A stretch of DNA of 57,859 nucleotides, filler included, from Jimgerdemannia flammicorona (lineage: Eukaryota), in assembly GCA_003990765.1 (NCBI GenBank). It is 3 parts of 3 records of this genome, joined end to end, with 100 filler letters (N's around TTAATTAATTAA, not from the genome) between each part and the next. Parts side by side here need not be neighbours in the genome. Positions count along the whole stretch, not along the records: positions 38,644 to 57,859 come from RBNJ01001998.1; 2 more parts are not named here. The stretch is one strand, 5' to 3'. A program made the translations under genes and the position numbers. Of this stretch, positions 1 to 57,859 are shown piece by piece. Every line of letters starts with the position of its first letter. The stretch's first letter is position 1. The notes under the pieces were generated by a model. That model ran no database searches and was not told the origin of the DNA. It saw only the letters and a list, made by a program, of their open reading frames with translations.

Positions 1-228
1 TCCTCTGCCGCCACTCCCGGCCCCGCGCCCCCTCACCGAGGCCCTTGGCATACCAATACCAGCACCTCGACCCCCCCCCACATGCTGCCAGTCAAAGGCA
101 CTGGGGCCCCCCTGTCCAGTACGCTCACTAGAGTGCATGTTGCTCGCCATATTGATAGCACCAAGACTTGAAAACGTTGTCGAAAGTGTTGCCTGAAGTT
201 TGTGTCACCCGAATATTACCAGTGAAAG
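1..228 (-). mobile_element. 5' end (UTR and ORF1 start) of L1/Tx1-type LINE copy A, running off the contig
   Basis: Homologous to 2260-2488 (GAATATTACCAGTGAAAGG vs GAATATTACTGGTGAAAGG). The minus strand starts CCTTTC, like the full-length LINE at 23980. It retains more CpG than copy B. Confidence 0.7.
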
Positions 229-2488
229 GTGAAAAAGAAGTTCATATCTCCCATCTCCTTTCTAACTAGAATGTCCACCTGCCCAGTCCATATAGCTGCC
301 CCACCCCATTCTCTAGTCTAATTCTATAAGTCCACATCTATCTCATATTATACATCCTGCAATAAGAAGAGATCCACATCCAGTTCCTTTAACTAACTAA
401 AGATATTCCTTCACCAAGCTGCTCCCCTCAACCCATTCACATTCAAAGAGAAGATTCTAGTTGTACTGTTTATATTGAATAATATTTGATATTGAGAGCT
501 CAGTCTAGTATTCCATGCTCATCTTATTACCAGCCAGATCCAAGTGCCACTCCACTTCCAAATTATCCTCCCTTACAGTCTGAGCATTCAGTGCTTTCAA
601 GATTTCCTAATACTCCACCTTATCTACCACCTCCCTTTCTGCTCAATAATCTATACACATCACTCTCTACTTCTCCAACTCCTTCCTCAAACCCCATAAG
701 TATGCTGCCTGATCATTCACAATTACTTGAAGTTCCTCCTCCCTCTTATCATCTACTTGGTATTTAACTAATTCCAAGAGCACTGCTAGGATCTCATTCC
801 TAATCTTCCTTATCTTCTCACCCTGAAGAATTTCCTCTCAGTATCTATTGCCCATAACTCAGAAGTCCTCTCCCCCCAGCTCCTCAGCCACCACCCCCTC
901 CAGAGTCTTCCACAGCTACTTTTTCTTGTTTACCACCTCTGCAACACCCTGGGCAATCTCTTCAACCCCACCACAGGGTCCACCAAAGTGCTCCTGCTCA
1001 CTGACTCATCCTACTCCTCCTCCAGTATGTCCTGTAATTCCTCCTCACCATTTGCCCTATATGAGACCTTATACTAAGAGAGTACTTCCTCACCCATTTC
1101 AGTATCCTCCACCATACCACCCTATCTCTCCTCACTTGATCCACCTTGGGCTGCACCTTGGACCATCCTGCACTCTCTAGCCCAAGCACTCCCTCTCAAT
1201 CCTGCACCATCTTTTCCTGCACCACTGTCCACCCCACTACCTCCTAACTTCTCCAGCAGCTCCTTCTGAATATGTCTTCCCTATATCTTCTCGCAGGCCA
1301 CCCAGTCCATTCTGATCCTCTTTCCATCCACAATCTCCATCACTGTCTTGACTTCATACTCCTTCCAAGCCGATCTTCTCCTCTCTACTACTCCTGTCAG
1401 ATCCTTTAGAGCATCTAGTAAGTCTTTCTCTTCCTCTATCATTCCTTTTACCTAGGAGACCTTATATTCAACCAGTCCCCACTTAAGAGTCACTGGCCAG
1501 TCCTTCATCTTCTCTATATTCTCCTTTCTAGCCAGCCTCACCCAGATGTCAATATCTTCTGTCTAGAGTTCAGTATCCTCTCAGACTTAGAACCTTATGT
1601 CCACAATCTCTCTATACCCCTTGACCTTCTCCATAATCAGCTCTCTGGCTCTCTCCCTTGACACTATGGGAAAATCCAACATCATCAACTGTACTACTCA
1701 GGGGCCCCAGCATATGTACCTTACTATAGAAACCACTACTCTATCTATTACTACCCCTTTCTCCACAGTCTCCAATAATGGCACCTCTTTCTCAAATCCA
1801 ACCTCAACCCCTTCTTTCCTCTTCAAGAACTTCTGAAGCCATCCCCTTCACCTCCTGCACCACCAGCTCCAAAACCATTCTCACAGTCACTGCTAAGCCT
1901 CAGAAGTACAATATAATGGCAGATTCTGACCTTGACTTTTTAAGTAATGGTGCTGATACCATACCAGTCACACCATCTGCCAGGTCCCCAGGCCTTATGC
2001 CCTCTCCCTGTCCTAATCTGCTACCAACTATCACATCTGGATTTTTTTCCAGATCTCCAGTCACAGCTCCATCAGCAGTCACATCTCCAGCCCTTACTCT
2101 CCTACTGCCTGACCCTCTTATGGGGGCCCCTTCTGTTCTCTAGCTGAAGTTATTGATGCCTTTCCCAGTCCCAACCAACTATCCAGACCAGATGCCATCC
2201 TCTCCATCTTGACCTTATTAGCAAAGATTGTCCTCCCCTCTCCTTATTGCCTCAATCTACCCCTCTCTCTACCTTCAGTATTTTGGCCCACCATAGGAGG
2301 CTCCAGCATCTCCAAACCATCTCCTTGCCTCCTCCTGACATATTGCCAGTTGAAGGCACTTCTGCCTCCCTGGCTAATATACTCACTAGTACACTTGTTG
2401 CTATCCATGTTACTAGTCTCCTTTCACTAAAAACATTGCAAAAAGTATTGTCTGAGTCTTGTGTCATCTGAATATTACTGGTGAAAGG
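229..2488 (-). mobile_element. LINE copy B: 5' UTR, decayed ORF1 and N-terminus of the APE endonuclease, interrupted by copy A
   Basis: ORF1 fragment VTGDLEKNPD...LAVTVRMVLE matches ORF1 of the LINE at 24354-24899. Minus strand ~468-350 reads RIFSLNVNGL...DLFLLQD, the APE motif. Confidence 0.85.
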
Positions 2489-3230
2489 TATTGTCTGATA
2501 TCTTCCTGCAAGTACTCTATATTCTCTAAGCAGTCTAACTCTACTACCATATCATCAGCAAAAGTCCCCAGCTTCCAGACCACATCACCCATCCACAATC
2601 TAGTTAGTCATCCCTTCAGCTAAGTCAGTAAAGGCTCCAAGGAGAGAATATAAAGAAGGAGAGAAAGAGAATCACCCTGTAGCATACCTCTCCCCAAGGT
2701 AAACTCTGGACCACTCCATCTATTCATCAGTACAGCTTCTCAGTAACCTTGTATCAGCCCTATCAATCTCCTTACATCTGCTGCTCTGAACCCTGCCTTC
2801 CATAGTACTGCTTCCAAATAGTTCCACCACACCCTGTCATATGTCTTCTCTTGATCCAAGAAGACCATCTGCCCATTCACTTGCTGGCTTCTGCAGCCCT
2901 CTAAGATATTCTATACCCAGACAGTACTGTCTCTAATCTACCTCTTCTTGACAAAACCCTACTGATCCACTGCTACATTCTCCCAGCCAGAATCTTAGAC
3001 ATCAACTTTCTGTCCATATTTAGTAACATAATAGGTTGCCAATTCTGCCACATATGCTGATCTCCCTTTTCCTTATACAGTAGAGGGACTAATCCTAGGA
3101 AACTATTGCCAATTCTGCTACCTTCTCTTAGAATAAAGTTTACCATTTCTATCAACCAGCTACCAAACTCCAACTGGAACTCCTTCTAGAATTCTCAAGG
3201 CAACCTATCCTCTCCAGGCAATGAACCTAC
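2489..3230 (-). mobile_element. LINE copy C, reverse transcriptase portion (decayed)
   Basis: LLYKEKGD..NWQPIMLLNMDRKLMSKILA, LDQEKTYDRVWW, GDSLSP and GTFADD motifs, with many stops. Confidence 0.9.
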
Positions 3231-4730
3231 TGTAATGTGCCGGCTCAATGGAGGCAAATTACAAGGTTGGGGGTTGATGGAGTTTGGCTTGAGCCCCCAG
3301 TTACTTTGTCAAAAGCAACAAAATATTCTTGGTGTTTAGTGGTATAATAGTCAAAGCTGGATATCTGCAAGCGATTTCCTTATTCGGACTGTTCTCTGGG
3401 TGTAGTGGTGATTTGTGTGTGAATGGACTTCCTTCTTGGGTCAACTGGGAATGCCACAATAATTTGTATAGCATGACAATCTCCAAAAGTATGCAATTTC
3501 TGGGTGTGATGGTCTGGCAATTTAGCAGTTCTCCTTCTTGGGTGATGGTCTCTGATTTCTGTGTGACGATCTCTTGTGCAGTGCAGTGGGTTCCTTATGT
3601 GGGGCATTCTGATAATTTGGTAGATAACTTGATTTGGCTCACTGGGAATTGTATGGTGCAGATTCTTCCTGAAATAGTGGGGTTCTTGGGGAATGCAGAT
3701 AACTTGATAGCTTTAACTGGAAATTATCTTGAGTGACAGATAACTCGATAACTTGGGCTCACTGGGAATGACAAATAACTCGGATGTCGCGGATTCTTCT
3801 AAATCAGCGGCTTCAACTGGGAATACGGCAGATAGCTTAGAAACAGCAGGTGACACAGATTCTTCCTGAATCGGTGGGCTCTTAACTGGGAAATGGGATG
3901 GCGCGGATTCTTTCTGAATCGGTGGGCTTCTACTGGGAATACAAACAACTGGTGGTGTTCTTTGGGAAAGGGTCTCTTGGCAAAGTTACATCAAAGACTG
4001 GCTTCGTTTGCATGAAAAATTACTGCGAAGTTGCATCAGAAACTGGCTTGAGCAAGGTGGCTTTCTTGGGAAGGTGGAGGATAGGGTTCTTCAGGCTTAT
4101 CTGGCAAGCATACCAATAGCACAGCTTATTCCTTTAAGTGGCAGGTTCTTCAAGAGGCAGTGAAGTTCTCCTTGAACTTAGGTGGCAAATCTTCAGGCTT
4201 ATCTGGCAAGTGAACCAATAGTTCCAAAGGTGGCAAAGTTCTTCCTCAAACTTAGGCAGCAAAATCAGCTTTGTATTGGAAAGTGGACCGGAGTGGGAAT
4301 AAGGAGACCAATTGCTCAATCTTTAGAGGCTTCTTTGGTTTGCACTTCAATTCGGACTGAGGTTTTATTCACTCTCGCCTCTGGGGTATTTTATTCAAGT
4401 TAGTTGCTATCTGGTTGCTATGTGGCTAACTATAGACTTGCTATCTTCGGTAATGTTTGGGTGTGTCCTCTGGATACAGGTGTGTCCACAGGATATGTGT
4501 GTGTCTGCCAGATATGAGTGTGTCCGCAGGACATGAGTGTGTCCACAGGACATGAGTGTGTCTGCAGGACACAGGTAAACAATTCTGATCTGGTGTCTTG
4601 GCTAATTATAAGTGTGGCGGGCATGAGTAACTATGATACACTGGAAGTCACATCATGTTGAGTAAGTATGCTAATTGTTCATGTCATCTGGCTAAGTTAT
4701 AATTCAGGTGCTACGTTTTGGTCCATCACA
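3231..4730 (-). repeat. 3' LTR of Gypsy family 1 (1500 bp)
   Basis: Direct repeat of 12311-13791; TGTAA...CATCACA. Confidence 0.97.
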
Positions 4731-4741
4731 TCAGCCCCCAC
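4731..4741 (-). promoter_or_regulatory. Polypurine tract
   Basis: Minus-strand GTGGGGGCTGA immediately 5' of the 3' LTR. Confidence 0.7.
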
Positions 4742-4769
4742 TGAAGGGTAGTCTGTCCCAGACTATTCT

Positions 4770-5282
4770 TCAGTTATCATTCCAATAGGCAAAAGCAGCT
4801 TCTGCATCTATACCTGTTCCATCATCATCATCTGAGCTATGGTCACTCCATTCTAGGGGCTCTTCTTCTTCCTCAGGAAATAGGATCTCTACTTGGTGAA
4901 TAATGCTAAGGTAGGTGGGCTGTATCATCCTTTGGAGGTTATTTAGGGAGAACTGGGCCTGGATTAAGGCAGAAGGATTTCATTTATATATTGTGTATAG
5001 TCTGTCTGCAGCAGTAGTGTTCCTTCTGTTCAGGCCAGTGGTGTTTCGGATATAGGCTAGGTCTGGGAGAGGAAGATTCTGCAATTGTTCTCCAATTGCA
5101 TAATATGCCTACAACTGGTGGATCTGGAGTAGCCTCTCGGCCAAGGTGAGGTTCTCTTGATGAACTCAGATTCTCTGAAGGTATGTTCCATTGGGTTCCC
5201 GGAACTGAGGCAGGGGAACTGGTAGGGCTTGGAGGGAACTGAGAACAAGGGTTTGGAGGCGGTTGTCAATTCTCTGATTCAT
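4770..5282 (-). pseudogene. Accessory ORF3 of Gypsy family 1 (170 codons, 3 internal stops), unknown function
   Basis: ATG at 5282 overlaps the end of integrase. One frame reads MNQRIDNRLQ...AYYAIGEQL...TAADRLYTIYK...AFAYWNDN*. The internal stops TGA/TAG/TGA can each derive from CGA/CAG by C>T. Confidence 0.65.
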
Positions 5283-6370
5283 GGTGTGAGGGGAAGTATA
5301 TCTTGAGGTGATTGATGTGTACTGGTGTTCTTAGGGTTCGTCCATCCATGCTTCTTAAATAGATACTGGTTCCTCTGATGTTGTGTACAAGATAAGGTCC
5401 TTCCCATTTTGGTTCCAGTTTGGCGGCAAAGTTTGTCTCAATCATGCTTCTCCAGACTAGGACTTGATCTCCAATCTTGATCTCCTGATCCTTCTGTTTT
5501 TGGTTATAGTACTTCTTTTGTCTTTCCTGAGCTTTGATAATCTGTCTCTGGGCTTGGTTTCATAACTGTTCTGCCTTCTTGAGGAGGTCTCTGAGATTCT
5601 CATGGTCAGCAGTTCTGGTTTTCTTGGCAAACATCATTTCAAATGGCTTTTGTTTGGTGGATGTGGCAGGGGTATTCCGAATTTCCCATAGGATCTCAGA
5701 TAAGCAGAGGTCCCAATCAGTAGGGTTGACTTGGGCAAGTCCTTTCTTGATGGTCTGGTTCATTCTTTCTGTCATGCCATTGGTCTGGGGGTGGTATGAT
5801 GTAGTCCTTTTGAGGTGGATCTTATGAATTCGGGCATAACTTGTGATTATGCTGTTGATGAATTCTGTGCCTCAGTCAGAGATGAGTTCTTCTGGAGGTC
5901 CATATCTGAGTGTGAGTCTATGGAGGAGGCCTACAATAGTTAAGACATCTGCGATTTCCATTGGGAAAGCCTTGGGCCACTTGGTCAGATGTTCTACAAA
6001 TATAAGGATATATTTGTTTCTTCTTGGTGTAACTGGTAAGGGTCTGATTACATCTACTCCCCATCTTTGGAAGATGTGAGTGGGTGGGGGAATCAGTTAC
6101 AGAGGGGCTTGGTAGTTCTTCTTTCCTTGGTACTTCTGGCAGGTGTCACATTTCTGAATGATGTCCTGTACTTGAGCTCTGAGGTGGGGCCAATGTTGAT
6201 ATTGTTTTCGAATCTTGTCTTCTATGCATGTCTGTTCTTGGTGGGCTTTCACATATTCTTGTCAGATAAGATTTTCTTGTGCTTTGATGGTCTGAGGAGC
6301 TTCCTTTAGGGTGTGGTTCCTTGGGACACCCTTCCTCTAGTTCATTGGGAGTGGCAGGAAAGTACATCAA
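5266..6370 (-). pseudogene. Integrase of Gypsy family 1
   Basis: CDTCQ zinc finger; WGVDVI, ISD, TTSYHPQTNGMTERMNQTIK, GPY and VHINHLK motifs. Confidence 0.92.
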
Positions 6371-7745
6371 CATTGTTGTGGGCTTTCCCTGCTTTGTGAA
6401 TGATGGTGATTTTGTAATCCTGTAGGATAAGGATCTAGCGGGCTAGAATTCTGGCAGGTTCCTTGTGGTTGAATAACCATTTGAAGGCTGCATGGTCTGT
6501 GATCAGGGTGAACCTTTTTCTGATAAGATAATGCTTGAACAGGGTGACCACCCATATGACTGCAAGGCATTCCAGTTTGGTACTACCATAGTTCATCTGC
6601 TGCTGGTTGGTAGCCCTGCTTGTATAAGCTATCACATGGTGCTGTTGGTCAGGTCCTTCTTGGGCTAGAACTGCTCCTAGGCCATCTTTGGAAGCATCTG
6701 TATACAAGATGAATGGCTTCTGTAGATTGGGGCATACAAGGATTGGTACTGTAGTCATGTGGTTCTTGAGTTCTCTGAAGGCTTTTTCCTATGATTCTGT
6801 CTATTTGAATGTCATTCCTTTCTTGAGAAGGATTTGGATTGGGGCAGCGATTTGGGCAAAATCCTTGATGAACCTTCTGTAGTAGGATACCAGCATCAGA
6901 AATGATAGTGTTTCTTTTAGAGTCCTTGGTACTGGCCAATTGTTGATCTTCTCGGTTTTCTTTGGGTCTGCATGAGTTCCTTCTTTTGAGACCATGAATC
7001 CCAGGAATTCGAGTTTCTGTTTTCCAAAGTAGTATTTCTTTGCATTCAGTCTTAAGTGATTCTTGCAGGTGAGCTTGAAGAATTCCTCTAGGTGGTGCAG
7101 GTATTCTTCGAAATTTGCTGAATAGATGTTGGAATCATCCATGTATATGATCAGGCAGTGGTAGATCAAGGGGGTATAGATCAAATTCATCATCCTCTGG
7201 AAGGTGGGGGGTGCATTGCAGAGTCTGAAGAGCATTTGGAGATATTCAAACAGTTTTCCTAGAGCAAGGAAGGCTGTCTTTTGAATGTCCTTGGGGTCCA
7301 TGGGGATCTCATAGAATCCTGCGAAGAGGTCCATACTGCTGAAGCATCTGGCATCTTATAGTTGGTCCAAAAGGTCATCGATTCTGGGCAAAGGATAAGC
7401 ATCCTTTTCAGTGACTGAGTTGAGTTTTCTGTAATCCATGCAGAGTCTCCATTCTTCTTTCTTTGGTACAATAAGTATAGGGCTAGCCCAGGGGCTGGTA
7501 GAGGGTCAGATGACTCCATTGTCTAAGAGTTCTTAGATATGCTCCTTTTCGAATGTTTTCAAGTGATGGGGTATTCTATAGGGTTTCTACCGGATAGGTG
7601 TTGCACTTCCTGTATTTATGCTGTGGTGATATGATGGATTGTATAGCAGGTTGCCATAGTCAGTGGTGAAGATATCTTGATATTTGTTGAGAATTTCCAC
7701 TAGTTGTTGCTGTTGTTGAGGTGTCAATTCTTCTCCAATGTTGGT
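6371..7745 (-). pseudogene. Reverse transcriptase and RNase H of Gypsy family 1
   Basis: [43 protein letters not shown] and ITDHAAF motifs. Confidence 0.96.
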
Positions 7746-8161
7746 GGAAGGCTTCACTGTCTCCTGGGTCGCAGAGGGGCCTTTCCTTTCTTCTGGGACC
7801 TTTTGCCATTTCCTGATAGGTTTAGTTCATAAACTTCCCTATGAGTTTGGTTGAGAAAAGGCACCAGATGTCCTATGATGGTTCCTTTTGGCAAGATGAT
7901 GGTCTCCCAACTTTGGTTGGTTGCTTGGGAGTGTACTGGGTTCATCTTGTCAGGGAATGTGTGTCCCTCTATATCCAGGTGTGGGATATCTTCCTTGGGT
8001 TCAAAGAAAAGGTTCCTGGGGTCGGGTGGTGCAAATATTTCGAAGGTGGTTTGTTCTCCAGACTCCAGGATGAGATTTTTGTGTAGTCTGACTGGTTGCC
8101 AGTATACTTGCTGGGGAACATTCCTCTTGAGGTGGTTGACTTGAAGGAGATGTACCTCTTT

Positions 8162-8575
8162 CTTATCTGAACTTCCAAATCCCTTGGCTTGTCTTATTCC
8201 TTTAGTCAGTTCAGAGACTTCTTGTAACTGTGGGGCCTTGACCTTCATGAAGACTGCTTGGGCAATCTTCTGTCCTCTAATAATTCAGTGCCATTCTGCA
8301 CTGCTGTTGTGTAGGATGACCTTGATTTCGCCTATATATCCAGGGTTGATGGTTCCTCCTTCTATGGTTATCCCTTGTCTGGCAAGTCTGGACCTTGAGG
8401 TCAGTTGGATATAAGCTCCTTGAGGTGGCTGCATGGCTAATCCGGTTCTGACCATGAAGGTTTTTCCAGGCTTGATAGATTCATCCTCCAGGCTGTGAAG
8501 GTCATATCCTATATCCTCTGGGTGGGCTTTGGTCGGAGGTTTGGCCTTGGGGTGCAGCAGGGCATACTGGGCGAT
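8162..8575 (-). pseudogene. dUTPase domain within Gypsy pol (one in-frame TGA at 8285-8287)
   Basis: All five trimeric dUTPase motifs: IGYDL, TSRS, GGTINPGYIGEI, GQKIAQ, RQAKGFGSSD. Same frame as gag and PR. Confidence 0.92.
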
Positions 8576-9889
8576 GTCCTTGCTGAGTTTAGGCTTTTCT
8601 AAGGCTGAAGCTCCACTGGCGGAAAGCCTCTAAGCTCTAAGGTTGAGGTGTGGCCATCTGGCTCCAGTAGAGGGGTCTCAGAGGTAATTAATTCCCCTCC
8701 TTCCTGTAGGGTCAAGGGCTTCCATGAAGTTGGTGGCATCTTCTGCCCATCCTTGGCAGATTGCATGTCTGATGAGAGCTAGGATATCTTCTCCCAAATT
8801 GTAGATCTTGAGAATTCTTTTTCTGGGCTTCTTGGTCTGGCTTTTTCGAATCTGACTTTTTCGAATCTGGCTTCGGTTATCTCCTTTCTTCAAGGTGTGC
8901 ACTGCAACATCATGACTGAGGTAAATCTTCTGATGTCTGCAGTCTTGGCAATCAGAGTGTCTTCTATGGTTGCAATATTCCATTGCTCGGAAATGATGTT
9001 CCCAGCTATTTATTTCTTGTTGTCTGGGGAATCGGTACCCATCTTGGTCATAGATTGGGGGAAGAGTAGACAAGGGGTATATTTCTGTTTGGGTAAAGAA
9101 GCCTTGTCCCCTAAATCGACTTTGTAGCCTTGTGGTGACTTCTTGGAAGGTGGTAGACTGTACAAGAGTAGTTGGGGGTTCTGGTCTCTGGGGTCTCTGT
9201 CTTTCTTGTTGGTCCAACAGATGACACTGATAGCAGTAGTCTCAGGGAGAGTGGAAGACCATTTGATGTGGACATCTCCCTAACCGGAAAGCTTTCTCTT
9301 GGTGGGTTTCTTTCTTGGGAATAATGGTGATGGTACTGGGTCCTTCCTCTGTATTCCAGGGGTCATTGTCTTCAGGTGGTATCTAATGAGGGTCATCCCA
9401 GGGGATGAGTTTGGGGACTTCTTCTCCTTCAGGTACTTCTTGTTCAGGAACTTCTTGGTCAGAAGTTTCTTCTTCCTCAGATGATTCTTGACCCCAAATT
9501 GCTTGCACTTCTGCAGCTTCAGTTGCAGGTGTTTCTGGAACATGTCTGCATTTTTTCTTCTTTCTTTTGCATTCTGGGCAGGCTGTGCCAGGCGATTTCC
9601 TTGTTCCTATGATCTTGGAGGAGTGCTCGGGACATTTGTGTCTCTTGAGGCATGTAGAGCATCCTTTGGCTTCTCCTGCAATGGCTCCAATGGTGATGGG
9701 AATGGTGTTCTTGGCCCACACATTGTCTTCTGATCTGTCATCCACCAGGTTAATTCGAGGATTGAGTCTGGGATCATTTCCATCTTCAGATTCTTCTTCC
9801 TCCTCTGTAGTAGACTCCTCACTGCTGGCATATTCTTCTTAGATGGTGACCTTCTTCTTCTTCTTTGATTGCTCATAGCTGGTTACCTT

Positions 9890-10250
9890 AACTCTATACT
9901 TCTTGCCTCGATAGTCAAACTTGAGTACTTGTTGGCCAATATCAACAACTGCATTCATTTTCTTCATCCAGTTGGTGCCAAGAATTATGACATAGGTGAC
10001 AGCTTCGGTGACAACAGCTTTGGGGATGGAGAACTGAATGTGTCCAAGGGAGATGGTGATATTTCGTACTTCTCCAAGGGGTTGAGTTCAGGCTCCATCT
10101 GCTACTATGATGCTGAGGTTGGATGGTCCATCAATGGGCCATTGGAGGGTGTCTAAGAATCATTTGGCAATGATACAGACAGCTACTCCTATATCTATGA
10201 GGATTTTTGCTTTTTGTCCTCCAATGTCTCCATGTAAGTAGGTGCTGACA
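9890..10250 (-). pseudogene. Aspartic protease of Gypsy family 1
   Basis: KILIDIGVAVCII (mutated DTGA), in the gag frame. Confidence 0.8.
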
Positions 10251-10839
10251 TGTCTTTTAGCTGCTTGAACAGGGATGGAGGCTGGTTCTTGCTGGATTGG
10301 AACTCGGCCAGTGCTAGACCTTGTGGTTCTCAGCAATTTGTTTCGAACTCCAGCTGGTGTCAATTGCAAGAACTGCAGGAGAGGAACTTCCATCTTGGCT
10401 TCTTGAATCTTCTGCCAGGCTTCATTGTAAATGTCTCTAGGCATGGTCTTTGGAGTGTACTTCTTCTTGGACTTTGGAGCAGCAGGTTCCCATTCTTCTT
10501 GTTCCATTTTTTCATCTTCTGGTGGCAATTCATTCATCTCGGGCACAAAGGGTGAGGGGGTTCGGGGAGGTGTTTCAACTTGTTCCTCCTCATGTTCTTC
10601 ATCTTCTTCTTGAATGATTCTCCTGCTGATGTTCCTGGATGGTCTTCCCACAGGTCTCTTTCTTTTTTCTGCTGAGTAGACTGTCTTTCAGGTGGTAACC
10701 TTGGTAGGATACAAGTTTAGGTCACTGTAGTCTTCACTGTTGCTTGCTTCCTCGAAATCTTCAACAGGATGGGCCTCAGTCTTCTTGTACTGGGTGTCAT
10801 TCCTTTGGTTTGGTGGTTCTGAGTCCCTTCGGTCACTTC

Positions 10840-11752
10840 TTTTATTGTCACATTCAGTGGCATAGTGTCCGAATTGTCCATAGTGAAAGCATTGGACTTG
10901 GGCTCTGTCTCAGGCAGGGTACCTTCTTTCTTCTTGCTGGTAATTCCTGTTATCTCTTGGTGGATAACCTTGGCTCCTCTGTGGTGGGTATCCTCTGTTA
11001 TCTTGGTAGCTCCGATTTTCGCATATAGTGAGTTTTTCAATCTGACCAACCAATCGATCTAACTTAGAGCTGAGGTCTTGGATTTCACTTCTGTCCTTCT
11101 TTCCTTCCTTGGCTGGCCTTCTTTCTTCAGACCTTTCATGTCCTTGAAGGAGTCCTTGCAGGGCTTTGACCAGGATATCTTCTTTATCTTCCTTCTTGTC
11201 ATGGTCGCTCCAGGTAGTTTCTTGCCTAACATCGAAGAATTCTTGGGCTGTATCTACTTGCTCTTCAGACCTTCTGATGCCTAGGGTGCAGACATACTGG
11301 GCAATGTTTGGAGGAATTCCATTCATGAAGGTCATTGGACCTATGATATCTTGGTTAGTGGCATTGAACCTGGCAGAATGCATTCTCTTCTGGATTCTTG
11401 TGAAGAAGGCTCTGGGTAATTCTCCAAGATTCATCTTCATTCCCATGATAGATTCCTGAGCCTTGTGGCGGGTTTCATTTCCTGCATACTTTTTGATGAG
11501 CCAGTGGACTATGGCCTCATATTCTAGCTCATCAGAGAATACTGCTTGTATCTGTCTTGCCAGTTCCAAATCTGAGTTGTTTGCTGTTCGGTGGAAAATT
11601 CCTCTGGCTGGTTCTCTAAGCTGGGCTTTGTAGATGGCAATTTTTCTTTCATCTGAGTGGTTTCTCAAGGCTGCAATTCCTTCGATTCCATCAAGGAATT
11701 CTCTCGGGTCTTCCTCTGAGTATCCTGCAAAGGTTGGCAATGAGGTGGCCAT
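10840..11752 (-). pseudogene. Gag with CCHC zinc knuckle (family 1)
   Basis: LPTFAGYSEEDPREFL...LREPAR retrotransposon gag. After a TGA comes VQCFHYGQFGHYATEC, with the second Cys mutated to Tyr. Confidence 0.9.
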
Positions 11753-12290
11753 TTCGTCATCACTTTCTTCTGATTCTGATTCAGGTTTGGATTCTGATTC
11801 TGATTCGCTTTCTGAACTATCACTAGAGATGGGAGTGCTTGGGTATCTTGAAGATGGTGTTCTGGTCCTTGGGTGAGGTGGAATAGACCTAGGTATCCTT
11901 GTAGGAGCTACTTCTAGTTCTGCAAGAGGTTGTGATAGGGGTTCTATTGGTGAGATTGGTGGGACTGGTATGAGGTGTCTGGCTGTAAAATATTGGGTCT
12001 GGATAATAAGGTCTTCTAGTTCTTGTGCAAGTTCTCCAAAAACTCCAGCAGGACTGTCTGTATTATCTGGTTGATCTGGTTGGAGATTTCGGGCTGTACT
12101 GCCTCCTGCTTCTGATTGGGATCCTTCTGATGCTGGGTAGTTGGCAAGCCTTGAGGTGATTACTTCTCTTCCTGTCCAAATGCTGGTGATGACTGGTTCT
12201 CCTGTAGGGGCAGAGGTTGGTGTTGTATCAAATATATCCAGTTTGACTGTGGGTTCTTGTGAGCTGAAAAGTCACGTCGATTTTGAAATC

Positions 12291-12308
12291 TTCCCAGTTG
12301 AGCTCCCA
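12291..12308 (-). promoter_or_regulatory. Primer-binding site, possibly tRNA-Pro type
   Basis: TGGGAGCTCAACTGGGAA starts 2 nt after the 5' LTR and resembles TGGGGGCTCGTCCGGGAT. The tRNA identity is inference. Confidence 0.6.
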
Positions 12309-12310
12309 AA

Positions 12311-13791
12311 TGTAACATGCTGGCTCAATGGAGGCAAATTACAAGGTTGGGGGTTGATGGAGTTTGGCTTGAGCCCCCAGTTACTTTGTCAAAAGCAACA
12401 AAATGTTCTTGGTATTTAGTGGTATAATAGTCAAAGCAGGATATCTACGAGTAATTTCCTTATTCAGACTGTTCTCTAGGTGCAGCGGCAATTTGTGTGT
12501 GAATGGACTTCCTTCTTGGGTCAACTGGGAATGCCACAATAATTTGTATAGCGCGACGATCTCCAAAAGTATGCAATTTCTGGGTGTGATGGTCTGGCAA
12601 TTTAGCAGTTCTCCTTCTTGGGTGATGGTCTCTGATTTCTGCATGATGATCTCTTATGCAGCACAGTGGGTTCCTTATGCAGGGCATTCTGATAATTTGG
12701 CGGATAACTCGATTTGGCTCACTGGGAATTGTACAGCACAGATTCTTCCTAAAATGGCAGAGTTCTTAGGGAATGTGGATAACTCGGTGGCTTTAACTGG
12801 GAATTATCTCAGGTGGCAGATAACTTGATAACTCGGGCTCACTGGGAATGATGAATAACTTGGATGTCACAGATTCTTCTAAATCAGCAGCTTCAACTGG
12901 GAATATGGCAGATAGCTTAGAAATAGTGGGTGATGTGGATTCTTCCTGAATTGGTGGGCTCTTAACTGGGAAATGGGATGGTGCAGATTTTTCCTGAATT
13001 GGTGGGCTTCTACTGGGAATATGAACAACTGGCAACATTCTTTGGGAAAGGGTCTCTTGGCAAAGTTACATCAAAGACTGGCTTCATTTGTGCAACAAAT
13101 CACTGTGAAGTTGCATCAGAAACTGGCTTGAGCAAGGCGGCTTTCTTGGGAAGGTGGAGGATAGGGTTCTTCAGGCTTATCTGGCAAGCATACCAATAGC
13201 GTGGCTTATTCCTTTAAGCAGTGGGTTCTTCAAGAGGTGGCGAAGTTCTCCTTGAACTTAGGCAGCAAATCTTCAGGCTTATCTGGCAAGTGAACCAATA
13301 GTTTCAAAGGTAGCAAAGTTCTTCCTTGAACTTAGGTGGCAAAATCAGCTTTGTATTGGAAAGTGGACCAGAGTGGGAATAAGGGGACCAATTGCTCAAT
13401 CTTTAGAGGCTTCTTTGGTTTGCACTTCAATTTGGACTGAGGTTTTATTCACTCTCGCCTCTGGGGTAATTTATACAAGTTGGTTGCTATCTGGTTGCTA
13501 TGTGGCTAACTATAGACTTGCTATCTTCGGTAATGTTTGGGTGTGTCCTCTGGGTACAGGTGTGTCCACAGGACATGTGTGTGTCCGCCGGACATGAGTG
13601 TGTCCACAGGACATGAGTGTGTCCGCAGGACACAGGTAAACAATCCTGATCTGGTGTCTTGGCTAATTATAAGTGTGGCGGGCATAAGTAACTATGATAT
13701 ACTGGAAGTCACATCATGTTGAGTAAATATGCTAATTGTTCATATCATCTGGCTAAGTTATAATTCAGGTGCTACGTTTTGGTCCATCACA
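12311..13791 (-). repeat. 5' LTR of Gypsy family 1 (1481 bp)
   Basis: Direct repeat of 3231-4730. Confidence 0.97.
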
Positions 13792-13795
13792 CTAC

Positions 13796-14889
13796 TTATA
13801 CTTTCCTCAACTCCTCTAATACCTCTTTAAGGACTACTATGCCCAATACTATCCCACCCATCTCAGATAGTACTTCTACCTGCCAATTGTTCATTAAATT
13901 GTCATTATCCTCCTGCAATATCTCACTCTCCACAGGCCCCCCTTCATCCTGCCAGAGAGCCTGCTATTGTCCTGAAATCTCACCCAGTATTTCCACAATC
14001 TCAGTGATCTTAGTACCATCCTCTTGCATCACTAAGGCCCAGCTATGTTGTACTCTTCTGGTCTTCATAATACCTGACAAATATTTTGTAGATTGCTCTC
14101 TTTCTTCCAACTGCCTAGCCTATAGCCTTGCCAGCAGGCCATCTATCACTCTATCCTCAGCTATCTTTAAATCTAGCTACAACTTGGCCACCTCTGCTAC
14201 CAATTGGGAGTATATCTCTCCTGACAAGTTTCACCCTTCCATCAATCTCAATCACTATTGCAGTCCTTATTTAACTCTCCTCTTCTTATCCTTCTGCTTC
14301 TTTCCTGCTACCTCTCTCACATCATACTAATAGATATCTGCTAAGTATTTAAATTTACCCCACTACTGCTTGATTGGCTATTCTTCATTCTTCCACTATA
14401 TCACCTCCTATCTTGCAATTGTAACAAATTGTTTCTGCTCTGCCTGCCTTCTGAGAAGAGCTATATTGAGCTACCAGTATCTCCTATCTCCACTGATAGC
14501 CTGAAATCTACCACACACCTCTACTTCTTAGTGATCTGACCAAGGATACCACTACACCTCAGTAATGTTCAGTATATTACTCCAGTATTCTGCCACCAGA
14601 ACCCAGTCAATTCTTGTTCTCACCAGACCCTCATCAACCAGATGCCACTAAGTAAAGGGCTCTGGCATTCCTCCCTAATACTGCTGGATACTATCAACTA
14701 ATCCTATATATCTCTCAATCTAAAGCTATTGTGAAAGCTCAGCAGAGACTACTATACCAATCCCCCAATCAGACTTGTCCAATGTCCTATCTCATATCAT
14801 ATTAAAGTCTCTCTCTAGAATATTCAGCCCAACCTTCTTCCAGTTCTCCCAAGCCAGCCAGCTCTCCACCCATTGCTTTCACTCTCTAC
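13796..14889 (-). mobile_element. LINE copy C, endonuclease/linker portion (continues 2489-3230)
   Basis: Decayed ORF2 similar to 26440-27540 (e.g. PFT*WHLVDEGLVRTRIDWVL and SDH motifs). Confidence 0.8.
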
Positions 14890-15092
14890 TAGTACTCCGA
14901 ACGAATGGAGTTGATCTGGATGAGATTCGATTCAGATTCGTCATGTAATGGATTTGAATCAACTCAGATTGGTCTCATGATCTAATCCAGATTGATCTGG
15001 ATTGATCCAGATTGATCCAGATTGATCCATCCAGATGATCCATCCAGATGATCCATCCGGATTGACCCATCTGGATTGATCCATTCAGATTG
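14890..15092. repeat. Putative hAT terminus (TAGTACTCCGAACG) followed by short subterminal GATCCA/CCAGAT repeats
   Basis: Abrupt junction with LINE C. A 13/14 match (TAGTGCTCCGAACG) occurs at 35925-35938. Tandem 10-14 bp repeats span 14980-15092. Confidence 0.5.
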
Positions 15093-15944
15093 AAATCTTT
15101 GGTGATGTCACCCTTTCTTTTGTTCATTTCGCTCTTGTTTTTTTTTTTCTGCCACACTTTGGTGACATCACCCTTTCCTTTGTTCTCTTTCTTTTCTTTG
15201 TTCTTTTTCTTTGTTCTTTCCTGCCGCATCATGAGCAAACAAAACAACAGCCCTTAATTCGTACGTTGGTCCAGTCTACTCATTTTTCACCCTGCAATGA
15301 TTGTCAAAAGAGGGAGTATTCAAGGTGGAAATACACTCTCTGCTGACAATGTTGGATTCATTCTCATATAGACAGCACACAAGCTGCTCATCGAGAGCCA
15401 AAGGGGTGATGGTGGTAGCAGTGGTGATGGCGATGGCAGGGATGAGAGAGAATTCCGGCAACAACTCATGGTGGCCCTTTGGACCTCAGAATTCACAGAC
15501 CTCACAGCTATGTATACGGCAGCCTTTTTGGAGCAGCCGATAGTAGATGTAGGTTGCTCACTCAGCCGCCACTTGTTTACTTGTATTTATTTAAACTTCC
15601 CCAGCATGACCCAATTTACCTCATGCTTTTCTTAGGGTCCACAGCTCTATGGCGAGATCTGCCAACTTTATTTGCAACATCTGGTCAAGATGAAGAAAGG
15701 CTGGCAGACATTGCGGGGCATGCCTTTGGTGACTGAGCTGTTGAGTCAATACATCGTGTGGCAGAGGTCTCAAAAGGAACAGAAGTAAGCCTTCATGAGT
15801 AATTCTTGTGCAACTCATGCAACTTATCGGCGTGCAACTCATCAGCATGCAGCTCACTCACTCACTCACGCTCTTTTTCTGAAATACCCATCTCTGTGTT
15901 TTATTTAATTTCATTTTTATGTGGTCTCCCCCTAAAAAACACCC

Positions 15945-16110
15945 ACACCTGCATGCAACTCGCATGCAACCTGTCTGCATGCAACCCGCTTGCCCGCACA
16001 CAACCCGCCCACACGCAACCTGCCCGCAACCCGCCTGCATGCAACCCGCCCACACGCAACCCACCTGCAATCCGCTTACATGCAACCTGCCCATATACAA
16101 CCTGTCCGCA
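15945..16110. repeat. Minisatellite of ~15-bp GCAACCCGCC(CACAC/TGCAT) units
   Basis: About ten visible degenerate tandem units. Confidence 0.85.
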
Positions 16111-16223
16111 TACTTATCTTGGTCCCTCAGATCAGGGCTCAGTTCCATTGGAAAGGAGAGTTCAAAGTTACCTGAGTTCAACCACGTCTGGTATCTGATC
16201 AAATAGAGAAATTCGAGGGCAAG

Positions 16224-17353
16224 ATGTTCAGCATGAGCAGTACCAGCATCATCATCAAGGCTTGGGGGTCTACATTCAAATCAGAGCCAATCATACTCGA
16301 CCAAGGGGTCCATTGGCCAGCAGGAGTAACCAACGACGAAGAGAACCATATCTTTATTAATGAATGTAGAGAGGTGGTTGTGATGGTGGTAAGGAATCTC
16401 TACGGTGACGAGCTTCGCCACCACATCAATGAGATTTGCGAGGATTGCGTCAAATATCAGGTGGCAGAGAAGAGGGGGCGAAAAAAGCAAGGAGGGGGGG
16501 TTTGGATAGGAATTGGGTATACTGCAACACTGGCAAAGGGTGGGTTCCGAAATCCCCTACACTCATCTCCCTTTTTTTTTTAACCCCTCCATAGATAAAT
16601 CACACTCTTCGCCAACATACTCTTTTTGATACAATTCCAGGGATGCACAAGATTCTGTACCCCTACTAGAACTTTAGAAGTGCTGTCAAAGAGCAAACTG
16701 CATGCGAGCATGACATGACCTGTGCGGCAATGGTGGCTATGATCTGGGGTTCTTTGAGCAGATTGGTAGAGTGTATGGCAGGCCAGCTTGGTGGTGATCT
16801 CGGCACAGCTGTACGTATATTCTTGGTGCAATTTAGTATGCCATATGAGATGAGGAGCTCCGCTTTTTTGGGGTGCTGCAGCCCGGGGGGTTTCTGCGGC
16901 CCGGGGGGTTTCTGTCCCCCAAACGCAAAAAGGACTGACTGGTTGCCATCCATTTTGGCAGGTTTCCAAGCCGGGGCTCCCAGAGCTGAACCAAGAGCAG
17001 GCATCCACTAGCACAGCCTGGCAGTATGAGGTCCTGAGCCAAGGGTTCACCCAACTATATGCTCACGTCACATCAGGATATATCAGGCACAACTTTCTCT
17101 GCTCACACACACAGACAACAACATCACCCCGGTAATGTTTTACATCCTGGGAAAGAAGGGCCCAACCTGGGAGGATAGTGGCAGAGTCTGGTATGACCTC
17201 ACCTATGGTTTCAGGGTCCTGTTTGCAGCCAACACAGCCATCCTATTCCAACCACACGACCACCACAGCACTATCACCTTCGAGGAGAGCTCAGACACAA
17301 CAGTCGTCACACTCATAATAGATGACAGGCTCATCAAGGCCTGGGACCAGTAG
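16224..17353 (+). pseudogene. Putative Tet/JBP-like 2OG-Fe(II) dioxygenase, intron-containing and frameshifted
   Basis: Ordered motifs REVVVMVVRNLY, IGIGYTA, AAMVAMIW, NYMLTSHQD (HxD at 17071-17079) and YGFRVLFAANTAILFQPHDHHST (distal His). GT-AG intron candidates at ~16540-16594 and 16811-16961. Confidence 0.55.
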
Positions 17354-17654
17354 GTGGAGCAGTTTTTATGAGAGTTAGGCAATCTTTCATGAGAGTTAGG
17401 CAGCCATTTTGTGCGGGTTGGGCAGTCTTATATGAGGGGGTTGGGCCGGGCACCTCTTATGAAGCACTAGCTTAGCCGTTATGCAGGGCCCTACCGGCCC
17501 CTTGGCCCTGCTCTGTAGTGCCGCCGGTGTGGCACTGCGGCGCAGGGCCAGGGTGCCCGTGGGACTCGAACCGGTGACTTCGACCACCGGAAACACCCTC
17601 CGACCACCAGAAGCACCCTCTGACTGCCAGAAGCACCCTCCGCCCTGAACTCCT

Positions 17655-18020
17655 TAGCAGCTTGGGGCTGCCCCTATGCTGCTGGCAAAGGGCCACAAAT
17701 TTTGCATGCTCCCTCTGCCTGCCCTGCCTGCCAACCGACCCCGCCCACTGACCTGGGTACTGACAGCTTGGGGCTGCCCCTCGCTGCTGGCAGAGGGCCA
17801 TAAATTTTGCATGCTCCCTCTGCCTCCCCCCCTGACCTGGACACTTGCGGCTTGGGACTGCCCCTTGCTGCTGGTGGAGGACTGCAAATTTTGCATGCTC
17901 CCTCTGCCAACCTGCCCACTGACCCACCCACCAACCCAGACACTGGCAGCTTGGGGCTGCCCCTTGCTGCTGGCTGAGGGCCACAAATATTATGTGCTCC
18001 CTCCACCACCACCACTGCCA
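17655..18020. repeat. Tandem ~85-110 bp GC-rich repeats (4 units)
   Basis: Repeated GCTTGGGGCTGCCCCT..GCTGCTGG..GGGCCACAAATTTTGCATGCTCCCTCTGCC. Confidence 0.85.
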
Positions 18021-18141
18021 ACCCTGCCCCACTTTGGCCGCAAACTCTGGACTGAGTCCTCAGGTTTTTTTTCCTTTTTATTAATTTGAAAGGTATTAAA
18101 TATTCCACAAGGCCAACCAACTTATCCATGGACCCGCTGAA

Positions 18142-19222
18142 TTAGCAGTCCGAGCCCCACCAAGACTTCAGACACATATATGCCCGGATTGTCTCAGCAT
18201 TCAGCACACACCTCTTTGGGGCAATGAGGTCTACCCCACCTGAGAACACCTGCTCAATGGGAGCACTGGAGGCAGGAATCGCCAGGTAGTCCTGAGCCAT
18301 ACCACACAGGCTGGGGAAGTCCATTTGATGCAGCTGCATGTCCCAGTGGGTAGAGCGGTGGTTAGATTGGTGGGTTAAATTGGCCCAATGCCCACCTGAC
18401 AACCCACCTTCCACCAGTTGAGCACCTCTGTGCCCTCCAGCAGGACCACGTAGTCACTGGCAAGGTAAATGGTAAGTTTGTCTATTGACAGCAGCTCTTT
18501 CACTGATGGCTCCCTCTTCCTCTTTCTACCAAAGTAAATGCGGGACAGGAGGGATCTCTTGGCATATTCATCCGAACTTTGGCCAGAACCTTGCAGCGGT
18601 GCATAGTTTTTCCAGTACACTTCAATTATGGCCTGCTTGGTTCTCTCAATGAAGTGATGCTCCCAGCCCTGATCTTTATGGTATTGTAGCTTTAAGCATG
18701 GGTCCAGCACTGTTTGAAGAAAAGGAGAGTGAGTTTTTGTGGGGTTTCCTCTTGTTTTGGAACAGGCAACAGCCACATACCAACATTGACATACCTGTAC
18801 TGATTGAGTATATGGCAGTATCTGTTTGGGAGTAGTATTTTCTAAGCTTGCTTAGAGCAACCTCCATGGTATCTCTCTGATCTGGGCTTAACCATAAATC
18901 ACTGCAACCCTCCAGCCTATCCTCAAGCTTGTCCTCTAGCCAGTCAATCAGAAAGTTGTATACTGGTATCGCAGAGCTTATTGTTGGGGTCGTTTGTTTG
19001 ACTATATCCTTCATACAATCATCGAAACACTGGCAGTTATATGTGGTGAGGTATTGCACTGTGTGGAGGCAGACAAAATGAGTGTGGAGCCAGGGCAACC
19101 ACCACTTACTTCCAAACCTCTGACAACATTCCTAAGTACATCCCACTTACTTTCACCTAGAGCCTCGGCCCATATTTCCTTGTCGGCAGCCATCGTTGAA
19201 TCTATTGGCTTTTTTTTTTTTT
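18142..19222 (-). mobile_element. 3' part of an intron-containing hAT transposase gene, running off the contig
   Basis: PTISSAIPVY, KLRKYY, VLDPCLK, VLNWWK and the hAT dimerisation motif FPSLCGMAQDYLAIPASSAPIEQVFSGG...LNAETI..MCLKSW. Three GT-AG introns join the frames. Confidence 0.93.
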
Positions 19223-19322
19223 NNNNNNNNNNNNNNNNNNNNNNNNNNNNNNNNNNNNNNNNNNNNTTAATTAATTAANNNNNNNNNNNNNNNNNNNNNN
19301 NNNNNNNNNNNNNNNNNNNNNN
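19223..19322. other. Artificial contig spacer
   Basis: N44 + TTAATTAATTAA (stops in six frames) + N44. Confidence 0.99.
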
Positions 19323-20466
19323 TTTTTTTAATGGACTCATGTCCCATAGATTTTTATTGGAAGGGAACCTAGACTATATAGGCCAAAACCCTCCCCCACC
19401 ACCCACCAAGCACTGCCCCCCCATTAACCTAGGCTAGCTATTGTTCAGCAGCTTGACCATACCAGACACAGCAGGGCCTATGTTGGCCCACACCTCATTC
19501 TGTGTACCATGCTCTCCCTACTATCAGGGGAAACCCAACCATATACCAACGACCAAAAGCACATGCCTGAGAACCTAATATATGTATAAGGCCATGCCCT
19601 AGCCGAATAGAATAGCCCCTACCACTCCAAAGAGAATGACAGGCAAAGAAAAACCCTCATCAAAGCACAACATGGTGGGTAGGGCCTGGTTCTCCCAGTC
19701 AAGGTAAGTAAAGAACTTACACATGAGGTGGGAGGAGACCCCCAATACTCCACTACTCAAGCCTGTGGGCCTTGATCACATTGCTATGTCAGCTCCAAGT
19801 TCCAGTTGAGTGTAGTCAAGATGCCTGAAATAGGTAGTCTTGGGTCCCCTGACCCCCCCTGATGACTGGGGCCTAACCCACCAACCCACCAAAAGAAGCT
19901 GAGAGTGATATCTACCACCTAACCATGCCACACCAATCAAAAGGCTCCACCAAAGCAGCACCTGCCCCAGCCCCAACAACTGCCCCCAGCCTGGCACCCT
20001 ATTGGTTCACTGTTATCACCCTTCCTCCTATCTGTGATAGCCATCTCTCCTCCCATCCCGACAACACCTGAAAAGCAGTCACTTATGCCAGAACCACACT
20101 CGCCAGAAAGCTCACCAAAGCCAGAGGGCCCCACTACAGGTACTGAGGACCTACAGGTAGCCTACACTGAGCACTTGACACCCAAGGTTAGCCGACTCTC
20201 TATATAGCCTGAGACACACCAAGACACTACCTCATTGGGATAGCAAAAGGAAGAAGGCACTACACCAAAACAGATGCACTCCAGATGCAGCTGAAGGCAC
20301 CAGAAACTGCAAAAAAGTGGAGAAGACACTGATCTGACACCAATAAAGGGACAACTCATCACCATTGCCCTCCTCCCACCATACCCATGCAGGCACAGCA
20401 AACCAACCTGAGGTAGAGGGGGTAATAATAGGGAAAAGGGGACTTGGAAGATTACCTACCAAACCT
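19323..20466 (-). mobile_element. Probable decayed 3' end of a LINE
   Basis: The minus strand ends with a G-rich tract, AATAAA and an A-tail at the contig edge, like 29740-29861. CpG-poor; no clear protein motif. Confidence 0.4.
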
Positions 20467-20500
20467 TGTGACCAGTAAGATAGTGGAGAAAGGGGTCAAT

Positions 20501-21421
20501 GAGATGAGGTCCATGAATGTTTCATCCATTTTATGTACTTCATCATATGTTTTGCATATGTTATGTGGGATGATGTCATTGCTAATGATGTTATTACATT
20601 TAGCAGTAGAGAGAGCAAGGAGATCAGGGGCTCTCCAGTCTATGAGGTTCTCTTCTACAAAATAAGAGACAAATGTGGAGTCTTGGAGAGGTCTAACCTA
20701 GATACTTGGGCCTTGAAATACTGAGATCAATCCTTATAGAAATTGATCTGGGTTGTTCTGGAGGATGGAATACCAGAACTCTTCTACCTCATCACTATTG
20801 AGAGTGATAGTGAACTGGACTTCTGTAGCCACCATGGCTTCTAGTATATTGATATGGCAGACTGACAGATCTCTGAAGTCTGAGACTCTGGTATACTCTA
20901 AGTTGGAGATCAACCATGGTGTATGCCTGAAGATCTGATGAATCTTCTTAGCTGTCCTTATTTTACATATATCCATAGGAGTGGTATCTTGTAGCTCTTG
21001 AGAGCTGGCTTGAGAGAATTCCTGGTATAGGAGGTTTCCTATTTCATATTCTTACTTTATCTGGAGGCATTCAGTAGCAATAGTGATTCTTGTTTCCATC
21101 TTACAGTAGTAGAGAATATAATGATAAGAGTTACTAGTACCCAGGTTGACATTAGAAGTCCTTGTGGTTTGGGTCTTTATGGCACTTCAGATATCTTAGA
21201 ACATCCTTTTCTGGACTGAGGGGCCTTGGTAGTCTCTTGACCTTGAGGTTTGGCAAGCAGCAGACATTTTGTTTGTAATAAGTCTTTGAGAATTAGTCAT
21301 CATGGCTCATCTTGTAGCCTGGGTGAGTCATGCTATATGATCTTCTTATACTTCAATCTGGTGGCTTGTAAGAAAAGACTATCTCCTGTACTGATGTCAT
21401 TATTCTGAGATCACTATTATA
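20501..21421 (-). repeat. 3' LTR of family 2, truncated
   Basis: Matches only 33361-34281 of the 5' LTR; the terminal TG is mutated to TA. Confidence 0.85.
20734..21303 (-). pseudogene. LTR-encoded accessory ORF (3' LTR copy)
   Basis: 190-codon single frame ...YEIGNLL...RTAKKIHQIFRHTPWLISNL..., with stops consistent with C>T. Confidence 0.55.
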
Positions 21422-21759
21422 TCTTCCTCCTAAATAAGGATCTTGTTGAATGTCCTTATTCATTAGTCTAGTCTTGAAAATTTTGCTGATCCCATAACCT
21501 CTGGCAGAAGGTTGAAAAGTGGTGTTTATGGGCTGGTATCTTCTCTATATATTTTGGCATAATGGTGAAGGATTGCTCTCTTCATATAAAGTAAGGTCCT
21601 GATTCTGATCTTAATCAATCAGTTGATGGTTCAAACTCCTCTAGCTTCAAAAGTCTCATAGATGAGTAGTTGCTAGTATTATATCCCTTAGAGAATGGTC
21701 CAGACAGATTGTCTGCTGGTCATGGAATATGCTGTTATGATTCATAGACTAGAACCTCA

Positions 21760-23968
21760 TGGGTGGTCATTATGTTTTGCTTCTCTTATATAGATTTATA
21801 GTCTATTTCTATGTACTATGGTGGGCAGTATAGTCTCTGAGAGTTTTCTAAGCCAGAAGATAGTTTTCTTGATATCTTGCATATAGAAGGGTCTTTTCTA
21901 TTTATACTTCAGTTTTCATAACTATGAGACTTCTATTTTATTTCAATACAGTAGGATCTTTTCTCTGATTTGGATGGGTTCTAGGGTTTTGTAATTCTTC
22001 TCTATATTCTTCCTTGTCAGTACTTGTAACTTGATGATATAATCTTTAGCCTTCTTTCTGATTTGGTATAGTCTCTGGATTTCTGAGTCAATCTGTCTCT
22101 ATATTAGGTCTAGATTTGTAGCTGAGGTTCTATTGGAATCTTCTTCTCTAAAGAGCAGTTCTTTTGGGGTAAAATATATACTCTGTGATCATATGTCTCA
22201 TAAGATAGAGAGGGCAGTTGAGAGATAGTTATCCCAATTGTCATATGTATCTGAGATCTTCACCAGGATGTTCTTGAGGGTCTTATTGATTCTCTCTGTC
22301 TGTCCATTCTCTTAAGAGTGATATACAGTGGTCTTAATATGCTGAATCTTATATTTCTGATATACATATATATTAACTCATGGAATTTATTAACAAATTC
22401 AGTACCATGGTCTGTGGTGATTTGCTTTGGTATCTTGTAGTGACAGATGATTTCTTGGTACAGAAAGTCAGCTATAGAGAGAGCATTGGCTTCTTATAAT
22501 GCTCCTGCTTCTACCCATTTGGTAAAGAGGTCTACAATAACTATAATGTAGTAGTTTCCTGATAGTGTTACTGGTAGCAGCCCAATGATATTCATTATAA
22601 TGTGTAAAAGAGGATAGGCTCAATTCTTGATGATCTGGGTATCTGATATTACTGATTTTATTTCTGTTTTTGATACTTGTCATACTCTTTGACAAATTGG
22701 TATAGGTCTTCTTCCATCTTAGGCCATCATATAGTTCTTCTTTCCTTGTCATATATATTAATTCCACTTAGGTGTCCTTGTTTATGTACTTCCTTCATTA
22801 CTTGATACTTCTTGTGTTCAGATATTATGAGCTTTTCTCCTTTTCTGAGTATAGTATTGTCTAGTTTAAATTATTTCTAAGTCTGATTGATAATAGTGAT
22901 AGTCCAGGGTTTGAGATGGTTGGGCATCTTCTACTGCCCAAGATAGCTAATTAATCTATAGTATAGCTCCTTATTCATGTTGAATAGTCTTGATAGGAGT
23001 GTTTTGGAGTATCCTTGAGAGTATATCAGCATTGGCATTAGTTCTTCCTGAGCAATATTTGACAGTACAGTCATACTCTTGCAGTCTGTAAATCCATCTG
23101 GCATATATTCCTTTAGAGTTCAGAGTATAGAATAGTTAGGCAAGAGTGGAATGATCTGTTTAAATAGTGAAGTATTTCCTGGCTAGATAGTAGTAGAACT
23201 TGTCTACTGCCCAAACTACTGCTAAGTATTCGAGCTTGCATGACTTATAGTTCTGTTCTACTCTGTAGATACCTTGGCTTGCATAAGAGATGACATATTT
23301 ATATCTATCTTTCTTCTGAGCTAGGACTGCTCCAAGTCCTATAGCACTTGTGTCTGTTTGCAGGATGAACTCTAGGTTCCAAATTGGTCTTCTGAGGATG
23401 AGTGCTTAGATCAACCTGGTCTTGAGTTCATTGAAGGTTTCTTGTCATTCCTTAGTCTATTCAAATTTGGTCTCCTTCTTCAGTAGCTTGTAGATGGGTG
23501 CTACAATATTAGAGTATTCTTTGATGAATCTTCTATAGTAAGAGGCCAGTCCAAGAAAGGCATGGACTTCTGTAGTTATCCTGGATCTTGAGTAGGCTGC
23601 AACAGCCTCAATCTTCATAGAATCTATATGAATGTCAGTCTGATTGATGATGTGTCCTAGGTAGGTGATTTCTCAGGCTACAAACTTACACTTTTTGGAC
23701 TTGATATAGAGGCTATATTCCTTGAGCTTCTTGAGAGCTAGCAGTATGTAGTTGATATATTCCTATGTAGTATTGCTGAAGATGATCACATCATCAATAT
23801 AGACAAAGAGCCATTTTCCAATCTCATTGCTGAAGACTCTATTCATCATTTGCTGAAAACTTGCTAGAGTATTACATATTCCAAATAGTATTTGCAGATA
23901 GACATAGGTGGCATCAGGTGTGATGAAGGCTGATTTCTCACTGGTATCTTGAGTGAGACCAATCTGAT
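21760..23968 (-). pseudogene. RT (3' half), RNase H and integrase of family 2
   Basis: YIDDVII, FLGLASYYRRFI, QTDTSAIGLGAVL, VDLFTKWVEA, ITTDHGTEF and ERINKTLK motifs. Confidence 0.92.
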
Positions 23969-24059
23969 TATTAATAACACCTTTCTCAGTTATCACTCAC
24001 GTTACACACACTTTTACAACATACTTTTGAAGCATTTATTGAAGAAAGGTACTAAAGTC

Positions 24060-26088
24060 ATGGCAATCAACAAGCAAGCTGATATGTATACTAGGTCAGG
24101 TGGACCTGGAGCCTTCAACTAGCAACATGTTAGATGAGGGTATGGTTTAGGAATGGGGTCTTTCAGTGGTCTGAGTGGGTAGGACAGTTCAGGCAGTAGT
24201 AGTGACACTGGGGGAGGAGCAGAAGGACAGAAGAGAAGGAGCTTTACAGATATACTAAAGGCTAGTGGATGGCCTGTTGGATCTCATGGTAGGCAGATAG
24301 AGAGGAAGGAGAAGCAGAGAGAAAAGAAAGTAGGAGATATAGCTCAGCAGTCAGTGGGTGGAAGGGCTGGTGGAGTAGCTGCTGGGAGTAGGGGGGAAAC
24401 TGCTGATAGTGGCATGACTGGGAATCTGGAAAAAAATTCAGATATGACTGTTGATAGTGAAACTGGTCAGATGAGACAAAAGAGGAAAGAGGATCTGGCT
24501 GATAGTGTGATGGGGCTAGCAGTGGTACTGTTACTCAAGAAGTCAATCTTGGAGTTTGCAGTAACCTTGTGCTTCCAGGACTTGGCAGTGACAGCAAGGA
24601 TGGTTCTGGAAATTATCTTGAAGCAAGTAGCTGGAGCTGCCTTGATGAAGTTTCTGAAGAGATTGGAGGGGGTGGAGGTGGGTTTTGAGGAGGCAGGTCC
24701 ACTGGAGGAAGCTTTGAAGACTGAAGTGATGGTAGGAGAGGTAGTGGTTCCTATGGTACAGTGTTTGAGGTGGGACCCCAGAGTGGTTCAGTTACTAGTA
24801 AAGAGAGTGCCTATGGTGACAAAGGTTGTGACTAGGAGCAGGGTGGAGGAAGTGATAGCAGAGTATGGTGATATGGTCAATATTGGATTTCAGATGTAGG
24901 AGGAGACTGCTTTCAGGATTGATGATATTGACATTAGGATTAGACTGGTAGAGAGAGAGGCCACAGGGAAGATGAGTGACTGGCCTTCAGTTATATTGTG
25001 GGGGGCCTTTATCTGTAAGGTGTCAAGGGTGAAAGAGAGTGAGGAGGAGGAGAAGAATCTGTTGGAGACTCTAGAGGAGATGAGTGGGGCAGTAGAGCAG
25101 AGGACAAAGGTCTGGAAGATGTATAAAGAGTCTATGCATTTGGAAATTGTGGATGGGAAATATATTTGTACTGACAAGAGGCAGTGGGAGAGGGCTCAAG
25201 GGTGTATGAGACAGAGAGAGTTGTTGGCAAGCATAAAAGGAGGGACAAAGAAGAGTGCTGGTAGAGCTAAGGAGTCTAGAGATGCCAAAGTGAGTGTCTG
25301 GACTAGTAAGAGAGGGAAGAATGGAGAGGAGGGCCTAGATGGAGTCAGGAAGACACTGCACAATGACCCTTATACTGATGGTACATTTGAAGTCTGGGAA
25401 GAGGAATTAGATGACACTCTCTCTCTTATCAAGAGGAGTCCTGCTGAGAGGAGCAAAGCAGTAGAGGATGTGCTGATGCATGGTACCCAGTAAGTACACT
25501 TTGGAGTTCCTGATATAGTCAAAGGGAGACAGGTAGTGGCAGTTAGTGAGGATGAGCTGATAGATGTTCCAAAGAAGGAGTGGGATGAGACTACAAGTAT
25601 GGAGGCTGATATTACAATGTTGGATACCAGGAGGCCAGCAATACTAGAAGGGAAGGAGATGAGAAACCTATTGTAGATATACAGGATGATGAACAATCTT
25701 GTAGCTGAAGAGTTGAGAGAAGTGGACCTAAGAGTGATGAGCAAAGAGCATTGGGTACAGATCCTGCATGGTGATAGAGTAGTGGAGCCACTGAAGGTGG
25801 AGGTGCTTGCAATTCTTCTGGAGGAGGAGGGGTATGAGGTTGATAAGGGGAGAGAGACTGAGCTGGCAGTTGTTGCTAGTGAGTGGTCCACTACTGTGGG
25901 CAGAGTGTCATGATCTGAAGCTTTGGCAAGAGGTCTGCCTGGAGTATTATAAGGACTTTGAAGAAAAGGAGAATAGGGAGATGGCTAAACTTCTGGTTGA
26001 ATTGGAGGCAAAGGAAACTGAAGAGAAGAGATTGACTGCTGAATACAACTTAGATATAGTGCAAGAGGGAAGGGATGTGGATTTGTAG
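24060..26088 (+). pseudogene. LINE D ORF1 (decayed)
   Basis: Chain of ORF fragments homologous to LINE B ORF1. Confidence 0.75.
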
Positions 26089-26125
26089 AGGATATATGGG
26101 ATCTTACTTCTAAACATTATTCCCA

Positions 26126-29100
26126 ATGAACAGTACAACTAACATTTTTCTCTTAATGTGAATGGATTATAGGGATCTGAGTAGCAGAAGAACATTTTTA
26201 CTTGACTTAAGAGATTGGAGGCTGATCTCTTTCTGCTGCAGGATATATGTTGTGAGGATGATGTGGACCAAGTAGAGTAGACTAGAGAATGAGAAGGAGC
26301 TACAGCTTGAATTGACAAAGTGACAATTTTGGTATAGAGGAGTAAAGGAGAATTAGGTGGAATTAGAAGCTAGAGAGACCATTTGGTATAGGGGGAATGG
26401 TATTGACCTGGGTGAGAGCCAGTAAGAGTTGGCTCTTGCTACTGCCCAGTAGCTAGGAGTGAGAAGATTGTATAGATTAAGGGTCTTCTGGATGAGGGCA
26501 CATTCTTGGAGAATAGGGTGAATATTTTGGGAGGTGACTTCAATATGGTGTGAAATCTTCAGTTAGATAGAACTGATGGAGAGAGGAGTGCTGGCAGAAA
26601 GAGTGACAGCCTGGATGCATGGGAGGAGGTAGAGAACCTTAGCTCCTTAAGAGATATAGGCAGAATACAGTGGGGAGAAAAGAGAATTTACATGCATTGG
26701 GTGAATGATCTTGGTACAAGGATTGACTAGATACTGATGGCTGAATGCTGGGGCCTGGATGTTTGGAGGACTCTGGAGGTAGAGTAGTGTCTATAGTCAG
26801 ACTACTGGGGACTATTAGGATAGAGGCAGTTTGGGGGAAGTGGAGATGGACCCAGACATTGGTACCTTAACTCCTTTTTGCTAGCTGAGAAGATATTGTG
26901 GGACCTTTGGGCAGAGGATATTTAGGTAAAGATCATAAGCTGAGTACATGAGAGCTTGCAAGTAGATGTTTATTGGATGAAGTTAAAAGAGGCTGTGAGA
27001 GTCTACTGGAGAGAAGTTGGTAGGAATGCTAAGAGGTGAAGAAGGAAAAGAGTATGGTGTGCTTCCAATAGATTAGTTAGATTATATATAGAATGGGCTG
27101 ATTTGATAAACTCTGGTGAGGTGGATGATTGGAGATTAGTGTGAGCTAGATTAGAAGTAATGGAGTTACAACAGGTGTTGAGAGAGGAAGAGGAGATGCA
27201 TGTGAAAGTAATGGCAGCTAGGTTGAGGTAGTAGGGGCTGGAGGAGAGGGAGAGACCAACTAGGTACTTGTCAAGGCTCCTCTAGATGAGAAGGGTATGA
27301 CATTGGTGAGATGGAGTCCTTGATGCTGAGAGAGAAATGATACATAGTATGCAATAGATCTTAGAGTTGCTAAAGGAGTAGTGGAGGGGTCTGTGGAGTG
27401 AGAAGAAAGGGGGTACTGATGTAGAGGCAATTGGAGACACTCTAGCAAACTGGAAGCTACTGTAAGTGGAGGGCCTGGGGGATTTGATTCTTCTGATCCA
27501 AGTAGAGGAGATCTAGGGAGTTCTTGTAGCAACTAAGCTTGGTATAGTACTAGGAGAGGATGGGCTATCTTGGGACTTTTGAAAGAAGATGGTGGGGGTC
27601 CCTGGAGTATTAGGTGAGATGGCAGCCCTCTGTGATTTTGTTCTCCTGAGAGGTCATGAGTGGAAGGGCATAACCTAGGGCTGGTGGCTCTATTGTACAA
27701 GGATAAGGGAAGGAGGGAGAATTGGAAGAACTGGAGGCTGATCATGCTGCTGGATATGGACAGGAAGATAGTTACTAAGGTGATTATGGTAAGATTACAG
27801 AGAGTTGCCCAACAGATATTGGGAGAGAAGCAGCAGGGCTTTGTTGGAGGCAGACTTATTAGAGATGAGATGACCTGGGTCCATGGTATCATTGAAGGGG
27901 TAAGGGCTAGTAGATTGGATGGGAGACTGGTCTTTCTGAATCAGGAGAAGGTCTATGCCCATATTTGGCAAGTGTGGCTGGGCAAGGTACTGGACAGAAT
28001 AGGAGTTCCCCTACTATTTCAAGCTTCTATGTTGAATTTGTTAGAGAGTAGTAGGGTGGTGCTGATGTATAATGGTCACCAGGGTATGGTGTTTCCTTTG
28101 GAGAGAGGAGTTCCTCAGGGGGATCCACTGTTTCCTATTCTATATGCTCTTTCTTTAGAAACTTTGATAGATAGGATTTGGCAAAAGGTGGCCGAGCTTA
28201 TTATTTATGGTATAGTGTGGAAGATGGGGGCCTTTGCAGATGACATGGTGGTTAGACTTGGATTAGTGGCAGATGTTGAGGCTCTTAAGGAGACAGTAGA
28301 ATGGTATGTGGTATACTCTGGTACAAAACTCAACTAGTATAAGTATGAGACAATAGTGCTGGGAAATGAGTTAGTGAGAGGGGACATCATTGGAATAATT
28401 GTCTCAGCAGAAGAGACAGTGAGATATCTGGGCATCTTCTTTTCAGTGTATGGATTAGTCTTGCTACAGATGTGGTGAAAGAAGAGGGTGACCATCTGGG
28501 GGGAGGCACTTTGAGGCTGGGGAGGTTGCCACATCTCCCTGACAGGCCAAGTAATAATTCTGAATATCTACTGGTTTTCTAAGCTGTGGTATATTGCCTA
28601 TCATTTGGACTTTCCAGCTTAGGTAGTAAAGAGACTGATGAAGCTGGCTAGAGACTGAATTTGGGCTGGGAGGTGGTTCCAGATTAGTTGGAAAACCCCT
28701 TCAATACCAGTAGTTTGAGAGGAGCTAGGACTGGTGGACTTTCCTAAGAGGCTGTACTGCCTGAGAGCTTGGTGGTTGAAGTGGGCTGTGGAACTAAGGG
28801 GAGAAGGATGAGTGCCATTGATGCAGAAGGTGTGGGAGATGAGATTCTCCCCAAGGGGGTCCTCAGGGAATTTGCTTTCTCTGATGGACCTGGGTGGAAG
28901 TCATTGGCTACAGTATAAAGGCTTCTGGTGAGGAGTAGCAGATGGAGCACACTGTATTAGCTTGCACTGGTATAGCAATGAAGGAGAGATGCTGTGGGGA
29001 CCAGCTATATGGAGATGGGACAGATTGCTTCTGGAGGGCACTCCTTTTATTGAATTTGATATTAGTGATGGAGTGGAGTATCAGAGGAGACTTGGTCAGA

Positions 29101-29732
29101 ATCTTTGGCCTAGTGGTTGGCAAGTAGTGAGGATTAACAAGGACTGGAATTGGGCAGAAGTCTGGACATAAAGTGCTGAGGTGTGGAGGTGGCTTCCTCT
29201 CAAGTACTAAGTAGTATGGTGGCAGATGCTATAGAGAAATATCATGTTGAATTTCCAAGCTGGACATCTGGTGGATGGTGGCCTACTGGAATGTGAAGCA
29301 TGCTACAATGTTGGACAAGTTGGGGAATTTGTGCAGATGCCAGAACATTGGCTGAGAGAGTGTGAGGTGCTGGGGGACTTTTGGATAGTAGTAGGGGACC
29401 AGCTGGATATAAAGAGGAGACCAGAGGAGGAGAGAGGTTGCTGGGATGATTTGAGAACTAGATTGATAAGTGGGGTGAGCAATGAATGGCTTACTGTAGA
29501 GTGAGTTTTAGCTGTATGGGTAGGGCTAGCTGGACATTGGCTCTTTATTTTTGAAGAGAGGTGACAGCTGGGTCTATAAGAGAGATTGTTAAGATGGGGA
29601 GATATGTATACTGACAGGGTGGTGGGTTGGATGGAGCCCCTAGGATGATGTCACTGCCATCTGATGGAAGAGATTTGTGGACAGAGTGGTGGGCAGGTGG
29701 AGGTGATTAATGGCCTAATAGTCTTTAATTGA
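26126..29732 (+). pseudogene. LINE D ORF2 (APE endonuclease, RT, C-terminal Cys/His motif; decayed)
   Basis: LNVNGL, ILGGDFN, NWRLIMLLDMDRKI, GVPQGDPLFP, FADD, RYLG and CEAC...EHWLREC motifs. Confidence 0.92.
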
Positions 29733-29875
29733 GAGAGAGTGAGAGGGAGGGGGGCCCTAGAGAGATCAGATAGGGGTGGGCTTAGTGTATTATATATGGG
29801 ATAGATGGCTGAATTAATAAAGATAGGAGTTCAAGTAACTATTAAAAAAAAAAAAAAAAAAGAAATCAATCTGAT

Positions 29876-32684
29876 GGAAGCCTGAGAACAGATCCAGGGT
29901 GGTGTAGTATTTGGCTTCACTTCCAAGGGTGGTAAGGATTTCATGAATATTTGGTAAGGACTACCTATTCTTCTTAGTGATTGCATTGAGCTTCCTGTAA
30001 TCAATGTAGAGTATTAGGGCAAACTCTCCAGGCTTGCTTCTTTTCTTTGGAGTAAGGATAATGAGTGAAGCCCAGAGACTGATAGCTTGCTTGATGATTC
30101 TGGCTTCTTTCATTTCCTTGAGTTCTGCTCATAGTAATTCTCTGTAGGCAGGTGGTATAGGTCTGGCTTTCTGATAGATGAGCTTGATATCACCAGTATC
30201 AACTTCATAGTAGTACTTGGGTTCTTGATTATAGATATCTCTGAAGTCTGTGGCAAGTACTTCTTTGTTCTGGTGCAGGATCTTGAGAAGTTGTTCTTCT
30301 AGAGGAAAGTTTTCTCTAATAGTATATATGTGCTTATTCTTTCTTATACTCAAGTTCAGTAATATTGGTGGCAGTATAGGCTCCTCTTCCAGTAAATTTA
30401 AAGCCTTGTTCTCCTCTCTTGGTCTTGATGAGATTGATGGCTTCAGTGATCTTAGACTTCTTGACTTCATAGATCAGCATCTGGTCAATTCTGTCATACT
30501 TCTTGACTTTGAATGGGGTGGTGGAGTTGTGATTCCTATCTATAAGTGTAATCAGAGTCAATTACTCCTCCTTTAATTGAGATTTCACTTTTGGCCAGAC
30601 TGCTCCTGGTCTTGATAATTCTAGTATAGTTTTCTGACAACTTGACTTCAATTCTACTGCCAAGTAGAGTGGTGGTCTGTGGTTTGAGGGTAGCATCTTA
30701 AATGCTGGCAAGGTCTATTCCTATGGCTCCTTCAGTCTTATATTCTGAGATTTTGGCTTTGGAGTAAAACTTCTTAACTTTGAGGGTGATGTCTGGTTCT
30801 TGTTCCTCCTCATCATCACTGTCAGCTTGAAGCTCTGGGGGCTGGTCATCTTCTTCAGCTTCTCTTTTTGCTTCAGCAGCTTCTTGCTTATACTTTTGTT
30901 AGTGAAATTTCCTGACTTCACTGATACAGGACTAGCAGTCATTCAGATATTCAGAGTAGTACATCCTGGTACCATGAGGGCATCTTACTTGAGGGGCATA
31001 GCCATCAATGATCTTGTAAAGCCATTGGTTGCTAATAAGGATGTCATAGTTGGTAGCACTTATAACAATTACATCTACTAGGATAGTAGCTTCTCCTAAC
31101 TTAATAGGTACTTCTCAGATCTTACCTAGGGAGGTAGCTTATGTATCATCTGCTGTAACATAGACCATCTTGGTGGACTCTTCAATGTCCCAGCCTAGGT
31201 GGTCAATTGTCTTCTTGCTTATGAGGCATCCTCTAGCACCAGTATCAATAATGGCATCAAAGATATAATCTTCAATCTGACATAGAGTATAGGCTGATAT
31301 CTTATACTGGTCTTCAGATTCTTTGCCTGAGTCTTCAGATTCTTCTTGTACATTATGAGCTTCTACAATCTTATACTCTTGATTCTTAGCAGTAGTTGTA
31401 AGTTCTACTCTCAACTGCTGTCTGAAGGCAGAGACTTCAACTAGCTGTCCAAAAGTAGTATTGACCTTCTGTTCCTTGAGGTCCTTGTAGATATCATACT
31501 GGTGGATCTTGGTATTGTATAGCTTCTATTCTTTCTTGCTTTCACTTTCTCCTGAGACTGGAGTAGTGTCTTTGATAATTTGATAGGCAGCTTCATCTAG
31601 CTCCATGTCTTGATCAATCTCCTCAGATTGGGTCTTACTTTGAATAGTGATAGCTGATGTCTTCTTTGGTCTTCCAACTGGCTTATGGTTGCTCTTCTTG
31701 TCATATGGCTTGGACCAGGTTCTGGTATCTTCAGTAACAGGGTAGAATTCAGACTCCTTGTAGTATTCTTTATCATCAGTATTACCAATCTCCTTGATAA
31801 CTACTGTATTAGTTTGTTCTCTGGTTCTAGTGGTGTTACTGGGTTGGGCCTTGTATCTTATTTCAGTCATACAACTCTTTGCATAATGGCCTTCTTCTCT
31901 ATATCTGAAGTATGTGATATTGTATTCTTCTATACCAACTGCAAATCTCTATACTGATCTCTTGTTAGCACTTTAGACTTCTCTAACAACATTACTAAAT
32001 TATGCAGTTATCTCAGCAAACTGCTTGGCAAGTTCCTCCACTGGGTCAGCTTTGGCTATCTTGGGGATAGATGGAGATGGTTGTCTGTTTATAACTGTAG
32101 CAAGTATGATACTGGTTGACTTTGATGGCTCTATCTTGATACCAGTTATTTTCTTCATTGAGCATTTGGTAGAGTATCTGATAGTTCAATATCTCTGTGC
32201 AAAGACCACTTTCTGGTCAAGAGTCAGAGCAGCTGGGGTAGACCAGATTGCTAGGGCAATTTTAGGGTGAACTCCTTTGAGAAAGATTGAATCTGCTATT
32301 TGTTCCTTGAGGGCATCATTATAGCTAGCCAAGATAATCTGGTAGCAGATTCAGGTATAGAATAAGTTGAGATTTTCACTAAGTCTCTGGCAGATAGTAT
32401 TGAGTTGATCCTTGAGAGTTTGCTTGATCTCTTCAGTATAGTATGTGGTTCTGAGAAAGATCTTCATGTTGGTAAGTTTGGCTATACCAGTATCAGTAAT
32501 AGTAGCTATATTGAACTTATCTCTGGCAGGTCCTCTGAGGCTGACTGGTAGAAGGGCCAATTGTACATCCATGTTAAGGACTCATACAGCAGTAAATTTT
32601 TCAAAGTCTTCAATGAAGGTCAGGATTGACTCTTTAGTAGTATATCCACAGAATATAGGGGGATGCATTTCCATCTTATCTTGA
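29876..32684 (-). pseudogene. gag, protease and RT 5' half of family 2
   Basis: LRGPARDKF (gag), ITYFRYREEGHYAKSC (mutated CCHC), AIIDTGA (PR), YIDYRKLN and LDLFSGFHQI (RT). Confidence 0.9.
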
Positions 32685-32793
32685 ATTCTTGCAGAGATGA
32701 CTCTTGTAGTCAGAGTAGTTGTTATGGTAGTTATTCATTTTTTAGCTTGAAAGTGAGGGTTCATCTTGAATCACCAGCCAATGGGCACCAAGT

Positions 32794-34281
32794 TGTCACA
32801 TAGTGGTCACTGAGTTCTTCAAATATATCAGATTTTCTTCAAGGTGTATCTCTTAGACTAACTCAAGTTTGTTATAAGTAAGTTCTTATTAGAGTACCTT
32901 CTCAAGATCTTATAGTTCTCAAACTTCTTATCTTTAAACTGTCTTGTTATCTTTTTAGATTTCTTACAAGGAATTGTATATATTGTACTAAGAGGAACTG
33001 ACTTTATTTCAAAGGAAATAAGAGGAGTATTTATATAAAATATAATTCAATAGTTGCTAAAATATAAAGCTAAATATAAATTCTAATAACCAAATAAAAT
33101 ACTGGAACATAGAAAACTACAGTTGTTAGTATAGATTCCAGTATTGGTACAGATGGTTATATAAGTTCAGAGTGCTGGTAGAATTTTGATGGTACAGGAA
33201 AAGAATGCTAGAAGAATTCAGAGTCACATAGGATCAGAATGCCAGTGGAAGGATTAACTATTATATGGGAAAAGGATGCTGGCAGAATTCAGCATCACCA
33301 AGAACTCAGAACAGAAAGTTCAGGACCATGGGGGCTTTGTCCTTATCACTGTCCTCAAAGGAGATGAGATCTGTGAACATTTTGTCTATTTTACATACTT
33401 CATCATACATTTCACATATATTGTGTGGGATGATGTCATTGCTGATGATGTCATCACATTTGGTAGCAGGGAGAGCAAAAAGATCAGGGGCTCTCCAGTC
33501 TATGAGATCCTTTTCAACAAAATAAGAGACAAATATAAGGTCTTGAAGAGGTCTAACCTAGATGCTTGGGCCTTAGAATACTGAGATCACTTCTTATAGA
33601 AATTGATCTGAGTTGTCCTGGAGGATGGGATATCAGAACTCTTCTACCTCATCACTATTGAGGGTGATAGTGGACTGGACTTCTGTAGCCACTATGACTT
33701 CTAGTATATTGATATAGTGGGCTGACAGATCTCTAAAGTCTGAGACTCTGGTATACTCCAAGTTGGAGATCGACCATAGTGTATGCCTAAAGATCTGATG
33801 AATTTTCTTGGCTGTCCTTATTTCATATATATCCATAAGAATGACATCTTGTAGCTCTTAAAGACTGACTTGAGAGAATTTCTGATAGAGGAGGTTTCCT
33901 ATTTCATATTCTTGTCACATCTGGAGATATTTGGTAGCAATGGTAATTCTTGTTTCCATCTCATAGTGGTAGAGAATATAATGATAAGAGTTGCCAGTAC
34001 CCAGGTTAACACTAGAAGTCCTTATAGTATAGATCCTTATGACTCTTTAGATATCTTAGAATATCCTTTTCTGGACTGAGGGACCTTGGTGATTCCTTGA
34101 CCTTAAGGTTTGGCAAGCAGCAGGTATTTTGTTTGTAGTAAGTCTTTGAGAGTTGGTCATCATGGCTCATCTTGTAGCCTGGGTGAGTCATGCTGTATGA
34201 TCTTCTTGTGCTCTGATCTGGTGGCTTGTAAGGAAAGGCTGTCTCCTATGCTGATGTCATCATTCTGAGGTCACCATTATA
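32794..34281 (-). repeat. 5' LTR of family 2 (~1488 bp)
   Basis: Ends ...TGTGACA 3 nt before the PBS; the right end matches the 3' LTR start next to the PPT. Confidence 0.8.
33594..34163 (-). pseudogene. LTR-encoded accessory ORF (5' LTR copy)
   Basis: Same 190-codon frame as 20734-21303. The frame stays protein-like to ~33260. Confidence 0.55.
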
Positions 34282-34936
34282 ATATATATGAATAATATAT
34301 TTTTATTTTATACTCCACTCACATACAATAAATGTCGGGTTTCAAAAAGAGAGCACGTCCCGCTCTTAAATCATTTTCCTCTTGACTGAAATAATCTGCA
34401 CACATCTCCGCCAAGCAAGACTGGAAACTGATCGTCCTATCCGCCGAGTTAAATTAGATGACTTTAGCTCGTCGACAATATCTTTGCTATTGATCTTCCA
34501 CCTCCAATATATTGATATTTCTACAAAATTTTACCTTCAAACGCCATATCATTCTTTATCAAATTTCCATACTTCTTAAGATGTGCAATGCGACCGCCCC
34601 CGAATCGTAGAGCTGCTTGACAAGCAAATTAATAAGAGACAGCACTATCACCATACTGGCTGATACACATTAATCATTAAGGTATTCAAAGATGTTCAAG
34701 ACAGATATTCCATTTCTCGACGATATGGAGCGTGAGAGAAGGTCAGATGCGGGACAAGGTCAATGATAACCAGGTTAAAAGTAGATCTCCGTGGGTGAAC
34801 AAAGAGAGGCCCGAGTACCCTCCGAATTCGCATTCTGATTGATGAGGAAATGGAACAAAATGAACGGCGCTCTTTAGCTTCCTTTATATCCACGCACAGA
34901 AATTTGAGCTCATAACACATGTTTATCTCTGCCATT

Positions 34937-34969
<33 letters not shown>

Positions 34970-36845
34970 GTCAGCTAAATGAGGGAATCACTGTGGTAAC
35001 GCCAAATGGCGATAATTGATCCTCTTTGGCCTTATATATTGCACAATCTCTCGAAAGTTGATCATAACTATCCTAACCCCAGATGAAAGTATTTTTTACT
35101 CTTTCATTTTTAGAGATCATCATTGAACCTTCTAAAAGTCAATTGCCCAAACCTCTTAAAGCTCACTTCCTATACGGATGACGACAAATGTGTCAGTGAA
35201 ATGAGAACATTCAAAATTACAGAACAGCAAGCACGGATATGTTAGTTAAATGTTGCAGTGGGTATAGGCAGAGAGCTGTCAGGAAATTCAAAGGCTTTCT
35301 ACCTACTCATGCTGTTCCGTCTGCCTCCTATGCTCTTACCTCGTAACCGTCTTTTCCGATGGGCGTGCTACTAACTTTGAAAACGTGATCCGTTGTAACG
35401 TGGCGGAGTGCGAAGGCCTGATTGATTTTCCATTTCTATACAAAAGGGAGTAGTTTCGCATGTCATCTCCGAGAATCCGAACGGTCATTCAAATCTTTGA
35501 TTCTCTCGGCAGAAAGCAAAAAAGGACATCGCCTGCTCTTCAACAGTGTAGGGCCTCTCAGTCATATTCACCTCGTGCCCATCCCGCTGGCGGCCTGAGA
35601 GTGAAGCTTTCGGCCGGTCGTGATGTTCTGGAACCGGATGACCCCTATAGCGGACGGGTATGCTCTTGTTGAATGATCCGGAGTGAGCAGGCAGTACATA
35701 GAATGCGATTTGTGGGTAATTTACTGTCGGTAAAGACCTGGAAACATGTAGTTATCGTTGTGAGGTCATCTCTCGCTCGTCTTCTCCAGGACCCGCCTCC
35801 TACTGGATGTCAATAGCTAACCATGTGCTGTCCGCTCCCCTTGCCGTGTGTATATCTTTCGTCCTTCGAGGTCTTACATGGACGTAATGTCGTATTGTTC
35901 AGCCCTCCCCCAGATGGCGCCGCCTAGTGCTCCGAACGGGGCCGAGACCTTCGGTGCAAGCTTCACATGAGACACATCAACTGTGCCAGCCACATCAGGG
36001 ACTTTCAGATTGATTGACACGAGCCTGTAGCCTCTTCATTCCTCTTAGCTTTGAAATGTCAGTCTCAAGATAGACCACCACACGAAACATTTTCCCCGAG
36101 CTGTAAAACATCTCTTAGCGATCCCGCTTGTTACAGGAATTCACGGGAATGTATTGGAAATTTTCAAATCGGATTGCCAATAAGAATTCTTCGATTCTCC
36201 TAGTATGTTGTCAAACATGACAAATCCTAATACCCCTTTAAAACCCTTTGCTGACTTTCCGAAATTGCCATATTTCTAGTTTTCGGTTCTCTGCAAAGGT
36301 GAATGATTTCAGATGTAATTGGGCTGGTTACATTGCGCCGTAGTTGTCCTATTTGCGCCTCTACACAACACTAAATTTTTTATTCTTTCGCACCTTCTGC
36401 TTCCCCATTTTACATGTAATCTAAGTAGTCTACACCTTGACTTCGCAGAAGTGGAGGACCAAGCCTGAGAGCAAAGGCAGGCGCTCTACCTCGATTAGAC
36501 CCGATGTTGACGAGCGAAAAGTGTTACGGTGCTAGCCGTTGGCGGTACAATCCAGATGTCACGCCGCATGGACAATGCTCAAGCTAGAACAAATCCAATG
36601 TCATGGCTAATGTGTCCATTTCTGGAAGAATCACACGCTCTCTCATAATAAATAGTGGCTTTGGAGAGGGTTTAACTGATTATTGACATTTATAAGATAC
36701 ACAATTTATTGCTTCTTTCATCACACATTTGCACAGAACTTTACAAATGAATTCAAGATTATTGCTCCACTACATTGCTGCCGTACGTAGGTCTGTGGCA
36801 GTTACCTCCACCACAAGGATAGGTTATTCCTATTTGACTCCTGGC

Positions 36846-37727
36846 TTAGCAGATAGGAAGACCCGGAATAACGGTACGGCCACCGGAGCTGTGCGAGTTT
36901 GAAGAAATTGTTTAGAGCGTGGGGACGGAATATTTTGGAAGCAGAAGCGTGCACACTTGCAAAACGTACTCGATATAGTAGCATGAAATATAGCCTTTAG
37001 GGGTGAGGCACCAATATCTATATATGAAAGGAAAGAGTTTGGTCAGAGGGAGCGAGTAAATGCAATTATTCATAGATGATAATATCTGATACAATCATTA
37101 CGAGCAGCCCTTGAAACTTATGCCTTGCGTCTGGCATATGAGATCAACACAAGCGTCCCTCAGATAAGGGCTGTATATTGGTGGTTTGCCCGGACCCTTG
37201 TAAACGTTGACGGATGTTTCCACATGTATGAGTTTGTAGCAGCAGCGAGGAATAGCCGGGGTGGGGTTGGAGGGGCCGGTGCTATGCGGAGAAGTTCAAG
37301 ATGCATTAGAAAATGGAGTCGAAATGATTTGTATACATAAATAGAAAGTGTGCACAACCACAAAACATACTTGAACATTCTGTCGGAAGCATAGCCTGTA
37401 ACCCCATTATAAGTGACTTTATCCCACCAGCTATATGGAAAGAAAGAGTTTTGTCAGTTGGAGCGAGTGAATGAAAGGCATCATATGCGACAATATTTTA
37501 TAGAATGATTACATATTGCCGTCGCTGGCTGCCTGGCCTGGAGATTGGCACGCGATAGGAACACAGGTGTTCTTGGGGATTGTGCCTATTGGTGAACCGC
37601 TAGTTTTGGGCTGTGTGTAAATTTTGGCCACTACGGTGGTCGGGTATTGACCCTTGGGACAAGTTATAGCATCGGCCATGCTGGCGGCCATCAAGAGGAA
37701 GGCACAAAACCAAGCGAAGGAGTTCAT
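36846..37727 (-). CDS. Secreted 181-aa protein with two tandem fungal SH3b-like domains; exons 37727-37513, 37430-37371, 37281-37102, 37017-36970, 36888-36846
   Basis: Four GT-AG introns give a 546-nt open frame. Signal peptide present, then repeats V.I.CQ..G.....WWDK...GYASD and V.L.CQTQG....YWC...GYIS.YYI. Confidence 0.85.
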
Positions 37728-38543
37728 TGTTGTGGAGGTTTGTTGGGTTGAGGGGATAATGTTTTAGGTCTCAGCGTTCTCTTCTACCTTTTATATGTTT
37801 TCAGGAGAAGGCCGTGATATTGTATTTCAATGTTAGATGTGTAGAAGTGTATTTTTATGCGAATACTTTTGGTGAAGAGCTCGTTATTTTCGTTCAGATC
37901 AATAGTAGTTAAATATAACCATGGGTAAGACATAAATATTCATGCATATATAAATAAATATAACACCCCTGCAATATCTATATCTATATCTTAGCATGGT
38001 CATACATCGAGCAAAAATGTGTCCCAAAATTCCAGTCAACATGATAGACACTACGAGATCGAACTTCGATGCAATAAAGAAATAAAGAAGGCAAGGCTTG
38101 ACTTTCTAATCTTGTTAGTTTATTGACCTTGCGGGGCCGGACCTCACTTCTATAATAGTGCACTGGCATGGAATGGTACCGGTGTATGTCGCACACCCGC
38201 GCTGGCCAGTAGTGCCTACCATCCTTACTGCAATTCCGGAGTGTCGCGGCCCGCCAAGAAGCCATGCAGGAGGCGTTCGCGGGGTTTGTGCACGAGGTCG
38301 CCGCGCTGCAAGGGTCTGGCTTGCCCATCCGCCTGACTCACACGAGATACTGCAAAGATGCCTCTTCGCGGCGGGAATTTGTGCTCCGGACGGTCCGGTT
38401 CCCGAGTCAATAAAAAAAAAGAAAAGGTCCTCAGCCGCTCAGCTGCTCGATCTAGAGGAGAACACGTAATCAGTCGATTGCCCTTGGCAAATTATCGGGC
38501 AAATCGTCACAAAATAACGGAGGTTTTTTTTTTTTTTTTTTTT

Positions 38544-38643
38544 NNNNNNNNNNNNNNNNNNNNNNNNNNNNNNNNNNNNNNNNNNNNTTAATTAATTAAN
38601 NNNNNNNNNNNNNNNNNNNNNNNNNNNNNNNNNNNNNNNNNNN
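38544..38643. other. Artificial contig spacer
   Basis: N44 + TTAATTAATTAA + N44. Confidence 0.99.
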
Positions 38644-38733
38644 GCGCTAGGCTAACACAGCTTTGCTGTGTTCACCAAGCTGAGCTTTGAAAAAGCTCAG
38701 CTAGGCTAATTTATTAAAAATCCCCCGGGGGGA

Positions 38734-38757
38734 CCGGAGGGCGACCAAGTCCGCCGG
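38734..38757. repeat. Dispersed GC element CCGGAGGGCGACCAAGTCCGCCGG (first of 8 copies)
   Basis: Other copies, in either orientation, near 41701, 44924, 46383, 52130, 52721, 53672 and 54444. Confidence 0.9.
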
Positions 38758-39114
38758 TTAGCCCCCCCCCCTAAAGGGGGGGGGGCAACCAATTTGCCAA
38801 CCTGGTTTTTCTTTTAGAAAAACCAGCTAGGCTAGCCCGGCCGGGGCAAAGTATAAGATTGCCACGTTATAGTTACTGTGTTAATATATTATTATAAGTA
38901 GCCCAGGGTTCTCCTATGGTCCCAGGATTCTCCGAAGGTCCTTGGGTCGTTTGATTCCTCTTCCTTGGGAGGTAAGAATTTAACCTTAGTCGTAAATGTG
39001 TTAAATCTTTCTTTCAATGTAGGTTGTGTTATGCTTCTCATTCTACCAATTCCTATTTGGGGAATAGAGGGGAATCATTATAATTCTTTAACCTAGAAAT
39101 ATTCTTTGATTAAT

Positions 39115-39264
39115 ATGCCTCAATTAGTTCCTTTTTATTTCCTTAACCAGGTATCTTATGGATTCCTATTTCTATTTATTCTAATTTTTGTATTATCTAA
39201 ATATTTCTTACCACTATTTGTTCAACTACAATTTGCTCGGACTTTAATCTCTAAACTAGGGTAA
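39115..39264 (+). CDS. atp8: Mitochondrial ATP synthase subunit 8 (49 aa)
   Basis: [49 protein letters not shown]. Confidence 0.98.
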
Positions 39265-39493
39265 TTATAGTCTACCCTCCCCCCTCATTTTCAAACTGAT
39301 CCGCTTAAATATTCGATATATAAGTAAAGTGATGTGCTTTGTGGGTGTATAACTTAACCCCACCGGGCGGCCCCGCCCACGGCGCTAGACGCTTGCGGCG
39401 GGGACCGTAGGTAATAATTAAGTCAAATTAGGAATATCGATTCGAATTTGGTTATACCCGCTTATGAATAGAATTTAAGTAAAGTATAAGTAA

Positions 39494-39554
39494 GGACATG
39501 ATAATCTCGGTAGGTATGAAAATATCAGTGTGGTTCGATTCCATTCCATGTTCA
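39494..39554 (+). pseudogene. Truncated tRNA-like remnant
   Basis: Acceptor-like GGACATG/CATGTTC and T-arm GTGG-TTCGATT-CCAT; D and anticodon arms not recognisable. Confidence 0.4.
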
Positions 39555-39753
39555 ATCCAGCAACGATATGTAATCTTAAGGGATGTCGCAGTCAAACATC
39601 CCTGTTTGAGTAAATAGGTGAGTCTTTGACCATCACAATAGTAAACCGACGAAGCTGTCGTTTAACATCAGTGGAGTCAGCAGATATCTCAGCGTTAATG
39701 AGAGTCTCTGTGTAACACCTTTGATACTCTTCTCAACTAAGTTTGATCTAACT

Positions 39754-40084
39754 CCCGGGGGGCAAGCGTCTAGCCCCCGAGGGGCTTGTCCCGTCGGGGG
39801 TGAGTCCCCCTTGGGACTAGCGTCTTGTATTTATACAAGATGCTGAACGCAATTATTGCTTAAGCAATAAAAGCGTCTAGCCCCGCAGAGCGGCGCTCGT
39901 CCCTGAGACCCGGCTACGGGGAGGGGTGAGTCCCCTTGGGACTAGCGCTGTGGCGCTACGCCTCTGGCGCAGGGATACCAGCGCATAGGGTTGTTTGTTT
40001 GTTTAAACAAACAACCTAGCGCGGTTTCTAATTTTTTATTTATAAAAAATTGTAATAGCGCCGTCCCTCCCGGGAGGGCGTGGG
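39754..40084. repeat. GC hairpin host element carrying five TAG-delimited modules
   Basis: Junctions end at 39773, 39820, 39880, 39945, 40019 and 40058. A near-identical four-module copy lies at 52790-53046. Confidence 0.9.
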
Positions 40085-40893
40085 ATTAGAAAATTCTATT
40101 ATAATGGTTTATTTAGTCTAATTGAGTTATACAGATCTTATATTAACTATATTGAATTGTTGGAATAAAGTATAAAGTATAGATTAATGAGTGAAACTGT
40201 AATGGATTACTATCGTTGAGAATACATTATGACTAAATTAAACTGTAATTGAGTAGCGATTATGGAGTATTCCTATTTATTCTAACTACTCCAAGTAGTT
40301 CAACTTCAGAGTATATCGCTAAGAACACTGATTTTGATCACGATGTGGATTACAATGTAGATCACAATGTAGAGCACTTTGAGGGACTTAGTGATATTAT
40401 TGATATTTCTGGTTATTCTACTTCCACACCTATTTCAATGGCTAAACCTGCTGTTGGTACTTTAACTCCTGCGGGTGTGTCACTCGTTGGTACTTCAGAA
40501 AATCATTCTAGTGGGACTCCCGGAGCACCATCTAGTGGAACTCCCGGTGAATCGATTTTAGGGGACCGGCCCCGGCCACGGCGCTAGTCGCTGGCTTTTA
40601 CTAAAGCCAGCTACATGCGACCGTGTCGTTGGGCTAAAGCCCTACGCCACAGCGCTAGTCGCTGGCCCGGGGCCGCCCTAAACAAACTTGCTGAAATTCA
40701 AATGAAACAGACTGAAATTTTATCTGAAATTCGATCTGAAATTTCATAATTGAAAGGCAATGTATCCGCTTCCCATGTTGAAATTCGAAAAGTACTTGCT
40801 GTTGAAATCCAAAATGTACGAGCGGATGTCCAATCTGAACTTTCTTCAATTAGATCGGAAATGAGATCAGAAATTAAAGCGTCTTCTCAATCG

Positions 40894-41233
40894 AGGGGAC
40901 CGGCCCCGGCCACGGCGCTAGGAGTGAGCGGCCTGCCTTAAAGCAGGCCCCTCGCTCCATGCGACCGTGTCCCGGCTTTTGTTAAAGCCGGGCCACGGCG
41001 CTAGGAGTGAGACCCAGCGGGGCTCGCTCCATGCGACCGTGTTTTTTCTTTTAGAAAAACCACGGCGCTAGTCGCTGGCTTTTACTAAAGCCAGCTACAT
41101 GCGACCGTGTCCGGGCTTTTGTTAAAGCCCGGCCACGGCGCTAGTCGCTGGCTTTTACTAAAGCCAGCGGAATGCGACCGTGTCGTTGGGCTAAAGCCCT
41201 ACGCCACAGCGCTAGTCGCTGGCCCGGGGCCGC
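40894..41233. repeat. Tandem array of four double-hairpin modules in a host element
   Basis: Alternating constant linkers CCACGGCGCTAG and ATGCGACCGTGT with variable hairpins. A one-module version lies at 40561-40677. Confidence 0.92.
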
Positions 41234-41434
41234 AGTAAAGAAGTTGGGGATTTTAAGGCGGTTGTAGAAGCTTTTAGCACTATTATTTCACCCCTTCTTG
41301 GTGCCATTATGGATTCCAATAAATCTGTAGTCAGCGCTGTTGTTGAATCTAATAAAGAAACAGCTAGACTAGTTGGATCTGCTCTGGATTCTAATAAAGC
41401 ACTAGTTTCGGAATTAGCGACGATTGTTGCTTCT

Positions 41435-41665
41435 AAAGATGGTATTTTGACATTTCCTACAGGAACATTTAAAGGGTTATATTATTCTGAAGAGTAACGA
41501 GTACTAACTTCACTTGGTTATTCGGTTGAATGTGAAAAGGGATATCTATTTGCTAGTTCTGATTTATTCACTGAGTATGTAGAACATTTCTATAAACTAA
41601 AATCTGAAGCTGCTGGTGGAGAAAGATATATTGTTAAACTGCTACTTAACGGACTATATGGCTTC
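41435..41665 (+). pseudogene. dpo: Plasmid-type family B DNA polymerase fragment
   Basis: FPTGTFKGLYYSEE*..LGY..GYLF..LFTEYVEHFYKLK..RYIVKLLLNGLYGF. Confidence 0.9.
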
Positions 41666-42269
41666 TGTTGCTCCCCCCCTTCTTTGAAGGGGGGGAGCTA
41701 CCGGAGGGCGACCAAGTCCGCCGGCCCCCCTGGGGGAGTCGATCTCAATATTATAACCAATCCTTAATTATCGATCAAAATGAGATTGTGGATCAATTTT
41801 TTTTTGCTGGAGGCAAACTACGTCTGCCAGCAAAAAAAAACCGCAGTGATCATCCGCCAGGAGGTCCTCTACTACCCCCATGTAATACTCCATCAATAAA
41901 CTCTCAATGTCCTAATGAAGAAGTGTAATAACCCACTTCACCAACATTTCTGCGTACGCCGGTGGGGGTCGGCCCATCGGCCCACCCTCCCCGAATGGGG
42001 GGGGGGAGCCGATTTATATATATTTATATATAAAATTCACAACTATATTATATTATAATATGGTAGTCGATGCTAGTCCCGAGGGGACTCACCCCTCCCC
42101 GTAGGGGGAAGCGACAACACTCTCCCCTCCCCGTAAGGTCTCAGGGGGGGGCTAGAAGAAATCTATTAAAATCAACAGTAAAGATTTACGACACCACAAG
42201 TGTGCTTTTGAGCATAGTAAGAGAAAATTCTCTTCATTATAGATTAAATCAACAATATTATAATTATAT

Positions 42270-42360
42270 TAGAGATTATAGGATTCGAACCTAGATAATG
42301 ATTACCATTAATGATCAGGCTTGATTGACGGTCCACGCTTAACCATTAAGCTAAATCTCT
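42270..42360 (-). ncRNA. tRNA-like RNA with enlarged anticodon arm (91 nt)
   Basis: Acceptor AGAGATT/AATCTCT, D-arm GCTT/AAGC, T-arm TAGG-TTCGAAT-CCTA; no canonical 7-nt anticodon loop. Confidence 0.6.
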
Positions 42361-42427
42361 ATAAATCATAGGATTTCTCTTAAGGCTAATGCAATACCTA
42401 TATCGATAGTTACCACGCTTCATAAAT

Positions 42428-42556
42428 TGAAGACCCAAGGATTCGAACCCTGATCTATCGATATACCACTGCATATAAGATTGGGCTTTTAGACCCAAAT
42501 ATTTATACACAGTGTGTCACAGTCTATCAATCGCTTTACCCTTTAGCTAAAGCTTC
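42428..42556 (-). ncRNA. tRNA-like RNA with a long hairpin in place of the anticodon loop (129 nt)
   Basis: Acceptor GAAG../..CTTC, T-arm CAGGG-TTCGAAT-CCTTG. Stem ATTGATA/TATCGAT encloses CACTGTGTATAA...TTATATGCAGTG. Confidence 0.6.
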
Positions 42557-43125
42557 TGAGCTGTATGATAGGTTATATGTGGGGGGGGTAACCCCATATG
42601 AAGAAGCCTTTCATCAATGTTATATTTGTTGGGTGTGTTCCAGTAACCCTCAGGTTACAGGAACACATATTCAAATTAAATCAATTCAAGTTAGTTAAAA
42701 AATCGTAATTCGTATTTCTAGGGTAGCTCCCCGCCCCGTCTTCTTTATAAGAAGACGGGGCCGGGAGCAAGTCGGCGTAGCCGAGGGTCCGGAGGAGGTG
42801 GCGGGAGCCACCCGGCACTACCCCCCTAGCATCTGTTGGTTGCACTGGTATGAAAAACCATACTACTAACCCGTTATACTGACATGCGTGTACAGTCGAT
42901 TACAGCTTGACATATTACCTATATCAAATAATCTATTTTGAATATCTAAACATCTTATGCTGGATGAGTGCCCACCCAGTTCGCTAATCTATAAAGTATA
43001 GCTGTCTAATTTGTTTAATTCATATTATAGGCAATGTGAATCCTATACTTATATTATGATAATAATTAATATTTCAACTTAAATACTAATAGGAGAAGTT
43101 TGGACCATTTAGAGTTGCAATCCAA

Positions 43126-43278
43126 CTACTTTTTTACTAACCCCAAGCATAAAACCGACGAATCCAAAGGAATGGATGGTAAGGGGCAATTTCTAACAGA
43201 AATGGTTAAAGAGGCAGAGTCACCGCCCCACCAATAAACAGTGATAAACAAGAAAAGTCATACAACATCAACGAAATG
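43126..43278 (-). pseudogene. cox3: cox3 C-terminal tail, copy 4, with read-through extension
   Basis: HFVDVVW(TGA)LFLFITVYWWGGDSASL...SVLCLGLVKK*. Confidence 0.85.
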
Positions 43279-43279
43279 G

Positions 43280-43659
43280 GGGGGAGGGGTGAACCCCATA
43301 AATAGACAGTGATAAATAAAAAAAGCCAAACAACATCGACAAAATCATATTACTCCTCTATTTTCATAGTGGTAAGGACTATATCTTAACTCAATGTTGA
43401 TAAAGAGCTTACTACACGTAGTCTCTGGGGTAAATTCCTGCTGATTGCCCAATCTCAACCGTTATTATCATTAAGATAGATAGAGTTTAAGGGTGTTTTA
43501 GCATTTGGTAGTATTCAAAATATTGATTATAATATTAAGGGTATTTTCATGCCAATACAGAATTGCTGCTTCAAACCCAGTATGATGAGAATCGGTGAAA
43601 TGGTAAGCAACCATTCTATACAAACAAACAGTTAAAAAAATAGTACCGATTAAGACATC
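43280..43659 (-). pseudogene. cox3: cox3 3' fragment, copy 3, split by a group I intron
   Basis: [36 protein letters not shown] / [19 protein letters not shown]. Confidence 0.9.
43346..43550 (-). ncRNA. Minimal ORF-less group I intron
   Basis: Core elements AAATGCT, AATCAGCAGG, CAGAGACTAC and AAGATATAGTCC in order, with terminal G at 43346. Removal restores W-H-F-V-D; boundaries are ambiguous by 2 nt. Confidence 0.85.
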
Positions 43660-43725
43660 TAGAGACCTAACTTATATAGCATACTTGGATGCATATATGG
43701 CCCAACTAACTTTTCGAAAATCTTC
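43659..43725 (-). pseudogene. C-terminal remnant of a LAGLIDADG endonuclease
   Basis: [17 protein letters not shown], abutting cox3 copy 3. Confidence 0.7.
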
Positions 43726-43816
43726 CATAGATTGAGCTCTAATAAAAATTCTCTTGGCTTGATTATAACCCCGAACAGTACAGTGCCAACCATATCGTAT
43801 AGCCATGGCTCCACTG

Positions 43817-43850
43817 TAACCGTATGTGCAACTTTCATCGCATACGGCTC
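43817..43850 (-). ncRNA. Group II intron domain V
   Basis: GAGCCGTATGCGATGAAAGTTGCACATACGGTTA: AGC triad, GAAA loop, AC bulge, 34 nt. Confidence 0.85.
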
Positions 43851-44001
43851 AAGCACTAAACTTACGAGTTATTACAATATACTAAATATACAAACAATCT
43901 ATGGCTGTAAAGATGGAGTTAAAATTATCCTTTAAGAACCTCGAATAAAGATAATACTCGAAGATTAAAAGGTAATATAAACAATTACAAAACGGATACA
44001 A

Positions 44002-44897
44002 TTAACCTTTTTTAAAAACATAAAGGCCTTTATAGACCTCCCCAGATCGAACCGCTTTAGAAATAGCACAATGGTTAATATTTAAGTATCTGGCTGCTTC
44101 TCTATACGATGGGAATGTAAATAATAATGAATTATCTGTGGCAGAGTATACCGAAACGCCTTGAGCTCTAGAGGTCAGAACGCCATACATTGGGTTATTT
44201 TCACCCGCCTTTGCTGCACTCATTGCCGCGACAGTCGAGTCCGAATGTCTTTTACCTCAATTTGGATTGTTTTCACCTTGATTTGCTGCACTGATTGCTG
44301 CTTTAGCTTCTGGCGTGTGCTGATAACCTCATCCTGAACCGGCTTTTTTGTAGTTTTTTATAGCGGGCACATGTCCGCCCTTGAAAAAACAAAAAAAACC
44401 GGTAAAAAGTTGAATCGACAGCTGGCCGGTAAAGAAAATAGCCAGTTCAAGTACAATTGCTCTCTTGAGAGTAGAAGGGCTTTAATCTCAGAAGGAGAAG
44501 TACCGGCAATAATTTCTACAAATTCTACGACGATAAATACAAAAGCGCCAATTCCGTACTTAGCGATAGCATTTCGTAGGTGAATGTTAGAAGAATGAAA
44601 AAAATGCTCATTCATTCTCTTGGAAAGATCGATAGTTGAACCAATGTAGATCGCGCCCGTAATTACACATCTAATAGCGTAAATGCCTGCTAATCCTTTA
44701 AGAGATTTAATGGCAGAGGCAAAATTATCAGTAATATTCAGATTCTCGAATTGCATTACACTAGGTAATGCTGCTGTGGGAAAAGATTCACCTTCACATA
44801 AGATAACGCTGTTTGAGCCTACAAGAATAATAATCCAAGCAATAAATAAAGTCATTGTAAAGAAACTAAAATTATGTGTAAATGAGTAGTTTTTCAT
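44002..44897 (-). pseudogene. Free-standing GIY-YIG homing endonuclease, frameshifted by a hairpin insertion (~44345-44400)
   Basis: AGIYAI..IYIGST..KRMNEH..REQ..FNFLP, then NUMOD3 repeats (GENNPMYG) and a C-terminal SYREAARYL helix-turn-helix. Confidence 0.93.
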
Positions 44898-45719
44898 GAT
44901 GGTGTTGTAGGCCCCCGGGGGGACCGGCGGACTTGGTCGCCCTCCGGTCCCCCCGGGGGATTAAATAAAATAAAATCAAATAAATAGGGGGGGTCAATGA
45001 TAAATATAACTAGTTCCTAATTAGTTATAGCGGGGACAAAGCCCCCGACTTTCTCACACCATTAAGAAGGTGACTGCCGTCCAAGCCTTTTCCTCTTGAA
45101 AACCGTTTTATCTTGATCACCTTAGTCACTTAATGTGTGTCATCGACCGGCTATACATGGATTAATTTACTATTATATTACCGAAATGGAGTTACCTCCT
45201 AGACGACTCATGGAGTCCTCTCCTAGAGACTGTATCTATAAGCCATAGATTTCGTTGATATCTCTTTAAATATCTCTATCTATATAGCTCAGGGATGTCG
45301 TGGATCCTCTTTGATCCGGAGAGTACCTTTCCTGGGTATAGCTCCTTCAGTTTATTGTGGTTTTAATTCAATATTCACAATTTCTTAGACATCCCCATAT
45401 GACTTTTTAAACGTAACAGCAAACTGAAATAAGTATATACAGAATTCAGTAAATAAAGCTGAAACCGGTAAATAAATAACAATTAATATACTATAGCCAA
45501 AAGAGATTCTGGTCTGATTAATACCACGATTAGCCCCTCCCTTTAGGAGGGGCCAGCGACGAGCGCCGTGGCCCGGGGGGGGCTACCAGTGGTAAAATCT
45601 TTATCCTTTTTGTTAATGTCCTTTACTTATAAAGAAGATGAAAAACTTAAAATATAACGCAAGGGGACTGCCATCCATCCTTCGCATTAGTAGAGAACAG
45701 CCATCTAACCATAAGAAGT

Positions 45720-46700
45720 TAAATATTTATCCTTTTTGTTAATTGCCTATACCTATATTGAAAAATTGGGTGCGGCCCCGGGGGGACAAGGGGCGGGTAT
45801 ACGACCCTTCCCGCCTCGTTAGCACCCGCCCACATCTCCTGGGTAAGCTTACCCAGGAGCCGAGGGGGGGAGCAACCCCCGGGTAAGTGTAATCTGTATG
45901 GAGGGGGTGAAGGCCGGTAGCAACGATTTAGCAACTCAACCCGATCTAGAGACGCCGCGGGGACCCCTTTACAAGTCGGCAACAATCCGCAAGAGAAAAA
46001 CTATCGGTACAAAACAATAGCCCAGTACTCGCCCACGTCCCATCTCCCATCACCCAGTGCGCAATACCTTCAGCATTAAGATATGTAAATAAATGAATAT
46101 CCGCAGGAACGACTTTCTTCCCTAGAACATAAAACATATTATAGAACACCGTTAGACACAAGAGGGCGCGAGTATAGAACGCTACTGTTTTAATTACTCC
46201 ATCAACAATCTTACTTGCGTCAGGGAGAGAATTACAAAAAGGGCTAAAAATGAAAAACACAAACCAGAAATATGGGGCATGCTCTGGAATAGATTGTACA
46301 AAGGTGAATCTCACTAAATTGGTTCCCTTTTGTAGATACCCGTCAGACAGCATAATTCCAAAAAGGATGCACGCCTCCCGGGCCGGCGGACTTGGTCGCC
46401 CCCGGCCCGGGAGGACCATATTAAATGGTAGTTGAAACATATGTGCTAGGTATTTAGGCATTTGATTAGCGAATAGCCCAATAGAAGTGCGATCCCATGG
46501 TTAAAGAACCCCAAACAACTAATGCTGTACATGTTGTTGGAGGAAATAATAGAGCCACTTTTTTCATAATTCTCTTTGTATCTTTATGGGTATAACTTAC
46601 CGGTAGTAAGGTTGCCCAGCATAAAAAGGGGTCGTCTAAAAAAATGAGTGAAGATGAGAAAAATATTACAGGTCAATAATGCCACACAATAACGTTAGAA
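45720..46700 (-). pseudogene. Double-motif LAGLIDADG endonuclease interrupted by GC elements
   Basis: CTALVVWG, LFGIMLSDG, IAHWVMGDG and LCTDSFS-like motifs. Confidence 0.9.
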
Positions 46701-46711
46701 AGAATGAAATT

Positions 46712-47099
46712 AAAAACATACATAGCAAAAGCCTGTACTTCGTTGAAAATACTACCCGTGGGGCCCACGGGTGGGACGGCGCTAGACGCTTGCCCCCCGT
46801 GGGTTTGTACAAAATTGTAATTCGTTGAAGATACTACTTAATACTAGCTGTCCTTTACCAGTCACTAAATGATCAACTCATTGCGGAAGAAAACTCTCCC
46901 ATAGATCGTGAAAGGCAGTTACTGGGAATAAACCGACAGCACCCCCTACACCCGAACCTACTAATAAGACTAAAATCCTTACTAGTACCCCAGTGTAGAG
47001 TAAGTTACGATCGGCAATCCACTTAAAATAAATAGCGGTAATCCGAAGGGATGGTAAGGTGATCACTAAAATCATAATTCAAATTAAAATTCAAACCAT
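46712..47099 (-). pseudogene. nad2: nad2 5' fragment (degenerate)
   Basis: ILVITLPSLRITAIYFK...VGSGVG..GLFPVT and EVQAFAMYV. Homologous, with its upstream flank, to 56611-56970. Confidence 0.7.
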
Positions 47100-47255
47100 T
47101 ACAACTTAACAACAATAACAAGAAAATCTAAAATCCTGTTTCTTATATGTTCTGCCAGATTCTAAAGTTAGCCAGACCTAACCGTAAGGGTGTGATTAGC
47201 CCCCGCCCTATACTAGAGAAGATCGATATCTAAATAATGGGGGGGGGGGGGGGGG

Positions 47256-47927
47256 CTAAGAGCCCCATAAATAAATAGAAACGTATAAAAATAGCCAGAC
47301 AACATCTACAAAATGTCAGTAAAGAATCGCCGTTTCAAAGCCAACTGGATGATGATTTGTTAAATGATATGATAAAAGTCTGAAAAGGCATACAATTAAG
47401 AATGCCGAACCAATAATAACGTGTAGTCCGTGGAAACCTGTTGACATATAAAAAGTACAACCGTAAACTCCATCTGCCAATAGTTAATGGAGCATTGTAA
47501 TACTCGAAAACTTGTAAACCAGTAAAAATGGCAGCTGCGCCCGCGGGGCGCTGCAGTAAAACTATGTTTAACAGCTAAGATAATAGTAAATAGTAAACCA
47601 TAAAAAGAACCATTTCTAGAGCCAGCGATCAAGCTGTGGTGAGAGTATGTTAAAGTCGCTTTTTTTGGTTTTTGCTGGAGGCAAACTACGTCTGCCAGCA
47701 AAAACCAAAAAAACGGAGCTCAATAAAATAACTGTGTTCAATAAAGGGATCTCAAAAGGATTCATAGTCTCAATACCTGCTGGAGGCCAAATAGAACCTA
47801 ATTCAACTGTAGGAGCTAACGCGGAATGGAAAAATGCCCAAAAAATACTAAGGAAAAAGAAAACTTCCGAGATAACGAATAAAATAAACCCTAAAGTTAA
47901 GCCAGACCTAACCGCAAGGGTGTGGTG
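47256..47927 (-). pseudogene. cox3: Displaced cox3 3' two-thirds, copy 2
   Basis: [17 protein letters not shown]...[19 protein letters not shown], broken by palindromic insertions (~47662-47712, ~47531-47554) and a frameshift. Confidence 0.93.
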
Positions 47928-47937
47928 ACGACCCGCC

Positions 47938-49395
47938 TTACACTAGAGAAGATCGAAAGATCCATAAAGATTTACTAACCTTCCCCGTATCGATCATACG
48001 GTAAACAGACGTTGCAGAGATATTACAGAATTTTGCAGCGGCTGTGATTGTAGGAAAAGTACCAACATATTCATTGTTGTGCGTATACACATAGACTGCT
48101 TTACTTAGATGATGATAACTCCCTGACATTTTTGCTAGCGTCTCTGGGGAATGTTTGAACCCTAAGCTCGATTCTGCCATAGAAAGAATGTTATAATAAG
48201 GGTGGAAAGTATCTAACGCTAGTTGTTCAAGAGTTAATAGTTGTTCCCGAGAACAAAAGCAAAGAATTGAGAACGTAAAAGCGGATAGCGAATACTTCAA
48301 GAGAGCGTTCTGTAAAAGAATATTCGAACTACCACCGTACAAATGTTGATGCAATCTTCTCGCCAAATCAACAGAGCTACCAATATACTGGTGCTCATTC
48401 AGCTGATTAGTAAAAGCGTAGATCCCTGTTTGGCCTCTCAGCTCCGCCTTAATAGCCGAATAGTTTTCGAGAATATCCGAATATACAGTAGGGTTTGAAA
48501 AAGGATCATTAAGAGGGGTTCCTTCACACATTACATTATTAAAGAAAAAATCCATGATTGTTTGAACATCGATATCCAAAAATAATGAGGGGGAGGCGGG
48601 AGAACCCCACCAATAAATAGTAATGAATAAAAATAGCCAGACAACATCTACAAAATGTCAGTAAAGAATCGCCATTTCAAACCCTTCATGATGATGGTTT
48701 GTTAAATGATATGATAAAATTCTGAAAAGGCATACAATTAAGAATGCCGTACCAATAATGACGTGAATTCCATGAAGCCCGGTTGTCATATAAAAAGTAG
48801 AGCCATATACTCCATCTGAAATAGTAAATGATGCATTATAGTACTCATAGGCTTGTAGAGCTGTAAAAATCGCAGCCAAGAAAATAGTAATAAATAAACC
48901 AAAAATAGTACCTTTTCTAGTCCCAGCGATCAGACAATGATGTGAATAAGTTAAGGTGGCTCCTGAGCTTAATAATAATACGGTGTTTAATAAAGGGACT
49001 TCAAATGGATTTAACGATTCGATACCTGCGGGTGGTCACATGCACCCTAACTCTACAGTTGGGGCTAAAGATGAATGGAAGAAAGCCCAAAAAAAACTAA
49101 TGAAAAAGAATACCTCTGATACAATGAAAAGTAAAAAGCCTAATTGTAGACCACGTCTAACCTGCAGTGTATGGTGCCCTTGGAAAGTTCCTTCTCTACT
49201 AACGTCCTTTAGCCACAAAGCCATTGAACTAACTGTAGCAATAATCCCTAAAGCCAATAACAAAGGCCCGTTAGAGTAACCATGAAAACACATAACTCCA
49301 GATAAAGTAGTAGTTAATAAAGCGAACGCAACCGATAAAGGCCATGGAGATGGCTCAACTAAATGATACGGATGAGCTTGAATTGATCTAAGCAT
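47938..49395 (-). CDS. cox3: Cytochrome c oxidase subunit 3 fused in frame to a GIY-YIG endonuclease (code 4; alternative ATG at 49419)
   Basis: [12 protein letters not shown]...[19 protein letters not shown], with TGA=Trp at 49036 and 48658. No stop follows; the frame continues [12 protein letters not shown]...GIYAFTN..YIGSS to TAA at 47938. Confidence 0.95.
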
Positions 49396-50364
49396 AATAT
49401 AAACTATATAACCCATCATTTACCCAGCTGCCCCAAGAGTCTTAATAAACCCTTACCCAATCCCATATACTTGATATTAGGAGGCAGTAAGATACTACTA
49501 ATTATGGGGGATCAGTAGAATGGTGATGTATCTCTTCTTAATACCCTCCGATCAACCGAAGGTTGATGGGGGAGAGGAACTAGAATTAAAGGAATCTTAA
49601 GATAAACTATAAGAATCGCTTACTCACTTGAGGAGTGTTCTAGTACTTCCTTTTATTAATTTACAAGAATCGGTAATGCTGGCCAGCCTAGGGAAATGAA
49701 GTACTAGCTCCTCGTAAGAGGGGCGTTGGGGTTCTTTTCTTGGTCAACTTTAATAATGGAGGGTTCCTACGGACTAAAGGAAGAAAGGAGAACCACGTTC
49801 TCGCTTCGCCCCTGGAATCAGGGACAAGTGCCGATTCAGCGTGTCCAATCGGAATAGAGCTACCCTCACACAATCTAAGGTTCATGGAACTCAAGAGAAT
49901 GGGAGGGTATGGAGAGTTGGGTTGTCCTTCTGTCTTTGTGTATGTGTGTTGTATGTGTGTTTAGATTTGGTTATTATTGTATATTCTGTGAGGTATCAGT
50001 CCCCCATATTAACGGCCGGCCGGCCGGCCGGTTGATCATTCGATCTACCTTAACGATGGGAGGGTTAGTGGAGTAGGGTATGCTTCAGAGGGAGTCGTCG
50101 TTTGCTCCATTTCTGGGGCTCGTCGTGCCGCGTGATCGATCATGTTGACCATGGAAGCCTCCTCAATGAGAAAACAGGTCGTGTGAACATCGAACGAACT
50201 GGGGAAGCGAGCAATAGGAGGATATACATAGGGGTACGACGTGGTCGAGCTTTATTCTGTGAATGCTCCGGATGACATGGGAGTCTGTTGTCCCGTTGGG
50301 GTTGGTTGGTAGGATGGGGAGAGGTTTGTTAGTTGTGAATGAAAGAAAAGGGATTTTGTGTATA

Positions 50365-50436
50365 GGTGAGGTAAGGAGTCGAACCTTAATAATCAGATTA
50401 TAACAATCGGATGCTTTGCCTGTTAAGCTACCCACC
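50365..50436 (-). pseudogene. Degenerate tRNA, probably Asn(GTT)
   Basis: D and T arms intact. The anticodon loop is 9 nt (TTGTTATAA), the stem has a mismatch, and the acceptor lacks one base. Confidence 0.55.
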
Positions 50437-51324
50437 TAGAGGGTAACCCCCTTACCCTCGACCACAATGTCCTTATTTTTGCCTATTTTCTTACCCAAAG
50501 TAGGCCGGCCCGGGGGTGAGTGGGGTGAAACCCTACTACTTTTAAGCACCTTCGCCAAAACGGCTTCAGTTTCTCGTGTATAATCCTTGTGTTTAAGGTT
50601 TTGCCTACAGCGCTTTGGTATAGCCATACCCTACAGCACAAATACGACCTTCCTTACAACACCTTATTACTCCTCAAAGGCCTTAATAATACGGTTTCAT
50701 TAAACTCAGGGTTATGAAAGGTGCTGTTACCATGCCCCTGGGTTTATCGTCTTATTTTAGTAAGAACGGGTCGACTTCTCAAGAAGGGGTCAAAGTCTCA
50801 CTTTGAAGCCGGTTTCGGAGAGGGAGATTGAGCCCCCAGATAGGGCTCAACTCGCCCGGGAGTGGAGCGACCTCCCACAAGCCTCAGCTTACTACAATCG
50901 GATAGAGCTTCGGGAGTTCTGCGACCACAATGTTCTGTCCTGTCTACTTTGTAGACGCAGAGGGGTCTGGGGATTCTTCCCCAGGTCCTTTGGGTATCAC
51001 CCGGTTTAAGACCCTAAGATTAAAGATGGCTGGGCCTAAGCCCGATTAACGGTCTTGGAGCGAACCAGGCGTTGTGGGGTATACAGAGGCGGCCATTTTG
51101 CTTGATTGTTAGTACATTTGAGATACAGTCTGATTTAAGCCACGTTTTAAGTGCTATATACATAGGTCACATTCGTCCATCACCTCAAGGTTACGGGACA
51201 TTTTCTTACGTAAGCAAAACACTATCGGGACTTTATCGAGTTCGAAAAATATATATTTATATATATTTTTTAATTTTTATATTATATATAAAAATCGATT
51301 TCAACCCCCCCCCCGTAGGGGGGC

Positions 51325-51622
51325 GGGCCAGCCGTGGCGCCTCTAACCAGGGTACAACAATCTTTGTGAACCAGATTCGGCACGGTCGCATGGTTGGTTT
51401 GTGGCCCCCGGAGGACTCCCCTCGGAGTGTTCCGAGGGGGCCCCCCTGGGGTTTAAAACAAACCAGCCTAGCGCCGTGTCTGCCTATAAATATGCTGCAC
51501 GGTCGCATGGTTGGTTTGTGGCCCCCGGGAGGACTCCCCTCGGAGTGTTCCGAGGGGGTTGCCCCCCCCCTAAAGGGGGGGGGCTAGTTAAACAAACCAG
51601 CCTAGCGCCTTCCGCCGGGGCC
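51325..51622. repeat. Two large TAG-delimited double-hairpin modules
   Basis: CACGGTCGCAT-GGTTGGTTTG...AAACAAACCAGC-CTAG occurs twice. Confidence 0.85.
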
Positions 51623-52004
51623 AGTAATTAAATTAACCAAAGTTGCCTCTGCCTGAGTACTTTCAACACCCCATTACTCAGTTTAACGTAATTCTCGCAC
51701 GCTTGATCATTGTCTGCTTGTTGAGAATTTTCCTTTACTTATATATCTTATCTCTTATACATATATTACACACATTTACTTATATCTTATCTCTTACACA
51801 TTATATTATAATGTCTTACTTCAACCTAGCTCTACCTTCGAGTCCCACGCTTCGAACCATGTCTGCTTGTGGATTCGATTCCTTCTCTTCTATGTTTTTA
51901 TATGGCCGGAGTCATTGTTACCGGAGCTTAGAATATAGAGACCTTCAAAGGGCTAGAAGCCACGAGCTGAGGGCCGGGCCTAGAAAAAAAACTAGTTAAT
52001 CTAA

Positions 52005-52053
52005 CCCACGGGGGGCAAGCGTCTAGCGCCGTCCCTCCCGTGGGCCCCGCGGG
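52005..52053. repeat. Empty host hairpin element (no modules)
   Basis: GGGGGCAAGCGT-CTAG-CGCCGTCCCTCCC. An inverted empty copy lies at 46755-46803. Confidence 0.9.
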
Positions 52054-52789
52054 AATATATATTTTATATATTTTCGATAGATATTATATATAATATCTAT
52101 AGACGACCCCCTCCCCGTAGGGGGGGGGACCGGCGGACTTGGTCGCCCTCCGGTCCCCCCGGGGGGTAATCTGAATAATTAATTAGACTGTATATCTATA
52201 TCTTAAGTCCTGTTGGCTTAAATTACAATATACTTAGAAATTGTATTCATCCAGCAATTGAAATTGTTTTATATGTACTATGTTTATGCGAATATTTACA
52301 GTATAAACAGATTTAATGAGTCGTTAGAAGCGTTTCTCTCCTTATTCGCCCTAGGCCCCCAAGGGGCCTCGCCCCGTAGGGCCAAGCCCGACAGGGCTAG
52401 AAGGGATATAATTTAACACCATGCAAAACCATTACTCACAAACTCTTGCTACATTCACTCAATACGTGCTACCTAGATTATCTGGTGCATTGAGTAGGCA
52501 GCTACAGCTTTTATTGAAGCTGCTAATACCACTGTACTAACAATCTATCTTATAATCAGTATGCTAAGTTAACTGGTTATATTAATTCTTCCAATATTCA
52601 TGCTGCGTATAGAGCAGCATTACTTGAATTATTATCGTTTGGTCTAAATCAAGTCTAATTATGCCAATGCAACTGAACGAACATCTACTTCTGGAGGTAT
52701 TGTTTCCGGCCCCGGGGTGGCCGGCGGACTTGGTCGCCCTCCGGCCACCCCGGGGCTCTTTTATCAGGTTTAACCACAATTGTATCAAC

Positions 52790-53046
52790 CCCCTGGGGGC
52801 AAGCGTCTAGCCCCCGAGGGGCTTGTCCCGTCGGGGGTGAGTCCCCCTTGGGACTAGCGTCTTGTATTTATACAAGATGCTGAACGCAATTATTGCTTAA
52901 GCAATAAAAGCGTCTAGCCCCGCAGAGCGGCGCTCGTCCCTGAGACCCGGCTACGGGGAGGGGTGAGTCCCCTTGGGACTAGCGCCTTGGTTTTCTAATT
53001 TTTTATTTATAAAAAATTGTAATAGCGCCGTCCCTCCAGGGGGGCG
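52790..53046. repeat. Host element with four modules
   Basis: Junctions end at 52810, 52857, 52917, 52982 and 53025. Confidence 0.9.
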
Positions 53047-54796
53047 TATTTTACCTATTGCCCATGCTATTATTGAATCTAATTATGCTTTAGCTGAGTC
53101 TAATCTTGCTTTAGCTTCAGCTATTAATCTTAGAACTCAACTTGATTTGATGAATCTAACTGCACAGCCTGTAAAAACGGTTGTCGATAATTCATTAATT
53201 ATTGAAAATAATGGAACCCATGACCCTTTCATTGAAGTATCACTGGATACGAATAACCCGTTTTCTAAGGATCTAGCTAATACAGATCCATTTAATTCTC
53301 CCTCTCCATTTTGGGTTACCCCCCTAGGTAGTAACCTGCCGGGTCTAGTTCTCCGGCAGCCCCTGAGGGTTGGAGCCCTCCTGATGACGGAATTTCTCTA
53401 CTTTCACCAAACTTTTGGGATGACGGTTATTTTTGGGAATGGGATGAAGATGAAGGTGAACAATATTTTGATAGAGAAATGCCAATTCCATATGAAGGTG
53501 TTGAGTTACCAACTTTTAAGGTATTGTAATTAAAGAATCAATTCATACTAATGAATATATGTCTACGATAAAATAATATATATATTATTTTATTGAATGC
53601 CCCCCGGGAGACAAGGGGACAACGGTCCCGCCTCCCGGGGTTATTAAAATAAAATTAGATTTCCCGGGGTGGCCGGAGGGCGACCAAGTCCGCCGGCCAC
53701 CCCGGGACCGAAACCACAGTATCGGTCGCTCCGATAAATATTATATAATAATATTTATTAAAAATATATAAAGATATTTTAGATGGGAGCTCTGGTTCTC
53801 TTGCAGAGCGGGAGTTAAGTGTTACTTTAGCTGAAACTATGAAAAACCCGGATGGGACAAATACATATCCAGTACCTCCGATGATACCGAGCGAACTGTA
53901 GAAATTACGCCAGATGAAGCAGGTTTTAATTCTAAGTTATGAGCAGATATTGATTCTAGACTCTGAATCCATGAACCAGCTACAGAAGGGTTTATTTTCC
54001 CATCATGGGATCCTGTGTCTGTTTCAACAATGCCAATCCCATATGATGGTGTTGAGTTCCCGCTACAAGGTTCTGCACATTTAAACCCTATTATGGTTTT
54101 AGATTCTCCATCATCTATGGATTATGATTTCCATGAAGAGTCACTTGATTCTGCACCTTTAAAACTTACTATGAATTTACAATCTCCCCCAGATGTGGAT
54201 TATAGAGTTACTGAGGAACCACTTCTAGATCTTGATGTTCATGATGAGCTATATTTAGATCAACTGCTGCTTGCTCGGGATCCAGCTCTATGTGAACCTA
54301 ATTATGATGCTCCAATTGGGAGTTCCCCCCTCGCAACGCGAGTAGTACCTGTAGAGCCTTTAATTGAGCCGTCCCGGAATATTCTGAGTTTTTAGATTTA
54401 CCAGTCAATACACCTTCTTCGAGTGTACCGATCCCCGGGGGGACCGGCGGACTTGGTCGCCCTCCGGTCCCCCCCGGGGACTTGATACAACTTCACCATT
54501 AGATCAAGTCAATACTGAACCCCACGCCCCCCGGGAGACAAGGGGACAACGGTCCCGCCTCCCGGGGTTTATAAACAAGTTTATGACCGTCTCTATACCT
54601 AAATATAGATGCTTTAATTACGCATAAAGATTTTCAGGCCCCGGGCGCCACGGCGCTTAGTCGCTGGCCGCCCGGGTCGTATGCAAATAAAAACATACTA
54701 TTAACCCATTATACTGACATGCGTGTACAGTCGATTACAGCTTGATTCGGGGGTGCACGGGGACCCCCCGGCCATAGGTCACGGGGGGTCCCCAAC

Positions 54797-55072
54797 ATTT
54801 TTTGCGGCAAGCGACTAGCCCCCGAGGGGCTTGTCCCGTCGGGGGTGAGTCCCCCCTTGGGACTAGCGCTGTGGCGTAGGGCTTTAGCCCTAGGATACCA
54901 GCGCATGGGTCGTGTGCTATGGCACACGACTAGCGCTGTGGCGCTACGCCTCTGGCGCTGGGATACCAGCGCATGGGGTTGTTTGTTTGTTTAAACAAAC
55001 AACCTAGCCCCCGAGGGGCTTGTCCCGTCGGGGGTGAGTCCCCCTTGGGACTAGCGCCTATTGCAAAAAAAA
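54797..55072. repeat. Module array (four modules)
   Basis: CTAG junctions at ~54815, 54864, 54930, 55004 and 55051. Confidence 0.88.
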
Positions 55073-55885
55073 AGCAAGTAGTAACCATTCTTCCTAGCCT
55101 AGTTGTGGAATAACAATTGCCGCCGCCGCCGCCGCAACTATTACGGCCTTTCAGAGAGACATAGCTTAAATGGAGAACTGACTTTTTTTTTTTTTGTTTT
55201 TGTTTTTAATCAGGCGACCCCCGGGCCACGGCGCTAGTCGCTGGCCCCGGGGGTGATTATCACAAATGGAAATATTGTATACAATAACCTGATTCGATTC
55301 CAGTGAGTCTATAATATAAGTAAAGGAAGGCATGGGTAGGTATACCATGCTCCGCGCCCCTCCATTATTCGGGTTAAAAGGTTTGTTCCCAAATATACCT
55401 AAATAGCACACTATGCCCTATTCAATAACCCTATAGCTATATATTTAATCATGAATATTCATATGAGTCGCCATAACTCACTCAATCTACAATTTTTATT
55501 CTATAATTTTTTTGATTTTCATTCTATAGGTGGGTAGGTCCAAAACACACACATGTGTGTGTTTTTGATTTTTATATAAATATAAAAATAGATTCCCCTC
55601 TTAGCCGCAGATTTCCAGCCATTTTACCCGGCCGCACAAATCAAGGGGATGTTTGTGACCTCTCTAAGCCGCATATTTTAACCCATTTTCCCCACTAGTC
55701 AAAATCAAGCCATTTTTGTTTGCTGAAGGTTTTTTAACGGGGGCACCTTCTCGGGCAGCACCCTTATTCGGTTAGTGCTCACTTAACCCGGGCTTTGATG
55801 GCAGATTCCTCACTATCTCGAATTTGGCCTATAGAACCCGTGAATCCAACAAAGCCAGGATTTACGATATTCTACCCCCGGGGCT

Positions 55886-56066
55886 CCCGGCCGGAAGGCG
55901 CTAGGCTTGTTTGTTAAAACAAACGAACCCCATGCGCTGGTACCCTTGGGCTAAAGCCCTACGTCACAGCGCTAGGCTTGTTTGTTAAAAACAAACCAAC
56001 CCCATGCGCTGGTACCCTTGTTAGTTTAAACTAACAACGTCACAGCGCTAGGCTTGCCCGGCCGGA
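55886..56066. repeat. Module array (two modules)
   Basis: CTAG-GCTTGTTTG...ATGCGCTGGTACC...CACAGCG-CTAG occurs twice. Confidence 0.88.
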
Positions 56067-56644
56067 AGTTGGCCTAAATATTCGTATTTTAAATAACCAC
56101 CCTTTTAACCAATAGGGCCCCCCCCAAAAGTGTAAATGAGATAGGATATTTTACACAAGGCGTTTGAGCGGGGAAGTGCCGGCTCCAACATTACCGGAGA
56201 TTCGTGTCTATGCCGTTAAAAAGCGTTCTGGACTACCCGACTAAAGAGTATTCTAGCGAGGTAAAACTCTAAAAACAACGAGCTTTGAGACTTACACAAC
56301 GCTAGCCCTGTCGGGCTTGGCCCTACCCCTTGGGGGCCTAGAAGAAACTTGCCCCCAAGCCAATTACCTATAAATAACGGGAAAAGTGGTCTCCTTACCA
56401 TTTTAGATGGGTGGCTCCCGCCAACCTCCTCCGGAGGCCACAGAGTGTATTACAATGGTGTGGAGATTAACACTAACCATAAAATAAGTAAAAGTTTAAA
56501 TGGTTCAATATAAGAGGAGAACTATCAGGATTTATTATGTAAGAGACGGGTTGAATTTAATAAAAGAAACAATAATCTTAGATTCTCTTGTTAATAAAAG
56601 TAATAAGAATTTAAGATTCTCTTGTTAATGGTTGTTAAGTAGTA

Positions 56645-56970
56645 ATGGTTTTATTTTCTATTTTAATCCTGATTTTAGTGATCACCTTATCTTCCCTTCG
56701 GATTAACGCTATTTATTTAAAGCGGCTCTTTATACGTTACTCATTGCTGGGGTGTTAACAGGACTATTGTTAGCAGGTCCGGGCAATGGGCTATAGAGGG
56801 TTTATTCCCAGGAACCAACAATGAAATTGATGAAGGACTGCCAGTATTAACCAAATACCTCCATACAGTATTATTTACTGTATCTGGTACGAGTTGTTTA
56901 ATTTCAAGTTGGGATCTAGTTTCTATGTTCTCATCAATTGAACTTCAGAGTTTTGCTGCGTATGTTTATA
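56645..56970 (+). pseudogene. nad2: nad2 5' fragment (degenerate)
   Basis: MVLFSILILILVITLSSLRINAIY... and LISSWDLVSMFSSIELQSFAAYV. Confidence 0.8.
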
Positions 56971-57430
56971 GTTCTGTAATTTCTAAATTCACAGTACTCT
57001 GCGAAGGCACTTCAGACGAACCTAGTGTAGCTCAATTTTCTAATCTCCATTTAACTGACCAGCTAGTATCTGCGTATCAACAATTAAAGGGCCTAGCTGG
57101 TATTTATTGTTTTAAAAAATTACTGGGGCTATGTACATCGCCCCCGGCGGGCCAGCCTAGCTGAGCTTTTTCAAAGCTCAGCTTGGTGAACACAGCAAAG
57201 CTGTGTTAGCCTAGCGCCTTCCGCCGGGGGAGGATCATCTATTAATTTAGCGGTTAGAATGAGAGATCCCATCACACATACGTGTGATTGCCATCTTAAA
57301 AACGCTTTCTTAAAATATGGTTTAGCCTCGCACCGGGGTGCGCAGCCACCTCGGTGCGAGGTAACTCTCCCCTCCCCGCAAGGTCTCGAGTGGCCTCTTT
57401 TCTTTTTATTATCATTGAATATGTAGCAAA
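56971..57430 (+). pseudogene. GIY-YIG endonuclease remnant in frame with the nad2 fragment, broken by hairpin elements
   Basis: VLCEG..LKGLAGIYCF / GSSINLAVRM / LKNAFLKYGL / FLFIIIEY. Confidence 0.85.
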
Positions 57431-57480
57431 TTAATCCAGAGAGCTACCCTGGGGCAATTAGTGCTTTATTATTACTTCGT

Positions 57481-57786
57481 TTTTTTTTTGCAAGACGGCG
57501 CTAGGTTGTTTGTTTAAACAAACAAACAACCCCATGCGCTGGTATCCCAGCGCCAGAGGCGTAGCGCCACAGCGCTAGTCGTGTGCCATGGCACACGACA
57601 TGCGCCCTGCCTCCATCAGGGTATACCCATATTGCGCACAGCGCTAGTCGTGTGCCATAGCACACGACCCATGCGCTGGTATCCTTGGGCTAAAGCCCTA
57701 CGCCACAGCGCTAGTCCCAAGGGGGGGACTCACCCCCGACGGGACAAGCCCCTCGGGGGCTAGTCGCTTGCCGCAAAAAAAAAAAT
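57481..57786. repeat. Module array, inverted relative of 54797-55072
   Basis: CTAG junctions at 57501, 57575, ~57644, 57711 and 57760. Confidence 0.88.
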
Positions 57787-57859
57787 CCCGGGGCCAGCGA
57801 CGAGCGCCGTGGCCCGGGGGAGTGAGCAAATTTATTTGAATTGGCTCTTTTCACTACCT

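Follow-up and report, generated by a model that had tools for sequence, protein, structure and literature searches.

A decayed, putative Tet-like dioxygenase gene beside a hAT transposase fragment in a multi-copy fungal repeat

The closest described systems are the transposon-borne TET genes of Kojima 2025 (PMC12730594). The sections and Table S1 of that paper cited here place TET genes inside 11 lineages of DNA transposons, hAT among them, and report 20 TET+ hAT7 families in Puccinia (rust fungi), the target duplication of hAT7 being a 7-bp TSD. In the same paper, PE-type proteins match the structures of CMD1, NgTET and CcTET at e < 1e-5 (section 3.2.3), and the hallmark of the PE type is HxE (section 3.4). 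An earlier note on the DNA treated here had called the pairing of hAT with TET unusual, which is out of date, since TET+ hAT7 elements are already described there; beyond Kojima 2025, no other report of a hAT carrying a TET gene was found among the titles and abstracts that literature searches listed.

A transposon-borne enzyme that demethylates DNA is a direct counter to methylation-based genome defence, and every independent capture of such a gene adds weight to the view that this is a recurrent strategy. On the side of the transposon, elements of the hAT superfamily have terminal inverted repeats that match each other, duplicate 8 bp (or 5-7 bp) of the target and start with 'YARNG'. On the side of the enzyme, the H-x-D...H spacing in NgTET1 is about 50 residues, the Arg after the distal His in TET2, PU and PE sequences (R-x-S type) binds 2-oxoglutarate, and CMD1 uses a different co-substrate.

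The window, i.e., the whole stretch of DNA that was analysed (57,859 nucleotides of Jimgerdemannia flammicorona), is contiguous only up to 19222, where the first of two identical artificial spacers follows (as shown in Table 1). Within this part, positions 14888-19222 have an even chance of being the left part of one decayed high-copy hAT with a putative Tet-like (PE-like) passenger gene.

The multi-copy block and its left boundary

The surroundings are a pile-up of transposons, in which an LTR element ends at 13791, and CpG observed/expected is 0.12-0.38 across 1-20000, that is, the repeats around the gene are strongly depleted of CpG. Self-comparison of the window gave no second copy of the dioxygenase-like gene or of the hAT. 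Rfam and tRNA scans of 13500-19222 returned no matches, after which a tRNA-like T-arm at about 17540-17570 (minus strand) was dropped.

Depth was taken from the assembled contigs of three soil-metagenome runs of one study (X1, X2 and X3), which were the only sequencing runs listed as containing the stretch; no RNA run was among them. From one soil run, 1608 contigs were aligned to the stretch at 80-100% likeness, and their differences from the window are nearly all transitions, as expected for diverged copies of a repeat. In X1, each of the six bins of 13800-14885 has a summed contig depth of 1.2-8.8, and bin 14886-15066 reaches 147; from 14886 to 19222, 23 of the 24 bins lie at 74-343, the exception being a microsatellite bin (15972-16152) with a depth of 17. 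Contigs of the flank type break off at 14887 (3 in X1, 1 in X2 and 2 in X3), and one contig of the element type begins at 14891, preceded by 255 foreign letters. That is to say, 14888-14891 is a genuine repeat boundary. Since high depth is shared across 14888-19222, apart from the microsatellite bin, the gene and the transposase lie within one multi-copy block.

Only the left terminus is present within the window: the 21-mer 14888-14908 is unique there at up to 3 mismatches and has no inverted copy, and the empty-site continuation derived from the contigs is absent from the window as well. The terminus at 14888-14891 does not fit the hAT start 'YARNG'. In the subterminal array, TRF finds periods of 10 and 14 (4.5 and 5.8 copies), and the motif ATCCAGATTG(ATCC) has 6 matches, all in 14985-15082, versus 0.66 expected by chance.

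At the right side of the block, the ORF 18142-18453 (minus strand) matches Dimer_Tnp_hAT with an E value of 7.3e-13 and a score of 48.6 bits, the cut-off being 21.4. In a permissive gene model that allows three GT..AG introns, the transposase can be read without interruption from 19222 down to its stop at 18142. The last intron spans 18334-18407, or 18334-18395 if the model is chosen for the longest open frame; the N-terminal half, which would hold the RNase-H-like DDE core and the BED finger, falls beyond the spacer at 19223. The dioxygenase-like gene (plus strand) and the transposase (minus strand) converge, and other copies vary in the number of repeat units between them, with joints at 17594-18015.

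Of what the earlier note had claimed for this block, the element end at 14890 is borne out as a boundary by the depth jump and the loose contig ends, the hAT transposase by the domain match and by a frame readable to 19222, and the erosion of repeats at methylatable cytosines by the CpG values; the repeats given as 17655-18020 correspond to four copies of about 95 nt.

Table 1. Positions of the features in the window.
Feature	Position	Strand	Remarks
Left end of the repeat unit (multi-copy)	14888..14910	+	depth jump and loose ends; boundary within 14888-14891
Subterminal short-repeat array	14985..15093	+	10/14-nt units, ATCCAGATTG(ATCC)
T-rich direct repeat	15097..15210	+	1.9 copies of 60 nt; 5' of the dioxygenase-like gene
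Pseudogene, unnamed family of putative Fe(II) dioxygenases, Tet/JBP-like (PE-like)	15720..17371	+	phmmer, tblastn, frames, splice sites
Start ATG of the pseudogene	15720	+	
Pseudogene exons, four	15720-15784, 16136-16539, 16641-16810, 16962-17371	+	
Pseudogene introns	15785-16135, 16540-16640, 16811-16961	+	GT..AG
TGA stop, in frame	16173..16175	+	exon 2
TAG stop, in frame	16667..16669	+	exon 3; Arg or Ser in relatives
1-nt deletion (frameshift)	17092..17093	+	after 17092, just before the HxD motif; tblastn homology switches frame
H-T-D, putative iron-binding His and Asp	17108..17116	+	both invariant in family alignments
Putative facial triad, distal His	17264..17266	+	52 residues from H-T-D
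Premature TAG stop	17351..17353	+	Trp in P0002, which continues about 6 codons
Repeat-rich spacer between the two genes	17364..18017	.	repeat scans including TRF
18-nt unit, 3 copies	17364-17424		
Imperfect 33-nt palindrome	17490-17563		
20-nt unit, 3 copies	17581-17642		
About 95-nt unit, 4 copies	17635-18017		TRF periods 84 and 183
hAT-superfamily transposase, C-terminal half	18142..19222	-	about 283 codons; cut at the segment boundary
Artificial spacer	19223-19322		44 N + TTAATTAATTAA + 44 N; sequence rightward not contiguous with the gene/hAT stretch
Second, identical spacer	38544-38643		44 N + TTAATTAATTAA + 44 N

The decayed gene and its relatives

A decayed, intron-bearing gene with HxD...H had been described by the earlier note, and four exons, lesions and an invariant motif were indeed found: the gene copy in the window is dead, its frame being broken by two internal stops, a 1-nt deletion and, near its end, a premature stop. 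Two of these lesions are missing from other copies. At 16173, they read C (CGA) with a depth of 13.4 out of 13.4 in X2 and 24.2 out of 118.5 in X1, and after 17092 they carry an extra C with a depth of 34.7 out of 45.8 in X1 and 4.62 out of 4.62 in X3; the ancestral gene therefore had an open frame at both positions.

When 1.84 billion representative proteins were searched by phmmer, four of the six proteins listed proved to be true relatives, namely P0002 (E 1.9e-35, 74% identity), P0003 (1.3e-17), P0004 (9.3e-7) and P0005 (1.2e-5), which tblastn places on 16293-17437. The other two, P0001 (1868 aa, 29 stretches) and P0006, are tandem-repeat proteins aligning to translated intron or low-complexity parts of the query and were rejected as noise. 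Follow-up searches added P0007 and two metagenome loci (L001 and L002); with P0005 as the query, P0007 was the only protein obtained. L001 and L002 are counted as one locus because they are 99.0% identical over 2717 nt. Homologue searches with the 107-aa exon and with the hAT piece found nothing, and the number of related loci was 0 both in prokaryote genomes and in viral contigs. Each of the five protein relatives is an unnamed singleton, and their contigs, 823-1702 nt in length, give no genomic context.

The intron between A(K/S)G and MH is common to the window gene and L001. H48, D50 and H100 (P0002 numbering) are invariant in all five aligned sequences and also in L001 and L002, and HxD is found in all seven family sequences. 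Judged from this invariance, the H-x-D...H motif of the window gene is more than chance. In one soil study, decayed copies of the family are abundant. The L001 gene lies in DNA with a CpG o/e of 1.21, that is, not CpG-depleted, and no hAT or other transposase was found within its 3.7-kb contig.

Alternative readings of the family and of the block

The relatedness to Tet is suggested by language-model neighbours and by a likeness, seen by eye, to published PE-type sequences, which together form its whole basis. The first neighbour of P0005 is a Basidiomycota cluster (0.96, 209 of 256 features common) with PF20515 in 15% of its members, and the neighbour at rank 11 carries Tet_JBP at 16%; for exon 4 of L001, rank 4 (0.91, 178 features common) is the 'Tet-like 2OG-Fe(II) oxygenase superfamily' with PF20515 at 72%, and rank 7 (0.89) has Tet_JBP at 31%. 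It is unlikely, but worth weighing, that the family is not a Tet/JBP-type nucleic-acid oxygenase but another double-stranded beta-helix protein or a non-enzymatic accessory protein, in which H-x-D...H is superficial. Such a reading would account for the profile searches, because hmmscan against Pfam-A gave no Tet_JBP or 2OG-FeII match for 11 window ORFs at E <= 1, no Tet_JBP, PF20515 or 2OG-Fe(II) match for the 241-aa read-through at E <= 10, and no Tet_JBP or 2OG-Fe(II) match for P0002-P0005, P0007 and the L001 exon translations at E <= 10. The check by a 2OG-Fe(II) profile, which the earlier note had proposed, thus turned out negative in Pfam for the window pieces and six relatives at E <= 10. 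PDB searches by sequence or profile gave nothing relevant, only chance antibody matches, and PHROGs gave chance matches only (E 0.035-0.46). AlphaFold2 models of P0005 have a mean pLDDT of 38.1 (9 alignment rows) and 37.2 (16 rows), with no confident fold; its Atlas recognition value is 2142, below the 2300 that 91 in 100 known-family proteins reach; and the expected 2-oxoglutarate-binding Arg is not conserved in the by-eye register. However, clusters with PF20515 and Tet_JBP lie near two different members independently, H, D and H are invariant across the family, and several motifs occur in the same order as in those published PE-type proteins that match CMD1, NgTET and CcTET (PMC12730594, section 3.2.3). 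A Tet-like fold and enzymatic activity of the family may be supposed on these grounds.

As to the block, it is rather unlikely that two unrelated repeats merely adjoin here, a gene unit at 14888 to about 17450 derived from another transposon and a hAT whose left end lies within 17450-18140; a separate hAT end in these repeats had also been suspected by the earlier note. A junction of this kind would fit the X1 depth, which dips to 74 in bin 17420-17600, between 141 on its left and 154 on its right, and the transposase depth of about 1.5 times the gene depth; none of the 24 contig pieces listed bridges 17350-17490, the tandem repeats at 17635-18017 look like hAT subterminal repeats, and the region is the pile-up of transposons mentioned above. 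Yet the depth between the genes never drops to the level of the flank, and the three runs rank alike over both parts (about 120-280 in X1, 4-17 in X2 and 0-4 in X3 for the gene; 180-270, 4-15 and 0-5 for the transposase), which was counted in favour of a single element. In addition, X2 record 14 joins the tandem repeat with the transposase end (18015-18603), and the loose end at 18015 consists of 20 letters that are a variant of the repeat unit. A weaker point is that 0 of the 18 loose ends shown (190 in total) fall in 17350-18014, given that the true terminus itself has only 1-3 per run. Very improbable is a single-copy host gene that decayed in place beside an unrelated hAT insertion: the relatives with conserved introns, and the L001 gene in its undepleted, transposase-free contig, would suit it, but the gene is covered 15-200 times as deeply as the left flank, and the 1608 diverged contigs of one soil run, differing mostly by transitions, also speak against it.

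With one hAT carrying a passenger gene preferred, the two genes may have moved together. The left arm, from the terminus to the transposase stop at 18142, measures 3.25 kb, which seems long for a hAT free of cargo. The order inward from the left terminus would be the subterminal repeats, the passenger gene (plus strand), the tandem-repeat spacer and the 3' half of the transposase (minus strand). The passenger would belong to a family of putative Fe(II)/2-oxoglutarate dioxygenases that is small and has no annotation, the PE-type TET/JBP-like proteins being its nearest described relatives. Intact copies might act on the DNA of the element itself, oxidising 5-methylcytosine or modifying bases in a related way, which would blunt methylation-based silencing and CpG decay.

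Comparison with PE-type proteins and hAT7 elements

The locus is probably a dead example of the published pairing of a TET-like gene with a hAT; neither its dioxygenase type nor its hAT terminus is listed in the cited parts of Kojima 2025. It is possible, though tentative, that the family is a fourth, undescribed PE-like Tet-like clade (HxD, without the usual Arg) that was convergently captured by a non-hAT7 hAT in hundreds of copies. In that case a different co-substrate, as in CMD1, would be possible, and an anti-methylation enzyme would have been gained independently and convergently by a cut-and-paste element of a soil fungus whose CpG decay is extreme. With the Arg missing in the by-eye register, the family might have an unusual co-substrate chemistry. 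Should the block be one element, the published list would gain one hAT lineage and one dioxygenase clade, a clade missed by Pfam. The copy in the window is dead and truncated, and its value is that of a pointer to the family rather than of a working element.

Compared with PF20515 (2OG-FeII_Oxy_6) and PF12851 (Tet_JBP), which are the nearest named language-model clusters for two family members, the family likewise has H-x-D...H, with a spacing of 52 residues in the window gene, but its members have no HMM match at E <= 10. Compared with the PE-type proteins of Table S1 (for example EnSpm-22_AB, Plavaka-11_AB and Helitron2-1_LB; PMC12730594), the order of motifs is alike by eye: '..VV(I/V)RN', '..SAG..', 'R(M/L)DG' and the metal-binding His motif, and then '(D)xGG.F(Y/F)...YG(I/F)RV..AANT.I...P.D.H(G/S)T'. 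Inspection of Table S1 shows 'VVIRN'/'VVMVVRN', 'SAG' and 'R(M/L)DG' in matching order in the window gene and the PE type, and around the distal His a hand count against EnSpm-22_AB gives 17 of 36 ungapped identities. Both also occur in multi-copy fungal DNA repeats, in transposons that are CpG-depleted or methylated. In contrast, the window gene and all six relatives have HxD where the PE type has HxE, and the Arg of the PE-type 'QRGLA' is not conserved in the by-eye alignment. PE-type and PU-type proteins carry an Arg about 15 residues past the distal His, whereas the corresponding 'QRG' position of this family, in a by-eye register that could be wrong, is H in P0005, N in P0007 and L001, T/V in P0002 and the window gene, and G in P0003; an Arg stands 3-7 residues past this position in five of the six sequences, the exception being L001. 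Table S1 contains none of the family motifs THTD, THVD, AGYT and GYTV.

The hAT7 elements differ from the locus in several respects. Their termini begin with CAACGGTGGG, CAGCGATGGG or CAACAGTGGG (Table S1), while the terminus in the window reads otherwise; the hAT7-type terminus CA(A/G)C(G/A)(G/A)TGGG (CARCRRTGGG) has 0 matches on both strands of the window, and 10-mers of the window terminus are absent from the supplement of Kojima 2025, whose consensus cells show 400 characters at most. hAT7 carries a PU-type protein ('GG.MW.IGWRK ... PH.D ... H.T'), and the window gene is of another type; in three named hAT7 families, TET lies upstream of the transposase in equal orientation, whereas the genes in the window converge. 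What the locus has in common with the TET+ hAT7 of Puccinia (section 3.1.2) is the combination of a hAT transposase with a TET-like gene in a fungus with C-to-T decay of its repeats.

Structure and Relatives of the Decayed Gene

The putative Tet/JBP-like gene in the window is dead, its four exons being interrupted by two in-frame stops, a 1-nt deletion and a late TAG (listed in the table). The earlier note had described a decayed, intron-containing HxD...H gene lying between an end at 14890 and a hAT transposase, together with repeats, and this description is confirmed. In other copies of the repeat, found on soil-metagenome contigs, there is a C at 16173, giving CGA versus TGA here, and the C lost after 17092 is also carried; thus, the ancestral gene was open at both sites. 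Where the copies differ, they do so almost always by transitions.

With a stop-as-X read-through of 16628-17350 as the phmmer query against 1.84 billion representative proteins, six proteins were obtained at E <= 1e-3, and four of them are real relatives of the gene: P0002 (136 aa, 74% identity, E 1.9e-35), P0003 (E 1.3e-17), P0004 (E 9.3e-7) and P0005 (374 aa and seemingly complete, E 1.2e-5). A further relative, P0007, was found with P0005 as the query (E 8.8e-59). Each of these database relatives is an unnamed singleton from a contig of less than 1.8 kb. P0001 and P0006 were dropped, being long tandem-repeat proteins that match junk within the query. When intron 3 (16811-16961) was translated, it matched 29 stretches of the tandem-repeat protein P0001 (1868 aa, E 1.1e-47), which is probably a translated satellite akin to the 18-nt repeat at 16876-16914.

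In addition, a metagenome scan yielded two contigs, L001 and L002, with 99.0% identity between them. L001 carries an intact four-exon homologue at 471-1956 in AT-rich DNA (GC 0.34) that is not CpG-depleted (CpG o/e 1.2), and in L002 the second exon is broken and the last one contains an in-frame stop. The positions of the first intron and of the one following A(K/S)G|MH are common to L001 and the window. The five other L001 ORFs scanned contained no transposase domain.

The hAT Transposase and the Surrounding DNA

The hAT transposase proposed in the earlier note is borne out by the minus-strand ORF 18142-18453, which matches Pfam Dimer_Tnp_hAT (E 7.3e-13, 48.6 bits, cut-off 21.4); among 11 ORF translations from 15372-21051, no other passed a curated cut-off. 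Upstream pieces in other frames show a pattern usual for fungal hAT transposases. If three GT..AG introns (62-85 nt) are assumed, 283 codons can be read in an unbroken frame between the segment edge and the stop codon at 18142, in a test that is permissive because the introns were picked to maximise the frame. The gene has four lesions in about 370 codons versus about 283 open codons in the hAT half; decay looks uneven between the hAT half (18142-19222) and the gene (15720-17371), with an intron model that favours openness in the former.

The window of 57,859 bases is made up of three non-contiguous segments (19222, 19221 and 19216 bases), across whose borders no feature should be read, and the stretch of the gene and the transposase (14890-19222) forms the right end of the first. 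Because an artificial spacer divides the window there, sequence to the right of 19222 is unusable as its continuation, and the catalytic N-terminal half of the transposase is missing since the segment ends. The copy in the window is both dead and truncated.

Features of the window and their positions
Feature	Position	Strand	Remark
RVT_1	6801-7355		within LTR retrotransposon 4420-13791 (-)
dUTPase-like piece	7754-8284		within LTR retrotransposon 4420-13791 (-)
ATG start of the gene	15720	+	
Four exons of the gene	15720-15784, 16136-16539, 16641-16810, 16962-17371	+	
TGA stop	16173-16175	+	
TAG stop	16667-16669	+	
1-nt deletion	after 17092	+	
H-x-D motif	17108-17116	+	
Distal His	17264-17266	+	second His of H-x-D...H
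TAG stop	17351-17353	+	
Upstream pieces, other frames	18375-18851 and 18676-19131	-	
Artificial spacer	19223-19322		44 N, TTAATTAATTAA, 44 N; identical to second spacer
Artificial spacer	38544-38643		44 N, TTAATTAATTAA, 44 N; identical to first spacer
Second GIY-YIG ORF	44358-44960	-	
LAGLIDADG_2 ORF	45946-46500	-	
COX3 C-terminal end with GIY-YIG/NUMOD1 ORF	47938-48657	-	in-frame fusion

Transposon debris, strongly depleted of CpG, makes up most of segments 1 and 2 (CpG o/e 0.12-0.38 over 1-20000 and 0.00-0.04 over 20001-34000). An LTR retrotransposon on the minus strand (4420-13791; LTR pair 4420-4730 and 13500-13791, 91% identical over 311 nt) ends about 1.1 kb to the left of the hAT-type terminus. 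The strands are strongly asymmetric: GC skew lies between -0.41 and -0.53 in 1-3000 and between +0.36 and +0.51 in 24001-30000. CpG o/e is 0.15-0.16 (1-4000) and 0.00-0.01 (24001-30000), and a non-LTR-type RVT_1 ORF lies inside the 24-30 kb block. Since symmetric CpG deamination should yield no skew, a strand-biased C-to-T process may have acted on retroelement copies. The third segment (38644-57859) has a CpG o/e of 0.67-0.96 and, by its gene content, looks mitochondrial.

One Element or Two Juxtaposed Repeats

Contigs from three soil-metagenome runs (X1-X3) of a single study, the only runs among those searched with parts of this stretch, were mapped onto it at a likeness of at least 80%, 1608 of them from X1. 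The X1 depth is 1.2-8.8 in six bins over 13800-14885, rises at 14886, and stays at 74-343 in all bins up to 19222, save for 17 over the microsatellite 15972-16152. Contigs of the flank type stop at 14887 (three in X1, one in X2 and two in X3) and then pass into a common foreign sequence, and one element-type contig starts at 14891, preceded by 255 foreign letters. Thus, the end at 14890 suggested by the earlier note does mark a repeat boundary, and the gene belongs to a high-copy repeat and is no host gene. Subterminal 10/14-nt repeats form an array at 14985-15093 (6 matches versus 0.66 expected).

As for hAT cargo, the gene does share one high-copy block with the transposase: depth over the gene is about 120-280 in X1, 4-17 in X2 and 0-4 in X3, and over the transposase about 180-270, 4-15 and 0-5, respectively. 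We consider it about twice as likely that both belong to a single element as that two repeats lie side by side. Several points weaken the single-element reading: the X1 depth falls to 74 over 17420-17600; depth over the transposase is about 1.5 times that over the gene; no contig bridges 17350-17490 among the 24 pieces listed; the loose ends listed are 18 of 190; and all three runs belong to one study. Against two juxtaposed repeats, one X2 contig (18015-18603) holds the tandem repeats and the transposase end together; the number of units in these repeats (17635-18017) differs between copies.

The Tet/JBP Reading and Known TET-Bearing Transposons

The dioxygenase identity claimed in the earlier note is partly supported. 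All family members aligned have an invariant H-x-D and, 52 residues further on, an invariant second His. In Atlas, a protein-language-model neighbour look-up whose results are by its own statement leads, not tests, the top match of P0005 is a Basidiomycota cluster (0.96, 209/256 features shared, PF20515 in 15% of members), and a Tet_JBP cluster (16% of members) stands at rank 11; for L001 exon 4, rank 4 is the "Tet-like 2OG-Fe(II) oxygenase superfamily" (0.91, 178 features shared, PF20515 72%) and rank 7 a cluster at 0.89 with Tet_JBP in 31%. On the other side, formal testing gave negative results or no usable model: the Pfam check proposed in the earlier note gave no Tet_JBP or other 2OG-Fe(II)-kind match for any window piece or relative, even at E <= 10; PHROGs gave chance matches only; sequence and profile searches of the PDB gave nothing relevant; and AlphaFold2 models of P0005 reached a mean pLDDT of 38.1 (9 alignment rows) and 37.2 (16 rows).

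The third line in favour is likeness to the PE-type proteins, a TET/JBP-like class of Kojima 2025 (PMC12730594), of which the sections cited and Table S1 (5′ termini and predicted TET domains) are used here. K5WYP2, A0A8H7KFD6 and A0A8H7C4L8 are PE-type proteins named in that paper. Compared by eye, the family has the same motifs in the same order, and around the distal His the window agrees with EnSpm-22_AB (PE-type) at 17/36 ungapped positions, counted by hand. According to section 3.2.3 of that paper, the HHpred e-value of PE-type against CMD1 is only 1.4, but AlphaFold DB models of PE-type agree with the structures of CMD1, NgTET and CcTET at e < 1e-5. The failure of sequence profiles in the present case is therefore to be expected for this group. 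However, HxE is given as the hallmark of the PE-type (section 3.4), and the present family has HxD. Nor does the family, aligned by eye, conserve the Arg that PE-type and PU-type proteins carry behind the distal His. The family motifs THTD, THVD, AGYT and GYTV are absent from Table S1; therefore, the family is none of the proteins listed there. What remains of interest would be a Tet-like clade that is poorly sampled and invisible to Pfam, with a putatively altered co-substrate site.

As to carriers, Kyakuja-Dileera-Zisupton and Plavaka, named in the earlier note, are widened to eleven lineages with TET genes in the material used from Kojima 2025 (PMC12730594), where the enzymes are proposed to counter methylation-based silencing, a proposal stated there to lack experimental validation. 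A hAT-borne TET gene can no longer be called an unusual pairing, since the same source describes, from six Puccinia species, 20 hAT7 families that are TET+, with 7-bp TSDs and PU-type proteins; by title or abstract, full-text literature searches returned no other paper on a hAT carrying a TET gene. The partly supported interpretation of the gene as Tet-like hAT cargo is not surprising in kind any more. The hAT7 termini are of the CARCRRTGGG type, a pattern with 0 matches in the window and unlike the left terminus here. A second hAT lineage has possibly captured a Tet-like clade independently. As far as the cited parts of Kojima 2025 describe the TET+ systems, the present case would work alike, and differs from them in its PE-like HxD protein, its non-hAT7 terminus and its convergent gene order.

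Follow-up and report, generated by a model that had tools for sequence, protein, structure and literature searches.

The GC clusters of Saccharomyces mtDNA were reportedly treated by Weiller et al. in 1989, as were double-hairpin elements (DHEs) by Paquin et al. in 2000 and the small inverted repeats (SIRs) of Glomeromycota mtDNA by Formey et al. in 2012. Among bacterial systems, IS200/IS605 (HUH, Y1), REP/BIME arrays and integron attC sites are characterised by a hairpin near a fixed tetranucleotide, co-oriented arrays and a short core at the boundaries. The mobile GC clusters comprise the classes M1-M4 and GC42 (Wu and Hao 2015, PMC4478555; Wolters et al. 2015, PMC4464245); passages of these papers describe AG/TAG flanks and tandem arrays, and 'the upstream TAG motif' next to an M1 cluster is named there as the target of M4. 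DHEs occur, according to passages of PMC10085805 and PMC2800124, in Allomyces, other chytrids and Schizosaccharomyces; they were first found in Chytridiomycota and, within Ascomycota, only in Schizosaccharomyces (PMC10085805). Neither this passage nor a search for Jimgerdemannia mitogenomes gave a DHE report for Mucoromycota. For Glomeromycota, SIRs are covered by Beaudet et al. (2013, PMC3787672).

The window analysed here is a stretch of 57,859 nt from Jimgerdemannia flammicorona, in which three contigs are joined by artificial linkers (N44-TTAATTAATTAA-N44). Only the last contig (38644-57859, 19,216 nt) is mtDNA; its cox3 matched a protein named Jimgerdemannia flammicorona (Endogonales) at NCBI, and the genome, with a GC content of about 43%, is not AT-rich. 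Comparison of 76 ORFs of this contig with Pfam, and of the 20 largest unexplained ORFs additionally with NCBIfam and PHROGs, revealed GIY-YIG, LAGLIDADG, a dpo fragment, cox3 pieces and a weak nad2-like piece and nothing else. No transposase, HUH, RT or recombinase was found among the 76 ORFs (Pfam; NCBIfam/PHROGs for 20), in agreement with the sequence-only reading of this DNA, according to which the mobilising enzyme is not visible.

Judging from the anatomy described below, we consider it probable, at roughly 0.6, that the arrays of this contig are non-autonomous mobile mtDNA hairpin elements which insert at (C)TAG and are subsequently reshaped by recombination. The elements would integrate at (C)TAG and regenerate CTAG, preferably where CTAG is displayed in the 5-nt apical loop of a host hairpin with a conserved core of ~18 nt and a variable outer stem. 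With CTAG on both sides after each insertion, new targets would be created, so that repeated insertion in a single orientation could build an array. The enzyme would act in trans and be encoded off this contig. CTAG is presumably the recognised target, and the boundaries are best read as due to insertion, not deletion.

Thirteen host hairpins were found to share the asymmetric core GCMAGCG-W-CTAG-CGCCGT, in which WCTAG is the apical loop, closed by GCG/CGC. Nine of them are filled with a total of 25 modules of 40-83 nt, most of which are double hairpins. The remaining four contain no module and one CTAG each: 52005..52040 (+), where it lies in the apical loop, and 46755..46805 (-), both already claimed from sequence alone, as well as 39361..39412 (-) and 55217..55254 (-). 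Three host variants are devoid of CTAG, one with CTAAG (54640..54680, -) and two with CGAG (45544..45584 and 57785..57825, both +), and all three are empty, compared with 4/13 CTAG hosts (hypergeometric p ~0.06, a weak difference). The core is unchanged in 7/7 empty hosts although the stems vary, and CTAG lies in the loop of each fold. This one core in empty and filled hosts alike, its invariance against different stems, and the emptiness of every CTAG-less variant argue for insertion.

Array I (39753..40075, +) holds five modules, namely A (47 nt), E (60 nt), A2 (65 nt), B (74 nt) and F (40 nt), in a host with the stems TCCCGGGGGG / CCCTCCCGGGA and the core CAAGCGT-CTAG...TAG-CGCCGT. Its paralogue, array II (52790..53044, +), holds four (47, 60, 65 and 44 nt). 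The module sizes given earlier for both arrays were reproduced except for the last in each (stated as 39 and 43 nt), and the host of array I starts at 39753 instead of 39754. The arrays are 98% identical over 204 nt, and the 74-nt B module, flanked by CTAGCGC in array I, is missing from array II, which favours its insertion. As stated before, further copies of this module lie between CTAGs, one at 54930-55007 and an inverted one at 57501-57578. Array III (54798..55073, +), with T/A-run host stems, contains the modules A (48 nt), B (67 nt), B (74 nt) and A (47 nt); pieces of 27 nt (54863) and 40 nt (54890) make up the single 67-nt B module, the internal CTAG of which stems from a point change, CCAAGG to CCTAGG, relative to the copy at 57644. 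In its inverted paralogue, array IV (57480..57786, -), a 69-nt B module is extra and the terminal 47-nt A module is missing. Both paralogous pairs, therefore, differ by entire CTAG-bounded modules. The A module of 47-49 nt was confirmed in four arrays, with five copies (39770, 52807, 54815, 55004 and, inverted, 57711); in its 47-nt form it is CTAG-bounded in three distinct neighbour contexts, and the paralogous array has one of its sites unoccupied (AACAAC-CTAG-CGCC), again as expected from insertion.

Five further arrays lie beyond those listed in the sequence-only reading. Array V (40561..40679, -) has one B module (71 nt) and the host core CCAGCGA-CTAG-CGCCGTGG; array VI (40894..41233, -), of the same host type, has four (71, 73, 67 and 83 nt); and array VII (55886..56066, -), in a host GGCAAGC-CTAG-CGCCTTCC, has two (76 and 71 nt). 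A host GGCCAGC-CTAG...CTAG-CGCCTTCC at 57141..57230 (+) contains one 54-nt double hairpin, module G, and array VIII (51300..51627, +) consists of two B-type units, with X hairpins carrying further nested hairpins, part of these nested insertions being away from CTAG.

That such arrays are chimeras from short-read assembly of repeats appears barely credible. The contig does start within a repeat (an inverted module G copy at 38647-38704), modules of 47-74 nt recur within and between arrays, and public contigs end at repeats. On the other hand, matching contigs came from four runs, each of a different study; in run X1, from soil, 56% of the words sampled along 47860-57859 were present, and 201 of its 355 placed contigs are >=99% alike. 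In addition, the arrays of 120-340 nt are within paired-read reach, and module order, as assembled, agrees within both paralogous pairs.

TAG was found in 33/33 junctions, 31 being CTAG and two, which are paralogous, ATAG; this count is partly circular, since modules were delimited by cutting at CTAG, but it is one of the grounds on which insertion is preferred. The precise junctions claimed previously were borne out: empty sites have one CTAG and filled sites have CTAG at every boundary. The frequency of CTAG is 52 in 3,229 nt of arrays vs 48 in 15,987 nt elsewhere, a density in the arrays that likewise supports the preferred reading. Consecutive CTAGs are spaced by 36-85 nt in 38/99 intervals, compared with 18.9 ± 3.7 for random placement (max 31 in 2000 trials), and the folding z-score is below -3 in 22 of these 38 intervals vs 9/76 random ones. 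Perfect hairpins with their foot at -2 to +5 nt of CTAG number 20/65, with a null value of 5.2 ± 2.1 (max 13 in 1000). The CTAG-hairpin pattern exceeds chance.

The strong folds and the conserved loop core would also suit functional cis elements rather than selfish DNA, such as signals for transcript processing or punctuation or origins of replication or recombination, and contigs over the region occur in runs guessed to be RNA. We regard this as very improbable, because copy number, nesting and presence/absence between paralogous arrays fit selfish spread, as do insertions within ORF-like sequence and beside decayed endonuclease genes; in Rfam, the region yielded two tRNAs and no further family.

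Modules are co-oriented within each array, as had been proposed. The junctions are strictly asymmetric, with CTAGCGC in 28 cases and neither the palindromic GCGCTAGCGC nor L-CTAG-L' in any, which supports the insertion reading; since two array pairs are paralogous copies, this orientation evidence amounts to ~4 independent lineages. The sequence-only reading had gone further and proposed site-specific, orientation-fixed integration at a TAG core. In such a strand-transfer system, a trans-acting enzyme (HUH/Y1-type, tyrosine recombinase or structure-specific resolvase) would nick the loop CTAG and join modules there, the hosts being attachment sites and the modules excisable cassettes. Co-orientation, the absence of palindromic hybrid sites, the conserved asymmetric core displayed in the loop of hairpins whose stems vary, and the hairpin that terminates every module 0-4 nt from CTAG speak for it, and each end of a B module bears one half of the host core, as expected of an integrated circle. 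Fungal mitochondrial junction resolvases, moreover, cleave after CT, Cce1 cutting ACT^A and Ydc2 (C/T)T^ (a passage of PMC7078210). However, A modules are without core halves, the base preceding CTAG varies (A, T or C), meeting the Cce1 ACTA consensus only sometimes, and none of the enzymes sought was among the 76 ORFs. The exact, co-oriented junctions of the proposal thus stand, but B junctions are long and swaps occur away from CTAG; its HUH/Helitron/IS200-like enzyme gained no support from any test. Such strand transfer is improbable on balance, and an HUH or cassette mechanism is speculation.

A competing account dispenses with dedicated insertion and has ordinary mitochondrial recombination shuffle, duplicate and delete blocks, by unequal crossover, gene conversion and microhomology-mediated joining at copies of the junction (CACRGCG-CTAG-CGC..., 7-33 nt), CTAG being the mere centre of the most repeated sequence. 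In B modules, the repeated junction (CACRGCG-CTAG-...) spans 11-33 nt, longer than the 4-nt CTAG, and equals the host core over up to 19-27 identical nt; for the largest family, the junction held in common reaches 19-33 nt. The 69-nt indel of arrays III/IV is flanked by ~33 nt of repeat and so fits unequal crossover, and in arrays VI and VII, B modules that adjoin each other are 0.63-0.86 identical and may be duplications, which would give co-orientation automatically. Ends of self-BLAST HSPs are modestly enriched near CTAG (46 vs 30 expected in repeat space, ±2 nt). Hairpins are also swapped within modules at breakpoints distant from any CTAG; this exchange, like the hairpins nested in loops without CTAG, speaks against the preferred explanation. 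Against recombination as the sole process, modules A, E, F, D and G have exact boundaries and nothing beyond CTAG(C) in common with their neighbours. In arrays I and II, neighbouring modules are unrelated (identity 0.34-0.54) and have the CTAG(C) boundary alone in common, which excludes duplication or slippage for these two. Further, CTAG-flanked elements lie in unique flanks outside arrays, and the CTAG-less hosts are all empty despite intact flanking homology. Of the processes named beforehand as potentially refuting, simple slippage is thus rejected for arrays of unrelated modules and unequal crossover is possible for one of three indels. We judge recombination without insertion to be unlikely. 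As a later step of the preferred reading, by contrast, homologous recombination and gene conversion among look-alike hairpins may have duplicated whole arrays, deleted or duplicated single modules and swapped hairpins within modules.

Outside hosts, stand-alone CTAG-flanked elements were found in both orientations and with unrelated flanks, which argues for insertion: an A-type element (42073..42155, -), the triple-hairpin element D (52351..52400, +) and a shorter inverted copy of D with differing flanks (56302..56341, -). A 108-nt multi-hairpin block lies between two CTAGs at 42718..42829 (dG -41 kcal/mol). That (C)TAG joins modules in every case is true of the array families but not of all hairpins, as 45/65 perfect hairpins do not adjoin CTAG and a seven-copy family (44913, 52120, 52711, 53663, 54434 and elsewhere) is without CTAG flanks. 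Hairpin elements vary between strains, as seen for one non-CTAG hairpin: an 82-nt stretch with a family C hairpin and an AT-rich tail (44910..44991) is replaced by 16 nt in the public runs X1, X2 and X4, where the shorter of the two flanking matches covers 157-234 letters. This polymorphism, too, favours mobility. The evidence on CTAG modules comes from paralogous comparisons inside one 19-kb contig, no orthologous empty/filled site of such a module being seen in public-run contigs. No relatives turned up elsewhere: a 19-nt junction pattern gave three matches in metagenome contigs, all by chance, and an A-end pattern gave none in viral and prokaryote genome contigs.

Compared with known systems, the hairpin ends at a tetranucleotide, the co-oriented arrays and the conserved boundary core resemble IS200/IS605, REP/BIME and attC in anatomy only; the modules are gene-free and mitochondrial, not bacterial, and neither an HUH transposase nor an integrase gene was seen on the mtDNA contig. 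SIRs, from a related fungal lineage, likewise include many hairpin types in intergenic regions, introns and endonuclease ORF edges and are accompanied, as is the case on the present contig, by fragments of dpo and genes for homing endonucleases, whereas the passages cited from PMC3787672 mention neither a CTAG/TAG boundary nor nested tandem arrays. DHEs, as far as the cited passages describe them, share the GC-rich units of tens of nt with two hairpins, dispersed in intergenic mtDNA and regarded as mobile; for those of Allomyces, a passage of PMC2800124 reports flanking duplications of DNA transposition to be absent, in contrast to the CTAG on both sides and the stacked arrays found here. The closest precedent is provided by the yeast GC clusters, followed by DHEs. 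TAG-targeted clusters in tandem arrays of yeast mtDNA were absent from the sequence-only reading. Their AG/TAG flanks and tandem arrays offer a precedent for the insertion proposed here. According to the passages cited above, GC clusters are likewise short, palindromic, hairpin-forming mtDNA repeats without coding capacity, have a putative target-site duplication containing AG/TAG, occur singly and in tandem arrays, some classes mainly inside arrays, and undergo 'merger and shuffling' of units. This likeness is one of anatomy. In J. flammicorona, modules are bounded by the 4-nt palindrome CTAG, mostly CTAGC, some modules are AT-rich in a genome that is not, and many arrays lie within a larger hairpin, whose loop holds them and whose core is asymmetric; such hosts vary in their stems but keep their loop, the reverse of what those passages report for GC42.

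Artificial linkers of the form N44-TTAATTAATTAA-N44 at 19223–19322 and 38544–38643 separated the three contigs of the 57,859-nt window, which is thus not a single molecule. The first two contigs were of nuclear type and carried retroelement genes for an integrase (4984–6096), a dUTPase (7700–8629), a gag-protease of the aspartyl type (9839–12415) and a reverse transcriptase (27537–28337). The third contig, 38644–57859 (19,216 nt), was mitochondrial, and the assignment to fungal mtDNA made in the sequence-only reading was borne out: the best named match of cox3 was a 406-aa gene model of Jimgerdemannia flammicorona (Endogonales, Mucoromycota), with exons identical to the translation obtained here. 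Under genetic code 4, a complete cox3 (PF00510, E 1.9e-122) runs on in frame into a GIY-YIG/NUMOD endonuclease. This contig also carried a further GIY-YIG/NUMOD ORF, a LAGLIDADG ORF, cox3 pseudo-fragments, two tRNAs and, as read by eye, atp8 at ~39118–39265. cox3, the fused ORF and the downstream partial cox3 copies occupied 47938–49419 (−), 47233–47942 (−) and 43129–43461 (−), with a 230-nt repeat (86% identical, 47247 versus 48589) in this region; an intact cox3 fused to such an ORF, with partial copies downstream, is what duplication of gene ends driven by an endonuclease leaves behind. A fragment of dpo, a plasmid-type B-family DNA polymerase, lay at 41498–41764 (+) (PF03175, E 7e-13). One tRNA, at 50363–50437 (−), had the anticodon UUA ('tRNA-Stop' in ARAGORN; Rfam tRNA score 38.4 bits) and might act as a suppressor or be a mutated tRNA or a pseudo-tRNA. 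Reassignment of TAG as the source of the CTAG pattern described below was ruled out, since table 4 opened cox3 in a frame that needed no read-through of TAA or TAG.

Cutting the mtDNA contig at every CTAG gave 58 intervals of at most 130 nt, about 30 of which fold as two or three hairpins. Consecutive CTAG sites were 36–85 nt apart in 38 of 99 cases; random placement yielded 18.9 ± 3.7, and the highest value among 2000 trials was 31. Against dinucleotide shuffles, the folding z-score was below −3 in 22 of the 38, and random intervals matched in length reached this in 9 of 76 cases. Among 65 perfect-stem hairpins, 20 had a foot within −2 to +5 nt of a CTAG (null 5.2 ± 2.1, maximum 13 in 1000 trials). 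Of the CTAG sites, 52 fell within the 3,229 nt of arrays and listed elements and 48 within the remaining 15,987 nt, where ~57 were expected to first order; outside the elements CTAG thus shows neither avoidance nor enrichment. An endpoint test by self-BLAST revealed only a modest enrichment of HSP ends near CTAG, because the HSPs extend into conserved flanks, and an explicit parse at CTAG took its place. We conclude that the pattern of CTAG-joined hairpin arrays is real and well above chance; every coordinate reported for it in the sequence-only reading was recovered on reading the sequence.

The arrays are set in host hairpins, which carry CTAG in the apical loop and are either empty or filled with CTAG-bounded hairpin modules. 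With all arrays set in one orientation for comparison, 13 hosts had the common core (C/A)AGC(G-A/T)-CTAG-CGCC(G/T)T. Four were empty, with one CTAG each (39361, 46755, 52005 and 55217), and nine were filled with one to five modules, 25 in all. Three additional hosts, otherwise with the full core, had no CTAG, one (54650) having CTAAG and two (45549 and 57790) CGAG instead. When all seven empty copies (the four CTAG hosts plus the three variants) were aligned, GC-M-AGCG-W-C-K-AG-CGCCGT proved invariant, while the outer stems were wholly different. Six empty copies were folded as single-stranded DNA. In five of them the outer stem encloses a GCG/CGC mini-stem capped by a 5-nt apical loop, which reads W-CTAG or, in a single variant, ACGAG; the loop of the CTAAG variant has 6 nt. 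All three CTAG-less hosts were empty, compared with 4 of the 13 CTAG hosts (p of about 0.06 by hypergeometric arithmetic), a difference that is only suggestive.

Some hosts lie in ORF-like sequence. Arrays V (40561–40679, −) and VI (40894–41233, −) sit in an ORF-like sequence at 40249–41500 (+), the translation of which is repetitive, of SEIRSEI type and coiled-coil-like, with no family match; within it, the stop codon of a 112-aa frame (40249–40587) is the TAG contained in the host CTAG. At 56721–57430 (+), a piece weakly similar to nad2 (NuoN, E 1e-4) precedes an apparent start of a GIY-YIG ORF (GIYCF..., read by eye), without a confirming family match, and the host at 57141–57230 (+) interrupts this region.

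The modules are 40–83 nt long and fall into several families. Family A (47–65 nt) reads CTAG-CCCC...GGGGTGAGTCCCC(C)TTGGGAC-TAG and was present in hosts as five A1 copies of 47–49 nt and two A2 copies of 65 nt, with a stand-alone A-type element at 42073. Family B (67–83 nt) consists of CTAG-CGCYGTG, a hairpin Y, a conserved centre (ACACGGTCGCATG or GRTACCAGCGCATGG), a hairpin X and CTAG; 13 copies were found in arrays I (39753–40075, +), III (54798–55073, +), IV (57480–57786, −), V, VI and VII (55886–56066, −), and two more B-type units in array VIII (51300–51627, +). Family E (60 nt, two AT-rich hairpins) and family F (40–44 nt, an AT-rich hairpin with a TAATAG end) had two copies each. Family G (54 nt) had one copy in the host at 57141–57230 and one at the contig start. 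The latter, 38644–38704, belongs to a CTAG-bounded module that repeats 57157–57214 in inverted orientation, and the assembly evidently broke at this repeat. Two or three hairpins are predicted for families A, B, E and G and for the triple-hairpin element at 52351 (element D). Neighbouring modules were unrelated in arrays I and II (52790–53044, +), with identities of 0.34–0.54, and similar in arrays VI and VII (0.63–0.86).

TAG was present at all 33 array junctions, as CTAG at 31 and as ATAG at two paralogous junctions between an F module and its host, a count that is partly circular because the modules were delimited by CTAG. Evidence free of this circularity came from three sources: both flanks of every array were contiguous in empty hosts, the ends of module A were identical and exact in three different neighbour contexts, and host-free elements flanked by CTAG occurred in unrelated surroundings (42073, 52351 and a shorter inverted copy of the latter at 56302). 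We favour, at a probability of roughly 0.6, a reading in which hairpin modules would insert at (C)TAG, the site being regenerated, and recombination would then reshape the arrays.

Among the paralogous arrays, I and II were 98% identical over 204 nt and differed by one whole 74-nt B module flanked by CTAGCGC. Arrays III and IV, the latter inverted, had host and module order in common and differed at two places, one being a whole 47-nt A module with AACAAC-CTAG-CGCC as the empty state, and the other a whole 69-nt B module. As the latter is bordered by a direct repeat of ~33 nt (the shared X hairpin plus CTAGCGCTGTG), unequal crossover is equally possible for it. Host and content were copied as one unit, because the flanks outside the hosts are unrelated. 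CTAGCGC was found at 28 of 100 CTAG sites, while the palindromic combinations GCGCTAGCGC and L-CTAG-L' were found at none. B modules had one orientation relative to the host in all copies from four array lineages, and A modules had one orientation in all four contexts, from two lineages. The proposal that modules are co-oriented was thus upheld, on the basis of few independent events, and tandem duplication would match the result for B.

Recombination as the sole process, without any insertion step, is a less probable account. B modules start with the right half-site of the host (CGCYGTG) and often finish with the left half-site (CCAGCGA), and therefore B|B junctions match the empty host core over up to 19–27 nt, as would be expected equally from homologous recombination and from a circle integrating at an att-like site. 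Hairpin Y (GTAGGGCTTTAGCCC) was found with both centre types and with three X hairpins, and thus hairpins have been exchanged within modules without CTAG at the breakpoints. In array VIII, CTAG-free hairpins were nested within the loops of X hairpins, and CTAG flanks were absent from other hairpin families, such as the seven-copy family C. Together with the similarity of adjacent modules in arrays VI and VII, these features limit the cassette picture drawn from the sequence alone.

A dedicated site-specific system that nicks and joins modules is an unlikely further alternative. Under it, the conserved GCG-W-CTAG-CGC loop would genuinely serve for attachment or nicking by a structure-specific mitochondrial enzyme acting in trans, with an HUH-like nickase or a junction resolvase of the Cce1/Ydc2 type as candidates, a proposal we regard as speculative. 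If it were true, the hosts would be integration platforms, with modules joined in one orientation and excisable, and mitochondria would have their own equivalent of single-strand hairpin transposition or of integron cassettes. Of 85 stop-to-stop frames of at least 70 aa on the mtDNA contig, 76 were scanned against Pfam, and matches were obtained to cox3, GIY-YIG, NUMOD, LAGLIDADG, the dpo fragment and, below threshold, PT-VENN. For the 20 largest unexplained ORFs, NCBIfam returned only the weak NuoN piece and PHROGs nothing. A Y1 HUH transposase (TnpA) was found neither in the 76 ORFs by Pfam nor in the 20 largest by NCBIfam and PHROGs, and no integrase was detected on this contig, in agreement with the earlier statement that the enzyme is not visible. 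According to PMC7078210, the fungal mitochondrial junction resolvases Cce1 (ACT^A) and Ydc2 ((C/T)T^) cut after CT. The hairpins with CTAG at their foot could be extruded as cruciforms; the base preceding CTAG is A at part of the junctions only, and since the ACTA consensus of Cce1 is matched only there, an enzyme of this type is a lead at most.

Fifteen public sequencing runs contained part of the window. Four were compared in detail, all consisting of short contigs that break at repeats, and runs with shares below 0.2 (X3–X15) were left out of the interpretation; X6 gave only 41 small pieces. In X1, which is soil DNA, and in X2 and X4, which are from one coded organism, 16 nt stand in place of the 82 nt at 44910–44991 that include a family C hairpin. 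The shorter of the two sides matched over 157–234 letters, so that presence versus absence is clear here, for a hairpin element without CTAG that sits at the very beginning of a GIY-YIG ORF. In the same runs, a joint from 57499 to 57759 reads as an empty host with a T/A stem, but as only 20–22 nt matched per side it may derive from another locus and was not counted as an allelic empty site. In a single observation, a contig in X2 and X4 parted from the window sequence directly behind the CTAG at 42152–42155 and went on with other letters, compatible with CTAG as a junction. That the arrays are an assembly artefact was considered extremely improbable. In searches for relatives, the 19-nt pattern of the host/B junction matched three loci among metagenome contigs, all in unrelated sequence without arrays and hence chance matches, and the 3' pattern of module A matched no loci in viral contigs or prokaryote genome contigs.

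To our knowledge, the means by which GC clusters and double-hairpin elements of mitochondria move have been an open question since the 1980s. The contig offers an unusually clean anatomy for such movement, with a defined asymmetric site of ~18 nt in a hairpin loop, and with empty, singly filled and multiply filled hosts as well as natural CTAG-less variants, all empty, on one molecule. This makes 'target preference' testable with oligonucleotide substrates and candidate mitochondrial nucleases. Because the arrays break short-read assemblies and disrupt ORFs, they matter for the annotation of these mitogenomes. A role as functional cis elements, which would assign the hairpins a use to the mitochondrion, is very improbable; the elements are selfish mitochondrial repeats of a known kind in a new variant, their mechanism being unproven.

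In literature searches, no mitogenome paper was found for the Jimgerdemannia/Endogonales lineage and none on mitochondrial hairpins with a CTAG target site duplication, the only match using CTAG in another meaning. With their 40–83 nt and, in families A, B, D, E and G, two or three predicted hairpins, the modules conform with the double-hairpin elements of Allomyces, which Paquin et al. in 2000 reportedly described as GC-rich, with about 26–79 nt and two hairpins. Erpenbeck et al. (2009, PMC2800124) state that the Allomyces elements have none of the duplicated flanks that are usual in DNA transposition, whereas every module here has CTAG on both sides. Double-hairpin elements were first known from Chytridiomycota and, within Ascomycota, only from Schizosaccharomyces, according to PMC10085805. 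Hairpin repeats of Glomus lie beside dpo fragments and endonuclease ORFs, as on the mtDNA contig (Beaudet et al. 2013, PMC3787672). Integrated dpo fragments are also reported for the mtDNA of Glomeromycota. For an IS200/IS605-like HUH transposon, subterminal hairpins with a fixed tetranucleotide cleavage site and strand- or orientation-specific insertion would be expected; the hairpin feet 0–4 nt from CTAG and the co-oriented arrays may be read in this way, but fit other mechanisms too. Integron cassette arrays have an integrase gene, attI and gene-bearing cassettes with attC sites, whereas no integrase was found on the mtDNA contig and the modules of 40–83 nt carry no ORF.

The closest known kind are the GC clusters of yeast, which were reportedly described by Weiller et al. 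in 1989 as '...single elements and tandem arrays'. The contig elements likewise are short, non-coding hairpin repeats dispersed in mtDNA (among cox3, atp8 and endonuclease ORFs), have a short (T)AG-containing direct repeat at both ends, with one CTAG in empty hosts, and occur both in tandem, in the nine filled hosts, and singly (42073, 52351 and 56302). For the yeast clusters, a putative AG target-site duplication and 'merger and shuffling' of units are given by Wu and Hao (2015, PMC4478555); the movements proposed for mitochondrial hairpin elements, namely DNA transposition, RNA intermediates and intron endonucleases, are all guesses in PMC4478555 and PMC2800124. TAG flanks and arrays are common to both systems, and TAG-bounded hairpin arrays are hereby extended to Endogonales. 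If the speculative trans-acting enzyme existed, its machinery could be common to fungi as distant as Mucoromycota and Ascomycota, TAG being used by the yeast GC clusters as well. Unlike the yeast clusters, the elements described here have a palindromic CTAG(C) boundary, double-hairpin modules, some of them AT-rich, and arrays nested in the loop of a host hairpin of which the loop is conserved and the stem is not, and their anatomy is cleaner than that in yeast.

What the first reader, a model, noticed from the sequence alone, without database searches (positions are those of the whole stretch)
43126..49395. Stack of four different cox3 3' ends: serial invasion by endonucleases carrying replacement gene ends
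Seen: after full cox3 plus GIY-YIG come a divergent copy restarting at HHT (47927), another starting at (H)VLIG directly after a LAGLIDADG stop (43659), and another restarting at HFVDV (43278). All differ in synonymous and amino-acid positions. Established: intron-less homing elements that import a foreign 3' gene half are described for Allomyces atp6 and in Glomus mtDNA. Inference: at least three target sites and two nuclease families used this strategy on one gene, so the expressed cox3 is a mosaic.
Basis: partly seen in the sequence, partly recalled or inferred. Interest (0 to 1): 0.75.

Follow-up and report, generated by a model that had tools for sequence, protein, structure and literature searches.

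The report
Stacked swapped-in ends of mitochondrial cox3
In a soil fungus, selfish DNA-cutting genes have repeatedly replaced the back part of an essential mitochondrial respiration gene with foreign versions and left the original stranded in pieces downstream, a known trick seen here nested several times in one gene, with the untouched original gene still found in other samples.

Summary
The stack is real. This fungal (Endogonales-type) mitochondrial cox3 keeps 73 native codons, then carries a foreign 192-codon tail (A) fused in frame to an intact GIY-YIG.

An independent protein, P0146, is that empty allele: 72/73 identical to the 5' part, 131/133 to B1 and 54/54 to C, but only 105/135 and 40/54 to A. 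Its H-V joint appears in 3 of 4 runs laid. Trees of the 5' and middle segments conflict.

The GIY-YIG/HHT invasion is well supported. A second event at H|V is likely: one LAGLIDADG, split by a 2.1-kb insert, ends exactly at C, and a relative is fused to cox3 in another lineage. The third site (HFVDV) has no nuclease left and stays uncertain. There is also a fifth stub.

The mechanism is the Allomyces/Glomus gene-hybrid type; this genome's atp6 and atp9 show it too. Two earlier scan notes report cox3 tail swaps in other fungi. No cleavage was tested.

The parts
49177..49395 (-). Native 5' part of cox3 (73 codons, M...EGTFQG); an upstream in-frame ATG exists at 49419
   Evidence: 72/73 identical to P0146 and 71/73 to P0034; coordinates
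48601..49176 (-). Tail A: replacement 192 codons of cox3 (HHTLQV...WWGS), no stop codon; itself mosaic (middle is 'A-type', last 55 codons are close to B2)
   Evidence: 105/135 and 40/54 to the empty allele P0146; A-type clade 99/93 and 99/99 across two 5' lineages; present without differences in contigs of all 4 runs
47938..48600 (-). C-rich tract, linker and intact GIY-YIG + NUMOD1 ORF (GIY#1), in frame with tail A
   Evidence: Pfam; same fusion with the same WWGSPASP linker in P0002/P0147/P0148, 56% identical in this part
47429..47927 (-). B1: displaced native cox3 middle (HHTLAV...STGFH), broken by two palindromic inserts (about 47660-47713 and 47532-47571) and a one-base frameshift near 47477
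   Evidence: 131/133 to P0146 and P0034; run X2 shows the same sequence without the three lesions; run X1 shows 47333-47688 as in the window, 1 difference
47256..47428 (-). B2: a second foreign tail (GLHVIIG...LWGS stop), sister of the last 55 codons of A
   Evidence: 90% nt to A, 62% to C1; groups with A at 93/82, not starred
47160..47255 (-). Collapsed second GIY#1-type unit: poly-C and leader joined through TCGAT microhomology to the last codons of the GIY ORF, followed by a 37-nt HHT stub (fifth cox3 piece)
   Evidence: 78% to 48564-48642 and 86% to 47891-47956; only these matches in the genome search
46640..47147 (-). Decayed copy of the nad2 5' end, fused ahead of the LAGLIDADG
   Evidence: 85-94% nt to several other nad2-start copies in the genome; NuoN match for two of those copies
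45970..46640 (-). N-terminal two-thirds of a LAGLIDADG_2 gene (frameshift and GC insert), including a linker homologous to the cox3-LAGLIDADG fusion P0046
   Evidence: Pfam E 2e-28; 57% identity to the P0046 tail, E 2e-24, and the only hit for that tail among the own-genome contigs fetched
43818..45954 (-). 2.1-kb insert that splits the LAGLIDADG: truncated group II intron copy (domain V at 43850-43818, no domain VI) holding a frameshifted GIY-YIG/NUMOD3 ORF (44900-44002)
   Evidence: Rfam domain V E 4e-4; 92-98% to contigs C7466 and C8588; Pfam. Assigning the upstream part to domains I-III rests on recalled motifs
43659..43817 (-). C-terminal third of the same LAGLIDADG_2 (GAMAIRYGWHCT...MLYKLGL stop); the TAG abuts copy C
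   Evidence: continuous alignment with an intact paralogue, L071; junctions spanned by contigs of X2, X3 and X4
43551..43658 (-). C1: displaced native cox3 from the second base of the H-V histidine codon to YW-C
   Evidence: C1+C2 54/54 identical to P0146; joined directly to B1 in X1, X2 and X3
43346..43550 (-). ORF-less group I intron splitting the YW C|AT codon (5' exon ends in C, intron ends in G)
   Evidence: Rfam E 4e-9; 205 nt skipped in X2 and X4, not in X1 or X3; same position and borders in L005 and L046
43279..43345 (-). C2: last exon (FVDV...YLWGS) plus C-rich tract, no stop
   Evidence: identical to P0146 through WGSPLPP
43126..43278 (-). D: a further cox3 end from HFVDV (WWGGD plus a 30-codon extension), probably the oldest displaced end
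   Evidence: 77% nt to C2 and to A; 89% aa to P0027 over 19 residues; C2-D junction in an X2 contig with 0 differences

Best explanation
This is a nested record of intron-less homing into one gene. The element is a cassette made of a cox3 tail and an endonuclease ORF. Its nuclease cuts an empty allele; repair from the donor places the donor's tail in frame, so respiration is kept, and the old tail is pushed behind the endonuclease stop, where it decays. Inferred order: (1) oldest and least sure, intron + C2 + a since-deleted ORF entered at YW|H and displaced D. (2) The LAGLIDADG cut at GFH-A-I-H|V in the allele 5'-B1-C; repair used the donor's first cox3 copy on the left and C on the right, so it copied everything between (B2, a GIY unit, an HHT stub, the LAGLIDADG) and displaced C. 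(3) The GIY-YIG cassette entered at QG|HHT with tail A and displaced B1. Afterwards B1, the LAGLIDADG and the second GIY unit decayed through palindrome inserts, a group II-derived insert and a microhomology deletion. Shown: anatomy, identity of B1+C with an intact allele, segment-tree conflict, the same cox3-GIY fusion in another lineage. Inferred: cleavage, target sites, order of events, donors.
For: P0146 is an intact 5'+B1+C gene (72/73, 131/133, 54/54), and P0034 shares 5'+B1 (71/73, 131/133). Run X2 shows joints 49178>47928 and 47429>43658 (reading FQGHHTLAV and GFHAIHVLIG) and lacks B1's three lesions; X1 and X3 show the second joint. Segment trees: the 5' part splits two lineages, each 100/98, while the middle puts A with 3 members of its own lineage and 4 of the other (99/93; 99/99 under the mixture model). 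AU tests reject A+B1+P0146+P0034 as a clade in the middle (p 0.0002) and the A-type set as a clade in the 5' part (p 0.00015). The same cox3-GIY fusion occurs in P0002/P0147/P0148, whose 5' part is only 52/73 identical. The B1-to-B2 switch lies 6-7 nt upstream of the codon position where C starts. The LAGLIDADG's close relative P0046 is fused in frame to cox3. In this genome atp9 has a displaced end directly after a GIY stop, and atp6 has a displaced end 73% identical. No intron core was found between tail A and B1.
Against: No cleavage data. The AU groups were named after seeing the trees, and the test that the whole 5' lineage is one clade in the middle segment was not rejected (p 0.069). 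The tail tree has 54 columns and is mostly unresolved. The stretch between B2 and C is a patchwork of copies from other mitochondrial loci, not a clean cassette. No endonuclease lies between C2 and D. A GIY 61% identical to GIY#1 (P0001) has a short nad2-like start rather than cox3, so the family is not confined to cox3. A search for longer proteins with the LAGLIDADG found none (0 of 207 candidates). 0 of 45 metagenome loci showed a GIY hit beside cox3, but none was a close relative (best segment 73% identical). The GIY#1/B1 junction was not among the bridging contig pieces displayed (482 pieces not shown).
Confidence: 0.7

Rival explanations
1. Only one site and one family home here (GIY-YIG at HHT). 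B2 + collapsed GIY + stub is a second copy of that unit made by unequal crossover. C is simply the exon after a dead LAGLIDADG-carrying group I intron. D's start is a deletion end point at CATT.
For: B2, the collapsed GIY and the stub are all 78-90% like the A-GIY-B1 unit. The TAG's G could be a terminal intron G, and the real intron in C also splits a C|AT codon. Group I introns with LAGLIDADG ORFs are known near this part of cox3 (cox3-640, PMC7902536 passages; I did not map that position onto this gene). CATT is shared by the C-rich leader and D's start.
Against: No group I core between 47150 and 43660. The empty allele has no intron at H|V in DNA run X1. A random crossover would not be expected to fall 6-7 nt from C's start in about 410 nt of B1, although that stretch is conserved. 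The stub differs from B1 at 3 bases plus 1 gap in 37 nt, more than B1 has decayed. The LAGLIDADG's relative is a stop-less cox3 fusion (P0046), not an intron ORF. Intron + inserted end + ORF + native end is the published Glomus cox2 layout (PMC3630166 Table 2).
Confidence: 0.22
2. The copies are ordinary intragenomic duplicates that diverged by decay, with no foreign donor.
For: A and B2 are 90% identical with a 50-nt identical tract; the genome is rich in repeats.
Against: The dead copies (B1, C) match living alleles almost exactly, while the in-frame copy is the divergent one. A/B1 differences are mostly synonymous. The AU test rejects joining A with B1.
Confidence: 0.03
3. Assembly chimera: two co-occurring mitochondrial haplotypes (A-GIY and B1-C) were concatenated.
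For: Both forms occur together in 3 of 4 runs; the assembly is fragmented (35,354 contigs); no listed piece spans the whole stretch.
Against: Window B1 carries lesions that the free allele lacks, and independent DNA run X1 holds the lesioned B1-B2 junction and depth in all 30 bins. The domain V-LAGLIDADG-C and C2-D junctions are bridged in other runs. The collapsed unit repeats the GIY-end/HHT junction independently.
Confidence: 0.03
4. The inserts are introns with an internal gene duplication that are spliced out (one Tremella case), so B1+C is the mature mRNA of this allele.
For: An RNA-like run (X2) has a path that skips A-GIY and B2-LAGLIDADG. PMC7315562 reports one such predicted intron as real.
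Against: That path also lacks both palindromic inserts and the frameshift and has several base differences, so it needs a different DNA template. The H-V joint is in DNA run X1 too. No intron core was found.
Confidence: 0.02

Closest known systems
Mobile-ORF gene hybrids of fungal mitochondria: Allomyces macrogynus atp6; Glomus sp. DAOM-229456 atp6, atp9, cox2, nad3; Rhizopus atp9, Mortierella cox2 (as described in PMC3630166, passages read; the Allomyces and zygomycete papers were not read)
   Same: Foreign 3' end in frame, endonuclease ORF behind it (sometimes fused, without a stop), displaced native end downstream that matches empty-allele relatives. Glomus cox2 also has an intron ahead of the inserted end.
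   Different: The target is cox3, which is not among the genes listed there. The swap covers 192 of 265 codons. Five cox3 pieces are nested in one locus, with both nuclease families. Empty and invaded alleles occur in the same samples.
Tremella fuciformis 'introns with N-terminal duplication' (PMC7315562, passages)
   Same: Host-gene fragments exchanged through mobile endonuclease elements; intraspecific alleles with and without the insert.
   Different: Reported for cox1, nad3, nad4, nad5 and cob as single inserts; here nested, and not spliced out.
C-terminal duplications of cob and atp6 flanked by degenerate endonuclease ORFs in Endoconidiophora resinifera (PMC6279837); truncated atp6/atp9 copies in Sclerotinia (PMC4162613); free endonucleases beside duplicated atp6, cox1 and atp9 (PMC7487136)
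   Same: Gene, several endonuclease remnants, then a 3' copy.
   Different: In the passages read these are treated as duplications with one extra copy, without an empty allele or segment trees.

Membership tests
Mobile-ORF gene hybrid (Allomyces/Glomus type) | Core gene's 3' end present twice: in frame upstream, truncated downstream | tested here: met
Mobile-ORF gene hybrid (Allomyces/Glomus type) | Homing-endonuclease ORF between the copies, no intron core: HHT site | tested here: met
   intact GIY-YIG; no Rfam intron hit at 48600-47928
Mobile-ORF gene hybrid (Allomyces/Glomus type) | Homing-endonuclease ORF between the copies: H|V site | tested here: inconclusive
   broken LAGLIDADG_2 ends at C, but the interval is a patchwork and an intron origin is not excluded
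Mobile-ORF gene hybrid (Allomyces/Glomus type) | Homing-endonuclease ORF between the copies: YW|H site | tested here: not met
   only a C-rich tract separates C2 and D
Mobile-ORF gene hybrid (Allomyces/Glomus type) | Downstream copy, not the in-frame copy, matches element-free relatives | tested here: met
   P0146: B1 131/133, C 54/54; A 105/135 and 40/54
Mobile-ORF gene hybrid (Allomyces/Glomus type) | Empty allele exists | tested here: met
   P0146; HHT joint in 1 of 4 runs, H-V joint in 3 of 4 runs
Mobile-ORF gene hybrid (Allomyces/Glomus type) | Inserted end is transcribed with the 5' part | tested here: inconclusive
   5'-A contigs without differences in X4 (RNA on record) and X2/X3 (RNA guessed); assembled contigs cannot prove transcription
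Mobile-ORF gene hybrid (Allomyces/Glomus type) | Inserted end comes from another lineage | tested here: inconclusive
   segment trees conflict, but one AU test is p 0.069 and donor and direction are not identified
Mobile-ORF gene hybrid (Allomyces/Glomus type) | Endonuclease cuts the empty allele and spares the filled one | not testable with these tools
   needs a cleavage assay
Group I intron (43550-43346) | Conserved core and terminal G; removed from RNA | tested here: met
   Rfam E 4e-9 though under the gathering score; skipped in 2 of 4 runs (an intron-less DNA variant is not excluded); terminal G as in L005 and L046
Group I intron (43550-43346) | 5' exon ends in U (recalled rule) | tested here: not met
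   exon ends in C here and in L005 and L046 when the terminal G is kept
Spliced intron with host-gene duplication (Tremella nad4-i2 type) | Insert is removed by splicing from this allele's RNA | tested here: not met
   the skipping path has a different sequence, and its H-V joint occurs in DNA

The most novel reading that the evidence does not exclude
In Endogonales-type fungi cox3 is a modular gene whose last three-quarters travel between distant lineages as endonuclease cargo, and the invasion is still running, since empty and invaded alleles share samples. Later nucleases move whole stacks, including another family's dead cassette, as one growing super-element. The invading tail has no stop before the C-rich 3' signal, so the working subunit is made either from a non-stop mRNA or as a processed cox3-endonuclease fusion.
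Probability: 0.3. Interest if true: 0.72.

Novelty: new variant of a known kind. Interest (0 to 1): 0.5.

Why it matters
It turns a mechanism known from single events into a readable series in one gene. The pre-invasion allele is in hand, so target sites and homing can be tested directly. It shows that 72% of a core respiratory subunit can be exchanged between lineages whose 5' parts are only 71% identical, which bears on mito-nuclear compatibility. It also means cox3, and here atp6 and atp9, are unsafe as single-history markers, and that such loci are easily mis-annotated: public gene models P0003 and P0051 splice the pieces into one false protein. The mechanism itself would not surprise a specialist.

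Tried and rejected
Metagenome locus scan with the fused protein: 45 loci, none close. The overlapping cox3 hits in L044-L049 were checked in L046 only and are alignment overrun across introns.

Search for longer LAGLIDADG fusions: nothing. Search of 50%-identity representatives with GIY#1: among 176 proteins, only P0002 and the gene model P0003 carry cox3 sequence.

Readings dropped: a hairpin after domain V as domain VI (it is LAGLIDADG coding sequence, and the paralogue in C8588 has a normal domain VI); two separate LAGLIDADG genes (they are two halves of one); a novel membrane leader at 47147-46640 (it is a nad2 start).

GIY#1 and B2 have little or no contig cover in X2-X4, and the A contigs stop at 48637, 48621 and 48607, just before the C-rich tract. 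This is only a weak hint of 3' processing there. Co-occurrence of both alleles is partly a selection effect, because the 4 runs laid were the best word-holders of 20 listed. An MFE fold of the intron was uninformative. One Pfam scan did not run and was not needed.
Full report
Setting. The window joins three contigs. Bases 38644-57859 are a mitochondrial contig (G000:C1998) read with NCBI table 4, and it holds the only cox3 matches found in the assembly (4 matches among 7 candidates). The records closest to the window's own protein, P0003 and P0051, are labelled Jimgerdemannia flammicorona by their source, an Endogonales fungus. The assembly holds at least 49 GIY-YIG and 39 LAGLIDADG_2 matches.

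Observation. On the minus strand the order is:
- 5' cox3 (73 codons), then tail A (192 codons, no stop), in frame with an intact GIY-YIG/NUMOD1 ORF.
- B from HHT, with two palindromic inserts and a frameshift.
- A collapsed second GIY unit, in which the leader is joined to the last codons of the ORF through TCGAT, followed by a 37-nt HHT stub.
- A decayed nad2 start.
- A LAGLIDADG_2 gene split by a 2.1-kb group II-derived insert that carries another GIY ORF; its TAG abuts C.
- C, holding a 205-nt group I intron, then a C-rich tract and D.
B changes character at H-V: 74% nt to A before it and 90% after.

The empty allele. Among cox3 relatives, P0146 is an unbroken gene equal to 5' + B1 + C. It is identical at 72/73, 131/133 and 54/54 residues, against 105/135 and 40/54 for tail A; P0034 shares 5' + B1. 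I laid 4 of 20 listed runs. X2 has a path joining 49178 to 47928 and 47429 to 43658, without B1's lesions. X1 (DNA guessed) and X3 show the second joint. All four runs also hold tail A without differences, and X1 holds the lesioned B1-B2 junction. So the dead downstream pieces are the original gene and the in-frame tail is the newcomer. The skipping path is a different template, not a splice product. The intron in C is skipped in X2 and X4. No listed contig spans the whole stack, and the GIY#1/B1 junction was not among the pieces displayed.

Trees. I picked 35 relatives by hand from the 120 listed, P0002 and the 10 cluster members. The 5' segment separates two lineages (each 100/98). In the middle segment A groups with three members of its own lineage and four of the other (99/93; 99/99 with the mixture model), apart from B1/P0146/P0034. 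AU tests reject A+B1+P0146+P0034 in the middle (p 0.0002) and the A-type set in the 5' part (p 0.00015). They do not reject the whole 5' lineage in the middle (p 0.069), and the groups were named after seeing the trees. The tail tree is poorly resolved; A and B2 pair at 93/82. P0002, P0147 and P0148, from the other lineage, carry the same cox3-GIY fusion with the same linker. P0046 carries a cox3 tail fused to the start of a LAGLIDADG 57% identical to the window's. In all, 8 of 130 proteins examined have a tail of more than 3 residues beyond the terminal WG motif.

How it most likely works. Each cassette is a cox3 tail plus an endonuclease. Cutting an empty allele and repairing from the donor swaps the tail and strands the old one behind the nuclease stop; this follows the mechanism described for Allomyces and Glomus.
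- HHT/GIY-YIG (about 0.9): supported by the intact ORF, the empty allele and the fusion in a second lineage.
- H|V/LAGLIDADG (about 0.65): supported by the stop abutting C, the B switch 6-7 nt upstream of C's start position, and P0046. It requires the donor block to have included a GIY unit and an HHT stub, which is what repair between the donor's first cox3 copy and C would copy.
- YW|H (about 0.5): the layout resembles Glomus cox2, but no nuclease remains, and CATT microhomology offers another cause.
These odds and the order of events are inference. The main rival keeps only the HHT site and explains the rest by unequal crossover, a dead intron and a deletion.

Context. The same genome has displaced 3' copies of atp6 (73% aa) and atp9 (directly after a GIY stop). 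C-rich tracts follow nad1, atp6 and atp9 as well (3 of the 5 gene ends examined; not nad6 or cob in the 90 nt shown). They are therefore probably a general 3' signal; a C-rich 3' processing signal is described for S. pombe (PMC4618339, passage). Tails A and C2 have no stop before that tract.

Literature. I read passages only (keyword finds) of PMC3630166, PMC7315562, PMC4162613, PMC6506933, PMC3787672, PMC6279837, PMC4618339, PMC8393795, PMC7487136 and PMC7902536. No supplements were opened, and their annotation tables could list cox3 cases. The Allomyces and zygomycete originals were not read. Nine searches showed no report of nested cox3 tail replacement, but the library lacks most subscription papers. 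Two earlier unchecked scan notes describe cox3 tail replacement in other fungi, one with three copies and one with an intron.

Verdict. Real, and a new variant of a known kind: nested and unusually large, with the pre-invasion allele available. Interest 0.5.

Noticed in passing
window 47147-46640 and 56606-57200; L108 1276-2454; L102 6193-7173; L104 1780-1115; L100 5132-4778; L059; L099; L069: At least eight copies of the nad2 5' end, several fused in frame to different GIY-YIG ORFs right after ELQSFA. This may be a mirror-image element that replaces the 5' end.
   Followed up: partly
L104 4574-1976 (atp6); L098 5786-7403 (atp9): Displaced 3' copies of atp6 (from GHVLL, 73% aa) and atp9 (last 20 codons, right after a GIY stop): the classic gene-hybrid layout.
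   Followed up: partly
window 45954-43818; L100 9292-7435; L102 2400-3150: Group II intron family with a GIY-YIG ORF ahead of domain V. In C8588 domains V-VI end at an rnl-like exon (label recalled). GIY-YIG in group II introns is mentioned as rare in PMC8393795.
   Followed up: partly
window 43550-43346; L005 4503-4752; L046 3097-3311: Group I introns at cox3 YW C|AT have C, not U, as the last 5' exon base in three lineages.
   Followed up: partly
window 48600-48586 and 43288-43279: Tails A and C2 have no stop codon before the C-rich tract; RNA-like contigs end just before it.
   Followed up: no
window 42556-42428, 42360-42270, 50436-50364: Three tRNA-like genes with odd anticodon arms: inserts of about 60 and 20 nt in two, and a TTA anticodon call with two extra bases in the third.
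   Followed up: no
P0034, P0030, P0046, P0057: Other cox3 proteins of this clade also switch type at HHT or at GFH-x-x-HV, suggesting recurrent exchange points.
   Followed up: partly
window 1-38543: Two nuclear contigs with decayed LTR (gag, dUTPase-like, RT, integrase) and LINE-like remnants (labels by eye from ORFs).
   Followed up: no
P0003, P0051: Public gene models splice cox3, GIY and copy B into one artificial protein.
   Followed up: yes

Follow-up and report, generated by a model that had tools for sequence, protein, structure and literature searches.

A stop-less cox3 that reads into a GIY-YIG nuclease in Jimgerdemannia flammicorona: a mobile element with two candidate processing signals at the junction

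How does a mitochondrion obtain ordinary Cox3 from a gene that has no stop codon and reads directly into a nuclease? The question is raised by one contig within the window, the whole stretch of 57,859 nucleotides of Jimgerdemannia flammicorona DNA that was analysed, which consists of three contigs with N spacers between them. Positions 38644-57859 are RBNJ01001998.1 (G000:C1998), and this contig is mitochondrial, carrying genes that use TGA for tryptophan, tRNAs and intron remnants; the protein records that match it bear an Endogonales species label. A first-pass annotation of the sequence had called the fusion of Cox3 to the nuclease obligatory, and had suggested that it is resolved either at a CEG motif reminiscent of inner membrane peptidase (IMP) sites or by RNA processing.

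On the minus strand the frame 49419-47938 is open over 493 codons (translation table 4), and Pfam divides the 493-residue product into COX3 (residues 16-273), GIY-YIG (331-407) and NUMOD1 (440-474). The end of Cox3 (...YWWGS) is joined to the nuclease by a linker of 24 residues, with no stop codon between them. The features of the fused gene, in window positions, are as follows.

49178-49419, minus strand: resident 5' part of cox3; the frame opens at 49419 and the likely start is the ATG at 49395, which matches the start of P0002
47929-49177, minus strand: intron-less mobile element of 1,249 bp, comprising a new cox3 tail, linker and GIY-YIG ORF, delimited by the X2 joint
48601-49177, minus strand: element-borne cox3 3' tail, ending ...YWWGS without a stop, from frame and tail alignments
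48586-48600, minus strand: C-rich motif, PASPS in frame, a candidate mRNA 3'-end signal with core CCTCCCCC
48520-48534, minus strand: VMCEG motif, where an IMP-type cut is predicted after Cys 48528-48526 and before Glu 48525-48523
47938-48525, minus strand: predicted mature nuclease of 195 residues, stop TAA at 47940-47938
48429-48199 and 48102-47998, minus strand: GIY-YIG domain and NUMOD1, from Pfam

The observation that cox3 lacks a stop and reads through into the nuclease is confirmed by the open frame and by two further lines of evidence. An 878-nt contig from an independent soil run of DNA (X1) matches 48557-49434 without a difference or a gap, reaching 44 letters beyond the junction at 48601/48600, and the same fusion occurs in a relative (P0002, P0165 and P0166), where it reads WWGSPASP and TMCEC. 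The window and P0002 are identical at 155/192 positions of the tail, 11/24 of the linker and 115/195 (59%) of the nuclease; in P0004, the spliced model of a gene at a matching locus, the junction is left out. The fused copy is also, as first noted, the only complete cox3: a COX3 family search of the genome gave four matches, all on this contig and only one of them full length, in agreement with a DNA search. An assembly error or a nuclear copy is rejected on the basis of the X1 contig, the three proteins of the relative and the genome-wide COX3 search. Among the 80 cox3 loci from metagenomes, 78 contain the sequence WHFVD, and all 78 of these ends stop 20-27 codons past it; the metagenome scan recovered cox3 genes, none of them a fusion locus. 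P0168, a 265-residue Cox3 that shares a 90% cluster with the fusion P0002, terminates at WWGS, which suggests a stop-bearing allele in that relative as well, although the end may be a contig edge.

The stop codon was lost to a selfish DNA element that took over the end of cox3. The insertion point lies at the codons for Gly-His-His-Thr, and HHT restarts at both 49176 and 47927. In run X2 one contig joins 49178 directly to 47928, leaving out exactly 1,249 bp, the joint being carried by this single contig with 41 letters on its shorter side. As this contig has nine differing letters and lacks the insertions and the frameshift of the displaced tail (copy 2), it represents another haplotype without the element; the letter differences and the missing copy 2 insertions rule out a spliced-out element. 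The layout is that of the Allomyces and Glomus type, with an in-frame replacement tail, an endonuclease ORF and the displaced tail downstream, and the presence of the element is optional, the element-free allele being represented by the one X2 contig. The nuclease was correctly described as intron-less: an Rfam search of 47929-49177 found no intron match around the ORF at E <= 0.05. The anatomy and the element-free allele show that the element is mobile, and its cutting activity is predicted from sequence. A free-standing GIY-YIG homing element thus inserts at cox3 codon 82/83 and makes the gene whole again by supplying a 3' tail that it carries itself.

Further along the contig the following remains are found.

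47256-47928, minus strand: displaced cox3 tail (copy 2), ending ...LWGS-TAG and interrupted by a 1-nt frameshift as well as by two insertions (~52 and ~40 nt)
47195-47255, minus strand: scar of an earlier sister element, from alignments
46785-47197, minus strand: ~35 nt of another cox3 tail, then a nad2 5' remnant
45949-46500, minus strand: broken LAGLIDADG_2 ORF, from Pfam
44002-44897, minus strand: second GIY-YIG ORF, with its own ATG, a hydrophobic leader and ILCEG at 44804-44790; frameshift near 44390
43285-43849, minus strand: more cox3 tail pieces, in which the exon ends ...LWGS and is followed by a C-rich motif, again without a stop
43126-43278, minus strand: final cox3 tail copy, ending ...WWGG plus 31 extra codons that include VLCLG at 43155-43141
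56721-57209, plus strand: third GIY ORF, a nad2 5' remnant followed by VLCEG at 56994-57008 and GIY at 57099, breaking off right after GIY

The scar consists of 17 C and then the start of the same linker as in the cox3 fusion, which passes, by way of letters common to both, into the very end of the GIY-YIG ORF of that fusion; since the linker start abuts the end of that ORF, the scar marks a sister element from which the nuclease has been deleted. Intron traces lie among the tail pieces at 43285-43849: a remnant of group II domain V (43849-43818) and the core of a group I intron (43583-43355), the latter under the Rfam gathering score. The cox3 locus thus appears to be a record of repeated invasion and decay. 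Many ORFs across 38644-57859 are broken by small GC-rich or palindromic insertions; those at 47660-47713 and 47532-47571 interrupt tail copy 2, and both are absent from the X2 haplotype.

The first-pass annotation saw a distinct expression strategy here, which overstates the case for the fusion itself. Hybrids between host genes and mobile ORFs (mORFs) have been published for atp6, atp9, cox2 and nad3 of Glomus sp., atp6 of Allomyces macrogynus, atp9 of Rhizopus oryzae and cox2 of Mortierella, and those of Glomus atp6 and nad3 are stop-less, in-phase hybrids of host gene and endonuclease (PMC3630166), so the fusion is known in kind. The in-phase Glomus mORFs differ in encoding LAGLIDADG enzymes, whereas here the target is cox3 and the enzyme GIY-YIG, and serial invasion with several tails, as seen here, is unlike the Glomus cases; the accessible part of that account names neither a processing site nor an RNA-end signal. 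Exon-fused intron homing endonucleases are likewise in frame with upstream host sequence and are thought to be matured by proteolysis, with no protease or site named in the accessible text (PMC7487136), but around the cox3 ORF there is no intron and the host part is a whole protein. Neither of the two junction signals, the C-rich RNA element and VMC-EG, was found described in the literature searched.

The reading that we favour, with a probability of roughly 0.45 and hence tentatively, is that RNA processing supplies ordinary Cox3 and that an IMP-type cut resolves the read-through product. The C-rich 3'-end element past WWGS would set the end of most cox3 mRNA, and the resulting message would encode Cox3 plus ~5 residues and have no stop; it would be freed by non-canonical termination, or might gain a UAA if the A-tail follows U after the C run. 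A minority of unprocessed transcripts would be translated as the fusion.

What points to RNA processing is the position of the C-rich motif. The core CCTCCCCC occurs within ~30 nt past the stop of atp6 (both tails), atp9, nad1 and nad4, that is in four of the five other genes read, and is missing after the stop of the fifth, cox2; it is not rare, with 29 distinct occurrences in the loci read, the majority away from gene ends. Because the first linker codons are the motif that follows the stop in other genes, most cox3 mRNA probably ends at the junction without a stop, and the conservation of PASP may reflect an RNA motif instead of a protein need. The suggestion of RNA processing is strengthened accordingly in one part, the junction coinciding with a gene-end motif, and altered in the other, as the stop is more likely to be made unnecessary than created. 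With a candidate RNA-end signal and a candidate protease site both at the junction, the fusion is probably not obligatory at the protein level. Comparable elements are known: a C-rich motif marks mitochondrial mRNA 3' ends in Schizosaccharomyces pombe, where 3' processing occurs (PMC3185421), mapped mature mRNAs of yeast nad4 and nad5 lose their stop codons via such 3'-end elements (PMC11789488), and stop-less mitochondrial mRNAs arise in Ramalina from 3'-end elements inside ORFs (PMC13706191). As far as these accounts are accessible, a gene-end processing element sits upstream of the first in-frame stop in yeast and Ramalina as it does here, but at this locus the cause is the fusion of a selfish element, and the part removed encodes an intact nuclease.

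Contigs identical to cox3 end at 48607 (X3), 48621 (X4) and 48637 (X2), matched to their last letter, all 7-37 nt upstream of the motif, and the DNA run X1 extends past these points. X3 is RNA on record, X4 and X2 are RNA by guess, and contigs show neither RNA ends nor levels, so that these ends give a weak hint of an RNA end near the junction; that of X2 falls inside a 47-nt repeat common to two tails, and X3 and X4 extend beyond the repeat. X2 also holds one low-depth contig within the nuclease ORF, and a lack of RNA coverage there does not mean that the ORF is silent, since contigs drop records and cannot rank depth.

It is unlikely that, as in the main idea of the first-pass annotation, protein cleavage does all the work, the cox3 mRNA always being full length, every Cox3 a fusion cut by IMP at VMC-EG, Cox3 keeping 24 extra residues and the surplus nuclease mostly discarded in the intermembrane space. 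Frame and motif are intact in the relative at 59% nuclease identity, the ORF is included in the Glomus hybrid transcripts as published (PMC3630166), and Imp1 is able to remove C-terminal segments, as in Mgr2 (PMC8847149), all of which would suit such a route; yet the gene-end C motif is located exactly at the junction, exporting a nuclease with every Cox3 made would be a heavy burden, and, as a weak point, the junction is uncrossed by RNA contigs in 3 of 3 RNA-like runs and crossed in the DNA run.

The second signal, the CEG motif, lies where it was first placed: VMCEG at 48534, ILCEG at 44804, VLCEG at 56994 (plus strand) and VLCLG at 43155. Its distance from GIY, given as about 30 residues, is 34 residues from the Cys in the cox3 fusion, 37 in the second ORF and 33 in the third. 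The hydrophobic segment said to precede it is present in part, but the cox3 linker itself is not a membrane segment (19-residue hydropathy <= 0.94): ahead of VMCEG the segment is the last helix of Cox3, and ahead of VLCEG in the third ORF it is the nad2 5' remnant. VLCLG is not supported as a fourth site, since taken alone it is at chance level, the loose pattern giving 28 matches in six frames of the window; LFC-LG is found in the intact leader of L038.

In the open frames of the same genome, 18 of the 44 matches to [IVLATF]xC[DE] are N-terminal in a nuclease ORF, GIY-YIG in 14 cases and LAGLIDADG_2 in four; LAGLIDADG_2 ORFs with the motif number six, two extra coming from the anchor list, where four of nine have it. 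In most cases a hydrophobic leader precedes the motif. As the motif also precedes LAGLIDADG_2, an unrelated fold, it is not a structural element of GIY-YIG. A survey of relatives, which had been proposed as a check, bears the motif out in part. C[DE] stands 30-40 residues upstream of GIY in 28 of 66 relatives (those among the best 150 library matches in which GIY could be read and was preceded by 45 residues or more), far above shuffles (mean 1.6, maximum 7), but many relatives lack it, and 28/66 overstates its frequency because the sequences used to build the survey profile themselves carry the motif. A looser count among the best 150 library matches found the motif in 32 of 75. An AlphaFold model from 73 sequences (mean pLDDT 86.9) places NNVMCE between an amphipathic helix and the GIY-YIG domain, as the sole stretch under 50. 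The pLDDT minimum, the unrelated fold that carries the motif and the many relatives without it weigh against a motif that is part of the folded nuclease; despite a nearly constant spacing to GIY (33-34 residues), we regard this, or a read-through that is an assembly or nuclear-copy artefact, as highly improbable, the junction being independently confirmed.

Across 29 sites, P3 is V in 17, I in 4 and L in 4 (25/29 together), P2 is Y in 9, F in 7, S in 5, L in 4, H in 2 and D in 2, and P2' is G in 18; some relatives have Ser, Ala or Leu at the Cys position. Twelve short leaders are mostly signal-peptide-like, with an N-region charge of 0 to +2 in 11, and the 15 residues past the site carry a net -3 or -4 in 12/12. 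P0016 has a new hydrophobic segment between its cox2 exon and ILC-EG. A search for LAGLIDADG homologues returned three proteins only, one with a leader ending HYS-DG, and an Atlas search with a leader returned no matches. Several motif-less GIY-YIG relatives (P0080, P0124, P0134, P0142 and L018) have R-x-Y-S/T-S/T upstream of the domain, which we take to resemble a site of the matrix processing peptidase (MPP). Among the 66 relatives, one has both C[DE] and the MPP-like R-x-Y-S/T, 27 have the motif only, six the MPP-like site only and 32 neither, with no significant mutual exclusion of the two (Fisher p = 0.22).

Free-standing ORFs that retain leader and site, with no host protein to free, suggest that the signal serves the element. 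L036, a free-standing relative from the same subgroup that has an ATG, a leader and VFC-EG of its own, also bears on the improbable case of separate translation, in which the nuclease would start from an internal ATG (48555, MDFFF, or 48531, MCEG) on a downstream processing product or by reinitiation, the motif being a leader left over from free-standing relatives and the long frame incidental. The linker does hold two in-frame ATGs, many relatives start just at the domain, and TAATG links cox3 to a LAGLIDADG ORF in L075 and L076; however, P0002 lacks the first Met and its frame is still open over a linker with an in-frame 6-codon indel, and C-E is conserved where the flanks have diverged.

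We consider it likely that VMC-EG is a protease site of some kind, and on balance lean towards an IMP site. The published Imp1 motif is [I/V][H/D/F/M][N]-[D/E], with Asn at P1 in all known yeast substrates (PMC8835746). On this published description VMC-EG matches at three of four positions (V at P3, M at P2, E at P1') and differs at P1, where it has Cys and not Asn, and the Y, S or L frequent at P2 in relatives is outside the yeast set. The Cox2 leader of the genome itself ends VFN-DA and that of a relative VYN-DA, and nucleases have VFC-EG and VYC-EG. Imp1 is said, from work attributed to Chen et al. in 1999, to tolerate Ser, Ala and Leu at P1. In known yeast Imp1 substrates such as the Cox2 leader the site also follows a membrane segment, but the product here would be a DNA nuclease. 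The earlier proposal of an IMP-like site thus gains from the matching positions, from a place outside the fold and from recurrence in LAGLIDADG proteins, and is weakened by Cys at P1, cleavage being predicted only. The IMP gene of this genome was found as exon pieces on G000:C8702, below the family cut-off, and searches of the genome with PF10502 and PF00507 gave no matches. The literature searched, in which subscription papers were mostly outside coverage, describes no IMP-type site or signal-like leader in homing endonucleases.

The IMP proposal had overlooked the side of the membrane. The C-terminus of Cox3 is expected on the intermembrane-space side, and its loop charges agree with an outward-facing end; the charges of the leaders likewise indicate a C-terminus-out orientation. 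The IMP active site faces the intermembrane space (PMC11626719), so that an IMP cut would free Cox3 but strand the nuclease away from mtDNA, on the wrong side for a homing nuclease. In the favoured combination of RNA processing and IMP cleavage, the nuclease would follow the Cox3 C-terminus to that side, where inner membrane peptidase would cut VMC-EG to yield free Cox3 and a 195-residue nuclease, and the same site behind a signal-peptide-like leader, observed as a motif and predicted as a cut, would be general in GIY-YIG and LAGLIDADG proteins of this lineage.

The puzzle of topology disappears if the motif is cut by a matrix-side or intramembrane protease, or by self-cleavage at Cys, releasing the nuclease beside mtDNA. 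Proteolysis is said to be the way in which exon-fused nucleases mature (PMC7487136, as far as accessible), and such a cut fits some nad2 fusions (L023 and the third ORF of the window), whose site lies just ~13 residues past a helix and should face the matrix. This Nad2 helix is expected to end in the matrix. We nevertheless judge a matrix-side release improbable, as the leader charges favour C-terminus-out, the Cox3 C-terminus should face outward, and the motif is like the Cox2 leader site and unlike the R-x-Y-S/T sites of motif-less relatives. A broader and doubtful proposal is that in this fungal lineage the mitochondrion secretes homing endonucleases belonging to two unrelated folds. They would be exported across the inner membrane behind a signal-peptide-like leader or an outward-facing host C-terminus such as that of Cox3, and released by IMP into the intermembrane space; when organelles or hyphae fuse they would act in trans on mtDNA in other mitochondria, with their own genome shielded.

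In the nuclease itself Pfam PF01541 (GIY-YIG) scores 36.4 bits, above its cut-off, the C-terminal DNA-binding module NUMOD1 is present at residues 440-474, and the catalytic positions Tyr, Arg, His and Glu align. The top fold match is the catalytic domain of I-TevI (PDB 1mk0 and 1ln0; E 1.4e-4, 27% identity over 93 columns), a phage intron enzyme that, unlike the leader- or host-fused nuclease here, has no membrane leader. Alignment and model place the protein among GIY-YIG homing endonucleases with an I-TevI-like fold, and its predicted target is element-free cox3. In a quick tree (78 rows, 137 columns) it groups with P0002 and P0003 (98), this group stands outside the main one of motif-bearing proteins, and the starred branches require no fewer than four gains or losses of the motif. 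Net charge per 100 residues has a median of +3.0 in motif-bearing proteins against +3.85 in the others (21 vs 40, p = 0.014); as the looser pattern used for this comparison put the wrong label on two rows or more, and related sequences are not independent of one another, lower charge is not counted as an adaptation to export.

Release of fused mitochondrial homing endonucleases by proteolysis is widely assumed, and here there is a precise candidate site, like that of the Cox2 leader and common to GIY-YIG and LAGLIDADG proteins. Should IMP prove to be the protease, selfish nucleases would be crossing the inner membrane, and homing between mitochondria would have to be seen in a different way. 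The junction illustrates how an essential respiratory gene tolerates the loss of its stop to a selfish element, and for annotation it explains stop-less cox3 models and shows that such tails are mobile and call for caution in phylogenies.

Related arrangements occur elsewhere. The 5' end of nad2, cut after SIELQSFAVY, is fused in frame to GIY-YIG ORFs in many copies (L035:1276-2454, L037:6193-7173, L011, L022, L023, L166:346-1053 and window 56721-57209), and the real nad2 is uninterrupted at that point (intact copy L156:2-820); these fusions look, from sequence, like a mirror-image element that duplicates the N-terminus. In L075 and L076, two close relatives, the cox3 stop overlaps the ATG of a LAGLIDADG-like ORF (TAATG), and this coupling is a second way of expressing a tail-borne nuclease. 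GIY-YIG ORFs are linked to cox2 in L167:1217-1630 and L033:721-1158; one such ORF, frameshifted and with a hydrophobic leader, comes directly after cox2, and another, behind an early cox2 exon, carries a leader that ends AILC-EA. The C-terminal tail of atp6 is duplicated in L165:1483-2259 and L166:1483-1773, with TAA TAG and the C-rich motif in both copies.

Among the other features of the window, positions 1-38543 are two nuclear contigs unrelated to the cox3 finding and packed with decayed retrotransposon frames, in which gag, dUTPase, reverse transcriptase and integrase-like pieces were recognized by eye. On the mitochondrial contig, ARAGORN calls a tRNA gene with anticodon TTA (stop) at 50363-50437 on the minus strand, which is probably damaged or edited, as Rfam places two extra letters in its anticodon loop. 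A short ORF at 41498-41767 on the plus strand contains the motif KLLLNGLYG and resembles what would remain of a family B DNA polymerase of the mitochondrial-plasmid type.
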